From: Thermoplasmatota archaeon
GTDB taxonomy: Archaea > Thermoplasmatota > Penumbrarchaeia > Penumbrarchaeales > Penumbrarchaeaceae
Reading direction: 5' to 3'
DNA: 64,000 bases
Assembly (NCBI GenBank): GCA_025457865.1
Contig: JALOTP010000016.1
Location: forward strand, 516 to 64,515
The notes below the pieces were generated by a model. It ran no database searches. It was given only the letters and a program-made list of their open reading frames with translations, and was not told the DNA's origin. The translations under genes and the position numbers were made by a program. Shown here in pieces: positions 1 through 64,000 of this stretch (position 1 is the first letter of the stretch; the number at the start of each line of letters is the position of its first letter).

Positions 1-3000
1 AGAATGACCGTTATGGTGGCATTGTCCGAGCCGGAGTTCCCTGAACCGTCCTTGACCGTGAGCGTGACTGAGTAATTCCCCGGTTCCGTGAAATTGAACG
101 AGACAACGGTCTCGTAAAGGGCCACCTCTCTATCCTTGAGATGGATCGTCCAGATCCAGTTGCTTATCACGACGTTGTCAGTTGAGTTCGTGCCGTTAAG
201 TATAACAACCGTTCCTTCAAATACTGTTTGGTCAGACCCAGCATCGGCAGTGGGCGGTGTGATGTCCCTCACCGTCACTGTAAGGTTGTCTGTACCAGTG
301 TTCCCTGCTGCATCCGCAACGGTCAGCGTTATCTCAAAAACACCCGGATCATCGAAAACGTATGTCGGAGTTGGACCGTACAATACACGTTCCATCTTAT
401 CAAAGAAAATCCATCTGGACTCCGCTATACCTACATTGTCCTCGCTGCCTGAGCTGTTGAAGACCACCTCAGTTCCTTCTGGAACGGTCAGGTCCTTTCC
501 CGCGTTCGCAATGGGTAGCGTTATGTCGTCTATCGAAATATTGACGGTCTTGATGTCCCAGTTCCGGGCAAGGTCCAGCGCTTTCAGTGTGATGAAATGA
601 TCCCCGGGATCCAAAAAGGTATGATATACCCTCTCTCCGTGAAGGGTCGCCGAGCGAACGGGTCCGTCGATCATCCATATCCAATCTGTTATCCCTATGT
701 TGTCATACGATCTGGAACCGTCCAGCAAGATGCTCTCATCCTCATTGTAATAGGAGTTCATCGAAAACTCTGCTGTGGGTGATATGATATCTATTACGGC
801 TACGGACCCGGATAGGTTCGCCCAGTTTCCCTCAGGATCGCATGCATGAAAGCAGTAATTGATTGTATCAGTTGAGTTCAGAGGAACGGTCAATTCATGG
901 GTGAAGATGTTAGAGCCTACCAAACTGATGTTCATCCTAACATCTGCATTGGTCCAGTATTCGACATATACCGAAGATACAGCCATGTTGTCTTGGACCT
1001 CGACTGTAAATGTCAGTTCCTCCCCTGTCCCTATCTGGTTGAGTGTAAGGTCCCGGATGAAGACTGGTGGGAACAGGTCGAATACGTCCACTCGTTTCTC
1101 GATTGTGGAATTCCAGTTGGAAGAGTTGTCAACCACCGAGAACCTGTAGAAGAGTTCGGAATAGTTCAGCGGTATCTCGATATCCAAAAAGAAATTTTCC
1201 TTGGAAAGGGACATGGTTGAATTGTATCCAAATTCAATTCCGAACCGATACTCGACATGCACAGATGATATGGCAATGTTATCGGAAACGGAAACAATGA
1301 ACTTGAACGGTTCTCCGGTGGATGCATTTGAAGGTGTCAGGTCGGATATGAACTCCGGTCCGTCATTATCTTTGACCGGCACGGTCTTCTCAGTTGTATT
1401 TGCCCAGTTCCCCGCAAGGTCCCTTGCACGGAATATGTAATAGAGCGGTTCGATGGAATGTGTTGGTATGATGATGTCATATAGATAAGGCCCTGTCCCA
1501 CTCATGGAGCGATTGATGATGGTTCCATTCCCGAACCGGAACTGGACATAGACCACTGATACCCCAACATAGTCAGTGACTTCGATCTCGAAACCGAACC
1601 TGTCCCCAGTGGTGGCGTTCCCATCGCTTAGGTCTTGTCCGAAGACAGGCTTGATATTATCATTTGTCATGTTCAACTTCAATACAAAAACATCAAAAGC
1701 ACCATTATGGGTTGTATCATAAGCTCCATCTGTAACCGGAAAGAGATTGGGATCATAAAAAGTGTCTCCAACAACATATACAAATCGGTCATTATCTACA
1801 ACAATACCATAACCGCCATCACGTTTTCCTCCCCCTAAGTATGTTGAATATTCTAATTCAGACCCATTAGCACTTAATTTTAAAGCATATGCTTCGATAT
1901 CCCCGTTATATGAAACATCATCTGCACCTTTTGTGACTGGAAAATCAATGCTTACAGTTTCTCCAGTAATATAGGCATTTGCATCCGGGTCAAGAGATAT
2001 TCCATTGCCTTGTTCTTGGTCATTTCCACCTATTAAGGTCGAATAGATCAAATACGAGCCCGTTTTATCGAGCTTTGTCACGAATATATCCAAATAACCA
2101 TTAAAGGTCGTATCGTATGCTCCTTCTGTTGTTGGAAAATCACCGTATGCTTCGAAATATTGTCCTGTACTACCAGTAATATAAACATCATTTTTTTGAT
2201 CTAAAGTAATAGCGCGACTCAGATCATGATCTTTTCCTCCTATGAAAGTGGAGAATATCAAGTTTATACCAAAAGGATCAAATTTAGATACAAATACATC
2301 CATTAAACCATTATAAGTTGTGTCAAATGAGCCAGAAGTAACAGGAAAGTTCCAGCTTTCTGTGAACCCTGTCAGGTAAATATTTTTATTTTGATCCAAA
2401 GTCACAGAAGTACTATAATCCATTTTAGTACCTCCGATAAATGTAGAAAATAATAGAAAAGAACCATTGGAATCGAGTTTTGTCAAGAAAGCATCCATCC
2501 AATTACCATTATATGTGTTATCATATGCGTTATTAGAGACAGGATAATTCGATGAATTTGTATTACCGGTAATAATAATATTTTCAGAAGTATCAATTGC
2601 GATACCCTTGCCATAATCACTTCCTTTTCCCCCTAAATACGTTGATAAGATAATTGATGAACCCGTGTTGTTAATTTTTATAATAAAAGCATCAAAATCA
2701 CCATTTTGGGTCGTATCAAATGATCCATTAATCATAGGAAAGTCTTTACTTTTTATAAAACCTGTAACATAAGAACAACCATTAGTATCAATTGTTATAG
2801 ATAAACCGCAATCATAATCATTTCCACCGATATAGGTGGAATAAACAAGTGAGGATCCCGTAGGGTCAAGTTTTGTAATAAAAACATCACCAATTCCATA
2901 ATTAAAGGTCCGGTCAAATGCTCCTATTGATGTAGGATAATCAGTCTCGGCATATCCTGTAGTAAAGATGTTCCCGTCTTTATCTAAAGCTATAGCAGTT

Positions 3001-3863
3001 CCTCCATCTTCATCACATCCGCCGATGAACGTTGAATAGATCAGGGGGTCTATCACAACCTCTCTCTCTCGGTCATAATTATTCAATGAAAAAGAGTAAA
3101 CATCTTGCGTAATCAAGGAAAAGGTGCATTTTATATTAGACATAGTGTTATCGTTATAATAGGCATAGATCCCAGAATCTATAATATCCCAATATTTTGT
3201 TCTTATCAAGAGATCCCCTTTATCAGTCAATGATAATGATTCATGGCCTTCTATCTTGATCCTGATATTATTTGGGTCAGCCCCTGGGTTAAGTATGATG
3301 TCATACTTAATACCATTTTGATCATAATAATAATAAAAATCTATATTATTCCACAGATCCTTATATTCAATTTTTTTATAATTTGGGACATTCCTATGCC
3401 ATTTTTCCGAAACATTCCCTATAAAAAAATTTGTATTCCAATCACATCGCTCCATACCTGTAGGAATAATATTATTCGAACCGATGAAAGAATATTTTAT
3501 TACCACTCCCAATTCGTGAAGGGATTTGTTAGTATCTATACGAGGATTGAAAAGGAAATCCGGATCATAAACATTTTTTTTACATTGTTCGACCTCTCTG
3601 GATCTATAGAACATGCTATTGGGCGTGAAGTATAGATTTCCTCCCCCAGAATAATAAAGTATCTCACTAGAGTTCAACTGACCCTCATTTCGAATAAAAT
3701 TACTTCTTGATAAAGATTCAGCTTTATCTCTATAATTAATTATTGAATCCTCAGACTCTTTATTTATGCTGGTTGCATAAAATGCAGAAAAAAGGAGCAT
3801 AGCTATTGGAAAAAATGACGTGAAAAAAAAAATTGGCGAGTGATACAACTTTTCATTCTTCAT
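1..3863 (-). CDS. SBBP beta-propeller / PKD-domain cell-surface protein, paralog of 4511..8662. Partial: the 3' end runs off the window.
   Basis: It is absent from the ORF track because no stop lies inside the window. The ATG at 3863-3861 gives MKNEKLYHSPIFFFTSFFPIAMLLFSAFYA..., a hydrophobic signal or anchor. The following ...SNFIRNEGQLNSSEILYYSGGGNLYFTPNSMFY... is colinear with the neighbour's ...SYFIQNIDQLDEDILYYSVEGNIYFSSNCVYY.... The codon at 8-6 (inside NSGSDNATITV, matching NSGSDNVTVTV of the neighbour) is in the same phase as the ATG at 3863. The track reports no minus-strand ORF fragment in that phase in between (its only minus-strand entry here, 469..684, is in another phase), so the frame appears open throughout. 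I did not translate every codon. Confidence 0.75.
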   Translation of the reverse strand, partial: MKNEKLYHSPIFFFTSFFPIAMLLFSAFYATSINKESEDSIINYRDKAESLSRSNFIRNEGQLNSSEILYYSGGGNLYFTPNSMFYRSREVEQCKKNVYDPDFLFNPRIDTNKSLHELGVVIKYSFIGSNNIIPTGMERCDWNTNFFIGNVSEKWHRNVPNYKKIEYKDLWNNIDFYYYYDQNGIKYDIILNPGADPNNIRIKIEGHESLSLTDKGDLLIRTKYWDIIDSGIYAYYNDNTMSNIKCTFSLITQDVYSFSLNNYDREREVVIDPLIYSTFIGGCDEDGGTAIALDKDGNIFTTGYAETDYPTSIGAFDRTFNYGIGDVFITKLDPTGSSLVYSTYIGGNDYDCGLSITIDTNGCSYVTGFIKSKDFPMINGSFDTTQNGDFDAFIIKINNTGSSIILSTYLGGKGSDYGKGIAIDTSENIIITGNTNSSNYPVSNNAYDNTYNGNWMDAFLTKLDSNGSFLLFSTFIGGTKMDYSTSVTLDQNKNIYLTGFTESWNFPVTSGSFDTTYNGLMDVFVSKFDPFGINLIFSTFIGGKDHDLSRAITLDQKNDVYITGSTGQYFEAYGDFPTTEGAYDTTFNGYLDIFVTKLDKTGSYLIYSTLIGGNDQEQGNGISLDPDANAYITGETVSIDFPVTKGADDVSYNGDIEAYALKLSANGSELEYSTYLGGGKRDGGYGIVVDNDRFVYVVGDTFYDPNLFPVTDGAYDTTHNGAFDVFVLKLNMTNDNIKPVFGQDLSDGNATTGDRFGFEIEVTDYVGVSVVYVQFRFGNGTIINRSMSGTGPYLYDIIIPTHSIEPLYYIFRARDLAGNWANTTEKTVPVKDNDGPEFISDLTPSNASTGEPFKFIVSVSDNIAISSVHVEYRFGIEFGYNSTMSLSKENFFLDIEIPLNYSELFYRFSVVDNSSNWNSTIEKRVDVFDLFPPVFIRDLTLNQIGTGEELTFTVEVQDNMAVSSVYVEYWTNADVRMNISLVGSNIFTHELTVPLNSTDTINYCFHACDPEGNWANLSGSVAVIDIISPTAEFSMNSYYNEDESILLDGSRSYDNIGITDWIWMIDGPVRSATLHGERVYHTFLDPGDHFITLKALDLARNWDIKTVNISIDDITLPIANAGKDLTVPEGTEVVFNSSGSEDNVGIAESRWIFFDKMERVLYGPTPTYVFDDPGVFEITLTVADAAGNTGTDNLTVTVRDITPPTADAGSDQTVFEGTVVILNGTNSTDNVVISNWIWTIHLKDREVALYETVVSFNFTEPGNYSVTLTVKDGSGNSGSDNATITVI

Positions 3864-3885
3864 AGTATCACGTTTATTAGCTCAA

Positions 3886-4377
3886 CTAAATGCAATTTAT
3901 AGTGAACGTTCCAGAGGTCCAGGCTGTAGCAATATTTGTATTTACAATAGTATATACATAGAAATCAACATAAATTGTTGAAGATTTTGAAACACCATTG
4001 TATGTATGTGTGGGTGTATCGAGATCAGATCCTGGATTAGTAATATTTTGCCAAGCGGAGGCATAAGCCTTTACTTGAGTAGGGCTATTAACAACATAAT
4101 ACGTCAGGTTCCAATATTGACACCCGCTGGTCGCTCCTGGCCAATTGAGGCCAAATAAAATATCGACAATCACATGAACATTATCTTGACCGTTTTGTGC
4201 TACAATTATTGCTTGGGTCAAAGTCGGAGGATTGATCGTGTATGTTATCGTCGCTGGCCCAGCATTGGTATTTATTGAATGTGTTGCCGGAACTTCAGCC
4301 GCATCCACATAAATAGGTATGAGAACCGTAATGCATAACAAAGGAAACACCATTCCTATCACAACTTTTCCCATCAT
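3886..4377 (-). CDS. Small secreted protein of unknown function (163 aa), paralog of 8653..9165
   Basis: The N-terminus is hydrophobic (MMGKVVIGMVFPLLCITVLIPIYVDA). It aligns by eye with the 170-aa ORF: QAIIVAQNGQDNVHVIVDILFGLNWPGA..YWNLTYY versus QSVIVTAGDNVRVCVDLTLSMNFTGA..FWNITFY. Both end in (T/V)INCI. It sits 22 nt upstream of the SBBP gene start on the same strand. Confidence 0.6.
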   Translation of the reverse strand: MMGKVVIGMVFPLLCITVLIPIYVDAAEVPATHSINTNAGPATITYTINPPTLTQAIIVAQNGQDNVHVIVDILFGLNWPGATSGCQYWNLTYYVVNSPTQVKAYASAWQNITNPGSDLDTPTHTYNGVSKSSTIYVDFYVYTIVNTNIATAWTSGTFTINCI

Positions 4378-4510
4378 TTAATACCACCAACCCCCAATAT
4401 TATACTAATTATATAAAATCTATTATTAAATGAGTCATAAATAGGTCCAGAATGAATGGAAAAAAAAACATATTGATTTTCACTCCCTCTACTTATCCTC
4501 TTAGGTAGGA

Positions 4511-7500
4511 TTATTCGTCGGTTCTGTTTGATCCATTATCGCGAACATTAGCTTTAGTTCTTATCCGTATGACAAGGAAAAGGACCAATGAGCAGGTCAT
4601 GATGATGAGGAGCAGAAGGAAGACAAGCAAAAACCCGTATCTCGGTCCTGTCGCTCCATTATCATCATCGTGAGGAATATCCTTCGGTAGGACCGTTACG
4701 GTGACATTGTCCGAACCTGAGTTCCCTGAACCGTCCTTGACCGTGAGCGTGACAGTATAATTCCCCTGTTCCGTGAAATTGAACGAAACAACGGACCCGT
4801 AGAGGACGACATCTCTGTCTCCGAGATGAATGGTCCATATCCCGTTGCTTATCCCGACGTTGTCAGTTGAGTTCGTGCCGTTAAGTAATACAACTGTCCC
4901 TTCAAGGACCGTCTGGTCGGATCCGGCATCGGCAGTGGGCGGTGTTATGTCCATAACCGTAATTGTAATGTTATCCGTTCCCCTGCTCCCTGCAGCATCC
5001 GTCACGGTCAGTACTATCTCGAATATACCCGGGTCCTTGAAGATGTATGTTGGGACCGGACCGTACAATACTCTATCTATTCCATCAACGAAATCCCATC
5101 TGAATTCAATTATTCCGACGTTGTCCTCACTTACGGAAGCATTGAATGTGACCTCGGTATCCTCCGGAGCGACCAGGTCCTTTCCTGCTCTAGCAATGGG
5201 CGGTGTTATGTCATTTATATTTATTTTCATGGTCTTTATGTCCCAGTTACCTGCAAGGTCGGTCACCTTGAGTGAGACATCGTACCCTCCGGGGTTGAAG
5301 AATGTATGATCTGCTGTCTGTCCACTTCGGGTCGCCGAATATGATGCCCCATCTATGAACCATGTCCAATCCACGAGCCCTATGTTGTCGTATGAAAGGG
5401 AACCGTCCAATGTCACGACCTTATCCTCATTGTAATCACTTTTCATAACGAACTCCGCTTTGGGGGGGATGGTATCCACGACCGTTACGGAACCATAAAG
5501 GCTCGCCAGATTGCCTTGCATGTCGGATGCGTTGAAGCAGTATTGTATCGGTTCCGTGGAGTTGGTGGGAACGCTAAGTTGATGTTCGAACATATTTGTA
5601 CCTGACATGCTGACATTCGTCCGTTCACCTGCCGTCCAGTATTCGACATATACTGAAGAAACTCCTATGTTGTCCTGGACCTCGACAGTAAACGTCAGTT
5701 CCTCCCCTGTCCCTATCTGGTTGAGTGTCAGGTCCCGGATGAAGACCGGTGGGAACAGGTCGAACACGTCCACTCGTTTCTCTGTCGTGGAATTCCAGTT
5801 GGAAGAGTTATCAACCACCGAGAACCTGTAGAAGAGTTCGGAATAGTTCCGCGGTATCTCGATATCCAAAAAGAAATTTTCCTTGGAAAGGGACATGGTT
5901 GAATTGTTTTTATCCTCTGATCCAAACCTATACTCGACCTGAACGGAAGATATGGCAATGTTATCGGATACGGAAACGATGAACTTGAACGGTTCTCCGG
6001 TGGATGCATTGGAAGGTGTCAGGTCGGACAGGAACTCCGGTCCGTCGTTGTCCTTGACCAAAACGGTCCTCTCTGTTGTATTTGCCCAATTCCCTACAAG
6101 GTCCCTTGCACGGAATATATAATGGAGCGATTCGGTGGAATGTGTTGATATGTTGATCTCGTATCGATAAGGTCCTGTACCGCTCATGGAACGATTGATG
6201 ATGGTCCCCTCCCCGAATCGGAATTGGACAAAAACACCCGAAATCCCAATATCGTCGGTTACTTCTGTTTTGAACTCGAACCTGTCCCCTGTCGTGGCAT
6301 TTTCATCGCTTAAGTCCTGTCCGAAGACAGGTTTGATGTTGTCAACAGTCGTGTTCAATTTTGTAATGATGACATCAGCCTCTCCATAGTGTAGGGTTTG
6401 ATAAGCACCTTCGGTCGTCGGGTATTGAACAACTTCATCATAGAACGAGAAACCGGTGATACATACTACATCATCATCTAATGCTATCCCTTTACCATCA
6501 TCACGTTTTCCCCCTCCAAGATAGGTTGAATATTCAAGGAAAGAACCCGATGAATTGAGCTTTGTCACGACAACGTCAATTCTACCATTAAATGTACTAT
6601 CCTCCGCTCCTTTCGTTATAGGATAATCATTGCTCTCGGTTATTCCTGTAATAAATGCATCTCCATTGTTGTTTACAATTATGTCCTCTCCCCCATCTTG
6701 ATTACTCCCGCCTATGAATGTAGAGAAGATCAGATCCGAACCGCTTGAATTGAGCTTAGTCACAAAGATGTCCAATCCTCCATTATAGGTCGTATCGTAT
6801 GCTCTTTCGGTCGTAGGGAAATCGCTATATGCCTCCGGAGAGTAGTCTCCGGTTTGACCTGTGATATATACCTTATTTTCCCGGTCCAATGATATTCCAT
6901 ATCCAAAATCATCATCATTGCCCCCGATGAAGGTCGAAAAGATCAAGAACGAACCATTCACATCGAACTTGGTAACAAATACATCCATATTTTCATTGAC
7001 ATTTAATATTGAATCGTAAGCATCTACGGTCGTAGGATAATCAAAGCTGCTGGTAAAACCTGTGATGCAAATGTTGTCGTGAGAATCCAAAGCTATCGCC
7101 ATAGCATAATCATTGGATGACCCGCCAACATAGGTTGAAAAAATTAAATTGGAACCGGTGCTATCGAGCTTCGTTACAAACGCGTCCATCCAGCGGCTAT
7201 CATCATTATATTTATCATCATAGGCATTTACTACTGGATAGTTGGATGAATTCGTAAAACCCGTTATGATGATATTTCTAAAAGGATCTATTGTTATCCC
7301 CCCAGATGAATCCCTGCATTTCCCCCCGATAAAAGTTGAAAATATCAGGGATGACCCTGTTGGGTCCAGCTTTGTAACGAACGCATCGTAATCGCCATTG
7401 TGCAGAGTATCATATGCTCCTGCGGTGACGGGATAGTCATTGCTTTGTGTGTCACCGGTTACGTATGTACAGCCGTCTGGATAGATCGAGATAGAACTGC

Positions 7501-8662
7501 CAAAATCGTATCTACTTCCTCCCAGGAACGTAGAATAGACCAGGGAGGACCCCGCAGCATCCATTTTTGTGACCATCACATCGTAACCACCATTGCTTAT
7601 ATGGTCGAACGCTCCTGCGGTAGTTGGATAATCGATCTGGCTATCCTCACTATAGCCTGTTATGTACATATTTTCATCTTTATCTAAAACGATTGAATAT
7701 CCACAATCTTCACCATTTCCACCTATGAATGTCGAATAAATGAAAGGGTCTATTACCACTTTCCTTGAGACATCATAAGAGCCAAGGTCGAATCCGAACA
7801 CATCTCTCTCAATTAATATAAAATCGCTCTGGATACTTCCATTTGGTTCGTCTGAGTAGAATGATATCAATTTTGAGTCACGTACCTCACCTAAAGCTGT
7901 CTCAATTAGTAGATCACCATTCTTGTCAATACCGATATTCAATTGGCCTTCGACCCGTATCCTGATTTCTGAGGGGTCCGCTCCGGGTTTTAATATCAGG
8001 TCGTACTTGATGGTGCCTTCATTTATGCGATATATCAGGTCGATCCCGTCCCATAGATCGAAATAAACAATTTCAAAATAGTTGGGAACGTTCGTATACC
8101 ATTTCTCCGGATCGTTACCCTTGAAGTAATTCGTATTCCAGGAGCATCTTTCCTTACCGACCGGGGCCACTGGATTGCATCCGGTAAAATAATATTTCAG
8201 GACAACTCCCCGTTCATGAAAGAACATAGGGATATTCTCTCTTGGACCAAAGGCCTCATTGGAAGTTGTCTCATCCGGGTCGTACGGTTCTTTAATAGAA
8301 TATACGTAATATACGCAATTTGAAGAAAAGTAAATATTTCCCTCAACCGAATAATAGAGGATGTCCTCATCGAGCTGATCGATGTTTTGAATAAAGTAAC
8401 TAGATCTTAAAGAGGCAGCTTTCTCTAGAAAATGACCATTCAATGAACGATCGATAACCTTGTTTTCAACATTTCTAACACCTGCAGTATATTGGGGATG
8501 GAAAAATATCATAGACAAGAGAATGATCGAACACCCTGCCATCAGGTAACAGGACCTTCTTCGGACAATCATCATATCGCTAATCCAATTAGAGAGTGCG
8601 GTCTCCAGACATGTCCATTCACCTTTTCGTTCTATTGTGTCAAGGTTGTTTTTCAAATACAA
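4511..8662 (-). CDS. Large cell-surface protein: N-terminal domain typical of SBBP proteins, about 8 SBBP beta-propeller repeats, three Ig-like repeats, three PKD domains and a C-terminal TM anchor
   Basis: It has a recurrent SBBP-type repeat (YSTF(I/L)GGxxxDxGxxIxxDxxxNxYITGxTxSxDYPTTxGAYDxxxNGxxDAFVTKLxxxGSxLxFSTFIGG). It has PKD-like segments (LDGSLSYDNIGLVDWTWF...YDVSLKVTDLAGNW; FNASVSEDNVGIIEFRWDF...IVLTVTDAAG). A hydrophobic stretch GFLLVFLLLLIIMTCSLVLFLVIRIR lies near the C-terminus. The true start may be the MM at about 8575 (MMIVRRRSCYLMAGCSIILLSMIFF). Confidence 0.9.
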   Translation of the reverse strand: MYLKNNLDTIERKGEWTCLETALSNWISDMMIVRRRSCYLMAGCSIILLSMIFFHPQYTAGVRNVENKVIDRSLNGHFLEKAASLRSSYFIQNIDQLDEDILYYSVEGNIYFSSNCVYYVYSIKEPYDPDETTSNEAFGPRENIPMFFHERGVVLKYYFTGCNPVAPVGKERCSWNTNYFKGNDPEKWYTNVPNYFEIVYFDLWDGIDLIYRINEGTIKYDLILKPGADPSEIRIRVEGQLNIGIDKNGDLLIETALGEVRDSKLISFYSDEPNGSIQSDFILIERDVFGFDLGSYDVSRKVVIDPFIYSTFIGGNGEDCGYSIVLDKDENMYITGYSEDSQIDYPTTAGAFDHISNGGYDVMVTKMDAAGSSLVYSTFLGGSRYDFGSSISIYPDGCTYVTGDTQSNDYPVTAGAYDTLHNGDYDAFVTKLDPTGSSLIFSTFIGGKCRDSSGGITIDPFRNIIITGFTNSSNYPVVNAYDDKYNDDSRWMDAFVTKLDSTGSNLIFSTYVGGSSNDYAMAIALDSHDNICITGFTSSFDYPTTVDAYDSILNVNENMDVFVTKFDVNGSFLIFSTFIGGNDDDFGYGISLDRENKVYITGQTGDYSPEAYSDFPTTERAYDTTYNGGLDIFVTKLNSSGSDLIFSTFIGGSNQDGGEDIIVNNNGDAFITGITESNDYPITKGAEDSTFNGRIDVVVTKLNSSGSFLEYSTYLGGGKRDDGKGIALDDDVVCITGFSFYDEVVQYPTTEGAYQTLHYGEADVIITKLNTTVDNIKPVFGQDLSDENATTGDRFEFKTEVTDDIGISGVFVQFRFGEGTIINRSMSGTGPYRYEINISTHSTESLHYIFRARDLVGNWANTTERTVLVKDNDGPEFLSDLTPSNASTGEPFKFIVSVSDNIAISSVQVEYRFGSEDKNNSTMSLSKENFFLDIEIPRNYSELFYRFSVVDNSSNWNSTTEKRVDVFDLFPPVFIRDLTLNQIGTGEELTFTVEVQDNIGVSSVYVEYWTAGERTNVSMSGTNMFEHQLSVPTNSTEPIQYCFNASDMQGNLASLYGSVTVVDTIPPKAEFVMKSDYNEDKVVTLDGSLSYDNIGLVDWTWFIDGASYSATRSGQTADHTFFNPGGYDVSLKVTDLAGNWDIKTMKININDITPPIARAGKDLVAPEDTEVTFNASVSEDNVGIIEFRWDFVDGIDRVLYGPVPTYIFKDPGIFEIVLTVTDAAGSRGTDNITITVMDITPPTADAGSDQTVLEGTVVLLNGTNSTDNVGISNGIWTIHLGDRDVVLYGSVVSFNFTEQGNYTVTLTVKDGSGNSGSDNVTVTVLPKDIPHDDDNGATGPRYGFLLVFLLLLIIMTCSLVLFLVIRIRTKANVRDNGSNRTDE

Positions 8663-9165
8663 TTTATTACAAACGTTGTAAATGACGAGCCATTAGCAAG
8701 TTCTACGATTGGCGACCCCCCATAGCAGTGAACATCACTAGAAACATCCACTGTTATCGTGTCACCTTTTTGGACTGAGGTATAGAGGTAATTTTTCATA
8801 TCGTGGTCGTTGCCAAGAGTGCCGTTAACCCTCAATGTTCCCGAAGGGGTATAGACTGCAATATTATTGGTATTTATTTGATAAAAAGTTATGTTCCAAA
8901 ATCCATAAGTGACCATAGCTCCCGTAAAGTTCATTGAAAGCGTTAGATCGACACATACACGTACATTATCGCCTGCGGTGACAATTACTGATTGAGACGG
9001 GGGTGATGAGGGGCAGGTATCGAATGTGACACCGGAATTCTGGACATGTGAATTGACAGCGATATTAGATGGAACCAGAGCAGCACTTACATGTGTCATC
9101 ATCATCATAGTGATGGCTGACAGGATTATTACCATTCCATTTTGCACTGCTATCTTACTTATCAT
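8653..9165 (-). CDS. Small secreted protein of unknown function (170 aa), paralog of 3886..4377
   Basis: It has a hydrophobic N-terminus (GMVIILSAITMMMMTHVSA) and the same C-terminal FVINCI ending. It overlaps the longest ORF of the downstream SBBP gene by 10 nt. Confidence 0.6.
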   Translation of the reverse strand: MISKIAVQNGMVIILSAITMMMMTHVSAALVPSNIAVNSHVQNSGVTFDTCPSSPPSQSVIVTAGDNVRVCVDLTLSMNFTGAMVTYGFWNITFYQINTNNIAVYTPSGTLRVNGTLGNDHDMKNYLYTSVQKGDTITVDVSSDVHCYGGSPIVELANGSSFTTFVINCI

Positions 9166-9730
9166 ATTTTCTTCTCCTAACCTTTCTGGGACATTAAGGG
9201 CATTAACCTCAGTGTATTTATATTATTCCAACTCACAGTATGTGGTATGTAAATATTGTACCTCTGAGTAAAAAAGGTATTGTAAGTTGTCACTCTACTC
9301 ACCTTACCCTTATCACTAAAGAAAACCCCCTTAAAAGCTATGGTTTACAACATAATATGAAGAACATCAATGAGAGTAGAGCAGTTGCCGATTCATTCCA
9401 TTAAGGAGAAACAACCCTCAAACGAATGGGAAGCTTTAGCGGTTCTGGCTTGAGTATGAAAGACAAGGTTGGAGGTTCGGCTCGTTGGATGAGTTCATCG
9501 GTTGGTATGATCGTCGATTGCATGGTGCATAATGGGTGGAGATGGGTGAATGTCCTGGTGATGCGGTTTATAGAAAGAACTAGCCTGAAAGCATATTAGG
9601 TCTGTTATGGGGGATGGTTAGATGAACGAACCCTATCTGCGAAATAATATCTGTGCTCTACATTATTCACATTGAGGTGAAAGATGGAAATAGGACGTTG
9701 CGTTGGTCTTTTTAGGCTCTACCGCAGCGT

Positions 9731-10924
9731 GTGAGAACGATGACCGAGAACGGTGATGGTCCAAAGACGGCCCCCCTGGATAATGGGGGCGGGAGGAGGG
9801 CCCCTACGGGCTTTCAGCTCCTGGTCTTTTCTACCATTGTGACCACCATCACACTGATCGCCTTCCTCTACGTGGGGGTCATAGCTTCGCTCGTCATGAG
9901 CCCGGACAACTCCCTGCACTGGCCTTATCTTGCGGTCCCTGTCCTGCTTACCCTTTTCATGATGGTCTCCCAGATAGCCTCACACATTGACCACCGCGCC
10001 TACATAAGGCCTCTGTACCTTATGTCATCGGTCCTGATGGGAGCCTTCGCCTACATGGTGATGGCGGCGTTCATGGTGACCCCGATCCTTATCCCCGCAT
10101 ACTTACTGGACATCGATTCCATCTGGACGTCCCTCCGCATCATGTTCGCAGCGGTCATCCTCGTCCCCGTCGTTTGGGGCCTCATAGAGGCCCGCATCCT
10201 CAGGACAAGGTGGTTCAAGGTCCCTCTTCCCGGATTGAAGAAAGCCGTCAAGGTCGCTATGATTTCGGACGTCCACCTGGGACTTCTCGTAGGCAGGATG
10301 AGGCTTGGGAAGGTCCTTTCGATAATGGAGGGTTTCCGACCTGACGTCATAGCGGTCGTGGGGGACCTCTACGACACCAATCCCAGGTTCAACACCCGCT
10401 TCAGACCGATGCTCGAACGTATGGCATCAATGGCGCCTGCCTATGCCGTCTTCGGCAACCATGAGTATTTCAACGGGCATGAAGCGATAGGGAAGGAGCT
10501 CAGCGAGCTGGGGTTCAATGTCCTCAGGGGCCGCGCGGTGAAGGACCCAAAGACCGGTATCAACGTGGTCGGGATCGATGATCCCTCGTTCTTCGGTTCC
10601 GGAGAGGTCAGAAGGGAACAGCTCCTGTCCTTGCTAAGGGAGGTTCCGGAGGGTGAGCCCCTCATCCTGCTCGACCATCAGCCACTGCTCTTCAGTGCCG
10701 CTAAGGGCGCCAGACCGCTCCTTCAGCTCTCCGGCCATACGCATGCGGGACAGATCTGGCCCGCATCCTTCATCACGAAACGCATCTACAAGGACGGCCA
10801 CAGGGGGCTCAGCAGGGAGGGTGCCTCCACCCTGTTCGTATGTGTGGGGACCGGTACCTGGGGCCCGCCCATGAGGGTCCTGGCCCCACCGGAAATGGCC
10901 CTCTTCGAACTGGTCCCGGCATGA
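9731..10924 (+). CDS. Membrane-anchored calcineurin-like metallophosphoesterase
   Basis: About 4 N-terminal hydrophobic helices precede the phosphoesterase motifs ISDVHLG, VGDLYD, GNHEYF and LSGHTHAGQ. The first ATG is at 9740; the track starts at a GTG at 9731. Confidence 0.85.
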   Translation: MRTMTENGDGPKTAPLDNGGGRRAPTGFQLLVFSTIVTTITLIAFLYVGVIASLVMSPDNSLHWPYLAVPVLLTLFMMVSQIASHIDHRAYIRPLYLMSSVLMGAFAYMVMAAFMVTPILIPAYLLDIDSIWTSLRIMFAAVILVPVVWGLIEARILRTRWFKVPLPGLKKAVKVAMISDVHLGLLVGRMRLGKVLSIMEGFRPDVIAVVGDLYDTNPRFNTRFRPMLERMASMAPAYAVFGNHEYFNGHEAIGKELSELGFNVLRGRAVKDPKTGINVVGIDDPSFFGSGEVRREQLLSLLREVPEGEPLILLDHQPLLFSAAKGARPLLQLSGHTHAGQIWPASFITKRIYKDGHRGLSREGASTLFVCVGTGTWGPPMRVLAPPEMALFELVPA

Positions 10925-10935
10925 AGGTGGATGCT

Positions 10936-12015
10936 TCAGGCGATCCCGTCATTGTCGCTATCCGGGATGCGGCCGTCGGTGGAGTCCCCGTTACCGGATT
11001 CCACTCCGTCTATGAGCATGTCGTTGTCCGAATCCCAGTCGTTGGGATCGAGCCCCAGGACGAACTCCATGGGGTCGGATAATCCATCGCCATCGGTATC
11101 GGGGTTGAACGGGTCAGTTCCACGAATGTACTCGTCCTTATCGAGCAGCCCATCGCCGTCGGAGTCCTTGTTGTCCGGAGGAACAGGGGGGCCAGGGTTT
11201 GGCACTGGTGGGGTAGGGTTCCCGCTGCCTCCAGAGGTCCCGTCGTTGTCCGAGTCGTCCAGCCTACCGTCAGTGGAGTCCCCCGAGCCCATTTCCACCC
11301 CGTCAATGAGGCCGTCGTTGTCCGTGTCCCAGTCGTTGGGATCGAGACCTATGGAGAACTCATTTGGGTCCCAGAGGCCATCGCCGTCGGTATCGGGGTT
11401 GAACGGGTCCGTTCCTCTTAGGTACTCGTCCTTGTCAAGAAGCCCATCATGGTCGCTGTCCTTGTTGTCGTCCGGGACCGGTGGTCCCGGGTTGGGGACA
11501 GGTGGGGGAGGTATCCCAGGTTCGCCCGGTTCTGTTCCTTTATATATCCATGGGTATTCATCGTCAGGGTCAAGGATACCATCCCCGTCCGTATCCGGGT
11601 TGTTAGGGTCGGTCGAGATGTAGACCCTTAGCCCGGTCTGAGGGTGAACGTATGCGAACCTGTAGTACTCTGCATAGTTCGTGTAGGGGTTGGGAACATC
11701 GGGTATCCTGAACTGGGCATACTCCTCTCCACCGAACCAATCGTTATCCATGTCAGCATCGGTCGGGTCGTTGGGGTTCAGTCCATTGTCCGCCTCCCAC
11801 CCGTCGGGGAGTCCATCTCCGTCAGTGTCGGAGTTGTTGGGGTCCGATCCGTAGAGGTATTCCTCCAGGTTCGTGAGCCCGTCGTTGTCCGGGTCCAGGT
11901 CCCAGTCGTCCCCCGACAGAGGGTTGAGGGCCGAGACACAGCTCACCATTATCGCAAGTCCGAGCATGCCCGCAAGGGCCGTTACATAGGTTCTCATCTT
12001 TCTTGCCTCCTGCAT
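10936..12015 (-). CDS. Secreted thrombospondin-type-3 (TSP3) calcium-binding repeat protein
   Basis: It has a signal-like N-terminus (MRTYVTALAGMLGLAIMVSCVSA; the probable start is the M at 11997). Repeated DxDxDGxxDxxE motifs are present (DPDNDGLTNLEEY, DTDGDGLPDGWE, DTDGDGILDPDDE). Confidence 0.85.
   Translation of the reverse strand: MQEARKMRTYVTALAGMLGLAIMVSCVSALNPLSGDDWDLDPDNDGLTNLEEYLYGSDPNNSDTDGDGLPDGWEADNGLNPNDPTDADMDNDWFGGEEYAQFRIPDVPNPYTNYAEYYRFAYVHPQTGLRVYISTDPNNPDTDGDGILDPDDEYPWIYKGTEPGEPGIPPPPVPNPGPPVPDDNKDSDHDGLLDKDEYLRGTDPFNPDTDGDGLWDPNEFSIGLDPNDWDTDNDGLIDGVEMGSGDSTDGRLDDSDNDGTSGGSGNPTPPVPNPGPPVPPDNKDSDGDGLLDKDEYIRGTDPFNPDTDGDGLSDPMEFVLGLDPNDWDSDNDMLIDGVESGNGDSTDGRIPDSDNDGIA
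10945..11505 (-). repeat. In-frame tandem duplication, 2 x ~294 nt (~98 aa), inside the TSP3 protein
   Basis: Residues ~171-259 read PPVPNPGPPVPDDNKDSDHDGLLDKDEYLRGTDPFNPDTDGDGLWDPNEFSIGLDPNDWDTDNDGLIDGVEMGSGDSTDGRLDDSDNDG. Residues ~269-357 read PPVPNPGPPVPPDNKDSDGDGLLDKDEYIRGTDPFNPDTDGDGLSDPMEFVLGLDPNDWDSDNDMLIDGVESGNGDSTDGRIPDSDNDG. Confidence 0.8.
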
Positions 12016-12276
12016 GGATGAGGGGTTGGGCTCGTAGGTATTTAAACCCTTTAGAACATATATCGAACAATATTATAGAAAAAGATGGAATTTATATAAA
12101 ATAGTTATTATCTAAAACAAATAAAAATGATATTCACCAATAGGACATTTGACCTATGGAATATTAAAGCATTATGATACGTACGTCGAACAAGTGCATT
12201 GTAGAACCCCCCCCGTACATACCGTTAGGGGAAAGGGTATTAGAAAGATGGGGATTGATGACAGTCAGGTGGTCCT

Positions 12277-12684
12277 ATGACGGAATTGTTCCCCTGGGAA
12301 GGCAAGTACGTGCTGGGAATAAAGGAGATAGACGACCAGCACAGGATGCTGGTGGGCATGATAAACGCGCTCCATGACGGTTTGATGAGTGGAAATGGGA
12401 GGGAGGTGACAGGTACGGTCCTCCAGTCCATGATGGAGTACGCCCTCTACCATTTCAAGACAGAGGAGGACCTCATGCAGAAGTTCGGTTTCGAAGGCTA
12501 CACGGACCACAGGGATGAGCATCTGACGTTCATGGAGAGCATCGGGGAGATGGCCAAGCGCCACGGGGCGGGGGAGTACCTGGTCTCCCTTGAGCTCAAT
12601 GAATTCCTCAAGGAATGGCTCGCGAACCATATACTCTCAACCGACAGGAAATATGCCCCATTCCTCAGGTCCAAGTTGAGATGA
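12277..12684 (+). CDS. Hemerythrin-like (bacteriohemerythrin) protein
   Basis: It starts FPWEGKYVLGIKEIDDQH. The iron-ligand pattern is H (DDQH), HxxxE (YHFKTEE), HxxxH (HRDEH) and HxxxxD (NHILSTD). At 135 aa it has the typical length. Confidence 0.9.
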   Translation: MTELFPWEGKYVLGIKEIDDQHRMLVGMINALHDGLMSGNGREVTGTVLQSMMEYALYHFKTEEDLMQKFGFEGYTDHRDEHLTFMESIGEMAKRHGAGEYLVSLELNEFLKEWLANHILSTDRKYAPFLRSKLR

Positions 12685-12694
12685 GCACCCCAAC

Positions 12695-14221
12695 TCAAAG
12701 GATCCGTTCCACCCCCCAGGTGGCGGCATATCCTGCAATGGCAGCGGTCCAGAACAGGAGGGGTATGTGCAGGAGCATCGTCAGAGGATGTCCTCCCTTG
12801 AACCTCCGTATGGTGTCCGCACTGAAGAGGACGTGGAGCGTTATGACCACTATGATGGAGACGAGCATGAGCCCTCCCAACCCCTCAACGTCCTTGAGGA
12901 GGACTATGTTCTGGAAGGTCTCCAGCTCCGGAGAGGAGGTTCCCAGCTCAGAAAGCCTGGCTATGATCTCCAGTATGACCGCATGTATCATGAAGAGGGA
13001 TGCGGACATGAAGACCGTGAGACTGTAGAGGATGGCACTGAAATTGTCCGCCATCATGTACCTCCTCTTCCTCAATGACTGCAGGGTGGTGAAGTGGCCC
13101 GAGACCATGGTCGAGACGTCCTTGGGGCTGCCCCCTGCAGATATGCCCTCCTGGTATGTGGAGAGGAATTGAGATATCAGCTCGGACCTTGCCTCTCTGG
13201 AAAAGAGCGTCCAGGCCCTTTCGGTGTCCAATCGGAGCCTCAATCTGTCGTAGAGGGCCCTCACCTGCTCCGTGAGCTGCCCGAAATCATGCCACCTGAT
13301 CCTCTTAAGGCCCATGCTGGCGGACCCGCCCTTGCTCTCGGAAGTGGACCCTATGGTCCTCATGAAGGCACCGAAGGACTCGTCCCGTCGGACTATCCTG
13401 TTCTGTTCGACGAGCATGTAAATGCCCGGGAGCATGAGCGGTGTTGTTGTCAGGGCTAGGACCACTATGGAAAGCTCCCACCCGGGCCTGACCATGATAA
13501 GGGACGAGCCCATTATGATGGAGGCCAGGGCCGATATCAGTAGAAGGACCAGGAGCCTCCTGTGGAAGTTCGATGAGCGCGGATAGGGCCAGGGGTCGAA
13601 CCAGATGGACTCCCTGGGGAGGATGGACCTGACAACGAACCAGAGGAGGACCTCCACCACTATGAAGAGGAACACTATGAGAAAGCTCATGAGGTAGTGG
13701 TTTATGTTGACCATGAGCGAGAGGACCGCAAGGAGGACGTTCAGGAACATGGTCACGGTTATCATGGAGATATATACCTCTCTGAGGACCTCCATCCTGT
13801 CCAGGGTGTTCGTGTACTTCGACCTGTACTCCTCCATCACGGCCTCCTGTTCGTTCCTGAAGAAGACCTTGGGGTCCTCCTCGGTCTCCATGGCGTAGGC
13901 CATCCTCTCGAAGAAATCCCCGAGCTTCTTTGAGGGTCCCTGCTTGCCGATCTGTCTGAGGGCCATGGGGACCGACATCTTCCAGGTCCTTGAGAGCTCC
14001 TTGACCTTGTCGAGCTCCTTGAACACCCCCCCCCGTGCCGTACCTTTGGATGCTATCTCGAAGATGGACGTCCTTGTGGACGAGGACAGGGACATGACCG
14101 CGATCCTCAGTATGAAGAGATGGAGCTCATCATCTATGAGCGAACCCCTCCTGTCCCTCTGTATGATCGGCCAGATGAGGACCAGAAGGGTGATGACCAC
14201 CAATAACGAAGCGACGAGCAC
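12695..14221 (-). CDS. arlJ: Archaellum assembly polytopic membrane protein ArlJ (FlaJ)
   Basis: It lies directly downstream of arlI at the end of the operon. It has many hydrophobic helices alternating with two soluble T2SS-F-like segments. The start is uncertain (see the finding at 14222-14386). Confidence 0.8.
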   Translation of the reverse strand: MLVASLLVVITLLVLIWPIIQRDRRGSLIDDELHLFILRIAVMSLSSSTRTSIFEIASKGTARGGVFKELDKVKELSRTWKMSVPMALRQIGKQGPSKKLGDFFERMAYAMETEEDPKVFFRNEQEAVMEEYRSKYTNTLDRMEVLREVYISMITVTMFLNVLLAVLSLMVNINHYLMSFLIVFLFIVVEVLLWFVVRSILPRESIWFDPWPYPRSSNFHRRLLVLLLISALASIIMGSSLIMVRPGWELSIVVLALTTTPLMLPGIYMLVEQNRIVRRDESFGAFMRTIGSTSESKGGSASMGLKRIRWHDFGQLTEQVRALYDRLRLRLDTERAWTLFSREARSELISQFLSTYQEGISAGGSPKDVSTMVSGHFTTLQSLRKRRYMMADNFSAILYSLTVFMSASLFMIHAVILEIIARLSELGTSSPELETFQNIVLLKDVEGLGGLMLVSIIVVITLHVLFSADTIRRFKGGHPLTMLLHIPLLFWTAAIAGYAATWGVERIL

Positions 14222-14375
14222 CGCTCCCGAAGTGGATAGGAAGAGCCCGGGATATGACAGGGCCAGGCCACCCGCTATCAGTAGACCTACGATCAGAACG
14301 GGCGCGGCCCTGGTAAGTGCCCATTTCAGGGGGTCCGTACCCCTCTCGGTATAGGCTTGAAGGTAGGACGAGATC

Positions 14376-15995
14376 TCACCCCCTCAGTTCCTTAGGGATC
14401 CCCTCCCATCCGTTCTCGGAATAGGACCTGAACACCTCATTCACCTGATCGTAGCCGGTGACGTTCTGGTCCTTCATTGCCCTGATCACCCTCTCCCTGC
14501 GGTCCAGTTCCGTGTAGATGTCCTTGCTGAACTCTAGCCCCATCTTCGGGGCGATCTTATGCTCGAGGATGTATGAGTTGTACATGCCGGTGAAGTAATG
14601 CCTATCCCTGACCGGGTCCCACTCGAAGATGGTCCTTGTGAGGATGCCCCCCCTTTCCTTGGAGTATTTTATGATCTCCTCTATGGCCGAACAGCGTCTC
14701 TTTATCCCTCCCTCGACATAGATTATCTCCTGGAAGAGGGCCACGTTCATGTTGTCTATGAACCGTATGGGCACGTTTATGGGGTCTCCCGTGAAACGCT
14801 GTATCATCTTCGCTATGGAGGAGGCATGGAAGGTGCTGAGTACCGCATGCCCCGTCTGCATGGCCTGGAATGCGGCCGAGCCCTCCTTCCCCCTGACCTC
14901 CCCCACGATTATGTAATCGGGCCTGGACCTTAGGGCGGTCTTGACCAGGTCGAATAGCTCGACCTTCGCCTCCTCGAATACGGTCTCCCTTGTTATGAGC
15001 CGCTGCCATACCTCGTGAGGGACAACGACCTCGGGCGTGTCCTCCGCAGAATAGATCTTCTTCCTGGAGTTGATGAAAGACAGCATGGCATTAAGGGTCG
15101 TGGTCTTTCCGGACGCAGTTTCGCCGGAGACGAATATGGACATCCCGTGCTCCAGGCAGAGCCATAGGTATGCCGCCATCTTGGGGGAGAACGTGCCCCA
15201 TTTCACGAGCTGGGGCATGGTAGGTGGTTTCTCGAAGAACTTCCTTATAGTGAAGCTCGGGCCGCCCTTGGAGACGTCCTCCGAATAGATTATGTTCATC
15301 CTGCTCCCGTCGGGGAGGGCCCCATCCACTATGGGCCTCGAATCCGTGACGGGGCGCCCCATCCTCTCGGCCGTGGACCTGATGTAGAGGTCCATATCCT
15401 TCTCGTCCCTGAAGCGCAGGTTCGTTTTGAGCATGCCGAATACCTTGTGGACCACGGAAATGTTCCTAAGGCCCACCGCATGTATGTCCTCGAGGTACGG
15501 GTCCCTGAGCAGGGGCTCTATCAGGCCAGCCCTGGCCAGGTCCCTCTTGAGGACGTAGAGCATGTCCTCCCGCTCGTCCCTCGATATGGGAACGGACCTG
15601 CCTCTGAGCCGGTCCCTTAGAGAAGGCCTCCCCTCCCTGGGGTAGGTCACCCTGGAGAAAAGGTTCTCGATCTTTGCCTCGAGCTCCTCATCGGGGTCGT
15701 GCATACGCTCGAGGGGCGCTAGTTCGAGGATGCCCTGTTTGATCGCCTCGAGCTTCGTCAGACCGTCCTCTGCCGGTGAGGGTTCGATCACCTCGTAGAG
15801 CTTGCCCCCTTCCGGGACCTCCCGTATCCTTATGAACACGGGGTCCCCGACCGGGTAGATGAGGTCCAACCCGCTTGCCGTGGACATCTCCTCGGTCAAC
15901 CTCTCCACGAGCAGTGGGCGCTCCCCTTTCAATGCCAGCTCGTCCAGGTAGCGCTGGAGATGCGGGTTCCTCTCTATGGCTCCATCCGTTTCCAT
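14376..15995 (-). CDS. arlI: Archaellum ATPase ArlI (FlaI), type II/IV secretion ATPase family
   Basis: It has Walker A (SGETASGKTTTLNAM), the IIVGEVRGKEG box and HAVLSTFHA. At 539 aa it occupies the conserved position between arlH and arlJ. Confidence 0.95.
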   Translation of the reverse strand: METDGAIERNPHLQRYLDELALKGERPLLVERLTEEMSTASGLDLIYPVGDPVFIRIREVPEGGKLYEVIEPSPAEDGLTKLEAIKQGILELAPLERMHDPDEELEAKIENLFSRVTYPREGRPSLRDRLRGRSVPISRDEREDMLYVLKRDLARAGLIEPLLRDPYLEDIHAVGLRNISVVHKVFGMLKTNLRFRDEKDMDLYIRSTAERMGRPVTDSRPIVDGALPDGSRMNIIYSEDVSKGGPSFTIRKFFEKPPTMPQLVKWGTFSPKMAAYLWLCLEHGMSIFVSGETASGKTTTLNAMLSFINSRKKIYSAEDTPEVVVPHEVWQRLITRETVFEEAKVELFDLVKTALRSRPDYIIVGEVRGKEGSAAFQAMQTGHAVLSTFHASSIAKMIQRFTGDPINVPIRFIDNMNVALFQEIIYVEGGIKRRCSAIEEIIKYSKERGGILTRTIFEWDPVRDRHYFTGMYNSYILEHKIAPKMGLEFSKDIYTELDRRERVIRAMKDQNVTGYDQVNEVFRSYSENGWEGIPKELRG

Positions 15996-16010
15996 CCTGA
16001 TATGGTCCCC

Positions 16011-16721
16011 CTATGTCACCGACGTTATGTCCACTATGAACCCTGCCCGGGGTTCTATCCTGAACCCAACGGCCGTGCTCACCGGACCGACCGCGTGGGA
16101 ATATCTTGTGACGTAAAGTACATGCTCGACCGTCCCCTCCATGATCTCGGACTTGAGCTCTATGAGTATGTCTGCTACGGAGCGGAAGGGACCGAACACA
16201 TCGCGTGGGAGCTCGGCCGGGTCCATGGTGAGTATGAGCGTCCGGTTCTTTCCGATTATCTTCTTGAAGAAGGAGATCGTCGATAGCACCCTGGATTCGT
16301 CCATCTCGTTCATTACCAGGGCAGAGAAGGTATCTATTATGATCACCTCCGCCTCGTAGAGGCCCGGTGTTGACATCAGCCGGGAAAGGAAATCGACCCG
16401 GTCCTTGGTCCTCCCTATGAGGGGGAACACAGGGATGAACCGGAGCGACCCTTCCATGATGTTCTTCTTTATCGGGTAGTCCAGTGAGTCCATCTGGTCA
16501 AGGAAGCCTTTGGTGGTCTGTTCGGTGGAAATCACGTTAACGGAATGGCGATGCAGCAGGAGGCCGTAGATGAGCCTCTGGACTATGGCCGATTTCCCGC
16601 TCCCCACAGAACCTGAAATGACCGCCATGGCGCCCTTCGGCAGCCCCCCACCAAGGTGTCTATGGAGACCGTCCCTCTCGAAATCGAACCTGAGGAGGTT
16701 CCCCATATTGACGGCTGTCAA
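16011..16721 (-). CDS. arlH: Archaellum KaiC/RecA-like ATP-binding protein ArlH (FlaH)
   Basis: It has LGGGLPKGAMAVISGSVGSGKSAIVQRLIYG (Walker A) and IIIDTFSALV (Walker B-like). It is 236 aa and sits just upstream of arlI. Confidence 0.9.
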   Translation of the reverse strand: MTAVNMGNLLRFDFERDGLHRHLGGGLPKGAMAVISGSVGSGKSAIVQRLIYGLLLHRHSVNVISTEQTTKGFLDQMDSLDYPIKKNIMEGSLRFIPVFPLIGRTKDRVDFLSRLMSTPGLYEAEVIIIDTFSALVMNEMDESRVLSTISFFKKIIGKNRTLILTMDPAELPRDVFGPFRSVADILIELKSEIMEGTVEHVLYVTRYSHAVGPVSTAVGFRIEPRAGFIVDITSVT

Positions 16722-16726
16722 AACGT

Positions 16727-17227
16727 TCAGACCTCCCTGACCCTGAACACGAAGGAGTCCTCAGCGCTGCCCCTAGAGGCCCCCGCGCTGTTGAGGCCCG
16801 ATGTCGAGGCCCACCCTATGACGTCCATGGAGGTGGTCAGGCCCATGACGGGGAATACGACCTCGACGGTGGACCCGCTCGACCATCTGGCTCCCCCGGA
16901 AAGGAGCTTGACGGAGATGGAGGTCCCGGACAGGGCAGTTCCGTTCGCGGATACAACTATGTCCGTCATCGAAAGGGCCCCCGTCCCTGTGTTCTTGAGG
17001 TAGTATGTGAGGTTCCCCGATACCGGGTCGTAGGGAACGTTCAGGGGATCGTTTATGAAAGTCATGCGGGACTGCATATCCCCTTTCAACGCGGACGAGC
17101 TCTCCTCTATGTTCTCAGCATATCGGTCTATGACATCGACCAGTACCAGCGCGACCGCAGAGGATACCATGAGGGCCGTGATGAAGAAAATGAGCTCCGA
17201 TACAGCAGTTCCGGCCATCCATATCAC
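16727..17227 (-). CDS. arlG: Archaellum stator/anchor protein ArlG (FlaG)
   Basis: It has an N-terminal archaellin-like hydrophobic segment (GTAVSELIFFITALMVSSAVALVLV) and a beta-rich domain (YYLKNTGTGALSMTDIVVSANG). It overlaps arlF by 4 nt. Confidence 0.7.
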   Translation of the reverse strand: MIWMAGTAVSELIFFITALMVSSAVALVLVDVIDRYAENIEESSSALKGDMQSRMTFINDPLNVPYDPVSGNLTYYLKNTGTGALSMTDIVVSANGTALSGTSISVKLLSGGARWSSGSTVEVVFPVMGLTTSMDVIGWASTSGLNSAGASRGSAEDSFVFRVREV

Positions 17228-17652
17228 CCCTTCAGTTCCACCTCATCGGTCTGGACCGATATCCCCCAAGGCCCCACGATCCTGACCGTAGCAGTTCCCG
17301 ATATGCCGTTCAACACCAGTTCCGAGGTCATTCCCGGGTAGAGGAAGTCACCGCCCGAGCGCTGGAACGCGGTGATAGTGCCGTTGACAAGGACCTCTAT
17401 GTCCGAAAGCCCGATGACCGTGGACCCCGTATTTCGGACGTTTATCCGCAGAACGTCCGTTGTGGTATTGAGCTTGACGGACGGGACCTCGAAGGAGGTT
17501 CCCTTGATCTCTATGAGCTCGTCCGTGGCGCCCTGCCTGGCATCCTTGAGGTCGTTCAGGGCAGAGTCCAGGGATGGCCCCGCCAGCATGAGGCCCGATA
17601 TAAGCCCCAACGTTATGACCGCCGCGGAAACCGCAACACCGCTTCCAGACAT
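17224..17652 (-). CDS. arlF: Archaellum stator/anchor protein ArlF (FlaF)
   Basis: It has an N-terminal hydrophobic segment and a NVRNTGSTVIGLSDIEVLVNG beta-sandwich signature. It sits between the arlCDE-like gene and arlG. Confidence 0.7.
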   Translation of the reverse strand: MSGSGVAVSAAVITLGLISGLMLAGPSLDSALNDLKDARQGATDELIEIKGTSFEVPSVKLNTTTDVLRINVRNTGSTVIGLSDIEVLVNGTITAFQRSGGDFLYPGMTSELVLNGISGTATVRIVGPWGISVQTDEVELKG

Positions 17653-17689
17653 CCTATCTCACCGGAATGGTCCATCCAATTCAGCTGTC

Positions 17690-18640
17690 CTATCTCCTGC
17701 CCGTGATCCTCTTGATGTGTTCCAAGGACCTCATATGGTCCTCGGGGTCCATTCTCCAGCTGGACCTCTTCCCATCATGTGCCTGGACCGGGGCTGTCGT
17801 CCCCCTTGCCATCTCCAGGACCCTCTCTATCATTTCCTCGTCTATCCATCCGAGGTCCTTGTAGTAATCGAGGGCCTTCTCCAGCCCCTCCCTCCCCACC
17901 TTTTCCAGGAGGAACTGGGTCCATCTCAGGAGAGGCTCCCCGGAATCCAGGTTGCCGTTGCCGTTCTGACGGGGCCCCTTAGCTATGTCTTGCTCCTCAC
18001 CCTCGACCTCTTCATCGAATATCTCTGACAGCTCCACGAACTCCTTGCTGTTTGGCGTGGGCCGGGCCGGCCGCGCATCCTCATGCTTCGTCCCGTTCGC
18101 TCCCTTGGCATCCATCTTGGGGATGTCTATGAAAGGGTTGACGTTGGCCGATATCATGTCGTAGAGCCCCGAAAGCTCGCTCACGGTGGACTCTATGTCC
18201 TTCATGGCGTTCCTGAGGCCCTCGAGGCTCCGCAGCAGATATGATATCCGCTCCATCTCGGCCTTTATGTCCCTCATGTCCCCTTCCAGGAGCGAGGTCG
18301 TGTGCTTGAGGTCCTCCACTATGTCCCGCGTCCTCCTCAGGTCGTCCTCGAGCTTGTAGATGTGCTGGGAGTTGGCGTACTGAGCACCAGCGCCCTTGGC
18401 ACCCCTCTCGCCCATGCTCCCTGCTCCCCCTTCCTGGACATTTGAGACCTCCCTTACCGGACCTTCGGTCCTGAGGGGGTGGACCTTCCTGCCGCTGACC
18501 ATAGGTGGGCCGAGCCTGACCTCGTAGCGCTGGACCTCTGTTTTCTTCTGATCCAGAGCCCCCTTACTGCCCTTGGGAGGTCCTTCCTCCACCACGAACT
18601 CGTCCTCATCTGGGACCTGTTCCTTGCTGGCCGTTGCCAT
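17690..18640 (-). CDS. ArlC/D/E-family archaellum accessory protein (FlaD/FlaE C-terminal domain)
   Basis: It has a coiled-coil centre (YKLEDDLRRTRDIVEDLKHTTSLLEGDMRDIKAEMERISYLLRSLEGLRNAMKDIE). The C-terminal LRWTQFLLEKVGREGLEKALDYYKDLGWIDEEMIERVLEMARG is typical of FlaD/E. It lies directly after the archaellin gene. Confidence 0.7.
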   Translation of the reverse strand: MATASKEQVPDEDEFVVEEGPPKGSKGALDQKKTEVQRYEVRLGPPMVSGRKVHPLRTEGPVREVSNVQEGGAGSMGERGAKGAGAQYANSQHIYKLEDDLRRTRDIVEDLKHTTSLLEGDMRDIKAEMERISYLLRSLEGLRNAMKDIESTVSELSGLYDMISANVNPFIDIPKMDAKGANGTKHEDARPARPTPNSKEFVELSEIFDEEVEGEEQDIAKGPRQNGNGNLDSGEPLLRWTQFLLEKVGREGLEKALDYYKDLGWIDEEMIERVLEMARGTTAPVQAHDGKRSSWRMDPEDHMRSLEHIKRITGRR

Positions 18641-18661
18641 CCCCCAACCCTCCGGGCCCTA

Positions 18662-19291
18662 TCAGGCTTCCAGCTTCACAACACCGCCTGACGGATACTC
18701 GGACGGGGTCTCGTAGTAGTCGTAGGTCTGGTGGCCGGAGGTGGTCGTGTGGACCCAGATCTCAATGGATGAGTCCGGGGGTAGGGAGGAAGCGCTCAGT
18801 GCGAGATTGACGTTCAACTTGAGCCTAGCCCTCTCTCCAAGCAGATAGATGGCCGGATTCCCTGTCGGGTTGTATTGGTTGTTCGGGTCTATGATCTCCG
18901 TCGTTCCGTAGAAGGCCGAGGTCGCAGAGCCGGGGTTCCCCAAGTTGTAGCTAAGGTCCGCCGAATCCCCCGTTCCTCCGTTCGGGGTCACCAGAACATG
19001 GAGGACCACGTTCCTCATGTCCACAGCGTCAGATCCGTAGAGGTCCAAATACAGGTCTATGGAGCCGATGGTCCCTGACGCAACAGTTCCCTCCGCTATC
19101 TTTATCTGTGGCGTGGAGCTGACCAGTTTCTGAGCGTCCCCGCTCACCTTCTCTCCCTGTTCCTCGAGCTCCTCCGCCGTCTTGATTATCACAGCGGCGG
19201 CTATGGCCGCCACCAGGATGAGGGCGATGAATATTATCAACGTCCCGATCCCTATGGCGCCCGTCTCTTCCTTCTTTGGTGGGGTTCTCAT
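18662..19291 (-). CDS. arlB: Archaellin ArlB (FlaB); the only archaellin gene in the window
   Basis: It has a class III signal peptide and conserved hydrophobic N-terminus (KKEETG/AIGIGTLIIFIALILVAAIAAAVII). A GAGGTGA Shine-Dalgarno sequence lies ahead of the ATG. Confidence 0.9.
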   Translation of the reverse strand: MRTPPKKEETGAIGIGTLIIFIALILVAAIAAAVIIKTAEELEEQGEKVSGDAQKLVSSTPQIKIAEGTVASGTIGSIDLYLDLYGSDAVDMRNVVLHVLVTPNGGTGDSADLSYNLGNPGSATSAFYGTTEIIDPNNQYNPTGNPAIYLLGERARLKLNVNLALSASSLPPDSSIEIWVHTTTSGHQTYDYYETPSEYPSGGVVKLEA

Positions 19292-19340
19292 GTTTTCACC
19301 TCGATCGTTCGTTCACTGCTAGGTATCGTGATATGGGATA

Positions 19341-20447
19341 TCATCCCTTTGCCCTCTTCCTCCTGCTCAGTTCCTCCTCGACCTCCGAGGGGAACTTGAA
19401 AGGGCTCCGGTCCACAAGGTCATACTCCTCTTCCACCGGCGTGAAGTCGGTGGGGGCGCTCCTATCGACCGAGCGCTCCTCCACGTTCCATTCGAGCTCC
19501 TCCTCATCGCCCCCGCGCTGGTCCCCCCCGCCATCTTCCTGGTTTTTTGTCCCATCCGGTGGGGAGACCTCCTCGGGCGGCTCCTCGAGCACTATTACCT
19601 TCTCTATCTTCTTGGGGACGGCATCCTTTCCGGCCAACCCCGTGGGCTTGAGTGAGAACTCGCAGCTCCTCTGCCCGTAGGGAGGCACATGGTCGAGGAG
19701 GCCTTCGGGGGGTTCGGCCTCCAAACCCTGGGGGATCATGGGAACGAGGACGACATCCCTCATGATCTGGTCGCTGTTGTTCTCTATGGTGATGCTGTAG
19801 CTGGCCGTACCCTTCCGGGAGGAGAGCCGTGTCTTCATTATCACACCCTCCTCCATGAGGACCTCCCTGCCGACACCCAGGTTCCAGTCCTTCTTGACAG
19901 GTGTAAGGAGGAAGGTCCATTCGGCCCACCAGCGGGCCCCCACGTTGCCGAAGTTCTTCTCAACGTTCTCCTTGAAGTCACCATCCTTGATGAAGGGCCT
20001 GATTATCAGCTCGCCCAGAGGTTCGTCGGAGGGGTTCTCCACCCTCACGAAATAATTTATCTTGCCGTCCTTGAACGTCATGGAGGTGTGGATGTCTATG
20101 ACCTTGTTCAGCAGGGGGAACGGAAGATAGGTGGCCCTCTTGAGCGCATCCTCCACACGTGAAATGGTCGTTATCGCACTGTCGTAATCGCTCCTTGTTG
20201 CCCTGTCCCTGGCCCGTCTCAATATCTCCTGGGCCTCTGCCACGTCATAGCCCCAGTCCTCCATGTACTTGACCCTTTCCGCGAACTGCTTGAGGGTCTT
20301 TACGAACTTCCTGTGCAGCTCCTGGGTCCTGTCCATCATGGAGCCTGCGGTCCTTGAGAGCCCCATTGCCCTGATGAAATTGCCCTGGATGAGCGCTATC
20401 TCGGCCCGATGGAGCATTTCCTGGACGTTGTCAGGGGCCTCATTCAT
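19341..20447 (-). CDS. Hypothetical protein (368 aa): helical N-terminus, two beta-rich segments and an acidic C-terminus
   Basis: It is a long ORF with core-like composition. Its ATG overlaps the stop of the upstream 1080-aa ORF as ATGA at 20444-20447. I recognised no family. Confidence 0.6.
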   Translation of the reverse strand: MNEAPDNVQEMLHRAEIALIQGNFIRAMGLSRTAGSMMDRTQELHRKFVKTLKQFAERVKYMEDWGYDVAEAQEILRRARDRATRSDYDSAITTISRVEDALKRATYLPFPLLNKVIDIHTSMTFKDGKINYFVRVENPSDEPLGELIIRPFIKDGDFKENVEKNFGNVGARWWAEWTFLLTPVKKDWNLGVGREVLMEEGVIMKTRLSSRKGTASYSITIENNSDQIMRDVVLVPMIPQGLEAEPPEGLLDHVPPYGQRSCEFSLKPTGLAGKDAVPKKIEKVIVLEEPPEEVSPPDGTKNQEDGGGDQRGGDEEELEWNVEERSVDRSAPTDFTPVEEEYDLVDRSPFKFPSEVEEELSRRKRAKG

Positions 20448-23400
20448 TCCAATCCCTCCCCGATCTCCGTCCTCAATCTTTCGAGCTGGTCCCAGGTGCG
20501 TCCTATCCCCCTAAGCGCCCTGAGCTTGAAGTACATGAGCACAGACTGCAGTGCAAGGCACAGGAGGGGGATCCCTACCAGGATGACCATGGCCGGGACA
20601 GCCCTCCCTTTTCCCAGGAGGACGTCAAGGACGCCGGAGGCGCCCTCATCAAGCTCGGAATAGATGGCCCAGAAGAAGACAGGGACCGCACCCATCGCGA
20701 TCCCGCCGATGAAGGAGATGAGGTAGGGAACGGCAAGCACCCTTACCTCCTCCAGACCCCCCTCTATCTTCTTTTCCTTGCCTTCGTTCATCCGGTACAG
20801 GATATGGGCGTCCCCGACCTTGGTGAAGAGGTAAGCCATGGCCGGGACCAGAAGGAAGAGGTCGAGGGCTATCACGATGAGCCCGACCTCATTGGCAGCT
20901 CTCGCCCCCCAATCCGTCCGTTCGAGAGGGAGGAAGAATAGCAGGGAGAAGGCCCCGATCAATCCGCACGAGAGGGCTACCAGGAACCAGCTGTTCCTCC
21001 TCTCTATGAAGAAGTAACCGGTTATCCCGGCCGCAAGGAGGAGGACGAGCACCACTCCCGAGAACCAAAGGACAAGGGTGGGTGGGGTGGAATTGATGAT
21101 CATGAACTCCTTGGTCATCACATTGTTGTCCTCGGAATAGCTCTTGCCCTCTATCGTGTTCTCGTTCACATCGTCATTGGGGTCAAGGACCAGGACCAGA
21201 CGCATCTCCTTTGACTTCTGGTGCCAATCCAGGGAGGGAAGGTCGAAATCGAATTCCACAACGAACTCCTGGGTGGACCCGACGTACTGCTGGGGGTCGG
21301 ACCTCGGAACGAGGCCGCGGTAGATGCTGCTGCCGACCCTGAGCTCTAACGGGACCGGGTCCTGCCCCCTTGTGCCGACAACGACCACGTTGATCATGGC
21401 CTTGCCCTTCCCCCCTTCGTAGAGGTTGCGGAAAGTGGTCCGGTCCAGGTCTATGTAGGCATCGAAATAGACCGCCCTTGCGAAGACCGTTAGCAGCTCT
21501 TCCTTGGACGGACCGCCGTAAACGCTCGATTCGACCCTCGCGAAAGGGGTCCCGGTCACGAGGTCGAGAGGGGCGCTTATGGGAACCCTTACCTCGACGG
21601 TCTCGTAGGCCCTGGTGAGATTCACTATGGCGTTTGGCCTGTTCACGGTCCATCCGGACGCGTCGATGCTCGTGAATGCTGTCGTGATCCTGTAGACATT
21701 GTTCATCGGCCAGTCGGGGACCGCGTTCTCGCCGGGGTTGGGCAGGTTGCAAAGCCTTATGACCATGTCCTCCTCCGTGCCAAGGTCCAGGAAGAGGTCC
21801 TGTGACGCGAGCACCGCCATAACCACCCTGACAGAGACGCTTGTTCGCCAGTAGGTGATGTTGTCACCCGCAAGGGCCTCGACCGAAACCTCGACGACCT
21901 CGTGGAAGGCCGGGCCATCCTCTTTGCGGGGCGTGATGGTGAGATTGACGACCATGTCACCGAAGGGGACCAATCGGTAGGGAGCGCTGTCCAACTGGGT
22001 CCAGCCGTTGTGACGCGCCGAGCCGTTACTGCTCGAGGCCCGGGCCCTGATGGGATCCTCCGCGTTCCCTGTGTTCTGGATGTTGAATTGGAAATATGCG
22101 GTCTCCCCGGGCAGCACATCCCTGCTGACGGACCCTGAGATGAGGGTGATGGAAGCCCTGTGCTCTTTCAGCACGCCGACGGCGAGCTCGAGCGAGGAGT
22201 TCAGGTCCGGATAGCCCTGGGGTCTGGCGGATACGAAGGAGCTCACAATGCTGCCTGCGAAGAGCTTCTGTGTCAGCAGGTCATCGTAGGAGTATATGTC
22301 ACGGAGGGCCGGAAGCGTGATGAGGACCTCGAGCCTCCGGACGCCGTCAATGGGGATCTGCAGCGTCGTCACCTCGGAGACGGTCCCGCCGTCGCTGATC
22401 CTTGAGACCCAACCCGGCGCGCCCTCGGTGACCTCGATGTCGAAGGAGTCGTTACCGTTACCGGTGTTCCTCAGGTCAACGGTGAAAGCGGCTGTCTCCC
22501 CGGGATACTTCCAGAGAACATCGAGCACGCTCACGAGCTCTATTGACGCACCGCCCCTGTAGGAAACGGTCGTATTGGCCCATACCTCATCGAAGGCGAG
22601 CCTCGATATCCTTGAGAACGCCCTGACCTTGAGGGAGAGCACTGTGTCCCTTGGTGACCGCATCCCTGGTGCGACCCTGAGGGCAACCCCGCTCCTCTGG
22701 AGAGGTAGCAGCGAGAGGCTCGAGGAGCCAAGCTCTATGGTCCAGTCCGCAGGGATGTTACCCAACATGATGAGCGATACATCGTCAAGGCCGTTCCCGT
22801 TGTTGGTGATGTTAAGCCAATATGTCACGGTCTCTCCAGGTTCGGCCTCTGCGCTCGATACCTCGGGTTCCAGGTCCAGCGCGAACCCCTGCTTGACATG
22901 GACCGTCGTGTATGCCCTCCTCTCGAGCGGGGACCCCGGGCTGTACTGAAGGTCCGAGACCGAAACGGCCCTCATGGAGACATTGACCGATTCGCCGATG
23001 GGGGCGCCCGCTGGGACGACCAGCTTGACCCATACAAGGACGCTGGTCGATGGAGAGAGCGGGTCGAACCAGAAGGGGAGGACCATACGCGTCAGCGGCG
23101 TGAAGGTGAGCCCCCACTGACCTGGAGAGGTCGAACCCCCTTCATTCACCGTCAGGGCGACCTGGACGTTGTACTTGTCCCAGCCGTTGCCCAGATTGGT
23201 GATGTTGAACGGAAGCAGGAGGACGTCCCCCGGAGCCCCCTCCCTCCAGTCCTCTAGACCGTTCTGGTCCAGGTCGTCATCGTCCATGAGGCTCTTGTTA
23301 TCGAAGAACTCGGTCTTGGGCGGTTCCAACGTGAAATCGAGGTAAGGTCCGACCGTGATGTTCACGGTCACGCTCTGCGGTATCGCAAGACCGTCAAGGC

Positions 23401-23686
23401 TCAAATTTATCATGGGGACCGCCTCCAGCTTGATGAAGGCCGTGCCCTGTATGGGAAAGATGGGCGCATTGACCACAAGGAGCTGCCCCTGGCTCCATTG
23501 TCCTCCTTTGAGCTGGAGGAAGCCGGTGGGAACTGACGCTATCCATCGCAGGGACTCGGTCTTGTTCGCAGAGAGGGACCAGACCGGAATGAACATGACG
23601 CCCGTGGGGCCATCGGGGAGGGTCAGGTTCACATCCATATCCATCCCCGTTCCGCCCTTGATATTGTTGACGGAGCGCACTTCCAC
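20444..23686 (-). CDS. Large envelope protein with CARDB/NEW3-like beta-sandwich repeats and a C-terminal polytopic membrane domain. This is probably the 3' part of a longer frameshifted gene.
   Basis: Repeats of the type ITNLGNGWDKYNV, ITNNGNGLDDVSL, LRNTGNGNDSFDIEV and IQNTGNAEDPIRA are present. About 6 hydrophobic helices fill the last ~270 aa. The track start is a GTG, and protein-like in-frame sequence continues upstream of it. Confidence 0.8.
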   Translation of the reverse strand: MEVRSVNNIKGGTGMDMDVNLTLPDGPTGVMFIPVWSLSANKTESLRWIASVPTGFLQLKGGQWSQGQLLVVNAPIFPIQGTAFIKLEAVPMINLSLDGLAIPQSVTVNITVGPYLDFTLEPPKTEFFDNKSLMDDDDLDQNGLEDWREGAPGDVLLLPFNITNLGNGWDKYNVQVALTVNEGGSTSPGQWGLTFTPLTRMVLPFWFDPLSPSTSVLVWVKLVVPAGAPIGESVNVSMRAVSVSDLQYSPGSPLERRAYTTVHVKQGFALDLEPEVSSAEAEPGETVTYWLNITNNGNGLDDVSLIMLGNIPADWTIELGSSSLSLLPLQRSGVALRVAPGMRSPRDTVLSLKVRAFSRISRLAFDEVWANTTVSYRGGASIELVSVLDVLWKYPGETAAFTVDLRNTGNGNDSFDIEVTEGAPGWVSRISDGGTVSEVTTLQIPIDGVRRLEVLITLPALRDIYSYDDLLTQKLFAGSIVSSFVSARPQGYPDLNSSLELAVGVLKEHRASITLISGSVSRDVLPGETAYFQFNIQNTGNAEDPIRARASSSNGSARHNGWTQLDSAPYRLVPFGDMVVNLTITPRKEDGPAFHEVVEVSVEALAGDNITYWRTSVSVRVVMAVLASQDLFLDLGTEEDMVIRLCNLPNPGENAVPDWPMNNVYRITTAFTSIDASGWTVNRPNAIVNLTRAYETVEVRVPISAPLDLVTGTPFARVESSVYGGPSKEELLTVFARAVYFDAYIDLDRTTFRNLYEGGKGKAMINVVVVGTRGQDPVPLELRVGSSIYRGLVPRSDPQQYVGSTQEFVVEFDFDLPSLDWHQKSKEMRLVLVLDPNDDVNENTIEGKSYSEDNNVMTKEFMIINSTPPTLVLWFSGVVLVLLLAAGITGYFFIERRNSWFLVALSCGLIGAFSLLFFLPLERTDWGARAANEVGLIVIALDLFLLVPAMAYLFTKVGDAHILYRMNEGKEKKIEGGLEEVRVLAVPYLISFIGGIAMGAVPVFFWAIYSELDEGASGVLDVLLGKGRAVPAMVILVGIPLLCLALQSVLMYFKLRALRGIGRTWDQLERLRTEIGEGLE

Positions 23687-24884
23687 GTTGAAATTGACGG
23701 TCTGCCCCGAGCCCTTGATGAACGGAATGGTCGCATTGGGGGGCCGACATAGACGGTGCCCTCTCCGGAACCTGTAACTCCGGTTTTCTCACCGGTTGCG
23801 GTGATTATGAGGGCTCCAGTGTCCCCCCAAAGCATTGAATCCTCCTCCATGGTCTCAAAGACAAGTGGGGGGATTTTTATCTCAGCTATAACGTTCGCAT
23901 AATTTGGTATGCCTTTTAGCAAAGAATAGGAGCCTGGAATGCTCGTAGGACCACGATACTGTTCATCCATTCTCACCTCCCAGCGTGAAGGTCTGGAGCT
24001 AGGGGTCATTGTGAAATGGTCTGCCATATCCCCTATGTTCGTCACCCTGAAGACGAAGCTGACCCATTCACCGCCTGGATACGCTCTCTGCGGGTCGCCG
24101 TAGATGACCGAGACCGAGACGCCCGCTTTCTTCGGTATGGATGTGTTGACGGATATCCAATCGCTTATGGTATCGTTCTTTGTCGATGTGGCGTTGAAGA
24201 CAAGTACATCGAAATCATAGGCCGAGGCCGTATCGGGCACCTTCACATGTACGCTCATGTACTGGACCTCACCCGGTGCAAGGTCCCGGGTCTTGTTCGT
24301 CCAGCCTTTGACGACCCACTGGGAGGTGATGGCTATCCTGAACGAATCGCACCTATGTTCAGCAGCTTCGAAGGGATGTCCACTCCGACCTTCACCCCGG
24401 CCGGGGTCCCTGCCATGGCGGTAACGGATATCCTGATGGAATTGTTCTGGGTGTGGCTGTCCAGGGCATCGACCGATACCTTGATCCAGTAAGTCCCGAC
24501 GCTGGTCGGTTTCCATGACGGGAAGGTCACGTTGGTGCCATTGCCGGGACCTTTAAGGACGGTCCCGAGCTGTTTGGTCGAGTTGAAGATAGGGGTCTCT
24601 ATGGTCCCGTTGAGCATGTAGGTGACCTGGAGGGTGGCGTTCACTGGAAAGGTGTAGTTGAAGGTCCCGGAGTTCACGACCTTGGCTATGACGACCTGGT
24701 CCGTGAGGGTTATGGCGCCATGGTCGGAGTGCGACGATATCTCCACAACGGCTATGTCCAGGCCGGGACCGCGGGCAGGTCCTCCCTCGGCCGTCTGCGG
24801 GCTGACCAATAACAGGGATGGGAGCAACATCAAGAGTGATATGAGCACGATGGGACCCGTTCTCAGACCTTCTTCTCTCATCAT
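23629..24884 (-). pseudogene. Apparent 5' portion of the 20444..23686 gene, split across two further reading frames (signal peptide plus CARDB-like domains)
   Basis: ORF 24333..24884 begins with a signal-like MMREEGLRTGPIVLISLLMLLPSLLLVSPQTAEG. ORF 23629..24516 continues with a domain-like sequence from ...FRIAITSQWVVKGWTNKTRDLAPGEVQYMSVHVKVP. Its junction to the 20444..23686 frame lies at a G6 run at 23738-23743. This could be a real pseudogene, phase variation or assembly indels. Confidence 0.5.
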
Positions 24885-25083
24885 GTCGTCCTCTGCCCTT
24901 CCCCATGATAACTGGTTGTGCCATTTTAATTCTTTCCCAGAACGCCCTGGTCAACCAGCGTCTAGTAGTACTGAAGGGAGATTTTTCCAATAGGATATTT
25001 ATCTTTTGGGACACTTGTGCATCTGTAAGGGCCGGGAAGGCAAGATGGAATCGATTTATAATCAGGTCGTCCATACGGTTTTA

Positions 25084-25686
25084 ATGATGACTTCGCTGTG
25101 CGGAACGCCGGGCACAGGTAAGACGACGACATCGGACCGATTGAGGGCGGACGGCCTGAACGTCGTCGGTCTGACCGAGCTCATTAAGGACCTTGGCGCG
25201 GACGAGGGGTCCGACCCCGGAACAGGGGAGCTGATAGTGGACCTTGGGGTCCTGCGGACCGTTCTTGAGGATTGGGCAGGGAGGACCAAGGGCGATATCA
25301 TGGTCGAGGGGCACCTCAGCTACCTTGTCCCTGCCTCCTTGGTCCTTCTCTTCAGGACAGATCCCAACCTGGTCCTGAACAGACTGCTTGCAAGGGGGTA
25401 TCCGGAGGAAAAGGCCAGGGAGAACGCGGAAGCGGAGGCGGTATCATATCTTCTGTTCAAATGCATGGAGCGGGAGAGGGAAGCCCTTTCCGGCAAGGAT
25501 TGGACAGAGCTGCCGGAAGGCTGTCCGGTCGTACTTGAGACGGATACGACCGAGATGGGGCCGGCGGAACAGGCCGAATGGGTCAGGTCGATGGTAGGGG
25601 CAAGGAAGGAAAAAAGGTATATCGATATGCTCCCATTCAGGCCACCTGTCGTTGATTGGATAGAGGTGGTGTCCGGTTGGTACTAG
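25084..25686 (+). CDS. Fap7/AK6-like adenylate kinase-type NTPase
   Basis: The P-loop LCGTPGTGKTTTSDRL lies right at the N-terminus if the start is the ATG at 25084 (MMTSLCGTPGTGKT). The track ORF starts at 25006. A TATA-like cgatttataat lies ~25 nt upstream of 25084. At ~200 aa it fits the family. Confidence 0.8.
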   Translation: MMTSLCGTPGTGKTTTSDRLRADGLNVVGLTELIKDLGADEGSDPGTGELIVDLGVLRTVLEDWAGRTKGDIMVEGHLSYLVPASLVLLFRTDPNLVLNRLLARGYPEEKARENAEAEAVSYLLFKCMEREREALSGKDWTELPEGCPVVLETDTTEMGPAEQAEWVRSMVGARKEKRYIDMLPFRPPVVDWIEVVSGWY

Positions 25687-25812
25687 ATCTCTTGAGGAAG
25701 GAGATGGAGGCGGTCCTCTCACCTCTCGCCAGCCTGCTCAGCGCATTCCCTCTACTGGACCTCCGGGCTATGGGTCCCGGAAGGGCGCTACCCGTGGCTC
25801 CTCCTGGGGGCT

Positions 25813-26418
25813 TTGGCGATGGTCGGGCTGAACTCGATCGCCGACTCCCTTGACGGCACCATTGCTAGGAGGACCGGGAAGACCACCGCCGCAGGGGATT
25901 TCCTGGACCATACGTTCGACAGGTTCTCTGACATCCTTATCCTTACGGGCATAGCCCTATCATCCTACTGCAATGTGATCTTCGGGTTGACCACGGTCAT
26001 CTTCGTCCTGCTCTCCTCCTATATGGGCACCCAAGCCCAGGCGCTTGGTTGCGGCCGCAACTATTCCGGGGTGATGGGGAGGGCTGACAGAATGGGCCTT
26101 CTTCTCTTGATCACACCCGTTCAATTCCTTGTCGGAGCTATCTGGGGGGTCAAAGGGGCGGACATTGGCATAGGCTACCGCATCGTCCCCATGGAAGTCC
26201 TCATGGGAATAATGTTAGCAGGAGGCATCCTGACCACCCTCTCCAGGGGAACGGATACCCTGCTCGAGCTCCTCCGCAGGGATGCCGATCAAAGAAAAAA
26301 GCCCCCTGGACGTGGCAAGGACGGTTACAGCTGGTGTGGGCCAGGCAGGGAGCGAAAGGCACCCGTACCTCCCTTTTCCAGGGGAAACAATGGTGGGGAA
26401 AGAGGGCGCAACCGGTGA
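25813..26418 (+). CDS. CDP-alcohol phosphatidyltransferase family protein; the N-terminus is apparently truncated or frameshifted
   Basis: The full signature DGxxARx8Gx3Dx3D is present as DGTIARRTGKTTAAGDFLDHTFD, followed by hydrophobic helices. Only ~11 residues precede the DG of the signature in the longest ORF (see the finding at 25693-25853). Confidence 0.8.
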   Translation: MAMVGLNSIADSLDGTIARRTGKTTAAGDFLDHTFDRFSDILILTGIALSSYCNVIFGLTTVIFVLLSSYMGTQAQALGCGRNYSGVMGRADRMGLLLLITPVQFLVGAIWGVKGADIGIGYRIVPMEVLMGIMLAGGILTTLSRGTDTLLELLRRDADQRKKPPGRGKDGYSWCGPGRERKAPVPPFSRGNNGGERGRNR

Positions 26419-26620
26419 AAAAGCATATATATCCGGCAGTCCACTACTACGTTCCCGACCCGTTCTTTGGGACGAAGCGCATCGTCCCTCCGGGTCGAAT
26501 TTGCCCGGAAAGGGTTAGAAGGATACAGAGTGCATCCCATCCCCTCTGATTCGTTCTTTCTCTAACCCTTTCACCTCTTTTTGCAATATTTTATCTCATA
26601 GACCATCGTTCACAGGAAAT

Positions 26621-27247
26621 ATGGACGGCAGGTCCGGGGCCGCTGCCGCGGCCGGGGCAAGGAGCGAGCTCCGGATCAGGAGGAAGGTGTTCCATCTGGC
26701 CCTCGGGACGGCCTTCATCCTGCTGTTCCTTGGGGACAGGGACATAAGGTGGCCATTATTCCTCGTCCTCTTCCTGGGTCTGGCCTTGAGCTACGTCCAG
26801 GGGAGGTGGCCCCTGAGGCCGTTGAAATGGCTGCTTGACAGGTACGACAAGAGGAGCGACCATGTTCCGGGCCAGGGCCCCATAACCTTCTTCCTGGGCT
26901 GTCTGGTGGCATGGTCGCTCTTCCCACACGATGCGGCTCTGGGGGCGATGGTGGTCCTCACCTTCGGGGACCCGTTCGCATATCTTGCAGGGACACTTCT
27001 GGGAGGGTGGAAGCTGCCGTGGAACGATAACAAGACCTGGGCGGGAACCGCAGGATTCCTCCTTGTTCCAGTCTGCATCTTGGTCCCTCTCATGGGCCCG
27101 GTCATTGGCCTTCTGCTCCCGCTTGCGGGTGCTGTCGTGGAGAGCTTGGACCTGCCCAAAGCGTTGGTCATGGACGATAACGTGACGGTACCGATAGCTA
27201 CCGGAGCGCTCGGTGCATTGCTCCTCGGGTCATTTCCGGGGCTTTGA
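26621..27247 (+). CDS. Dolichol kinase / phosphatidate cytidylyltransferase family (CTP_transf_1-like) membrane protein
   Basis: It is polytopic and hydrophobic. The motif GDPFAYLAGTLLGGWKLPWNDNKTWAGTAGFLLV resembles the GDxxAxxxGxxxGxxK..KTxEGS box of this family. Confidence 0.7.
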   Translation: MDGRSGAAAAAGARSELRIRRKVFHLALGTAFILLFLGDRDIRWPLFLVLFLGLALSYVQGRWPLRPLKWLLDRYDKRSDHVPGQGPITFFLGCLVAWSLFPHDAALGAMVVLTFGDPFAYLAGTLLGGWKLPWNDNKTWAGTAGFLLVPVCILVPLMGPVIGLLLPLAGAVVESLDLPKALVMDDNVTVPIATGALGALLLGSFPGL

Positions 27248-27264
27248 GGGGTCATGAGGCAGGT

Positions 27265-28665
27265 TCAGACAACTTTCCTCTGCGATACCCAGAACTTTGG
27301 GTCAAGGAGCGAGTCGGCCTCATCCCCCGTGAGGATGCCTTTCTCTACGACGATGTCCCTGACGGGCCTCCCTGTCTGAGCGGACTCCTTCGCGACCTCC
27401 GCCGCTTTGAGGTACCCCAGCCTCCTGTTGAGGAGGGTGGCCAGGGCAGGGTTGTAAAGGAGCCTCCTCTTAAGTTCCTCCTCGTTGACCTCTATGCCCT
27501 TCACACATCGCTCGGAGAAGACAGGGAGGAAGTTCACAAGGTATTCAGCAGAGCGGAGGATGAGGTTGCCCATTATGGGCATCATGACGTTCAGCTCGAG
27601 CTGGCCCGCCCCTGCCGCCAAACTTATGGCGACATCGTTCCCTATCACGACGAAGCATATCTGGTTGAGGCATTCAGGCATGACCGGGTTCACCTTGCCC
27701 GGCATTATGGACGACCCGGGCTGGACGGAGGGGAGGGTGATCTCGGAAAGACCACCCGTAGGCCCTGAGGAGAGCAACCTCAGGTCATTGGCTATCCTGG
27801 TCAGCTCCACTGCCAGTTCTTTATAGGCCGAACTGACGGCTACGGTCCTGGTCGTGGACTGCATGGCCTCGAACGGGCTCGGGTTCGAACTGAGCGGAAG
27901 GCCTGTCAAGTTCGAGAGGTGACGGATGGCCCTGTCCCTGAACTCGGGATGGGTGTTGATCCCGGTCCCGGTCGCCGTGCCGCCTAGGGGGAGGTCAAGG
28001 AGCATCTGGTTCCGTCTCTCCATCTCCAAAGCGACCCTGTTAAGGGCCGCTCCGTATGCCGAAAGCTCCTCCCCCAACGGGACCGGCACCGCATCCTGGA
28101 GATGGGTCCTGCCGGGTTTGATGACCTCCATGAACTCCTCCCCCTTGGTCTCGAAGGCATTTGCGAGCTCTTTTACGACGGCAACGAGCTGTGAGGTCAT
28201 CTTGAAGACCGAGACCTGCATGGCCGTGGGAAATGTATCGTTGGTGGATTGGGCCATGTTAACATGGTCATTGGGGGAGATTATATCGTACTTCCCCTTT
28301 TCGTGGCCCAGGACCTCAAGTGCCCTGTTGGCGACCACCTCGTTCACGTTCATGTTAGTGGACGTCCCGGCCCCCGCTTGGAACCTGTCCACTATGAACT
28401 GGTCCCTGAAACGGCCAGCCCTGACCTCCGATGCGGCCCTGACGATGGCGGCGCCGATCTCTGGGTCCAGCCAGCCCACCTCCATGTTGGCGAGCGCCGC
28501 AGCCTCCTTTATGGCCGCGTATGCATCTATCAGATAGGGATGGTTAGTGAGGTGGGAGACCGGGAAGTTCTCCTTGGCCCTGAGGGTCTGGATGCCGTAG
28601 TACGCATCGGCAGGGACGTCCTTCTCCCCTAATGAGTCCTGTTCCTTCCGGATGGGAATGTCCAT
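27265..28665 (-). CDS. aspA: Aspartate ammonia-lyase (class II fumarase/aspartase family)
   Basis: It has the GSSIMPGKVNP signature, an N-terminus IRKEQDSLGEKDVPADAYYGIQTLRAKENF very like E. coli AspA, QAGAGTSTNMNVNEV and NDHVNMAQSTNDTFPT. Distinguishing aspartase from fumarase needs a search. Confidence 0.85.
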   Translation of the reverse strand: MDIPIRKEQDSLGEKDVPADAYYGIQTLRAKENFPVSHLTNHPYLIDAYAAIKEAAALANMEVGWLDPEIGAAIVRAASEVRAGRFRDQFIVDRFQAGAGTSTNMNVNEVVANRALEVLGHEKGKYDIISPNDHVNMAQSTNDTFPTAMQVSVFKMTSQLVAVVKELANAFETKGEEFMEVIKPGRTHLQDAVPVPLGEELSAYGAALNRVALEMERRNQMLLDLPLGGTATGTGINTHPEFRDRAIRHLSNLTGLPLSSNPSPFEAMQSTTRTVAVSSAYKELAVELTRIANDLRLLSSGPTGGLSEITLPSVQPGSSIMPGKVNPVMPECLNQICFVVIGNDVAISLAAGAGQLELNVMMPIMGNLILRSAEYLVNFLPVFSERCVKGIEVNEEELKRRLLYNPALATLLNRRLGYLKAAEVAKESAQTGRPVRDIVVEKGILTGDEADSLLDPKFWVSQRKVV

Positions 28666-28823
28666 GTTATCGATCGACCCACAACCCCGAAGGACTTTAA
28701 ACCCTTTCTCCCGGGATCGGAGCCGTATATCTACCCATAAAGATTATTATCTATCCCAGGGATGACCGTTCGAGCCTTGACCTGGAGCCAGATGTCCCAC
28801 GGCCGAAGCTATGAGGTGAGCAA

Positions 28824-31568
28824 ATGCAAAACCGTCCTTGGAATGCTGGGTCGAAGACCATGGCGATCCTTGCCGTTCTCCTCTTCATGCTCTCCACCAT
28901 CATGGTATTCTTCGCACCAGCACCGATGGGGGAGCCCACCCGTGCCCTCCCTCAGAAGTACGATCTGTCCCCCAGGGTCGTCTATCACGGCGCAGCCTCC
29001 ACCACCTACTCGGGCGAGGCTTGCGTCCAGATGGTGTTCGATTACCATGGCCCGTCCGTCACCCAGCAGGACATACGCAACGTTTCCACAGGCCTCAGGG
29101 ACGATGGTGACGTAGCAACCTCCGGAGAGCTCGCAAGGGCCATCCATTTCTCATCGCTGAGCCTCCTTTCCCCCACTCAGAGGGGTTACAGGGAAAGGGC
29201 GCTGGGCTACGGTGCGTTCAGCAACGATTGGACCAATGACAGGAGCGACCCCAGTCCCAGGTTCGCCTCGAGATGGACCGACCTCATGACGGCCATATAC
29301 GAGGGTCATCCCGTTTCGCTCATGACATATCTGGACATGCCGCCGGTACTGGGTGCGCCCAAACCACCCGATCCCCAGAACCCTCAGCTTCCTACACCAC
29401 CTGTGGGATTGGGCGACCTTGCAGCCTTGGAGAAGGTATGGCGGCTTGTCGTTGGCTACGATAACGGCGGTGCGCTATTCTATGTCTATGACCCGCTCAC
29501 TGTGGGGACAGGGTTCCTTGGCGGCGGTGGAAGGAAGGCCATCACCAGAGAGAACCTGGACAAGCTCTGGAACATCACAACGCTCGATGAGGGCTCGTTC
29601 AAGAGCCACAGGGTCGGCCTGACCGGTGCCCCATGGAAGCTGGCCGACATCAAGGCCCCGAGGACCGTTGAGGCCGGGACCACTTTCACGATCAGCGTGA
29701 ACGTGACCTACTGGGCTCCCCCGAATATGAACGGCGAAACGGTGAACAGGCCGCAGGCCGTCCTTGACACCCCGGACGAATATTCTGTCGAGGACAGCGA
29801 CACTTCGCTCCCTCTGACGGGGATCTCCGGACCCAATACGTTCAGGGTCGTCGAGTGGACCGTCAGGGCGCCAGATAGGTCATATGCAGGCCAGGATACC
29901 GCTTTCTACATCAATGCCTCGGGGACCGTCATATCAGAATCACAGCCCAGACATACCGATTCCATAGGTGAGGGGGTCCAGGTCAAGATAGAGGCGTTCG
30001 GCTTCCTGAACCACCCGCCCGTCATAACCACCTCACAGATAGACCCCGCCCTCATACCTGACGACGGCACCATCCAACCGCTCGTGAGCGCAAAGGTCAC
30101 CGATGAGGACGGCAACATCCAGACCGTACAGGTCGACCTCACCCCCATAGGCGGTCCATCGACCCAGCGGATGTACGATGACGGTTCGAACGGGGATGCC
30201 GTCGAGAAGGACGGTACTTATTCCTATAGTATTACCAAGACCGTCCAGCGCGGTGAGCACATAATCAGGATCACCGTCAAGGACACCAAAGGTGGGAAGG
30301 CCTACAGCAATCTTACCCTTGTAGTGGAGGATGCAGCAAGCTTCACCGAGGCCCCCAGGCTCACCTCTCTCGGCTTCACGCCCTCGAGAGCGCCCAACGA
30401 TGCCACGAACGCTGTCAAGGCCTGGGCGATCGTTACCGACAAGGAGGACGACCTTACCAATGTCGAAGTGGACCTCTCCCAGGTCGGCGGGGACAGCGCC
30501 TATCCGCTCAGCGATGATGGGACGGGTGGTGACGTCTTTCCCCTGGACGGGAACTATACCGCTGATATCACCATTGGTGCGGCCGTTGAGCTCGGGATGT
30601 ACCAGATAGGCTTTTCGGCCGTAGATTCGGTCGGCCACAGGACCATCGCGACCGCTTGGCTCGAGGTCGTCCTCCCACCGGTCCCTCCCGTGGTCAAGAG
30701 CGCGGATACCGACCCCGAGGAGGTGGATAACGACGGTAAGACCAAGGTTCGGCTCGTCGTTGTCGTATCGGACGACAATGATGACATAGAGCGCGTCCAT
30801 ACTGACCTCACTCCCATCAAAGGCATGGCCGAAACCCCGCTCCGCAACGATGGCAAGGGAGGGGACCTTGCTGCCGGGGACGATACCTGGACGCTCGAGT
30901 TCACGGTTCCGACCGCGGCCTCCCCCGGCCTCAAGGGGAAGATCGATGTCACGGTCGTTGACATGGCTGGCCTGGAGGGCAAGGGCTCCTTCACATTGAG
31001 GGTCAACAAGGCAAACTCCGCCCCGGAGATATCCACCTATTCCGTCCGCACGGTATCCGGCAGGGTCGAGAACGAGTTCGCACCGGGCACCGTCGTGGTC
31101 ATCACCGTCAATGCCTCCGATCCGGACAGCGATGTGCTCTCCCTGACCTTGAACTTCACGGAGCTACCACTTGCCGATATCCCCCTCCTCGATGACGGCG
31201 CCTCCCCGGATGCCGAAGCGTCCGACAACGTCTTCTCGGCCAGGTTCACCATACCCTCAGGGACGAAGGAGGGCGCTTACAACATCACCGTCCTTGCTCA
31301 GGACCCCAAGGGGACCAAGGACCAGTTGAGGGTCAGATTGTACGTCACGGGGAGCGGAAAGGGGGACACCTCGCTCAAGCTCTCACCGATGGTATATATC
31401 GGGGTCCCTGTAGTGCTCTTCCTTGTGCTCTTGGTCCTGTTCGTTCTCATCTTCCTTAAGAGGACCTCGCCCGCTAAGGTGAGAAGGGGATATGCTCCGC
31501 CACTCATGCAGCAGGGAATGGGCAGGGGGCAGCCGCCGGTCTTCCAGCCCTACGTCGGGCCGAGGTAG
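28824..31568 (+). CDS. Membrane-anchored surface protein: N-terminal papain/C39-like region, about four ~110-aa Ig-like repeats and a C-terminal TM anchor
   Basis: The probable start is the M at 28860 (MAILAVLLFMLSTIMVFFAPAP). Repeats between ~30008 and 31350 follow the pattern (V/A)xVTDxDxxxxxVxVDL(T/S)xIGG....L.DDG..GD...xDGxY(S/T). The C-terminal helix is IGVPVVLFLVLLVLFVLIFLKR. Confidence 0.8.
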   Translation: MQNRPWNAGSKTMAILAVLLFMLSTIMVFFAPAPMGEPTRALPQKYDLSPRVVYHGAASTTYSGEACVQMVFDYHGPSVTQQDIRNVSTGLRDDGDVATSGELARAIHFSSLSLLSPTQRGYRERALGYGAFSNDWTNDRSDPSPRFASRWTDLMTAIYEGHPVSLMTYLDMPPVLGAPKPPDPQNPQLPTPPVGLGDLAALEKVWRLVVGYDNGGALFYVYDPLTVGTGFLGGGGRKAITRENLDKLWNITTLDEGSFKSHRVGLTGAPWKLADIKAPRTVEAGTTFTISVNVTYWAPPNMNGETVNRPQAVLDTPDEYSVEDSDTSLPLTGISGPNTFRVVEWTVRAPDRSYAGQDTAFYINASGTVISESQPRHTDSIGEGVQVKIEAFGFLNHPPVITTSQIDPALIPDDGTIQPLVSAKVTDEDGNIQTVQVDLTPIGGPSTQRMYDDGSNGDAVEKDGTYSYSITKTVQRGEHIIRITVKDTKGGKAYSNLTLVVEDAASFTEAPRLTSLGFTPSRAPNDATNAVKAWAIVTDKEDDLTNVEVDLSQVGGDSAYPLSDDGTGGDVFPLDGNYTADITIGAAVELGMYQIGFSAVDSVGHRTIATAWLEVVLPPVPPVVKSADTDPEEVDNDGKTKVRLVVVVSDDNDDIERVHTDLTPIKGMAETPLRNDGKGGDLAAGDDTWTLEFTVPTAASPGLKGKIDVTVVDMAGLEGKGSFTLRVNKANSAPEISTYSVRTVSGRVENEFAPGTVVVITVNASDPDSDVLSLTLNFTELPLADIPLLDDGASPDAEASDNVFSARFTIPSGTKEGAYNITVLAQDPKGTKDQLRVRLYVTGSGKGDTSLKLSPMVYIGVPVVLFLVLLVLFVLIFLKRTSPAKVRRGYAPPLMQQGMGRGQPPVFQPYVGPR

Positions 31569-31572
31569 GCCG

Positions 31573-32580
31573 ATGCGTTTCACCTTGGACGGTCGGATGG
31601 TGGACCGTCCGTGCCTCTGGCCGGTCGAAGGGGGGATAGAGCACATTGACCAGAGGAAGCTGCCAGGGAGTACCATCATCGAAAGGTCGAAGACCCTTAA
31701 GGAGCAGTTGGAGGCCATCAGAACGCTCTCGGTGAGAGGGGCCCCAGCGTTGGGTGTCTTCGCAGGTCTCTCCTTTGCATTCGGACTGGAACGGGGCAGT
31801 GACCCGAACGACCTCAAGCTTGCCATCCTTTCTGCCAGGCCCACGGCGGTCGATCCCAGGAATGCCGTATGTGAAGTGGAAGATGCCTTCCTCATCTCAG
31901 GGCCAAAGGGGGCGATGTCCAAAGCCCTTGAGATAATGGAGAGGACCATATCGCAATGCAGGCAGATAGGGGAGCATGGGGCGAGATTGGTACCGGACGG
32001 TGGCAGAGTGATGACCCACTGCAACGCAGGCGCCCTGGCAACGGTTGACTGGGGGACTGCCCTGGCCCCGATCAGGATGAAGGCCAGGCAAGGGGGGGAC
32101 CCCTTCGTCTGGGTCAGCGAGACAAGGCCCCTGCTCCAGGGATCGAGGCTGACGGCATGGGAGCTCGCCCAGGAACGGATACGTCATTCCCTCATAGTGG
32201 ACTCATCCTCAGGACATCTGATGAGCCAGGGGCTCGTGGACCTTGTCATCGTCGGGGCTGACAGGGTCGCAAGGAACGGCGATGTGGTGAACAAGATAGG
32301 TACCTACGATAAGGCCGTCCTTGCCAGGGAGAACAACGTTCCGTTCTATGTTGCATTGCCCCTATCGACATTGGATGCCGATACGGCAACAGGGGCCGAT
32401 ATCGTCCTAGAGGAGCGACCAGCCGAGGAGATCACGGACATGAACGGGATGGCTACCGCACCCGAGATTTCCCCCGCGTTCAACCCGGCGTTCGATATGA
32501 CCCCCCACAGGTACATCACCGGGTACGTGACCCCAAGGGGTGTGCTCGACAGGGAAGGGCTCCTCGAACTGTTCCATTGA
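31573..32580 (+). CDS. mtnA: Methylthioribose-1-phosphate isomerase (aIF-2B I / MtnA family)
   Basis: It has IEHIDQRKLPG, VRGAPALG, NAGALATVDWGTALAPI, ETRPLLQGSRLTAWEL, GADRVARNGDVVNKIGTY and PFYVALPLSTLD. The ATG at 31573 follows the stop of the upstream gene. The track ORF (31492) has an unlikely basic extension. Confidence 0.85.
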   Translation: MRFTLDGRMVDRPCLWPVEGGIEHIDQRKLPGSTIIERSKTLKEQLEAIRTLSVRGAPALGVFAGLSFAFGLERGSDPNDLKLAILSARPTAVDPRNAVCEVEDAFLISGPKGAMSKALEIMERTISQCRQIGEHGARLVPDGGRVMTHCNAGALATVDWGTALAPIRMKARQGGDPFVWVSETRPLLQGSRLTAWELAQERIRHSLIVDSSSGHLMSQGLVDLVIVGADRVARNGDVVNKIGTYDKAVLARENNVPFYVALPLSTLDADTATGADIVLEERPAEEITDMNGMATAPEISPAFNPAFDMTPHRYITGYVTPRGVLDREGLLELFH

Positions 32581-32589
32581 TATGGGCGA

Positions 32590-35500
32590 TCATTCCTCTT
32601 CTTCGCCCTCTCCCTCCTCCGAACCTTCCTCGGAGGGCTCTTCCTCCTCTTCTGTGGGTTTCCCGGTCATGACTAGGACTATGGCGCCTATCACGACCAT
32701 CACCACGAACAGAGCGAAGAGGATGGACGGGACCGTTTCTCCCATGAGCTCAAGCTCATCGTCCTTCTCCTTGGAGAAATCGCCCCAGTACTTCACCGAA
32801 CCGTCTATGTCCTCGTAGGCCCCCGAGTCCTCATCGACCTGTTTGTAATAGACATAGGCTACCAGGTTTCCCTTTGATGCAAGCAAGGCCTTCATTGTAT
32901 GTGCCTTGACCAGTAGGGGTAGCTGCGCAAGCATTGCCTTGGTGGCATTGGCCTTCGCCATCATCATGGCCTTGGTCGTGGCATTGAAGGCTATCTCAAG
33001 GTCCAAAGCGGGCTTTGTCCCATCGGCGATGAGGAGCAGCTGTGAGGTGTAGATGGCCTTCCCGACAGCAGTCTGTTGCTCGAGCTGGTAGAGTTCGATA
33101 TCGGTAGTTAGGACTGGGACTATTGTCTCAGCGATGGCCCACCCTATCAACCAATTGGCCTGCGCCCACGAGGCCTTGGTCGAAGCGGTCGCGTGGAAGG
33201 TGTTGTTGCTGTAACCACCTCCCACCGCCGCTGGTAGTTCGAAGTCAAGGTTCACCTTGGCATCGAGAACGGCCCCGGTCTGGATATCGACGAGCCATGT
33301 GTAGGTCATGGTCGTATTGAGGAAGAAGGCCGAAAGGGCGGGGTTCACCAGGGAGCCGGGCAACTTTGTGTGATTGGTCCATACATAGGTCACATTGTCG
33401 GTGGTGGTGGCGGTCGGGGCCGCAACGCCAAAGAGCTTGTTACCTGCAAGGGTCAATATCATGGGATAGGCCGCTTCGGAGGTCGGCTCCTTCGGGAACA
33501 ACCAGTATGTACCGCTCCCCTGAAGGGTCTCGTTCAGGACCTCGTGGGAAGTGATGTTGATGGGGAACTCGATATAGGAGACAGGTAGGAACGGAGTGCC
33601 GTTATCGAACGTAGCTGTGGTCGTGATATTTATCAAGGCCATATGTTCGACTGGCATTACAAGCGCGGTCCCCACGATGTGCTGGGTCATGGTCACGTTC
33701 TTTCCGCCAATGGCACCCTTCACGCTCGAGGTCGAGTCAAGGTTCTTGTAGATCCAATCATAGGTCGGCGGGACCAACTTGATGGACATCTCCCTTGTGA
33801 TGTTGAGGAGCGTCCCGGTGAAGATATCGACCGTATAGACGAAGGTGCAGCCGTAATATGCGCTCCCGCCCGGTATCTGGACCGCTTTGCCCAGGGCTGC
33901 AGAGACCTGGGGCCAAGTGAGAGGTATGTTGGAGAGCTTCATGACATATTCGGCGACGTTGAGACCAGATACCGTGTACCGTTTTCCGAGCACTGCCGGG
34001 GCCGATATGCCCAGGTCGGAGTTGTAAAGCACGAAGGAGGCGGGTATCTCCCCGGTCTCGTTCAACAGTCCAACGGGGAACGTGAACACGCCCGTCCTTG
34101 TCGTGTCGGACCAGCCCGGAGCGTCAGTGTATGCCATCGTCACAGCGTCCACACCGAACTTCGATACTACCGGAGGGGCCATGAGCGTGCCGTTGGGCAG
34201 GTGCTTGGATACCGTTTCCTGCATCTTTGCCACTGCGAAGGTGGCATCGGTGTAGCCTGAGCAGTTTATGATCTGCTCCACGTAGATGGTCATCGTCATG
34301 GGCTGCTGCGTCGTCGGGTCAACGCTCACGACGGTCGTGTTGAGGGTCATGGTCTTGTTGATCATAGCCGTATCAAGGGGCAGTCTGCGTGCGTTCTGCG
34401 GCCTCCAGTTCCTAAGGTGCTTGGAGGCATCGAGGACTATCCCGGTCTGCGGTTCGATGTAGTAGAACATATCAAGGTCGGCCCGCCCGCCCGCAAGGTA
34501 TGTCGCGTTCACGACATGGATGTGGTATATGTTCGCGATGAGGGGCAGGAAGCTCGTATTGTCCACGCCCTCGTAAACGGCATTGAGCTCCGTTCCGAAC
34601 CCATCGTCCCAGATGGAGTAATTGTTGGCACCGACGCCGGTCAAGGGGAACATGTACTGCCCCGTCCTGCCAGGTCCTGCATGGGCCCCGGTCGAGGCAT
34701 TGAAGATGACCTGGAAGGCCGAGTTCAGCATAGGAAGGGGGGACCCGGAGGAGGTCGTGACCTCCACGGACTCGTTGGTCGTAAGCAGGTAGCCGTCTGC
34801 TTCTACGACCTCAAGGGACCTGACGGCAAGGATGTCGTTGAAAGTGTTGAAGGTCGCCGTTATCGGATCGAATATGGTGACCCCACCCTTGAACCCTGTA
34901 GTGGAATTGAAGTTCGACGGGTACTTGATCTCAGGTATCGCCGGGAGGTCTGGAAGGTAAAGGTACTGTTTGATCTCCTTGGAATAGTCCACTATGGTCC
35001 CTGTCAGTGGATGGACCCATGCCTTCTCCCAGAGCGTCAGCTTCATCTTTGAAGCGGGTCCGAGGGACCCGAGTGAGGCCTTCTGTGCGGCCGAGAGCGG
35101 GACCTCGTAATCTATCTCCTTACCATAGAAGACATAGCATTCGACGCCCCCTTTGGTCTCCTTGCCCATGTATTTCGCTTCGGACCAGTTGAGGATGTTC
35201 ATGGACCATATCTTGTAATCCTTATCCTTGTCCACGGGTATTGAGAAGACCCAGTTGACGTCATCCTTGTCAGTGTAGGTCATCTCGTAGCCATCGTGGT
35301 TGTCTACGTAGTAGAGGGTAAGGTCCTTGTCGTCAACGTTGAAGGTGTTGTGCTTGGCAAGGTCGGGGAGGAAAACGTTGGTCGTCCCGTTCACCAGAGC
35401 CCTGATGTTCTCGTCCATCTTCAGCTGTCCGTTGTCCAGCCTCTCCAGTGTCTGGATGTGCCTGTCAACGGTGAAGTTGGCCCTATCAGTCCTTCCCGTG

Positions 35501-35679
35501 GTCATGTTGAGCTTATTTATGTATCCCCCGTAAACGAAGTGGTCGTCGAAATCCTCGGGGAACGCGGCCTCATCAAGGGCTTTGGGCACCTCGACGAACT
35601 TGATGAATCCCCCGAACCCTCCCAGGACCAATCCCAGGACGATCAACGCTACACCTATGACCTTGGCTATGGTGCTCAT
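32590..35679 (-). CDS. 1029-aa envelope protein anchored by N- and C-terminal hydrophobic helices, sequon-rich; a candidate major surface or S-layer-type glycoprotein
   Basis: The N-terminal helix is IAKVIGVALIVLGLVLGGFGGFIKF. The C-terminal helix is SILFALFVVMVVIGAIVLVMTG, followed by the acidic tail EEEEPSEEGSEEGEGEEEE. I hand-counted about 27 N-x-S/T sequons. A GGAGGT Shine-Dalgarno sequence lies 7 nt before the ATG. Confidence 0.8.
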   Translation of the reverse strand: MSTIAKVIGVALIVLGLVLGGFGGFIKFVEVPKALDEAAFPEDFDDHFVYGGYINKLNMTTGRTDRANFTVDRHIQTLERLDNGQLKMDENIRALVNGTTNVFLPDLAKHNTFNVDDKDLTLYYVDNHDGYEMTYTDKDDVNWVFSIPVDKDKDYKIWSMNILNWSEAKYMGKETKGGVECYVFYGKEIDYEVPLSAAQKASLGSLGPASKMKLTLWEKAWVHPLTGTIVDYSKEIKQYLYLPDLPAIPEIKYPSNFNSTTGFKGGVTIFDPITATFNTFNDILAVRSLEVVEADGYLLTTNESVEVTTSSGSPLPMLNSAFQVIFNASTGAHAGPGRTGQYMFPLTGVGANNYSIWDDGFGTELNAVYEGVDNTSFLPLIANIYHIHVVNATYLAGGRADLDMFYYIEPQTGIVLDASKHLRNWRPQNARRLPLDTAMINKTMTLNTTVVSVDPTTQQPMTMTIYVEQIINCSGYTDATFAVAKMQETVSKHLPNGTLMAPPVVSKFGVDAVTMAYTDAPGWSDTTRTGVFTFPVGLLNETGEIPASFVLYNSDLGISAPAVLGKRYTVSGLNVAEYVMKLSNIPLTWPQVSAALGKAVQIPGGSAYYGCTFVYTVDIFTGTLLNITREMSIKLVPPTYDWIYKNLDSTSSVKGAIGGKNVTMTQHIVGTALVMPVEHMALINITTTATFDNGTPFLPVSYIEFPINITSHEVLNETLQGSGTYWLFPKEPTSEAAYPMILTLAGNKLFGVAAPTATTTDNVTYVWTNHTKLPGSLVNPALSAFFLNTTMTYTWLVDIQTGAVLDAKVNLDFELPAAVGGGYSNNTFHATASTKASWAQANWLIGWAIAETIVPVLTTDIELYQLEQQTAVGKAIYTSQLLLIADGTKPALDLEIAFNATTKAMMMAKANATKAMLAQLPLLVKAHTMKALLASKGNLVAYVYYKQVDEDSGAYEDIDGSVKYWGDFSKEKDDELELMGETVPSILFALFVVMVVIGAIVLVMTGKPTEEEEEPSEEGSEEGEGEEEE

Positions 35680-35686
35680 GGTTTCT

Positions 35687-35757
35687 ACCTCCTGCTCAGG
35701 TCCCCGTCGGGGACACTGCTATACCCCGTTGGGAAAGATGCATTCTGCTATATAAAA
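35687..35757 (-). promoter_or_regulatory. Putative promoter and ribosome-binding site of the 1029-aa envelope gene
   Basis: On the minus strand, a TATA-like TTTTATATA lies at 35757-35749 and GGAGGT at 35692-35687, ahead of the ATG at 35679. The TATA could equally serve the divergent plsC-like gene. Confidence 0.35.
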
Positions 35758-35852
35758 TGAGCACGGATGGTGCATAAAGACCCAAGGCCAGCCCGTATAG
35801 TGCCCCTTTCTCCGACAAATATTTCTATGCAATCGATATTTGGAGGTCCAGT

Positions 35853-36551
35853 ATGAGCATAGGGACCTACCTTCTACCGGAAAGGGTCTTTTTGCTACCC
35901 CTCCTCAGGACATTCCTTATCGACCGTGAGATCGGAAGGGAGAACCTCCGCCATGATACTCCATATATCTTCGCCATCAATCACAACAGCCACCTTGACG
36001 AGTTCGTGGTCATGCCCCCTATAGTGCTCGGGACAAGGAGGAAGACCCATTTCTTCGCCGACAGGAAGCACTGGTTCGAGGGGAAGATATACCTGCGTTT
36101 GCTCGCGATGCGCTTCAAGGCCATACCCGTTGACAGGGGGAAGGGGACCGGGGACAATGCTCTCAAGAAGGGATTGGAGTACCTCCGCAGAGGCCACAAT
36201 ATCATAATCTACCCGGAAGGGACAAGGGGCCAAGGGTTCGAACTCCAGAAGGGCAAGGTCGGCGTTGCAAAGCTTGCGCTCTGGTCGGGGGTCCCTGTGG
36301 TCCCCGTTGGGGTCTGGGGGACCCATCTTCTAATGCCCAAGGGCAAGCACAGCCCTTCGTTCAGGAAGATCGTTACGGTGAAGGTCGGAAAGCCCTTATC
36401 TTTCAGGGAGTTCATGGGCCGGACCGACGACCTTCAGGTCCTCAGGACCATAACGGACAGGGTAATGGTGGAGATAGCAAGGCTCCTCGGTCAGGAATAC
36501 AGGCCCGATGGCGATCTAATCAAGCTCGAGACGTCCCCTCAATCCGCATGA
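35853..36551 (+). CDS. 1-acyl-sn-glycerol-3-phosphate acyltransferase-like protein (PlsC family)
   Basis: It has the HX4D box (AINHNSHLDEF), the IIIYPEGTRG box and a VPVVPVGVWG block. It is 232 aa. Confidence 0.85.
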   Translation: MSIGTYLLPERVFLLPLLRTFLIDREIGRENLRHDTPYIFAINHNSHLDEFVVMPPIVLGTRRKTHFFADRKHWFEGKIYLRLLAMRFKAIPVDRGKGTGDNALKKGLEYLRRGHNIIIYPEGTRGQGFELQKGKVGVAKLALWSGVPVVPVGVWGTHLLMPKGKHSPSFRKIVTVKVGKPLSFREFMGRTDDLQVLRTITDRVMVEIARLLGQEYRPDGDLIKLETSPQSA

Positions 36552-37517
36552 TGGGCATTCGAAATGCCCCTTTTTATCGGTGATCGGTTCGAACGATATA
36601 TTGCATCGGGGGCAATCGACCTTCTCAATGGGGGTTCTTTGGCCCCTATCGGTCCTGATCCTCCTACGTAACTCCTTGATGGGTCGTTCGGTCTTCCTCC
36701 CATGCTCTTCCTTTGATGCATCCCCCCCATCATCGACCGATTCGAAAGCATCCTCTTCGCCCCATTCCTCAGGAGATAGGGTGCCGCTTTCCTCTTCTGG
36801 TCCCTCAGCAGTCTCTGGTGGGGAAGGGTTTACGATCTCAGGGGCGGCTTTGGTCTCTTGGGGAATGTAACGCTCGGCCCCCATGGATAGCAGCGAATCC
36901 CTGGCCGCCTGGTCATGCTTGTTGATGATCAACGCCCTCTGCAAGGAGAATATGGAACCGTCCCTGTCCCCTATCTGTCTGAGGGTTATGCCCCTATTGC
37001 ACCAAGCGCTCCCGTTCCCGGGGTCTATCTCCACTGCGGAATCGAAAAAGGTCAGGGCGTTAAGGTGGTCCTGTTCGAGAAGGGAGATGAGGACCCCTTT
37101 GAGCACAAGGGCGGGGGAGGACCGGGGGTCAAGACCAAGGGCCTTGTCGACCTGTGCCATGGCAGCTCTGTAGTCCTTGAGCGAGTACATGATATTGGCG
37201 CATAGGATCTGGTGGTCGAAATTGTCAGGAGAGAGCCTGCATGCCCTGTCGGCTGCCCTTCTGGCCATATCGAGCTTCCCCATCTCCTCTAGCACGCTGG
37301 CCTTGGCTGCCCAGAGCTCGGGGTCCGAGAGGTGGAGGACTAGGGCCATGTCCAATCTCTTCATGGCCTCGTTCAGGTCCCCCCGCTTCCGAAGCAGAAG
37401 GGATTCCATGAAGAGGAACCTGGGCCTGGGCAGGTCCTTTGCAAGGGCTTCCAGGAGCTTCTGGGCCCTACCAAGGTCCCTCTGTCCGAGGGCGTCGAGG
37501 AAAGCCGCCTCCCTCAT
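36516..37517 (-). CDS. TPR-repeat protein with an acidic linker and a C-terminal zinc ribbon
   Basis: It has TPR-like helical repeats (ALVLHLSDPELWAAKASVLEEMGKLDMARRAADRACRLSPDN...) and the ribbon CPRCNISFEPITDKKGHFECPSCG. The probable start ATG at 37517 forms an ATGA overlap with the upstream stop. The track ORF extends to 37691. Confidence 0.75.
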   Translation of the reverse strand: MREAAFLDALGQRDLGRAQKLLEALAKDLPRPRFLFMESLLLRKRGDLNEAMKRLDMALVLHLSDPELWAAKASVLEEMGKLDMARRAADRACRLSPDNFDHQILCANIMYSLKDYRAAMAQVDKALGLDPRSSPALVLKGVLISLLEQDHLNALTFFDSAVEIDPGNGSAWCNRGITLRQIGDRDGSIFSLQRALIINKHDQAARDSLLSMGAERYIPQETKAAPEIVNPSPPETAEGPEEESGTLSPEEWGEEDAFESVDDGGDASKEEHGRKTERPIKELRRRIRTDRGQRTPIEKVDCPRCNISFEPITDKKGHFECPSCGLRGRLELD

Positions 37518-38005
37518 AGGGCCTCCTTCCTGTCCTTGAGATACCTCTCCCTGTCTATGGTGAAGACGTACCTGATGGGTATCCGCTCCCTTGACCCTGT
37601 CCAGTAATGACATAGCGCACAGAGCTTTCCAGTGGAGACGGTCCAGCCGTACAGCGTGGAGTTCTTGATATCGTCCATCCGTGTTCCGCATACGGGGCAG
37701 TTCGTCCTATGGTCCCTGCGGTCGCCGTCCCTGCAGAGGATGATGAGCTCGAGCCCCTCCATTCCCGCGGCTATCCTTCTGAGCCTCTTCTGCGAAAGTT
37801 TGACCCTCTCTTCGTTGCGGGTTCGGAGCCTCTCCATCACAAGATCGTGCAGTCGGGTCTGGGACCTGACCGTCATGGCGTCCTTCATGACCTCAGCAAT
37901 GATCTCTCTAACCTTGTCGGCTCGAGGGACCCTGTAGCCGGGCTTCTTCCTTTCGGACGGGGCCATGCCGATGGAAGGTGGTCTACCTTGAAAAAGAAAT
38001 CGCAA
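37514..38005 (-). CDS. Hypothetical zinc-ribbon protein (163 aa)
   Basis: It has a CPVCG...CALCHYW four-Cys/His arrangement and is basic. It is translationally coupled to the TPR gene. I recognised no family. Confidence 0.55.
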   Translation of the reverse strand: MRFLFQGRPPSIGMAPSERKKPGYRVPRADKVREIIAEVMKDAMTVRSQTRLHDLVMERLRTRNEERVKLSQKRLRRIAAGMEGLELIILCRDGDRRDHRTNCPVCGTRMDDIKNSTLYGWTVSTGKLCALCHYWTGSRERIPIRYVFTIDRERYLKDRKEAL

Positions 38006-38183
38006 GGATTATAGCCTGAAGGAAAAGAACAGGGCGGAGAAAAGGGGATAGCAAAACCCCGCCCTTCGGTTAGGGATGCATGCGGTAGGCCATGAGCAGG
38101 CCACGCCTCATACAAGATAGAGGAGGGCCAAGGGGTTCTTAAAAGAGAATATGGGGGGTGACCGAATGTACAGTCCCGTACGC

Positions 38184-50600: not shown

Positions 50601-51745
50601 ACTTGCCTGAAGATCGAGATTCTGGATTTTTCGAAGATTATGATTATTACAGCGACTACGATCACGATGGTTTAACAACTTTAACCGAAAAGTTCTGGCT
50701 GAACAATACTATATTGTTTAACAATCGACCATTGAACTGCGGGACGTTAGACTCGTCTTTATGGGATAAGGACGGTGATAATGTGAGCGACGGTTGGGAG
50801 ATAAAATACGGATTCGATCCGTGCGATAACTCAAGCCCGAACAAGAACGATGACGGGGACCAGGACGGGATCAGTGATTACAATGAATATTGTCTTGAAG
50901 ATACGCCTGGATTTTTCGTTGATAGAAATGTGACCATAAAGTACCATAACATGTCAAAATGGGGAGCTCAACCGGACAGGCAGGATATCTTTGTTGAAGT
51001 AGATTGGATGAAAAAACATATTAAAACATATATTATGATGCCTCAAGGAAATGGTGAATATAAGAGAATAGATGTTGAATATGATATTGAATATAAAATG
51101 TCGGAAGAAGCAAAGGATAAGGTTATACTTGCCTTTTTTAAGGCATGTAAGTATGGGAATCATATAACATTGCACATCGACGACGGATGCATGGGTGGGG
51201 GGGAAACAATCCCATATCAAGAAATAAATTATATAGATATAATACCTGGAGTAAATAATGATATATATGATATAAAGTGGGGTAATGATTGGAATATTAC
51301 ATATAAAGAAATTGGAGAAATTGAAGATATTTGCACGTTAAATATGGGTGATAATAATAATTTTAATTATGAACGTTTTAGAGTATTTTATTATTGTGTA
51401 TTTGATAAATGTTTAGAAAGCAATGATAATACTATTCAAAATATCATTTTTAAAACGCATCTTGGACAAAGTGATGGATATGATACATTTTGTATATCGA
51501 AAGGTCATCCAATACTAAATGATGGATATTATGATGGATTAAATGTAGCAGGTGTTTTTATGCATGAATTAGGTCATTGTTTAAGTTTGAATAGAGATAG
51601 TGAAGGTGTTTATGGGTTTGACGTCTTAGGTCCAAAAACTTGTATGAATTATAGAGATATTTATGACACCATTGATTATTCAGAAAATGAATGGAGTATG
51701 CTTGATTTATTATCGAAAGCTAATCCATTAATAAGGAGATATTGA
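38645..51745 (+). CDS. Giant secreted or anchored multidomain protein (4366 aa): parallel beta-helix repeats, a discoidin (F5/8 type C)-like domain, CBM-like modules, a beta-propeller-like region, long runs of TSP3 calcium-binding repeats and a C-terminal HExxH metzincin-like module
   Basis: The N-terminal hydrophobic segment is ISLMIMLLIISLFAAVSVTG. PbH1-like repeats include NVIVKANQTGIGIEVEDGG... and NNGIGVITNNSLPVILNNVISDSG. A discoidin-like segment lies at about 40170-40520 (YDGVWDTAWMSG...VREFEIYG). CBM-like modules include YIEAEHLSG...YKLNVRARS...VDRITLTK. Dozens of DxDxDGxxDxxE repeats are present. DIFVEVDWM is at 50984-51010 and HELGHCLSLNRD at 51563-51598. Confidence 0.9.
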   Translation: MSGRGVNRKLMDISLMIMLLIISLFAAVSVTGENGSLDPIRAYTGVHIDLGLYDDTTSDFEFMSRSNARTIRLSSKSSKEESVSFEIGKVSLEMKRVQVSDENGKGTDRSTLFGNEKTKDSRINDPVGSNKLVLKNAEHLNVEYSTTITGLKETVIIEGPPMNLTSDLIIKTKIGLSGEINPEKASKYEWTEGTGPDLVLKDGMGTGLRLPNPILYSSPSIVMTDSGPVKIKETVHRQELKYRYYYGKDHLDYEVVVPFELFDQDLVYPLYIDPSIVSFEGYAEYEGYPNGSVAFRDGTDTAWYHNVDRTVYLESDVTVGASETLIFRNVIVKANQTGIGIEVEDGGSFGVYDETVMTVTDVCDGYSILMKDGSSCQIMNSTVEKAKTGTGVDIGSSDVTVYNSTFRFNGDHGLLVNQSVPIIFDSMFYEEDIGIRILPFSNAILSGNRINNTGIGIEHGSSNIFDDLSTSDNIEKMIGTEHVNGHVEYKIVPENYALTCPSVTVDSTYSSFVKGNMYDGVWDTAWMSGTTEPHYAIFDFSPDQINLTSFKIYHYSGAYRLYDYQVQTWSGSGWVTQFNVDNNGQTLTTHTLGSIVSSQKVRLYITDSTPSSDARARVREFEIYGDDDGEDTHYMLTRPIPVYGPTIFGSLVLDKVEPGESKVYVSILDGETNTTIPGFDELDGTNIDLRWINTTAHPTIKVKAQFVRDGDDEPYIDSWKLYFSTYRSESCDLDSYSDLSDHSDIDLFGGKAHLSGEDLILDEQWGEGWDMYWTVQELYDGGDCYPVIDNWEGSGNDLYIEGKCLTPSPGHDGEVIVSRYFGEVHPNCTLDIHFTGQIDSSIYNYADMMITLYDQSNSTKRQIRWTTRDYSYNGGLSGDTYYIVAQEEDPTTPYANEVTIDSTIEDLFVGYFGEEFNFTTYRYLKIEVLSLENYNQRQNPKVYIDHVRLSNLTMFGSGTTNTFNRDLTETWAYLVFNGDRNDTGDIRLSLLDPSTGSVISGFDGLTSYTTDISSLNDQGILSFQVQFELFYDISAPDLDWITVFTNPLFVGNEIVNNGIGVITNNSLPVILNNVISDSGTIGIHVWEPRTDAIDDSEMSFILSGNVIEDNPLGMFVENTSVNISLTDFIDNDVTIRVHGSSFKMNGGTVQGNGNRMYINNSLAEFTESWFNGSVFDFESRYSRVVFNGVIRSNNDPEQVELVHSTMVFIDVEDYMDIDRTLDGYSVLYCNWSYSFDITPRYDETPAGASALIYNKTGDLVSTVDITDDCQLTGTISERIITQSYESYETPHNFKIGSKNDIYLYMVSPQYHSIYYCYDSDADSIADIAEKDEGKYLFESEDLVCEDKVYELGAVERSTDENIVPIDIHIQEDDLEELEFSFAVRARSINVSADRSFTIDMDDGTIPIDETFEVTPDWRWYQTSWSPTYLAHITGEIRDDDSMSVEIDRFVLLKKNDDTDENPPVLGSPLISDMDDDGLFDGYERTQNGVYIEAEHLSGVTVVSNTTAINSKFGQSTIFSFNVNIMNAGEYKLNVRARSETTETMWINDGNNGSEELTDQFRWFEIGIGYGSTGEKNIKISSNSTVIDVDRITLTKVSDVEITKLSGNVVNVPQWGLATRAEVYYTSESEVRSFDNPDRGTISSLDVDGNLSVYASPNGSDDDITGYNLTTGREYDIEVGSDVHSFKPSISRGEVVYHDDEGTYGGNIWYCDLRSGPDALDPMMISTEGGISYKGYDAKISDGTVVWHSDTGDELYVRFMDSMSFITIEDAGYDIGNFSIYGRTVAWISVDENEYKVRMADVGILADVQERDSEYTGLTPHIQTIAETTNTIFRSVDIYGTSIVYMESNVGLSKLMLYDRMSNTSNCIYAYTSNITYTKPVQIYGSYVCWQETTANYYIKVMEIGSSVQTWTQPSTIATCSLYSGQVYFTYSSSNQIKGYVQDYSFIVDEAWSNTHLPFFTSENVAISVHSTDDLSSELNEALLASQANIESISTEERRTDIVIGLDHDYGTSLTMTGVRISMDSLTDPFSSDVDMDGLTDGEELLGWYNQTIIEVEDTISFKEWIEPDCGKEHSVFTGLAAMFYRYSPMFYVDGVDLMTGDYRYNKDEGDNEFWTNTSSGMAFELPDLGSGKYKVMTVQNERIKSAYSDLDDAEIMNKRPAMEVRGSESDTFGTGNSDLYEELYKLNDTELEYIGYVLDEILVFDYVGSSGENMSVLSETRDYQVLWCYIGRLVDSPHEYYDEESENDLMFLGFQMDYEAEINLGGPSSYRLEIRFDLDLLPDNLDPLLKGTLGEASLVPDGFPVERFNFMRMVNLDSIIIAGHGLNPISEDTDLDDLDDGVEVYLDTFPLTEDGDKDGISDYDEVITYETRPNKRDTDFDGIRDPVELGILSGSLIRTNSVGSWFERKVRNGDYFDLANVSNVDADEGATDTEPTVIDTDRDGLPDGWVDGWGYYGGYFSGLGTSGSMYSTSNWRGGLGYDCLVQVYEGEDIDLDGEVDDELTDWDFDGLTFEFAGSGTAECDPNTPDSDEDHIPDGYEILYGIQEPFLGSSGEFILSPTEGDSDHDLDPLGRDVLSGITPEEPSHFQTVTSTNTRYAQEIVPLTPPDDIKKLAWVGVLVDSEDEVQCIEIWSGNNSGGGEPRDKLKTIYGYEAKEEGEDLTNYIFKVPQGIFFNGLRVGDVFYLVVPYTGTNIDWTNRSDGAGKTCYYSGSGWTELTSIDLCYTLYCHDLVGEGLTNLEEYIIGTDPKDRNSDVGYLGYNDDDLSDFEETVGYFGNGGSGLGEDEVLARTNVENGTLSFDRLLSGSYLSSHKIYYNENPASFDVNEYDYYDNGTEFNCSSLEIVNVFKLRDGSDVIKVTIDEDDYLIVWDTLCLDEEERTVEGTNTIIHCEYIRFISDGSVSATYSIDLSFIGQDIFFSEPCSYDSDWDGILDGEEIGWNDNSDGDYTLRELSQLGTDLVYNVRDRDSDNDGIDDGDEIDWNLTNDGQGLDETDMRENMVDPDSDGDGIWDGWEREYYSDQDSDGLENGIDPDSDNDGLCDGWGDGYIWDSYSGSFVQIYSSGKVYNPSGQVDNMFDLWEGEDKDRDGILDGNETDHLRPDTDCDGLWDGWDVVIDDVVHRGELYETGNTAFDSLMQISGFDYNRVYKPNTPSWEQSGSTNSSDPDTDTDGISDGEEVNGWDLRLEIRYVDPSTNSITRTVMDSIVSDPTLADRDSDGLSDWEEYSNGSLPYETDSDKDGLGDYKECSAWFTSPSDFDTDKDNLPDGWIDGWRRVNATVWKSDRTKNSQREVWEGEDIDGDGVLDALESNPRYRDTDNDHIIDGHEYFHMNITSVMDPWSQVPGTARYYWSYDADGTSNARDNDSDGDGLLDGLEDWNLDGKLEASLSGSTYPNYVMAKESNPYDTDSDDDGLDDGEDVIVGGILYNRADPDGDGVISSMDRDSDGDGELDDEDPNPLYYGDQDNDGDGLSYQMEQVLGLSDNDADCDNDGIRDGDEVKNGTDPSDEDTDDDGLTDGYELVTSRTDPLKYDTDNDGISDKVEYINMSSGLDPFDPDVDDDGLSDGNPFEGVRDYSLNVKQKAQWTNSDSNFETILGEPFTYNFNDEDSDGDGLKDGYEIGIMDKDGNLIGDMNKSVIDGDTDNDRVKDSVETWLNLDPLNYDTDGDYVPDGWIDGWTRNKDGTWHLDKSLRDGVKDLHEGESICYDGTVTFMVQREINANSGTKTDTEGDTLPDWLDRWMGANPDSTDTDGDEVTDNLDLEPLINSNIHFSFFLKSFFVMDDTSLDFPNDKPDPLFTCDLQSRGTFTDSWKDSDHGGAEIAERKVEKGYCNDPCDQYGSDYLYKISRGFVVQNLPSDHYQLLFAIRMYDKDSCSADDQVDISPCSSYTLEVFYDVVTGMWAVWDDMSVIRETSYNTYLNDPDNLKEGVYLYKNQNDSYTVIRETEKGTPVAGIGDGIGYVTGFEPGSKDLKEAGGIQFEIAPMYLPEDRDSGFFEDYDYYSDYDHDGLTTLTEKFWLNNTILFNNRPLNCGTLDSSLWDKDGDNVSDGWEIKYGFDPCDNSSPNKNDDGDQDGISDYNEYCLEDTPGFFVDRNVTIKYHNMSKWGAQPDRQDIFVEVDWMKKHIKTYIMMPQGNGEYKRIDVEYDIEYKMSEEAKDKVILAFFKACKYGNHITLHIDDGCMGGGETIPYQEINYIDIIPGVNNDIYDIKWGNDWNITYKEIGEIEDICTLNMGDNNNFNYERFRVFYYCVFDKCLESNDNTIQNIIFKTHLGQSDGYDTFCISKGHPILNDGYYDGLNVAGVFMHELGHCLSLNRDSEGVYGFDVLGPKTCMNYRDIYDTIDYSENEWSMLDLLSKANPLIRRY

Positions 51746-51746
51746 A

Positions 51747-52313
51747 ATGAAGATATTCATTAAAATATATCCAGTATTAGTTACAATTATTTGTTCTTTG
51801 ACAATATTATCTGGATGTATTATAAATAATGATGAAGACTATTTTAAATCAATCAGTGTTATATATATGACCAATGAAATAACATTAAATATTAGTGATT
51901 TAAATTATCCAAATAATGTAAAACTTTTTACTATAAATTCAAAATTTAATAATGGAGAATATAATATGAAACTTGATTTTTATAATAATAATAATTCACT
52001 CAATATTGTAAGAGTAAGCGAAGTTATGAATATTCGCTATATAAAACCATTTAAGCAATACTATTTCAAATTTGAAATTGATAATTACTATTATGATATG
52101 GAAAAATATGATATTATAGGACAAAATAATTCATTTGATGGTTATTTAACTTTTGATAAAGAAAATAATATTCATTGGAATATTGAGAATAAATATACTG
52201 GATATTATAATTTTTCATTAAAAGATAACAATATACTAATAATAAAATTATTTCCAAACTTTTATAATTATAATTTGTTTTTTTCATTCTATTTATCTAG
52301 GACTTTTATATGA
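51747..52313 (+). CDS. Small lipoprotein-like protein (188 aa), translationally coupled to the giant gene; candidate cognate partner (inhibitor or immunity protein)
   Basis: The ATG lies 1 nt after the giant gene's TGA, with AAGGAG at 51733-51738. The signal plus lipobox-like motif is MKIFIKIYPVLVTIICSLTILSGC. It is extremely AT-rich and N/Y/K-rich. I recognised no family. Confidence 0.65.
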   Translation: MKIFIKIYPVLVTIICSLTILSGCIINNDEDYFKSISVIYMTNEITLNISDLNYPNNVKLFTINSKFNNGEYNMKLDFYNNNNSLNIVRVSEVMNIRYIKPFKQYYFKFEIDNYYYDMEKYDIIGQNNSFDGYLTFDKENNIHWNIENKYTGYYNFSLKDNNILIIKLFPNFYNYNLFFSFYLSRTFI

Positions 52314-52381
52314 TATGATTAAAAACTCTTGACTTGAAATAGTGACAAATATCTCCCCCACTTCACAACTAGATTTAGTGT

Positions 52382-52539
52382 GAGTTGATCCATTGGGATT
52401 TCGACGGATTGATGTTCGAGTATTCAGCCTGACCTCGTCACATAAAGTATAGAACCCGAACTCGCCCGATTCGGATTAAGATGACATGCCCGACGGACAC
52501 GATATACTGAATGTTATCTGTGCCTTTATTGGATAGCGG
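52382..52539 (+). pseudogene. Decayed leader of cassette B, homologous to giant-gene nt ~46148-46310 but carrying stops and a frame change
   Basis: It translates as ELIHWDFDGLMFEYSA*, whereas A reads ELTDWDFDGLTFEFAGSG. After a frame change it reads NPNSPDSD*DDMPDGHDILNVICAFIG*RLSS, whereas A reads DPNTPDSDEDHIPDGYEILYGIQEPFLG. Confidence 0.7.
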
Positions 52540-55500
52540 TTGTCATCGAATTCTGGACCCCACCATAGGGATCTCGATAACGATCTAGATCCGTATGGTC
52601 GAGACATCGTGATAGGAATATTACCGGACGAGAACAATTATTTCGAGACCGTTACCAGCACGAATGTTCGGTTTGCCCAGGAGATCATACCACCTAACCA
52701 TGAGAAAGACCTGAGGAAGGTAGCTTGGATAGGAGTATTTTCAGACAGCGAGGATGAGATAAGATGCATAGAGATCTGGAGCGGGTATGGGGGTTTGAGT
52801 GGTGAGCTCCGGGACAAGTTGAAGACGATCTACAGTTATGAGTTGAAGGAGGAAGGAGAGGAACTGACCAATTACATCTTCAAGGTGCCCCAGGGAATAT
52901 TCTACAACGGTTTATCGGAGAACGATGTGTTCTATCTTGTCGTGCCTTATACCGGTAAGAACGTTGATTGGTGCAGCATCAATATAGATTCTGGAAGAAC
53001 GCTTTACTATTCCGGTACAACCTGGAGCATTGTATCATCCAACATAGACCTATGCTATGTTCTCTACAGTCATCATCTAGAGGGAGATAGCTTGACAAAT
53101 CTTGAGGAGTACATTGTCTGTACTGATCCGAAGGACAGGAACAGCGATGTGGGTTATCTAGGTTACAATGACGATGTTCTGACCGATGGTCAGGAGGTAA
53201 GGTCATATTTTGGCGGTGGTGGAGAAAGCACCGGAGAGGGAGAGGTTCTGGCCAGAATTACCGTGGAGGAAGGGGCGATAAACATCGATAGATTATTGAG
53301 CGGAGCCTATCTCAGTAGTCACAAGATATTCTACAATGAGGACCCGTTGAGCGATGATTACGTGGAATATAGTTATATTGACAACGGAACCGAGTATGAG
53401 TACACGACATGGGAATGCGTGAATGTGTTCAAGCTCAGGGACGGGAGCGAAGTCACACAGGTAACGGAAGGGAATGACGAATATCTGGTGGTATGGGACA
53501 CACCGTATCTTGATCAGGAGGAAGTAACGGTAGAGGACCAAACAACGACGGTACACTGTGAGTTCGTCCGGTTCATAAGGGTTCAGGAGATAAGTGCGAC
53601 CTATACGATAGACCTCTCGTTCAGGTGCCAGGATATCTATTTCTCAGAACCTTGTTCGTATGATTCGGACTGGGACGGGATACTCGACGGAGCAGAGATA
53701 GCTTGGAATGGGAACTCGGACGGGAGTTATACTGGAAGGGAACTGACCGAGTTGGGAACCGACTCAGTGTACAATGTCCGGGACCGTGATTCGGACAACG
53801 ACGAAATAGATGACGGGGACGAGATAGAGTGGAACGAGACCAATTATGGCCAAGGCCTAGACGAGCTTGACAGCAGGGCGAATATGATAGACCCCGACAG
53901 TGACGGAGACAGTGTCTGGGACGGGTGGGAGAGGGAACCGTTATCCGATTACGATCATGATGGTTTCGCGAACATGGAAGACCCTGATTCCGATAGTGAT
54001 GGTCTTTGCGATGGTTGGGTGAACGATTACGTATGGGACCCTCAGGCCGAGTCAGGATTGGGTAAATTTGTACATGTGACCGAGTCCACAACGTTCAGTT
54101 TCAGTACATCCAATTCAAGCTTTGACTGGTGGGAAGGCGAGGATGCGGATCGGGGCGGAATGAGGGAATTGACAGAGACCGACCCGTTGGATGTTGATAC
54201 GGACAATGACCAATTCTGGGACGGTTTCGATGTCAAGGACATAAATGGAGATTACACGAGAGGCGAGATGTATATTCGTGGAGGGTACATATCCGGGTAT
54301 GATTATCAAAGGACGTACTTTACAGAACAGTCTTCAAGTACAGACCCTCTCGATCCTGATTCGGATGGAGATGGGATAGAGGACGGGATGGAGTATCATG
54401 CATGGGGAAATTACAAATATATGGAGATAAAAGTACCTACCGGTCAGGGAATCGTCATGGCCGAGTATTACGATGTCCGGTCCGACCCTTCAATAAACGA
54501 CACTGATAACGACGGGTTAAAAGACGATGAGGAGTACGAAGCAGGAACGTTGCCCAATGCAACAGACAGCGACAGAGACGGTATCCTAGACGATAAGGAA
54601 GTAATAACCGGGACAAATCCTAAGGATTGCGATACGGACGGTGACGGAATACCTGATGGTTTTGTTGACGGTTGGTGGTTCGATACGTATGAGAAGAAAT
54701 GGTTCCTGAACGTATCGAGGGTAGATACAGAAGAGAACTACTGGGAAGGGGAGGATCGAAACTGCAACGGTATCTCTCAGAGCTCTCTGAATGAAACGGA
54801 TCCGACCAGTTCCGATTCGGATGACGATGGGATCGAAGATCCGTTTGAATATTTCTTCAACCTCCAATACGAATGGACGGATCCCGAAACGGATTACGAT
54901 GTGGACGGAGTCGGTATGATCAATCCTCTTGACGAAGATTCCGATGGCGATGGATTATTGGACGGAGAGGAGGACTACGACCATGATGGGGAACTAGATG
55001 CGGTTGTAGGTACAAGTTCAGACAATCCCTATTTTTCATCTGCACAGGAATGCAATCCATATTGTTCAGATTCTGATGGGGACGGTGTAGAAGATGGTGA
55101 TGACAGCCCGTATGAGACCATGGATTTGATTTGGCGTGGAGACAGTGACCAGGATGGGTTGATAAATGCAATGGATAGCAATTCCGATGGTGATGACTGG
55201 TCCGATGATGTCGATCAAAGACCGTTAGTGTATGGAGCTGAAGGAGACACCGATGGGGATCAGGATCCCGACAATGACGATGACGGTATTCTGGATTGTA
55301 ATGAGGACACTAATGGGAACGGATATTACGATGAGGGTGATGATACATCTAACTTGAACAGTAACGATACAGATTTAGATGGATTATTGGACATGGTAGA
55401 GTTCGTGTTAGGAACGAATTTGACGAATGTTGACACAGACGGGGACGGATTGACGGATTCAGAGGAGAATACGATTGGGACGGACCCGAAGGTACCTGAT

Positions 55501-57486
55501 AGTGACCATGATGGAGTTAGGGACGGGACCGAAGTGATAGATTGGAAGACTAACCCGTTGAAGAAAGACAGTGATGGAGACGGTCTAGAGGACAATGACA
55601 CATATGAGCGGAACATGGACACCGATGGAGATGGGATCAAAAATGCATTGGACATAGATTCGGACAACGACGGATTAACGGATGGTAACGAAACGAAATT
55701 GCATCAGACGGACCCAGTTAACAACGATACAGATTCGGACGGATTACTGGATGGACAGGAGTTATTATTCTACTCGAACCCAAGAATGAACGATACAGAT
55801 TATGATTTGCTTCTCGACAACGATGAATATCTGAGCGGAACAGATCCGTCCAAGAACGATACGGACGGTGATAAGACCTTAGATAGATGGGATGTTGAAC
55901 CGACAGTGAGCGATCTTCGTTTAACTTTAAACGTATATGAAATGAATGCGTTGGAAGAAGTGGATGTATGGCCATGGCAAGAGCCAGAATTCAGGTTAAC
56001 AGTCAAGTTCGAGCAATTGGTCCCTTGGACCTGGGAAAAGCTGAATAATGATGGTGACAGTACTTGGTATGTGGATAATTACAATATACAGGAAGATAAA
56101 GCATTCATAACGGACAAAATAAGTCCCAAAGCGTTATGGATAAAGGTATCTATCGTATTGGATGAGATAGATAGTTTGAAGAATGACCGGTGCGACATCA
56201 GTCCACAAACGGACCGGACATCTGTTACATTGTATTATGATCTGAGGACATCGCTTTGGAACGACCTTGGAGCGTTCAAGCATGAAGAAGATTGTCAAGT
56301 ACCTCCTGGAACAGAGGAATTTGTTCAGTATGAAGATTTAGAGGAATATAAGTTCCAAGAGGGTTCAGCCAGATATGAGGGGGAGTATGGGATATTCGAG
56401 ATGGATGACGATATAGGGTACATTACGGGTAAGTATGATAGGGCGAATAAGAACAATGATGATTGCGATATATCGTTCGGGATACATCTGAACGATAGAG
56501 ATAGGGACAATATCACGGATTATGCAGAAAGGATGTATTGGGGAACGGATAGAAGTGATTGGGATAGCGATGGTGATAAAATGTCCGACGGTTGGGAGAT
56601 AGTGCATGTTCGAAGTGCTGTAAATAATTCAAATGGTGGAAAGGATAGAACAACCACTAACGATCCTGATTCTGATGGAATTTCGGATCTGAACGAGTAT
56701 GAGCTGGAAAGATTTGGGGCACATCCGAGAAGGAAAGATATCTTTGTGGAGGTTGATTGGATGGTAGAAGAATACTGGGTAAGCAGCGTTAATGAAGGTA
56801 ATCCAGGTGGTGATAATTCCTATTTGTATACAAAACCTTATAAAATGAAATCTCGAGCACAATTCCTTGTGATCAAACCGTTTGCGAAGCATAACATTGG
56901 ATTGCACATAGATGACGGATGCATGGGTGGGGGAAAACCTGTTGATTATGAAAAATATTTAGTTAGCGGCCAAGTTGATCCTAAACATCCTGATTACCTA
57001 GATAGATTGGATATTAAATGGGGTATAGGTTGGGATAGTGGTGCAGATGGAAAACCAGGCACAGGTGACTCCGGTGAAAGTAATGGAATTCTTGATGATT
57101 CTGAAAAACCGCATTTAGCTATGAATAATTTTGATATAAATCGTTGGCATGTTTTTCATTATGTAGTTTTTTGTGATAAAATATGGTTTGATTGGGGTTC
57201 AGGTTTTAAGGATGATTGGCGGGGATTAGGAGAAACCCCTGGTGATGAGTTTATGATAAGCACAAATCAGGAAAAATACACTTTTATGCATGAACTTGGA
57301 CATAATCTGAATTTGCATCATCCGATTAATAAAAATGGTTCGTACTACTATTCTGATTATAATACTAAGAGTGAAGCAAAGAAGACGGTAATGTATGCTC
57401 CCTCATCCAGCGCAACCGGTGGTTACACCTATGATAAATTATGGAAATATATTGACCTTACGAAATTTACTACTAATCTGGACTAA
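52540..57486 (+). CDS. 5'-truncated paralog (cassette B, 1648 aa) of the C-terminal third of the giant protein, with an intact HExxHxxxxxH module. Probably an orphan or silent cassette rather than an independent gene.
   Basis: It is colinear with residues ~2555-4366 of the giant protein: DLDP.GRD, IEIWSG, TNLEEYI, FSEPCSYDSDWDGILDG, the TSP3 run, DIFVEVDWM at 56737-56763 and HELGHNLNLHH at 57289-57321. The only start is a TTG. It has no signal peptide, and the upstream homology is interrupted by stops. Confidence 0.75.
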   Translation: MSSNSGPHHRDLDNDLDPYGRDIVIGILPDENNYFETVTSTNVRFAQEIIPPNHEKDLRKVAWIGVFSDSEDEIRCIEIWSGYGGLSGELRDKLKTIYSYELKEEGEELTNYIFKVPQGIFYNGLSENDVFYLVVPYTGKNVDWCSINIDSGRTLYYSGTTWSIVSSNIDLCYVLYSHHLEGDSLTNLEEYIVCTDPKDRNSDVGYLGYNDDVLTDGQEVRSYFGGGGESTGEGEVLARITVEEGAINIDRLLSGAYLSSHKIFYNEDPLSDDYVEYSYIDNGTEYEYTTWECVNVFKLRDGSEVTQVTEGNDEYLVVWDTPYLDQEEVTVEDQTTTVHCEFVRFIRVQEISATYTIDLSFRCQDIYFSEPCSYDSDWDGILDGAEIAWNGNSDGSYTGRELTELGTDSVYNVRDRDSDNDEIDDGDEIEWNETNYGQGLDELDSRANMIDPDSDGDSVWDGWEREPLSDYDHDGFANMEDPDSDSDGLCDGWVNDYVWDPQAESGLGKFVHVTESTTFSFSTSNSSFDWWEGEDADRGGMRELTETDPLDVDTDNDQFWDGFDVKDINGDYTRGEMYIRGGYISGYDYQRTYFTEQSSSTDPLDPDSDGDGIEDGMEYHAWGNYKYMEIKVPTGQGIVMAEYYDVRSDPSINDTDNDGLKDDEEYEAGTLPNATDSDRDGILDDKEVITGTNPKDCDTDGDGIPDGFVDGWWFDTYEKKWFLNVSRVDTEENYWEGEDRNCNGISQSSLNETDPTSSDSDDDGIEDPFEYFFNLQYEWTDPETDYDVDGVGMINPLDEDSDGDGLLDGEEDYDHDGELDAVVGTSSDNPYFSSAQECNPYCSDSDGDGVEDGDDSPYETMDLIWRGDSDQDGLINAMDSNSDGDDWSDDVDQRPLVYGAEGDTDGDQDPDNDDDGILDCNEDTNGNGYYDEGDDTSNLNSNDTDLDGLLDMVEFVLGTNLTNVDTDGDGLTDSEENTIGTDPKVPDSDHDGVRDGTEVIDWKTNPLKKDSDGDGLEDNDTYERNMDTDGDGIKNALDIDSDNDGLTDGNETKLHQTDPVNNDTDSDGLLDGQELLFYSNPRMNDTDYDLLLDNDEYLSGTDPSKNDTDGDKTLDRWDVEPTVSDLRLTLNVYEMNALEEVDVWPWQEPEFRLTVKFEQLVPWTWEKLNNDGDSTWYVDNYNIQEDKAFITDKISPKALWIKVSIVLDEIDSLKNDRCDISPQTDRTSVTLYYDLRTSLWNDLGAFKHEEDCQVPPGTEEFVQYEDLEEYKFQEGSARYEGEYGIFEMDDDIGYITGKYDRANKNNDDCDISFGIHLNDRDRDNITDYAERMYWGTDRSDWDSDGDKMSDGWEIVHVRSAVNNSNGGKDRTTTNDPDSDGISDLNEYELERFGAHPRRKDIFVEVDWMVEEYWVSSVNEGNPGGDNSYLYTKPYKMKSRAQFLVIKPFAKHNIGLHIDDGCMGGGKPVDYEKYLVSGQVDPKHPDYLDRLDIKWGIGWDSGADGKPGTGDSGESNGILDDSEKPHLAMNNFDINRWHVFHYVVFCDKIWFDWGSGFKDDWRGLGETPGDEFMISTNQEKYTFMHELGHNLNLHHPINKNGSYYYSDYNTKSEAKKTVMYAPSSSATGGYTYDKLWKYIDLTKFTTNLD

Positions 57487-57495
57487 GGTGATTCT

Positions 57496-57879
57496 ATGAA
57501 AAAACAATTGGTTATTTTTTTCGCAATTATTTGTATAGTTACATTCATAATAGGTTGTCTAAATGAAAAAGATAACAATACAAATCCCAATGAAGAAACT
57601 ACTGAAACCTATTTCAATTTTTATTCATCTTCATCAACAATTGATGATAATGTTTCTATTGTAATAATAACGAAAAACATCACTGTTTTTAATGATACAT
57701 TAAAACTTAATAAAGGAGAGAAGATTTATCAGGAAATTGCTAGTGGGGAATTATATATTATAAAAATATTTTGGAAAGGAAACCTCACAGAAAAAGAATT
57801 TTTACCAACAGGTTATAATTCAATATTTTTAATAATTAACAATTATGAAATAACTTTTTATGAAATAAATATTGATTAA
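57496..57879 (+). CDS. Small lipoprotein-like protein (127 aa) coupled to cassette B; unrelated in sequence to 51747..52313
   Basis: The ATG lies 9 nt after the TAA of cassette B, with AAGGTGA just upstream. The signal plus lipobox-like motif is MKKQLVIFFAIICIVTFIIGC. One hand-counted line gave ~23% GC. Confidence 0.65.
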   Translation: MKKQLVIFFAIICIVTFIIGCLNEKDNNTNPNEETTETYFNFYSSSSTIDDNVSIVIITKNITVFNDTLKLNKGEKIYQEIASGELYIIKIFWKGNLTEKEFLPTGYNSIFLIINNYEITFYEINID

Positions 57880-57975
57880 CCCACTGTGAAATCCGGGAGC
57901 AGTATGAATAGTTATGTCATTCTCCAAGGCTTAACAGAATGTACTGTGTACAAAAAAATGGGAGTGTTCATTGTG

Positions 57976-58203
57976 TTCACTTTCGAGGGGTTCGGTGAGT
58001 GCGATCCCAATTCCCCCGATTCGGATGATATCCCGGACGGGTATGAGATACTGTATGGTATCAAGGAACCGTTCCTTGATAGCGATGGTAACCTAATTAT
58101 AGACCCGACCACAGAAGATCCCGATAACGATCTTGATCCGAATGGTCGAGACATCGTGACAGGGATATTACCGGACGAGAACAATTATTTCGAGACCGTG
58201 ACC
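57976..58203 (+). pseudogene. Cassette C: a 76-codon stub of the same junction region (inside track ORF 57886..58224)
   Basis: It reads FTFEGFGECDPNSPDSDDIPDGYEILYGIKEPFLDSDGNLIIDPTTEDPDNDLDPNGRDIVTGILPDENNYFETVT. The last ~60 nt are nearly identical to cassette B at 52597-52660. Homology ends at 58203, and a stop follows at 58222-58224. Confidence 0.7.
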
Positions 58204-58247
58204 TGTTTCATTATGCATTTTTGAACCGGCGTCCTCAATAGTCCTCA

Positions 58248-61200
58248 TCACTCCTCGAAGTCCATGGGGTCGTACTCGTAACCGCACTCCGAGCAGTCCC
58301 TGGCCCCTCCGGGTACGACGTTGCTGCATTCTGGGCAGCTCCAGTCCTTGCCGAAGCCATCCTCTACGGTCCTGTCCTCTTTCCCTTTCTTTCTATAGAG
58401 TACCCCGAACACCAGAGCAGCGATGACAAGTACGATCAATAGGGCTATCAGCATGTAGAGGACGAAATCGGGTATCCTGCTCTCCCCATCGCTCTTGATC
58501 GGTTTGACCACCGAGATGGTAAGGGTCGTGGAGCGCGAGTCCGTCCCGTCAGAGACCGTCAGGGTGACTATATAGATGCCCTCCTCGTAGTAGATATGGT
58601 CCACCTTCTTGTCCACTGCTTCCTTCTGGACACCGTCCCGGTCATTGAAATCCCAGGAATAGGTCAATGTATCCCCATCAGGGTCGCTCGATAGGGAGGC
58701 ATCGAAGATGACAGGTTCCCCCGTCAGCACCGTAGCCGAGGGACCGTTGATGCTCGGGACGGGGGGGGAGTTCTGAACGTTAAGGACGAACACCTTCGTG
58801 GAATTGGTGAAGTTACCGTCCGAGGCCTCGAAGTAGTATAGATGCCTTCCCGGGGCCAATTTGATCCCCTGTGCTTTGAAGAATGTGAACCTGTTCACGA
58901 CGGGGGACACTTCGCCGCTGGTAAGGTCGTACGTTGTGGAGTTGTCCATGACCAGTTTAATGAACACAGGTGCCTCGTTGTCAAGGTCCCTGTACTCCAC
59001 CCGTACCATCCAGCCCTCAGGGTCATCGAGCTTGCTCCTGTACTCCTTGGTCTCTGCATGCTTCAGCTGCGGGATGGAATTGTCAAGGATGCCTATGGCA
59101 TACAGTCCGGTCCTCAGGTCCGAGAAATTGCCGTGTACCTTCTGGGAAGAGGCGTTCACACCGGAATCGGCGGCCATAACCCATTTGGATGCGCCGTCCA
59201 CAAGCCTGTAGAGCCGGACCTTCGATGTCTCCATCCTCACAGGGAACTCCTTGTCGGAGAACCCGATGGTAACATTCGCCCATTCGAACCTGTAGGCGGC
59301 GTAGCTGGGCCAGGGCTGGAACTCAAGGCGGCAGATGAATATGGAACCCTGCGCAGAAGGGGGATCGTCGGGAACGGATATATCGACGAGACCCCACCCT
59401 GACACCTCGGCTATCCCGTATGACATATGCACGTTCACGCCGTAGAAGTAATCCGTGAAATCCGGGTAGGTGACCCGTTTGAGCACGGTCACGTTGACCT
59501 GTGCCTCCCCGTACGCCCTCATCGTGTCATATACCCTCAGCACCAATGTCACCTTGCCCAGGGTATCGAGGGTGATGGTCGCGGTGGGTGAGGGTCCCTC
59601 AACTAGCGGCTGCAGGCTTCCCATGGCCGACCAGGAATAGATGAGGTCATCATCGTCAGGGTCGCTGGAGAGCGAGGCATTCAGGAATATGGGCTCGCCC
59701 GGGAACACGAGCAAGTTCAGACCAGGGGATGAGATGACAGCGGTAGGGCGGTCGTTGGAAGCCCCGATGGATAAGACCTCCCCCTGCCCCATGGAGATGT
59801 ACATGTTCCCTCCGGATAGGACCAGCTCACCCCTCGGTGCATCCTCGAGGGAAAGGGTCCAGGTCGGGACAGGGTTGCCTAGGTCGTTGGGGGAGAACGC
59901 CCGGACCGTCCTGGTGCCAGAACCGGTCACGATGTAGAACGAATCACCGCCTGATACCATCCTGCCCGTGCACGGTTCCAGGAGGGCGATCCTGCCGGAA
60001 ACGGTCCCGTTGTTGGGATGGATGAAGACCATGGATTCGGCTGTGGCGGTCGCTATCCTACCAGTTCCCATCGAGACCGCCGGAGGGGTGACCAATGGAA
60101 GGAGAAGGTCCACCGTCCAGATGAGGTCCCTGCTGGTCACGTTGTCCTTCACACCCTCGTCCTTGTCGCTGCTGTCTACGATCCCGTCACCGTTGTCATC
60201 AGGGGTGGCATCCAGCATGAACAGGACGCCTTGCGCCGATAGCAACAACCTGTCCTGCTGGAGGGATATGGAGCGTATAGGGTCTGTACCTATGAGCGTG
60301 GCCAGATCGGTGATGGTCCTGATCTCTGAGGTCGAAGGGTCAATACTAAAGAGCTGGGTCCCGTCGGCCAGGTAAAGCGACGCCGGGCCTGCGCACATGG
60401 GGGCGGCCACATCGAACGGCCCCAGCGTCCATGCGACCGCGCCAGTGTCATCGTCCAGGGCGCGCAGGATACCGTCCCTTGTCATGATCACCAGGTTTCC
60501 TGCGGTGATGAGGGGTGGTTGGGATAGAGGCCCGGAGAGGGCGGTCCTCCAGACGATGTCCGCATCCAGGGCGCCCGTTCCGGTCTCGGAAAGATATGGA
60601 CCGTCGTTCTTTCCGTCCCAGAACCCGGCCCAGTCGAAGGCCCATATCGCATTATCGCTTCCAAGGGAGAATACCCTGTTCGGTCCGTTCATCGTCTGGA
60701 AGCTCTCGACCAGGGCAACGGGCCTCCCTATCATGTCCACCGAGGGGTTGTCATAGGTCCATAATGGGCCAGGTACCCCAGTGGGTCCCGCTGTGGTATT
60801 GTAGGCGTGGAGCTCACCTCCGGGGCCTGTCAGGTAGAGCGTCGGTCCGGTCGCGGTGATGGTCCCGTTGCCCGAGAACGATCCGTACCACATAGGCTCC
60901 GCAGGCCCGGACCAGACCCCACCGAAATCGAATTTCCAGTAGGTCCTGTTGCTCTCCAGCCCCCTCAGGGCGCCTCCGGACCTATCGGCACCGCTCCCGG
61001 AGGAGGTCCAGTAACCGGACAGGACCTCCAGCAACATCACGTCGATGGTCCTGAAATTGTTGAACGGGTTGCGGTCCTTGGGAGAGCTGTCCTTGATCAT
61101 CGTAACGATGTAATCGAACCCCCTTGAAGCGGTCCAGTTGCACTTGACAAGGGTATTCCCGAACGGTTCGATCCTGATGTCCTCGAAGAGATCGAGCACC

Positions 61201-62702
61201 TTCTGGTTGGAATTGTTCAGGTTGGTGGCCTTGAACTCGATGGAAACGACCGCCGGGACCGTTGCATTGTTCTCAAGCTCGGCCGTGATGACAACCCTCT
61301 CTCCGAGGAAGGGGGCTGGGTCCGATATGGAAGCGGTCTTGATGGACGGATCGGGGGACCCGAAAGCATAGACCTTGCCCATGGAGCCCGCCGTATCCTC
61401 CCTGGCTATGTAGACCATGCCGCCGCCCACGGCCGCAGTCGATGTTATGGGCGAGCCGGTATTGAAGTACCAGTAGGGGCGGTCCTCGTCCGCAAGGTTA
61501 TCCTCGGTGGTCGAAAGACAGTAGATCTTTGAATCCCTGGAAGCGAATATCAGGGCAGAGTCCGCAAGGACCGGGGAGGACTCAGTTACTGGCTGGGTGA
61601 TATTGAACCTCCAGATGGGGCTGCCCGTCAGGGAGTTGAGAGCGACGGCGGAACCCCCTTCGAAAGGCCCCACCGAGTTCCTGCAGGTTATGTAAACGGT
61701 GCCGTCCCTATAAGCAGGCGAGGTCTGGATGGAGCGCTGCCCCTTGCCCACCACCTTGCTCCAAACGTTGGTACCGGTCGTAGCGTCAAGACAGAATACC
61801 AATCCGTTCTCCGTTCCGAAGAAGACATGCCCCTCGGCAAGCATCGGGTCCCCTATTATGGAATAGGGGTTGCTGAACATCCAGATGATATCGGCATCAC
61901 CGATGCTGGCATTCACTTCCGAGGTGTAGCTCCCATCGTTGCCGTCCTCGAACCCCTGGGAGTCAAGGCAGAAGAAGTTACCAGCACCATCGCTGGTATA
62001 GACCGATCCATCGTAATATGCGGGCGTCTCCCTGAACCCGTAGATGTTCTCGACGCCAGGGTTCATCTGGAAGGACCATGCTATGCCCTTGGTAGAGAGG
62101 TCTATCGCATAGAACCAGTGGCCTTTCAGGTCGTTTGCGATGGACCCTATGTACAATCTCCCTCCGGCTATTATGGGCGAGCTCTCGAAGTCCGAGGCGT
62201 TAAGGTCCAGCTCAAGGACCTTTGCCTTGTCCGATATCCTGTAACCGAAGAGATGGCCCCCTCTAGCTCCGAAATAGATGATGCCGTTGTCGATCGTCAC
62301 TGAGGACCTTATGAAATTATTGAGGGCCTTGACCTCCCACACCTTCTCGCCGGTGAGCATGTCGAAACCATGGACGGACCCGTCCCCGGAAGGTATGTAG
62401 AGCACTCCCTCATAGAGGACGGGCGAGGCCGTCGTCATGAGAGAGGGTATGTCCACGGTCCAGAGCGGGAGGGTGTTGTTGACCTTTGGGATCCTTGATG
62501 CCGATAGTCCGGTGTGGTTCAGGTTCCCCATGTACATGGGCCAGGCATCCTCGGGATTGATAAGCCCCCTGGTCGGCAGCATCGATGAAGAATGACCGCG
62601 GCCCCGTTCGGGAGCGATCGCATCCATGAGCGGGACCGTTCCGGTGGTCAGCAATACCATGAGCAGAGCTGTGCATAGGACAGAGGTCCGGATGTTCATC
62701 AT
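58248..62702 (-). CDS. Large surface protein: PQQ-like (BamB-type) beta-propeller repeats, two PKD domains, a C-terminal TM helix and a cytoplasmic zinc-ribbon tail
   Basis: It has a signal-like N-terminus and WPMYMGNLNHTGLS, typical of archaeal PQQ-repeat proteins. Repeated G.(L/V)(Y/F)....DG.(L/V).(A/C)(L/F)D..TG...W units are present. The PKD segments are NASLSSDPDDDDLIYSWS and FDASLSSDPDGDTLTYSWDFND...IVTLTVSDG. The helix is FVLYMLIALLIVLVIAALVFGVLY and the tail is WSCPECSNVVPGGARDCSECGYEYDP. Confidence 0.85.
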   Translation of the reverse strand: MMNIRTSVLCTALLMVLLTTGTVPLMDAIAPERGRGHSSSMLPTRGLINPEDAWPMYMGNLNHTGLSASRIPKVNNTLPLWTVDIPSLMTTASPVLYEGVLYIPSGDGSVHGFDMLTGEKVWEVKALNNFIRSSVTIDNGIIYFGARGGHLFGYRISDKAKVLELDLNASDFESSPIIAGGRLYIGSIANDLKGHWFYAIDLSTKGIAWSFQMNPGVENIYGFRETPAYYDGSVYTSDGAGNFFCLDSQGFEDGNDGSYTSEVNASIGDADIIWMFSNPYSIIGDPMLAEGHVFFGTENGLVFCLDATTGTNVWSKVVGKGQRSIQTSPAYRDGTVYITCRNSVGPFEGGSAVALNSLTGSPIWRFNITQPVTESSPVLADSALIFASRDSKIYCLSTTEDNLADEDRPYWYFNTGSPITSTAAVGGGMVYIAREDTAGSMGKVYAFGSPDPSIKTASISDPAPFLGERVVITAELENNATVPAVVSIEFKATNLNNSNQKVLDLFEDIRIEPFGNTLVKCNWTASRGFDYIVTMIKDSSPKDRNPFNNFRTIDVMLLEVLSGYWTSSGSGADRSGGALRGLESNRTYWKFDFGGVWSGPAEPMWYGSFSGNGTITATGPTLYLTGPGGELHAYNTTAGPTGVPGPLWTYDNPSVDMIGRPVALVESFQTMNGPNRVFSLGSDNAIWAFDWAGFWDGKNDGPYLSETGTGALDADIVWRTALSGPLSQPPLITAGNLVIMTRDGILRALDDDTGAVAWTLGPFDVAAPMCAGPASLYLADGTQLFSIDPSTSEIRTITDLATLIGTDPIRSISLQQDRLLLSAQGVLFMLDATPDDNGDGIVDSSDKDEGVKDNVTSRDLIWTVDLLLPLVTPPAVSMGTGRIATATAESMVFIHPNNGTVSGRIALLEPCTGRMVSGGDSFYIVTGSGTRTVRAFSPNDLGNPVPTWTLSLEDAPRGELVLSGGNMYISMGQGEVLSIGASNDRPTAVISSPGLNLLVFPGEPIFLNASLSSDPDDDDLIYSWSAMGSLQPLVEGPSPTATITLDTLGKVTLVLRVYDTMRAYGEAQVNVTVLKRVTYPDFTDYFYGVNVHMSYGIAEVSGWGLVDISVPDDPPSAQGSIFICRLEFQPWPSYAAYRFEWANVTIGFSDKEFPVRMETSKVRLYRLVDGASKWVMAADSGVNASSQKVHGNFSDLRTGLYAIGILDNSIPQLKHAETKEYRSKLDDPEGWMVRVEYRDLDNEAPVFIKLVMDNSTTYDLTSGEVSPVVNRFTFFKAQGIKLAPGRHLYYFEASDGNFTNSTKVFVLNVQNSPPVPSINGPSATVLTGEPVIFDASLSSDPDGDTLTYSWDFNDRDGVQKEAVDKKVDHIYYEEGIYIVTLTVSDGTDSRSTTLTISVVKPIKSDGESRIPDFVLYMLIALLIVLVIAALVFGVLYRKKGKEDRTVEDGFGKDWSCPECSNVVPGGARDCSECGYEYDPMDFEE

Positions 62703-62818
62703 ACTAGGTACCCCTTGATACAGACCTATAGCTGGCCTACCCGAACCTCTTTATTTAAACATTTTGCAGAGGGCGGAGCACATATGGAGGTCCGTAGGCA
62801 GATACTTAGCGGCGGACC

Positions 62819-64000
62819 TCATTGTTCATAGATGTCGCTGTCGGTCGGAAGCAGCACCTTGGTGAACCTTGAGAGGTCCTTCTCCAGTTCGGCCCTCTTG
62901 TCGCCGTGGACCAGGATGACCTCCTCCGCTCCCGACCCTTCCGCGAACCTAACAAGCTCGTCATGGCCCGCATGGGCCGAGAAATCGAACTGGCAAACCT
63001 CGCAATGGACCCGATGCATCTCACCTTCGATCTCTATGCTCCCCGTGTCCATCAGCGTCCGGCCGTTGGTATCCTCGACCTGGTACCCTGTGAGGAGTAT
63101 GGCGCTCCTCTTGTCGTTCTTCCTCTTCATCAGATAGTTCATGACAGGGCCGCCGTCGAGCATTCCCGAGGTGGTGACGACGATAGGGGCCTCCAGGGCC
63201 TTTTCCCTCTGAAGGGGGGTCTTGACGAAGTCCATGTTACCCACCGCCTTCCTTAGTGCACCCGGGTCCCTGATGCATTCCGGATGCTTCATATAGATCT
63301 GGGAGACGCGCCTCCCCATCCCGTCGAGCCACATCTCCTCATCAAGTTGGGAGAGGACCTGGATGACCTCCTGGGTCCTGCCTACTGCGAAGGCGGGTAT
63401 GATGACGGTCCCCTTTCTGTCGAGCACCTCCTCCACCTTGGATATGAACTCCTCCTCGACCTTCTTCCTTGGGGGGTGGGGCCTGCCTGCATAGGTGGAT
63501 TCCATGATGAGGGTCTGGCATTTTGGGGGTTGGGCCCTTTTCTGGAGCTGTGTATCAATGGTGTTTATGTCACCGGTGAAGACCAATTCCTTATTGGGCG
63601 TCTCTATTCGGTACATAGAGGAGCCCGGGATATGGCCCGCATGGAGAGGTTTGATGACGAGGTCGCCCAGGTGCGCCTTATCGCCGTGCCTGATGATGGT
63701 GCTCTCCTCTACGAAGCGCCTCACATCGCTCATATCGTAGGGGATGGCATAGTTCTCCAGCCTTGCGACCTTTATGCAGTCCTCCAGGAGAAGTGTGGAG
63801 ATCTCGAGCGTCAGCTCGGTGCCCCAGACAGATGTCCCGTACTCACCGCATAGCCAAGGGGCCATCCCGACATGGTCGAGATGGGAGTGGGTAATGAAGA
63901 GGGCGTCCGTGGGGGGGACCTTGAGGGGGTACCTCGGGGGTTTAGCTGGGGTGAGCCCGTAATCGAAAAGGTACCTGCCCTCATCGTTCTCGAGGAGCAT
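62819..64000 (-). CDS. Beta-CASP metallo-beta-lactamase ribonuclease (aCPSF2-like). Partial: the 5' end is probably beyond the window.
   Basis: It has the MBL motif THSHLDHVG and beta-CASP-type downstream motifs (ESTYAGR, AFAVGRTQE, FSAHAGHDEL, LVHGD). The ORF reaches the window edge. Confidence 0.85.
   Translation of the reverse strand: MLLENDEGRYLFDYGLTPAKPPRYPLKVPPTDALFITHSHLDHVGMAPWLCGEYGTSVWGTELTLEISTLLLEDCIKVARLENYAIPYDMSDVRRFVEESTIIRHGDKAHLGDLVIKPLHAGHIPGSSMYRIETPNKELVFTGDINTIDTQLQKRAQPPKCQTLIMESTYAGRPHPPRKKVEEEFISKVEEVLDRKGTVIIPAFAVGRTQEVIQVLSQLDEEMWLDGMGRRVSQIYMKHPECIRDPGALRKAVGNMDFVKTPLQREKALEAPIVVTTSGMLDGGPVMNYLMKRKNDKRSAILLTGYQVEDTNGRTLMDTGSIEIEGEMHRVHCEVCQFDFSAHAGHDELVRFAEGSGAEEVILVHGDKRAELEKDLSRFTKVLLPTDSDIYEQ

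Follow-up and report, generated by a model that had tools for sequence, protein, structure and literature searches.

A small low-GC surface-protein islet of a Thermoplasmatales archaeon, with two old-lineage cassettes and probably diversified by recombination

Two large surface-protein genes, each with a small secreted-protein gene upstream, lie in tandem at the left end of the stretch of DNA analysed here (64,000 nucleotides, hereafter the window), and their 3' halves are much more alike than their 5' halves. The question raised by this locus is whether such a pair arose by duplication followed by gene conversion of the 3' halves, or by recombinational shuffling of propeller heads onto a common stalk, which were the two readings offered by a first-pass annotation. 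The source genome (G000), from an uncultured Thermoplasmatales archaeon, is a MAG in 108 contigs, and all genomes compared were MAGs or metagenome contigs. In the following, copies A and B are the left and right large genes, s3 and s4 the small ORFs of the A and B cassettes, and O the single large gene of the congeneric G002; in the species tree, ((G000, G001), G002), G001 is the sister species and G002 the outgroup.

The minus-strand gene order given in that annotation, namely a 170-aa ORF, a 1383-aa gene (4511-8662), a 163-aa ORF, and a second large gene (3-3863, open at the window edge), was found exactly as claimed (Table 1). Each cassette consists of its own upstream region, a small Sec-secreted protein, and a surface protein of ~1350 aa. 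The sequence to the left of the window, where further copies might have been present, was recovered: copy A ends there (stop at window position -174) and is followed by an FtsX/MacB permease gene, and there are thus two copies only, with no third. The concern that the left copy might be a decaying pseudogene was unfounded, as copy A is complete (1345 aa), without stops or frameshifts, and has the same C-terminal TM anchor as copy B. From the alignment with copy A, the true start of copy B is likely the ATG at position 8575 (MMIVRRR..., signal-like). The whole islet, ~9.9 kb between the permease gene and a calcineurin-like phosphoesterase gene, has a GC content of 41.8% versus 53.8% for the genome, all of its parts being low in GC, and no tRNA gene was found at its edges.

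Table 1. Coordinates of the features of the islet and its right flank (window positions).
Feature	Position	Strand	Basis and remarks
Copy A stalk, end of Ig-like repeat r3 and three PKD	1-944	-	Pfam, alignment; gene runs 174 nt past the left edge of the window
Copy A shared tract, Ig-like repeats r1-r3	945-1545	-	High identity to copy B 5630-6226; holds patch 1021-1225
Breakpoint interval on copy A	951-972	-	G002 hybrid changes from B-like (5') to A-like (3'); max chi-square
Copy A head, signal/TM, DUF7948 and SBBP beta-propeller, A lineage	1546-3863	-	Pfam, GC, head tree
s3, small secreted protein of the A lineage (163 aa; signal peptide; C-terminal INCI)	3886-4377	-	Translation, relatives
Inter-cassette spacer	4378-4510	-	Homology with A-type cassettes that stand alone elsewhere starts at 4456
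Copy B stalk, PKD x3, TM anchor and distinct cytoplasmic tail	4511-5629	-	Type seen in this strain group only
Copy B shared tract	5630-6226	-	Breakpoint interval 5633-5654, patch 5703-5907
Copy B head, DUF7948 and SBBP, B lineage	6227-8662	-	Pfam, head tree, alignment with copy A
s4, small secreted protein of the B lineage (170 aa; signal peptide; C-terminal INCI)	8653-9165	-	Translation, relatives
Right-edge spacer of islet	9166-9690	.	L033 unit boundary at 9369; islet end ~9690
Degraded C-terminal relic of IS481-family (rve) transposase	9389-9662	+	Interrupted by stops; matches C21:52-325
Right flanking core gene, calcineurin-like phosphoesterase	9731-10924	+	Pfam; proximal ~800 nt mosaic

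Both large proteins scored above the curated Pfam cut-offs for DUF7948 (PF25778; 163.8 bits for copy A and 162.9 for copy B, cut-off 27), SBBP (PF06739; 104.8 and 53.9, cut-off 20.5), and PKD_4 (PF18911; 116.7 and 139.2, cut-off 27), and they belong to a DUF7948-SBBP-PKD family with roughly 5-15 genes per genome across this archaeal family; the three families are uncharacterised, and membership gives no function. In both proteins, a head made of DUF7948 and an SBBP propeller is followed by a stalk of three Ig-like repeats, only 36-40% identical among themselves, and three PKD domains. In the translations, the N-termini are hydrophobic, a further hydrophobic stretch near the C-terminus precedes a basic tail, and there are 28-29 N-x-S/T sequons; the domains and sequons suggest that these proteins may be surface-exposed and glycosylated. 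Where dS could be measured, head, tract, and stalk segments had a dN/dS ratio of 0.1-0.25, and the 67-codon anchor had one of 0.4-0.7; both cassettes are selectively maintained, under purifying selection. A search of a 5.8-billion protein set for a closer relative of the copy B stalk found none.

Copies A and B are colinear over their 3' halves, as previously described, and even across 3.1 kb. A codon-aware sliding profile, which the annotation had proposed as a check on its mosaic, was clearly uneven, and the objection of a flat identity profile thus fails. Synonymous sites are saturated between the two heads, in agreement with the claim that the 5' SBBP halves are far more diverged, whereas A-B dS is 0.35 in the shared tract (pS 0.20-0.36); the corresponding values for mid stalk and 3' stalk are 1.64 and 0.63. 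Such a tract of low synonymous divergence beside a saturated head and a far more diverged mid stalk would fit conversion or crossover. A recount of the nearly identical patch gave exactly the 8 differences in 205 nt already noted, and the longest exact runs common to both copies (57, 39, and 35 nt) are located at positions 1012-1225 of copy A. The reported contrast in composition was also reproduced (28.3% GC at 2401-2460 versus 43.3% at 7081-7140), the heads as a whole having 34.7% GC in copy A and 41.5% in copy B. The lower bound of identity in the 3' halves, put at ~75-80%, had to be revised, its floor being 60-70%.

The comparison with related genomes that had been recommended showed that the number of cassettes between the same flanks is two in G000, one in G002, and zero in G001, where the permease and phosphoesterase genes are ~130 nt apart. 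The single gene of G002 has a B-type head and an A-type stalk. Its breakpoint gave a maximum chi-square of 573.5, a value reached in 0 of 1000 permutations (largest 18.8); on its 5' side, 780 of the 892 informative sites were B-like and 112 A-like, and on its 3' side, 254 of 291 were A-like and 37 B-like. This breakpoint is 40-60 nt from the patch with the longest exact A-B runs, and one gene combines the 5' part of one copy with the 3' part of the other, joined beside the longest identity, as in Lepore-type fusions. The proposed shuffling of propeller heads onto stalks is therefore borne out by this gene, with its one sharp breakpoint, and by contig L026, whose nucleotide identity to copy A is 73-87% as far as the junction of head and stalk and is lost after it, so that an A-type head is combined there with a stalk of unrelated sequence.

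Across the stalk, nucleotide identity between copy A and O is 85-98%, with a dS of 0.29 in mid stalk and 0.09 in the 3' stalk, and, judged by these values, the copy A stalk is the resident type of the locus. Between copy B and O, the 5' head (columns 50-525) has a bulk identity of 94% and a dS of 0.16, most 50-codon windows being at 96-99% with a dip to 87-91% at columns 350-450. Because segment dS is 0.09-0.29 versus 0.52-0.93 in five flanking orthologs, these data indicate that several islet segments were probably exchanged recently between species. The s4 gene and the non-coding spacer are also 93-97% identical between species versus ~82-85% in the flanks; segments of the cassettes postdate the separation of the species, and the proximal flank of G001 is divergent from both G000 and G002. 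The event that separates the two-copy and one-copy states may have been a deletion in the G002 line or an insertion in the G000 line, and either fits. In mid stalk, B-O dS is 1.37. At columns 525-800, B-O identity is only about 78% (dS 0.97), and therefore at least one further event would be required under either direction; a search for a donor of this block found none.

The right edge of the islet (~9690) coincides with a motif, CATTGAGGTGAAAGATGGAAATA, common to the empty site of G001. The IS481 relic located just inside it has 85% nucleotide identity to C21:52-325, whose open frame matches positions 206-276 of 284 of NF033577 (E 4.4e-7) and rve_3 (E 0.004). In the three-way identity profile, the islet-proximal ~800 nt of the phosphoesterase gene are mosaic among the three species.

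The small proteins s3 and s4 are true homologs (30% amino acid identity, blastp 1e-21), both beta-rich; neither has a Pfam match, and no further homologs were found in the rest of the genome. Relatives of s3 (98, 80, and 79%) are always upstream of an A-type head, and s4 has a 92% ortholog in G002 as well as an 83% relative in L033 that precedes a B-type head. A linked INCI small protein is limited to the A lineage, the B lineage, and one G020 relative. The travelling unit comprises the upstream region, the small INCI protein, and the propeller head; it was encountered with no fewer than three distinct stalks or contexts, the small protein being matched to the head type in every case (s3 to A, s4 to B).

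In the head tree, copy A groups with L034, L026, L022, and L023 (clade A, 100/100) and copy B with O and L033 (clade B, 100/99), genes of other genera falling in the same polytomy; each of the two heads thus has closer relatives elsewhere than the head next to it. Cassettes located elsewhere in other genomes match the A-type module at ~80% nucleotide identity, the homology beginning 79 nt upstream of the s3 ATG, against about 59% for the adjacent copy B head. In GCA_041304585.1 and two JGI contigs, this module follows a DsbH-like gene, at a site that is empty in G000. Because the heads belong to separate, strongly supported lineages, the small ORFs are only 30% identical, and the A module is closer to other loci, the pair did not arise by a recent duplication in situ, and on this evidence the cassettes are two old lineages and not a fresh duplicate pair. 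From the duplication-and-conversion reading, the second half can be retained, the low-dS tract fitting either conversion or crossover. A classical tandem duplication of one cassette, in which heads and small genes diverged fast and the 3' halves were kept under concerted evolution, would be consistent with the common orientation and two-gene architecture, the colinear 3.1 kb, the low dS of the tract and the 3' end, and a short motif common to the s3 and s4 upstream spacers, and lineages A and B must have a common ancestor at great depth. We nevertheless consider this origin improbable, as the head tree suggests that no clade unites A and B while leaving out cassettes from other loci, and the unrelated stalk of L026 and the resident type of the copy A stalk also speak against it.

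It is very improbable that the array is an assembly artefact, that is, a chimeric MAG contig fusing alleles, strains, or distant loci across the shared tract. The MAG is fragmented, its contig starts only 341 nt past copy A, and exact runs of up to 57 nt might mislead an assembler, but an identical array with the same flanks (99.9% over 14.3 kb) is present in L030, a 19.1-kb contig of a separate JGI assembly that may come from the same or a related sample and is not fully independent. Moreover, the junction between the B stalk, s3, and the A head is spanned by L030 and also by L027 and L034, which represent different strains (95-96%) from other samples. An explanation without recombination, in which low dS reflects nucleotide-level selection (an overlapping element, RNA structure, or codon constraint), is hardly credible. 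The GC3 of the tract (0.5-0.7) does exceed that of the heads and short antisense ORFs overlap it, but constraint cannot yield B-like and A-like sides with a sharp breakpoint and is effectively refuted by the breakpoint test; in addition, the A-lineage gene of L026 has unrelated sequence at the position of the tract, and the low divergence extends to the s4 gene and the non-coding spacer.

We therefore favour, as probable, a flexible low-GC surface-protein islet with two old-lineage cassettes that has been diversified by recombination. Heads and stalks would be reassorted by homologous recombination within the conserved Ig-like tract where head and stalk meet, a second recombination region may lie near the 3' end, and copy number would be altered as well. 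A crossover between the two tracts would link the two-copy array of G000 with the hybrid of G002, its outcome being either a Lepore-type deletion or, in reverse, the insertion of a circular or unequal-crossover product. Whole units may be joined head-to-tail by a separate route, microhomology-mediated illegitimate recombination, as in L033, where the unit junction lies at a 5-nt microhomology (TGATG), and islet segments would have moved between species lately via recombination. By analogy with what surface-protein islands of other prokaryotes are proposed to do, the benefit would come from varying an exposed head, adhesin- or receptor-like in nature, together with its linked small partner protein.

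A further idea, which we regard as rather unlikely, is that the small secreted protein is the cognate partner of its head, and that the travelling unit is a portable "specificity module" plugged onto resident stalks by recombination at the conserved Ig-like tract. If so, the partner might act as a cap, a co-receptor, an assembly factor, or a protective partner, the module might be used for cell-cell, cell-virus, or cell-substrate recognition, and it would mirror, at the N-terminus, the polymorphic-toxin/immunity modules of bacteria or the receptor-binding-protein/chaperone modules of phages. The mechanism of surface variation is already known; the gene pair was undescribed before.

Lepore-type fusions are hybrid genes produced by unequal crossing-over between tandem paralogs, and tandem paralogs can show concerted evolution. 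The locus resembles the former in its two-copy array versus one-copy hybrid and a single crossover inside high identity, and the latter in a local homogenised tract between otherwise diverged neighbours. It differs in that the partners are from two old lineages, between-species exchange is overlaid, and deletion and insertion both fit. Programmed antigenic variation from silent cassettes (pilE/pilS or vlsE type), which relies on one expression site and on silent copies lacking promoter and start, was rejected: each copy is of full length, begins with a start and a signal sequence, is preceded by a small gene and spacer of its own, and has a dN/dS of 0.1-0.25 across head, tract, and stalk.

Polymorphic toxin and CDI-Rhs systems contain orphan C-terminal cassettes plus immunity genes (PMC3482391). 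As in these systems, a variable module of a large surface protein travels with a small linked gene, alternative modules are in tandem, and recombination occurs at a conserved tract beside the variable part. However, the part that varies here is the head at the N-terminus instead of a tip at the C-terminus, the small gene precedes the large one and encodes a Sec-secreted product and not an intracellular immunity protein, and both copies are complete expressed-type genes and not start-less orphans. Membership, which calls for a toxin domain at the C-terminus and a cognate immunity gene downstream, was rejected: Pfam gave no toxin family for the two large proteins, both of which end in a TM anchor, and the small gene, located upstream, has a signal peptide.

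Flexible (replacement or additive) genomic islands that encode proteins of the cell surface include the cell-wall-associated island of Haloquadratum walsbyi (PMC4535781), and in aquatic prokaryotes such islands are swapped through homologous recombination (PMC4033161). Unlike these, the present islet is very small (5-10 kb, one or two cassettes), its variation is partly intragenic, between head and stalk within one family, and not a whole-cluster replacement, and its hosts belong to another group of organisms, uncultured Thermoplasmatales that are mostly from sediment and wetland. The link with virus predation belongs to those islands, and a role here in virus or partner recognition is suggested from domains and sequons only. 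The locus nevertheless shares with them a fixed site with variable content among close relatives (zero, one, or two cassettes), an atypically low GC, putatively exposed glycoprotein-like products under purifying selection, and homologous recombination together with mobile-element traces (the IS481 relic) and altered divergence with a recombination signal in the adjoining flanks (PMC4535781, PMC4033161).

The two cassettes follow one another on the minus strand in the order proposed by the first-pass annotation (170-aa, 1383-aa and 163-aa ORFs, then an ORF open at the window edge), as confirmed by ORF calls. Reading the contig leftward (negative positions) showed that copy A, the large gene cut by the edge, is 1345 aa in full length with its stop at window −174, and that copies A and B have a C-terminal hydrophobic anchor in common. 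The annotation had asked whether further tandem copies lie to the left; the 3' end of a permease (FtsX/MacB) gene is the neighbour of copy A there, and a third tandem copy was thus rejected. The small genes s3 and s4 are genuinely homologous (30% amino acid identity, blastp 1e-21), and no further relatives of either were found in the source genome G000, an assembly of 2.7 Mb in 108 contigs with 53.8% GC. Every sequence used here comes from a MAG or a metagenome contig. Copy B is listed with a TTG start that overlaps s4 by 10 nt; its alignment with copy A and a signal-like MMIVRRR... N-terminus suggest that translation really begins at the ATG at 8575. In the copy B counterpart on the metagenome contig L030, the JGI gene call begins still later (1333 aa).

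Coordinates of the cassette genes, the IS relic and the limits of the low-GC islet between the permease and phosphoesterase genes
Feature	Window position	Strand	Description
Islet left limit	~−209		within 113-nt spacer, permease stop (−288) to copy A stop (−174)
Copy A	3-3863, open at window edge	−	Pfam DUF7948, SBBP propeller repeats, three PKD domains
s3	3886-4377	−	163 aa ORF, no Pfam family match
Copy B	4511-8662	−	1383 aa; Pfam DUF7948, SBBP propeller repeats, three PKD domains
s4	8653-9165	−	170 aa ORF, no Pfam family match
IS relic	9389-9662	+	IS481-family transposase C-terminus, stop-riddled; islet right edge, just outside L033 unit boundary
Islet right limit	~9690		

A codon-aware sliding profile of identity and dS between copies A and B was strongly non-flat, in line with the mosaic that the annotation had described. 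Synonymous sites were saturated in the heads (DUF7948 and SBBP propeller; pS 0.74-0.82), and dS was 0.35 in a tract covering Ig-like repeats r1-r3 (A 945-1545, B 5630-6226), 1.64 in the mid stalk, 0.63 in the 3' stalk and 0.32 in the anchor. The claimed 205-nt patch indeed holds exactly 8 differences, and the GC contents of 28% and 43% quoted for single sequence lines were accurate (28.3% vs 43.3%), but the 75-80% floor given for stalk identity was too high, as we measured a drop to 60-70%. Since r1-r3 are only 36-40% identical to one another, the low-dS tract is not noise from internal repeats. dN/dS was 0.1-0.25 across the head, tract and stalk segments with measurable dS and higher (0.4-0.7) in the 67-codon C-terminal anchor, indicating that both copies are maintained. 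The suspicion that copy A might be a decaying pseudogene was dismissed, as the gene is intact, with this low dN/dS outside the anchor and 1 aa difference in L030.

The same chromosomal site was compared in three species of the genus. The sister species G001 carries zero cassettes, its permease and phosphoesterase genes lying ~130 nt apart; the outgroup species G002 (97% complete) carries one between matching genes, consisting of an s4 ortholog (92%) and O, a gene of 1385 aa; and G000 carries two, in an islet of ~9.9 kb and 41.8% GC. Gene O is a hybrid with a B-like 5' part and an A-like 3' part: on the 5' side of the best breakpoint, 780 of 892 informative sites are B-like, and on its 3' side 254 of 291 are A-like, with a maximum chi-square of 573.5 against 18.8 for the largest of 1000 permutations. 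Only 40-60 nt separate the breakpoint interval (A 972/951, B 5654/5633) from the near-identical patch, and all of the longest exact runs shared by A and B (57, 39 and 35 nt) fall inside this patch. The patch thus marks the crossover zone linking the two-copy array to hybrid O. Either polarity could account for the relation: the G002 line may have lost part of a two-copy array by deletion, leaving the hybrid, or an O-like gene in the G000 line may have received an insertion.

The array was recovered in a separate assembly as well. Its entire length and flanks are present at 99.9% identity in L030 (JGI 3300037461, 19.1 kb), which may stem from the same sample as G000 or a related one. The internal junction is confirmed in other samples by the contigs L027 and L034, both 95-96% nt identical and running from the end of the B stalk through s3 into the A head. 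Relatives of s3 (98, 80 and 79% identity) occur in several distinct genomic contexts. An A-type cassette (~80% nt) lies 3' of a DsbH-like thioredoxin gene in contigs L022 (GCA_041304585.1), L023 and L025; the DsbH-like site of G000, on contig C14, is without a cassette and has an aIF5B-like gene next. Homology to these stand-alone cassettes begins at window 4456, 79 nt upstream of s3. Another relative, L026, is of the A type in its small gene and head (73-87% nt), and its sequence past the head/stalk boundary bears no relation to any of A, B and O (48-64%). In a tree built from the DUF7948 region, A grouped with L034, L026, L022 and L023 (support 100/100) and B with O and L033 (100/99), the genes of other genera falling within the same polytomy. 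These contexts and the tree argue that copy A is an A-lineage module (upstream region, s3 and head) on the stalk of the resident locus. Judged from the sequences, the array is thus best described as two lineages placed side by side, not a fresh duplication. Of the interpretation first offered, the shuffling of heads and stalks is borne out by hybrid O, and a recent local duplication is not, given the two separate lineages. A protein search for other B-type stalks (copy B residues 985-1383) returned generic PKD matches, only the locus's own copies and G002 being informative.

In the comparison of G000 C14:21399-25346 with L022 JBFYMZ010000297.1, homology ends ~300 nt before the end of the DsbH-like gene, and cassette insertion may therefore have remodelled its 3' end. 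The sole homolog of the small INCI-ending protein in another genus (191 aa, + strand) was found at L009 (G020:C17, 9745-15093), convergent to a minus-strand DUF7948 large gene split into four ORFs (260, 225, 392 and 699 aa); this broken gene is either a pseudogene or the result of successive frameshifts in the assembly.

Background dS between G000 and G002, taken from five flanking orthologs, was 0.52-0.93. Values were far lower for B against O in the 5' head (0.16) and the tract (0.17), for s4 against its G002 ortholog (0.18) and for A against O in the mid stalk (0.29) and 3' stalk (0.09), indicating that parts of the islet were swapped between the two lineages long after their split. The 3' head (columns 525-800) stood at background level between B and O (0.97), and no alternative donor for this 78%-identity block was found in G000, G001 or G002. 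The flanks give the species tree ((G000, G001), G002), with 93% identity between G000 and G001 across a 3.5-kb stretch of the permease region vs ~82% to G002. Over the ~800 islet-proximal nt of the phosphoesterase gene, G001 is divergent from G000 as well as from G002 (54-76%), and beyond them G000-G001 identity is back at 89-97%. The islet flanks are thus mosaic as well. A related signal, substitution peaks at the boundaries of homologously exchanged islands, is described by López-Pérez et al. (PMC4033161).

A different junction was observed in contig L033, where the stop codon of an A-type stalk is fused directly to an s4-type upstream region (window 9369), followed by a small gene and a B-type head, with a 5-nt microhomology (TGATG) at the join. 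Its sequence would correspond either to O-type units joined head-to-tail by illegitimate recombination or to a circular form. The IS relic, which accounts for most of the ORF-less spacer around it, shares 85% nt identity with C21:52-325 on another G000 contig. The reading frame of that copy is open and hits NF033577 at positions 206-276 (E 4.4e-7) as well as rve_3 (E 0.004); Pfam gave no match for the window's fragment itself, the family assignment coming via the open copy. C21 begins with this open copy, which suggests that IS copies break the assembly. At the islet edges, neither tRNA genes, as candidate integration sites, nor obvious target-site duplications (by eye) were found.

The window covers positions 516-64515 of G000 contig C84. 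C84 and L030 both end inside the permease gene, within ~90 nt of each other, and 11 of their 16 differences fall within the first 75 nt of C84 (window −514 to −439); this clustering could stem from strain heterogeneity or from a recombination edge. In blastn against G001 and G002, window 10972-11517 gave offset secondary matches (for example 10972-11213 vs 11267-11470).

Features read from the sequence give copies A and B the look of anchored, N-glycosylated surface proteins: each has 28-29 sequons, an N-terminus resembling a signal sequence and, at the C-terminus, an anchor followed by a basic tail. The small protein was modelled, at moderate confidence, as a signal helix and a nine-strand beta sandwich (pLDDT 74.7 for the best model and 50-57 for the remaining four), and Foldseek against the PDB returned only weak, generic beta-sandwich or cupredoxin-like matches (TM ≤ 0.34). 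Its strict pairing with one head lineage suggests that it may be a functional partner of that head. DUF7948/SBBP genes number ~5-15 per genome in 24 species covering all 7 genera of the archaeal family, and probably more, as many sit at contig ends. Our literature search found nothing specific on archaeal SBBP/DUF7948 surface proteins.

The source archaeon belongs to the uncultured Thermoplasmatales, which abound in sediments and wetlands but whose cell surfaces are almost undescribed. The locus is a compact, well-resolved example of how an expanded surface family diversifies through head/stalk reassortment, copy-number change by crossover in the conserved tract, microhomology joining of units and exchange between species: a single site occurs in three copy-number states, its breakpoint is mapped and its segments are dated. 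It also reveals an undescribed family of small secreted proteins strictly tied to particular heads. The relation between the two-copy array and hybrid O is presumably a Lepore-type unequal-crossover pattern. The locus is a well-documented new instance of an evolutionary mechanism already known, here acting on a pair of archaeal genes not described before, and, the mechanism being textbook, its worth lies in documentation and as a lead for structural and interaction work rather than in a new principle. Unlike polymorphic-toxin systems, the cassettes show no toxin domain in Pfam, vary in the N-terminal part and have a small gene that lies upstream and encodes a secreted product. A silent-cassette antigenic-variation locus was excluded, since each of the two copies is a full gene. 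The locus comes nearest to the flexible genomic island for surface proteins, as in the cell-wall island of Haloquadratum (PMC4535781) and in aquatic prokaryotes (PMC4033161); homologous recombination and mobile elements diversify islands of this kind, which evolve under purifying selection.

Follow-up and report, generated by a model that had tools for sequence, protein, structure and literature searches.

A candidate archaeal polymorphic effector–immunity locus with metzincin-like tips in a Thermoplasmatota genome

The window, a 64,000-nucleotide stretch of a Thermoplasmatota contig, contains a locus in which a giant gene ends in a variable protease-like tip and is directly followed by a small gene for an exported protein. 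On balance, and with modest confidence, the locus is read here as an archaeal polymorphic effector–immunity system in which a protease tip is matched by a cognate inhibitor acting outside the cell. A toxin–immunity-type locus had been proposed in the first-pass annotation; this reading is now supported by the predicted fold of the tip, the cognate partners, the confined AT-richness, the orphan copies, the cassette arrays and the recombination breakpoints. All of the data come from metagenome-assembled genomes (MAGs) and metagenome contigs, which counts against it.

Gene A and its truncated copies

Gene A (38645..51745, + strand) encodes 4366 aa and is the sole full-length gene of the locus. 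Its N-terminus is a signal/anchor sequence (MSGRGVNRKLMDISLMIMLLIISLFAAVSVTG), followed by a beta-helix and a galactose-binding-like domain. A long Ca-binding stalk of the TSP3 type, with 27 DxDxD[GN]xxD motifs, precedes the C-terminal protease-like tip. Judging by the signal peptide, the beta-helix and the calcium-binding stalk, the gene product would be a Sec-exported giant surface filament.

The locus is a three-unit tandem array, unit 1 of which starts near A residue 2501. A homology arm of A (46147..50955, + strand), delineated by direct repeats and tblastn, is duplicated downstream; direct repeats D2, D6, D7 and D11 lie within it at an offset of ~6236–6239 nt, and identity across the arm is graded, falling from 60–85% near the 5′ end to 15–30%. 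Unit 2 begins with a decayed 5′ junction (52314..52539, + strand; repeat D11), where homology to A residues ~2501–2560 is interrupted by a frameshift and two in-frame stops. Next comes ORF B (52540..57486, + strand; 1648 aa), previously counted as a full gene and here reassigned as an orphan 5′-truncated copy of the C-terminal third of A, without a signal peptide. It is paralogous to the final ~1830 residues of A (in tblastn, A residues 2535–4317 are colinear with 52486–57321) and, despite its decayed 5′ end, forms an intact 4.9-kb ORF. A and B are 41% identical overall, with 70–90% nucleotide identity in short stretches only; recombination between them today would therefore be inefficient, which counts against the effector–immunity reading. 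The unit 3 stub (57886..58224, + strand; repeat D9) is homologous to A residues 2502–2593 (55%) and shares 93% nucleotide identity with 52570–52656. It ends at the island edge, from where GC is host-like.

The tip module and its junctions

As first reported, A and B end in a shared HExxH module (34% identity, E = 1e-30), and all of its motifs were located. DIFVEVDWM lies at 50984–51010 in A and 56737–56763 in B; LHIDDGCMGGG, termed junction 2, at 51170–51202 and 56902–56934; HELGH at 51563–51577 in A (zinc motif HELGHCLSLNRD from 51563) and 57289–57303 in B (HELGHNLNLHH from 57289); and the Met-turn-like motif at 51641–51652 in A (CMNY) and 57385–57396 in B (TVMY). DIFVEVDWM and HIDDGxMGGG are signature motifs peculiar to the module family. 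The H, E, G and H residues of HELGH are invariant in a family alignment of 37 sequences; HExxH is also kept in 102 of the 103 modules of the retrieved loci, a count that carries less weight because the loci were retrieved by the MHELGH pattern. B and many relatives have complete HExxHxxGxxH-type spacing. The third zinc ligand is non-canonical in A and in about half of the family, a point against the effector–immunity reading.

The module structure was predicted confidently (pLDDT 81, pTM 0.83), and only metzincins occupy the top five places among its PDB matches (archaemetzincin, PAPP-A, ulilysin), in agreement with the suggested metallopeptidase fold. The similarity to solved metzincins is weak (identity 7–12%, TM-score 0.32–0.58) and in that respect counts against the preferred reading. 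A profile search of PDB sequences matched adamalysins and serralysins; Pfam, NCBIfam, PADLOC and PHROG gave no family at threshold. The last ~250 residues of A are thus predicted to be a metzincin-like zinc endopeptidase, and may constitute an exchangeable tip. As in archaemetzincin, ulilysin/pappalysin and adamalysin domains, HExxH is placed on the active-site helix with a Met-containing turn downstream; unlike these domains, the module has signature motifs of its own and a variable third ligand position.

Junction 1 (KWGAQPDRQDIFVEVDWM; 50956..51010, + strand) corresponds to the first strand of the module and is a recombination breakpoint; it shares 75% nucleotide identity with 56709–56763 in B (repeat D10). 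A second cassette locus, L001, is assigned to the same MAG because the locus-tag prefix MUC62 is shared. Homology between A and an L001 cassette (86% at the nucleotide level over 319 nt) stops exactly at 51010, in DWM, and a second homology stop between A and the L001 cassettes falls exactly at MGGG (51201). Alternative tips may enter by homologous recombination at the stalk, at DIFVEVDWM and at LHIDDGCMGGG, the latter two lying inside the enzyme; spare tips would be kept as promoter-less or truncated cassettes, namely B and the stub here and two elsewhere in the genome.

The breakpoint at DWM is also where base composition changes. GC is 57.8% in the host, 47.7% in the A body and 46.2% in the B body; it falls to 28.4% in the variable tip of A after DWM (51011..51745, + strand; the region of junction 2, the zinc motif and CMNY) and to 18.2% in partner gene A′, the corresponding values for the B tip and partner gene B′ being 36.7% and 22.1%. 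Tips and partners of 18–37% GC are thus set in a 58% GC host. Since the drop in A starts in the 60-nt bin at 51000, which is the DWM junction, and the bodies remain at 46–48%, the AT-richness is not island-wide, and the claim that the collapse is restricted to module and partner holds. The same contrast is seen in E. coli Rhs, where the core is GC-rich and the tips are AT-rich.

Partner genes and their pairing with tips

Partner A′ (51747..52313, + strand; 188 aa) begins with an ATG one base after the TGA stop of A and has AGGAG upstream; partner B′ (57496..57879, + strand; 127 aa) is separated from the TAA stop of B by 9 nt that include GGTGA. The tight coupling and individual Shine–Dalgarno sequences noted earlier were confirmed, as were the signal peptides with a lipobox-like Cys (MKIF..LTILSGC in A′, ending in LSGC; MKKQ..FIIGC in B′, with IIGC). 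The two proteins had been described as mutually unrelated, and BLASTP (E = 0.011) found nothing common outside the signal peptide; neither has a Pfam match. Both are real genes: from base composition, the probability of a chance ORF is ~3e-9 for 188 codons at 18% GC (A′) and ~4e-6 for 127 codons at 22% GC (B′), and both have homologues in other loci. The A′ model, whose fold is predicted confidently, comprises an N-terminal helix and an all-beta domain. In the PDB it comes closest to generic sandwiches of the C2/FnIII-like type (E ≥ 0.03); no known metalloprotease inhibitor or immunity protein was matched, which counts against the effector–immunity reading.

About 200 module relatives were found, nearly all in Thermoplasmatota MAGs, where the module is C-terminal. 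In locus L002, six module–partner pairs are near-identical in their 5′ parts and diverge in their tips; further cassette arrays occur in L091, L004, L003 and L001, and in L091 partner genes adjoin degraded modules or stand back to back. With a partner defined as a co-directional ORF at −45 to +80 nt from the module gene, 54 of 98 evaluable C-terminal modules have a closely following ORF. Of these ORFs, 46 (85%) encode an N-terminal hydrophobic segment (signal or TM) and 32 (59%) a lipobox-like Cys, against 24% and 7% of control ORFs from the same loci; none of the protein-internal modules, which are mainly bacterial, has a lipobox-like partner. A close partner is lacking for about half of the C-terminal modules, among them most of the ~480-aa stand-alone ones, and this, too, speaks against the preferred reading.

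Tips and partners are co-inherited in a cognate manner: A-type tips invariably have partners of the A′ type, and B-type tips those of the B′ type. The closest A-type module, in L003, is 51% identical to that of A, and its partner is 35% identical to A′; an exhaustive search yielded five further A′-type proteins, of which P0126 and P0127 directly follow A-type tips. The partners proved to be conserved beside modules elsewhere, the A′ family behind A-type tips in L003, L085–87 and L088–89 and the B′ family behind B-type tips in L090 and L091. In 24 of 35 loci, the nearest tip has a same-family partner (chance expectation, 12%), and 39 pairs comprise 16 partner families or singletons. Each tip would thus travel with a translationally coupled, small, secreted beta-sandwich protein that is probably lipid- or membrane-anchored.

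Known systems and alternative readings

Conserved junction motifs, such as VENN in CdiA and PxxxxDPxGL in Rhs, precede the tips of bacterial polymorphic toxins. Like these toxins (Rhs, CdiA/CdiI, MafB; PMC3482391), the locus has a large exported stalk with a variable C-terminal tip past a conserved junction, a small cognate gene directly downstream and downstream arrays of 5′-truncated orphan tip–partner cassettes; the orphan truncated copies, tandem arrays and breakpoints at conserved motifs are further hallmarks of polymorphic toxin loci. Unlike them, it resides in an archaeal host and has a TSP3 stalk rather than RHS/YD or haemagglutinin repeats. Its junctions lie inside the enzyme fold, and a single enzyme family accounts for all of its tips; classical polymorphic toxins exchange unrelated toxin folds, and this difference counts against the effector–immunity reading. 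The partners also differ in being exported and lipobox-bearing; Zhang et al. 2012 list one lipoprotein immunity family only, Imm65 (PMC3482391). With such partners, the site of action is implied to be extracytoplasmic. Also unlike in the bacterial systems, no dedicated secretion system could be seen.

In serralysin–inhibitor operons (Pseudomonas AprA–AprI, Erwinia PrtC–Inh), a metzincin is encoded beside a small exported beta-protein, a specific inhibitor that protects the producer. The locus shares the metzincin-type gene and the small exported beta-protein, and the module has sequence matches to serralysins. These operons, however, show neither polymorphism nor cassette arrays and use type I secretion, and the partners here differ in having no Pfam match and, for A′, no fold match to AprI/Inh-type inhibitors.

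A surface protease for feeding or housekeeping, with the lipoprotein as anchor, chaperone or trans-acting pro-peptide latency factor, is a rather unlikely alternative, in which the enzyme would break down extracellular protein or process proteins of the cell surface, and the diversity would reflect substrate adaptation and enzyme–helper co-evolution. Sediment Thermoplasmata are protein degraders, and bacterial relatives of the module are secreted multidomain proteins of an ordinary kind that lack partners. In many Thermoplasmatales, a ~500-aa secreted module protease is paired with a ~315-aa TSP3 lipoprotein; this pair is conserved (43–78% identity between genomes), non-polymorphic and of host-like GC. 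It points to an ordinary physiological function of the ancestral pair and counts against the effector–immunity reading. No N-terminal pro-peptide can be recognised in the module family, which makes a latency factor encoded in trans plausible. Left unexplained are the tandem arrays of truncated, start-less, 5′-homologous cassettes, the breakpoints exactly at conserved motifs, the extreme foreign composition of tip and partner and the partner arrangements in L091; nor would a helper be expected to fall into so many unrelated families. The chaperone or anchor role, the alternative offered originally, is weakened.

Surface variation against viruses or predators appears improbable; here the tip would be the exposed end of a surface filament, silent cassettes would provide antigenic or receptor variation as in pilS or vls, and enzyme motif and partner would be secondary. 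Silent 5′-truncated copies with homology arms do lie downstream of one expressed gene, and VARTIG of Thermococcales is a hypervariable surface locus with downstream membrane proteins and no recognisable toxin (PMC8416519), but no sequence of the family alignment departs from the catalytic HExxH, and evasion would not call for every tip type to have a separately exported partner that varies along with it. A further reading, that the locus is decaying mobile DNA (foreign AT-rich fragments and pseudogenes of no current function) or an assembly artefact of chimeric MAG contigs, is very improbable. It would fit the missing proper start and decayed 5′ junction of B, the stub, the foreign composition of the cassettes and the frequent position of arrays at contig ends; against it, reading frames run unbroken through the GC shift, B stays open for 1648 codons and A′ and B′ in DNA of 18–22% GC, assemblies made independently from different samples show the layout again, and conserved homologues exist for the partners, whose fold is confidently predicted.

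The organisation of VARTIG itself resembles that of polymorphic toxin systems (PMC8416519). As in the present locus, the gene for a large surface protein precedes variable genes that encode membrane proteins and track its subtype; VARTIG has Ig domains and no identified toxin or enzyme (PMC8416519), whereas the variable part here is a recognisable enzyme. According to PMC8416519, Makarova et al. 2019 (mBio 10:e00715-19) predicted contact-dependent archaeal conflict systems with cassette arrays and adjacent immunity genes, whose most frequent toxins are DNase and RNase domains, and none of these systems had been experimentally characterised as of 2021. Compared through that source alone, those systems appear to differ from the metzincin and lipoprotein seen here. 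The literature search, which covered Makarova et al. 2019 second-hand, returned no paper tying Thermoplasmatota, polymorphic toxins and metallopeptidases together in this way.

In the effector–immunity reading, the tip would be catalytically active and toxic and would serve in competition. The partner would bind and block its cognate protease only, at the outer surface of the producing cell's membrane, so that kin would be protected and neighbours without that partner would have their surface proteins cleaved. A swappable protease tip with its own partner would apparently represent an undescribed archaeal form of the polymorphic toxin–immunity layout.

Gene A, its truncated copy and the composition of the island

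The island spans 38.6–58.2 kb of the window and has a GC content of 46–48%, the host DNA on its two sides (10–38 kb and 58.25–64 kb) being 58% GC. Its neighbours are ordinary genes, encoding an acyltransferase, a TPR protein and a PQQ/PKD surface protein, and a search for tRNA and Rfam RNA across the window found none present. All the features of the island lie on the forward strand: gene A (38645–51745, 4366 aa), its small partner gene A' (51747–52313, 188 aa), ORF B (52540–57486, 1648 aa), its partner B' (57496–57879, 127 aa) and a short ORF (57886–58224), the last of the five. The partner proteins are 100% identical to the NCBI entries MUC62_04285 and MUC62_04295 of a 'Candidatus Thermoplasmatota archaeon' MAG.

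The product of gene A has an N-terminal hydrophobic signal (called by eye and from hydrophobicity rather than with SignalP), a beta-helix and a TSP3 stalk with 27 motifs, and is an exported stalk protein in the sense of Zhang et al. 2012. Direct repeats with a constant offset of about 6.24 kb tie the 46.1–47.7 kb region of A to the start of B, and A residues 2535–4317 are colinear with 52486–57321 at 41% identity (tblastn). The identity of A and B is 60–85% near the start of this repeated unit and declines to 15–30%, with a brief rise at the junction with the C-terminal module, or tip. Upstream of the mechanical TTG start of B the homology goes on in other frames, with two in-frame stops, and the signal peptide of A has no counterpart in B. 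Behind B', the short ORF repeats the start of the unit a third time (55% to A residues 2502–2593; 93% nucleotide identity to 52570–52656) and ends where host DNA resumes. Given the repeats, the colinearity, the broken 5' end of B and this stub, the locus is one expressed gene, followed by a truncated cassette of tip and partner and then by the stub. The first-pass annotation had described A and B as two genes; A stands as a full-length gene, but B is an orphan copy of A residues 2535–4317, and as a second complete gene it was ruled out by its missing signal peptide and broken 5' homology. Polymorphic toxin loci are classically laid out in this way, with an expressed gene and truncated copies of tip and partner downstream of it (Zhang et al. 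2012, PMC3482391).

Three compositional tiers make up the locus. The GC content falls from 47.7% in the body of A to 28.4% in its tip after the DWM motif and 18.2% in A', and from 46.2% in the body of B to 36.7% in the tip and 22.1% in B'; the drop in A sets in at the DIFVEVDWM codons. The GC collapse over module and partner that had been noted from hand counts is therefore present in both pairs, and the AT-richness is specific to tip and partner rather than general to the island.

Other parts of the window also differ in composition. Two small signal-peptide proteins of 163 and 170 aa (3886–4377 and 8653–9165, both on the reverse strand) look paralogous by eye, end in FTINCI and FVINCI, respectively, and belong to no Pfam family. 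They flank a gene for a 1383-aa surface protein (4511–8662, reverse strand) with repeat and Ig-like domains and a C-terminal TM segment, as read by eye; the GC content around this gene is lower, 40–48%. The left edge of the window (2001–4000) has 33% GC and no convincing long ORF, and may be another foreign insertion.

A metzincin-like module and its cognate partners

The last 280 or so residues of A and B constitute the conserved module proposed in the first-pass annotation, with 34% identity (E 1e-30) and all the motifs then listed. A profile built from A and B finds 200 relatives, almost all in Thermoplasmatota MAGs. In an alignment of 37 sequences, F163, H222, E223, G225, H226 and W265 are invariant, and DWM, LHIDDGxMGGG and FMHELGH nearly so. 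HExxH is kept in 102 of 103 modules; since most loci were retrieved with the MHELGH pattern, counts of the active site are biased and this one is not independent evidence. The zinc motif of B, HELGHNLNLHH, has H at position 11 and N in place of G, HELGHNLGLxH being found in many relatives in the same alignment; the motif of A, HELGHCLSLNRD, has D one position late. Among the 102 C-terminal HExxH modules, H or D stands at position 11 in 24, at position 10 or 12 in 26 and at none of positions 10–12 in 52. The conserved Met is located in (C/V)M(N/Y)(Y/A), and Mx[YFW], a candidate Met-turn, lies no more than 70 residues from HExxH in 84 of these 102 modules.

The AlphaFold2 model of the module has a pLDDT of 81 and a pTM of 0.83. 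Its five best Foldseek matches in the PDB are archaemetzincin (three chains), PAPP-A and ulilysin, with probabilities of 0.77–0.99 and E-values of 9e-4 to 4e-2, but with low TM-scores (0.32–0.58); at this level of likeness, the model appears to have the fold of a metzincin catalytic domain, in line with the metallopeptidase suspected earlier. A profile search against PDB sequences matched adamalysins, serralysins and MMPs around the zinc helix and the Met-turn (E about 1e-4). B scores 25.7 bits for Reprolysin_5 (cutoff 27) and does not reach the gathering threshold of the reprolysin-like families PF13688 and PF13582, and A has no Pfam match; a Pfam scan at E ≤ 1 lists none of Tox-MPTase1-5, HopH1 and PVC-metallopeptidase for either module, and NCBIfam gives weak serralysin-type matches only. 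With no curated family at threshold and a variable position of the third zinc ligand, the module is called, from sequence and model, a divergent, unnamed metzincin-like family, and not a member of any named one. In bacterial relatives (Streptomyces, Nonomuraea, Actinoplanes, Chloroflexota, Clostridia and others) the module is internal, with 200–1800 residues beyond it; the fold family is thus wider than the archaeal cassette system. The multidomain secreted proteins encoded by bacterial loci such as L028, L031, L045, L056 and L062 contain VWA, FHA, DUF11 or Ig domains and are not accompanied by a partner lipoprotein.

The partners are tightly coupled to the tips, as had been claimed: A' starts 1 nt past the stop of A (behind AGGAG) and B' 9 nt past the stop of B (behind GGTGA). 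Their hydrophobic signals end, as also described, in a lipobox-like Cys (LSGC and IIGC, both matching [LVI][ASTVI][GAS]C), a putative site of lipidation, and apart from the signal they are unrelated to each other. The A' model, computed from six sequences (pLDDT 83), comprises an N-terminal helix (signal or anchor), a disordered linker past the Cys and an all-beta domain of about 155 residues. Foldseek gives no PDB match to it at E ≤ 0.001; the best are generic C2-, FnIII- and Ig-like sandwiches (E ≥ 0.03). A' shows no likeness in fold to the serralysin inhibitor (Inh/AprI) or other known metalloprotease inhibitors, and neither A' nor B' matches these or any other Pfam or NCBIfam family above threshold. 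Diversity is typical of immunity proteins, and the predicted fold of A' speaks neither for nor against an inhibitor role.

The partners across loci fall into mutually unrelated families: a family of about 200 aa named 'LPIP' (11 members), A', B', an Ig-like family of about 220 aa and many singletons. By profile comparison, 'LPIP' has no relation to A' or B' past the signal peptide, and B' matches the second partner of locus L001 in the signal peptide only. A word-indexed search returned only self-matches for A' and B', and the two might have passed for orphan genes; this was rejected as a limit of sensitivity, since relatives were found by phmmer and context look-ups. Five further relatives of A' came from exhaustive phmmer. 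One gene of the A' family (P0124, 44% identity to A') occupies 277–825 of L083, a 993-nt contig from the same metagenome as L001; neither this contig nor L084 (682 nt), which also carries an A'-family gene, has a module directly upstream within its length, and P0124 may be an orphan immunity-type gene.

The module HMM search covered all 142 fetched loci and the window and gave 98 evaluable C-terminal modules, 54 of which have an ORF of 80 aa or more in the same direction at −45 to +80 nt. As called by a simple heuristic of hydrophobicity and regular expression, an N-terminal hydrophobic segment is present in 46 of these 54 ORFs and a lipobox-like Cys, by a looser pattern, in 32, compared with 24% and 7% of control ORFs (100–350 aa, same loci), a set that contains the partners themselves. 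Lipobox-like partners of internal, mostly bacterial, modules number zero. In L003, which has the nearest A-type module (51% identity), a partner of 177 aa and 18% GC begins 1 nt after the module and is 35% identical to A' (E 5e-21). Two of the five A' relatives (P0126 and P0127) come immediately behind tips of the A type, on independent contigs, and the B' relatives in L091 (126 aa, E 1e-16) and L090 (123 aa, E 3e-14) immediately behind tips of the B type. The partners are thus conserved beside such modules in other genomes, each type after its own type of tip. Among 39 pairs, which include near-duplicate contigs and are taken without phylogenetic correction, the locus with the nearest tip has the same partner family in 24 of 35 cases (12% by chance), and tips are more similar within than between partner families (Mann–Whitney p 7e-9). 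At the level of sequence, adjacency and subtype-specific co-inheritance show the tip–partner pairs to be cognate; the protective role of the partner is putative.

A different pairing was found in L016, L020–L022, L029, L033, L077 and L121, where a signal-peptide protein of about 500 aa ending in the module is accompanied, at −14 to +8 nt, by a lipoprotein of about 315 aa with bacterial TSP3 repeats and 43–78% identity between genomes. This pair has host-like GC and is non-polymorphic; it may be the ancestral physiological form of the pairing.

Cassette arrays, seams and a structured element

Truncated or orphan tip cassettes are not confined to B and the stub. Six consecutive pairs of module and partner occur in L002, where the N-terminal part of the module is near-identical up to HIDRGEMGGG and divergent beyond; L091 has five modules, some degraded, and two partners back-to-back; L004 also has an array, and L003 repeats the layout of the window, with a saw-tooth GC profile. 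L001, assigned to the MAG of the window because its protein P0008 is MUC62_00485, has two cassettes of 26–33% GC between housekeeping genes of 58% GC. The first (10001–11185, encoding P0008) is fused in frame to a VapB/CopG antitoxin-like N-terminus (PF02697), past which the linker is 86% identical in nucleotides to that of gene A; the fusion may be an accident that provided the cassette with a start codon.

L001 and gene A share a stretch of DNA of 319 nt with 86% identity, which breaks off exactly at the final base of the DWM codons (51010); another, of 111 nt with 84% identity, stops inside the codon for the last Gly of MGGG, at 51201. The tip of A is therefore a mosaic, with seams at the two most conserved motifs of the family. 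Variation of the C-terminal domain past a conserved junction is seen in these seams, in the gradient between A and B and in the tips of L002.

Outside the window, a GC-rich element of about 150 nt precedes many truncated modules that begin at '..KLHIDDGCMGGG' (L034, 346–495; L053, 108–257; L085, 1–116 and 1721–1809). It is 95–99% identical across MAGs and metagenomes, even where it is followed by different tips and partners; in L085, a contig of 1.8 kb, it flanks the cassette at both ends. The element folds strongly (RNA MFE −59.2 kcal/mol, z −3.7), and matches no Rfam family; it may mark a site of recombination at the cassette boundary or the end of a mobile element, or may be an ncRNA. Positions 1–341 of L034 are the 3' end of a group II intron, with RF00029 domains V–VI at 266–341 (54.5 bits, E 1.7e-8); the reading upstream of these domains resembles, by eye, the C-terminus of an intron maturase ORF. 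This intron ends exactly where the homology to the element of L053 and L085 begins, placing it at or in the element.

Interpretation and relation to known toxin systems

A polymorphic effector–immunity system fits the evidence best, catalysis, toxicity and inhibition being its presumed activities. An exported full-length stalk protein with truncated copies downstream and arrays elsewhere, seams delimited by motifs, tips of foreign composition and a subtype-specific exported partner for each tip all argue for it. The system should act at the cell surface, since its partners are predicted to be exported and anchored in the membrane; there the tip would be a protease cutting surface proteins of cells that lack the cognate inhibitor.

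Chief among the rival readings is a protease for feeding or processing that has a lipoprotein as its helper. It draws on the conserved non-polymorphic pair of protease and lipoprotein and on the many stand-alone enzymes without a partner, but leaves the orphan arrays and the seams unexplained. Surface variation for escape from viruses would account for silent cassettes, but not for the invariant active site and the co-varying partners. No relatives were found on viral contigs, and there was no match in PADLOC or PHROGs; a phage-borne locus or a known defence system was rejected on these grounds. The sequences are MAGs or metagenome contigs throughout.

Beyond the effector–immunity reading itself, a more comprehensive one is tentative and, taken whole, rather unlikely: a lineage-wide, protease-based weapon of kin discrimination in Thermoplasmatota, acting wholly outside the cytoplasm. 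A metzincin tip would be carried on a surface filament and have its specificity-determining half swapped by recombination at motifs inside the fold; each tip would be neutralised at the membrane of the producer by its own lipoprotein inhibitor; and at least one class of cassettes would be bounded by the conserved structured element of about 150 nt, with a group II intron abutting it in one locus. Cassettes bounded in this way, with an abutting group II intron, would suggest integron-like cassette mobilisation in archaea.

Polymorphic toxin systems, well known from bacteria, were held in 2012 to be rare in archaea (PMC3482391); later they were predicted in many archaea, mostly with nuclease tips and without experimental test, as Makarova 2019 is cited in PMC8416519, and as of 2021 no archaeal system had been characterised experimentally (PMC8416519). 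A search of the literature other than the Makarova 2019 survey found no paper on a system of metzincin tip and lipoprotein partner in Thermoplasmatota. Unusually, a single enzyme family here serves as the polymorphic tip, on a TSP3 stalk, and the partners are exported and have a lipobox-like motif. The seams lie inside the enzyme fold; such breakpoints within the catalytic domain are unusual for polymorphic toxins and bear on the co-evolution of enzyme specificity with inhibitor escape.

A putative zinc protease domain of about 250 aa and an exported partner of 100–200 aa make a simple testable pair, with natural cognate and non-cognate combinations already catalogued (A/A', B/B' and the 'LPIP' family). 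If the reading is true, the metzincins would gain a new family, several protease-inhibitor folds would be new, and part of the 'giant gene plus AT-rich island' pattern in Thermoplasmatota MAGs would be closer to an explanation; archaea that are wall-less or have an S-layer would fight at the cell surface with proteases.
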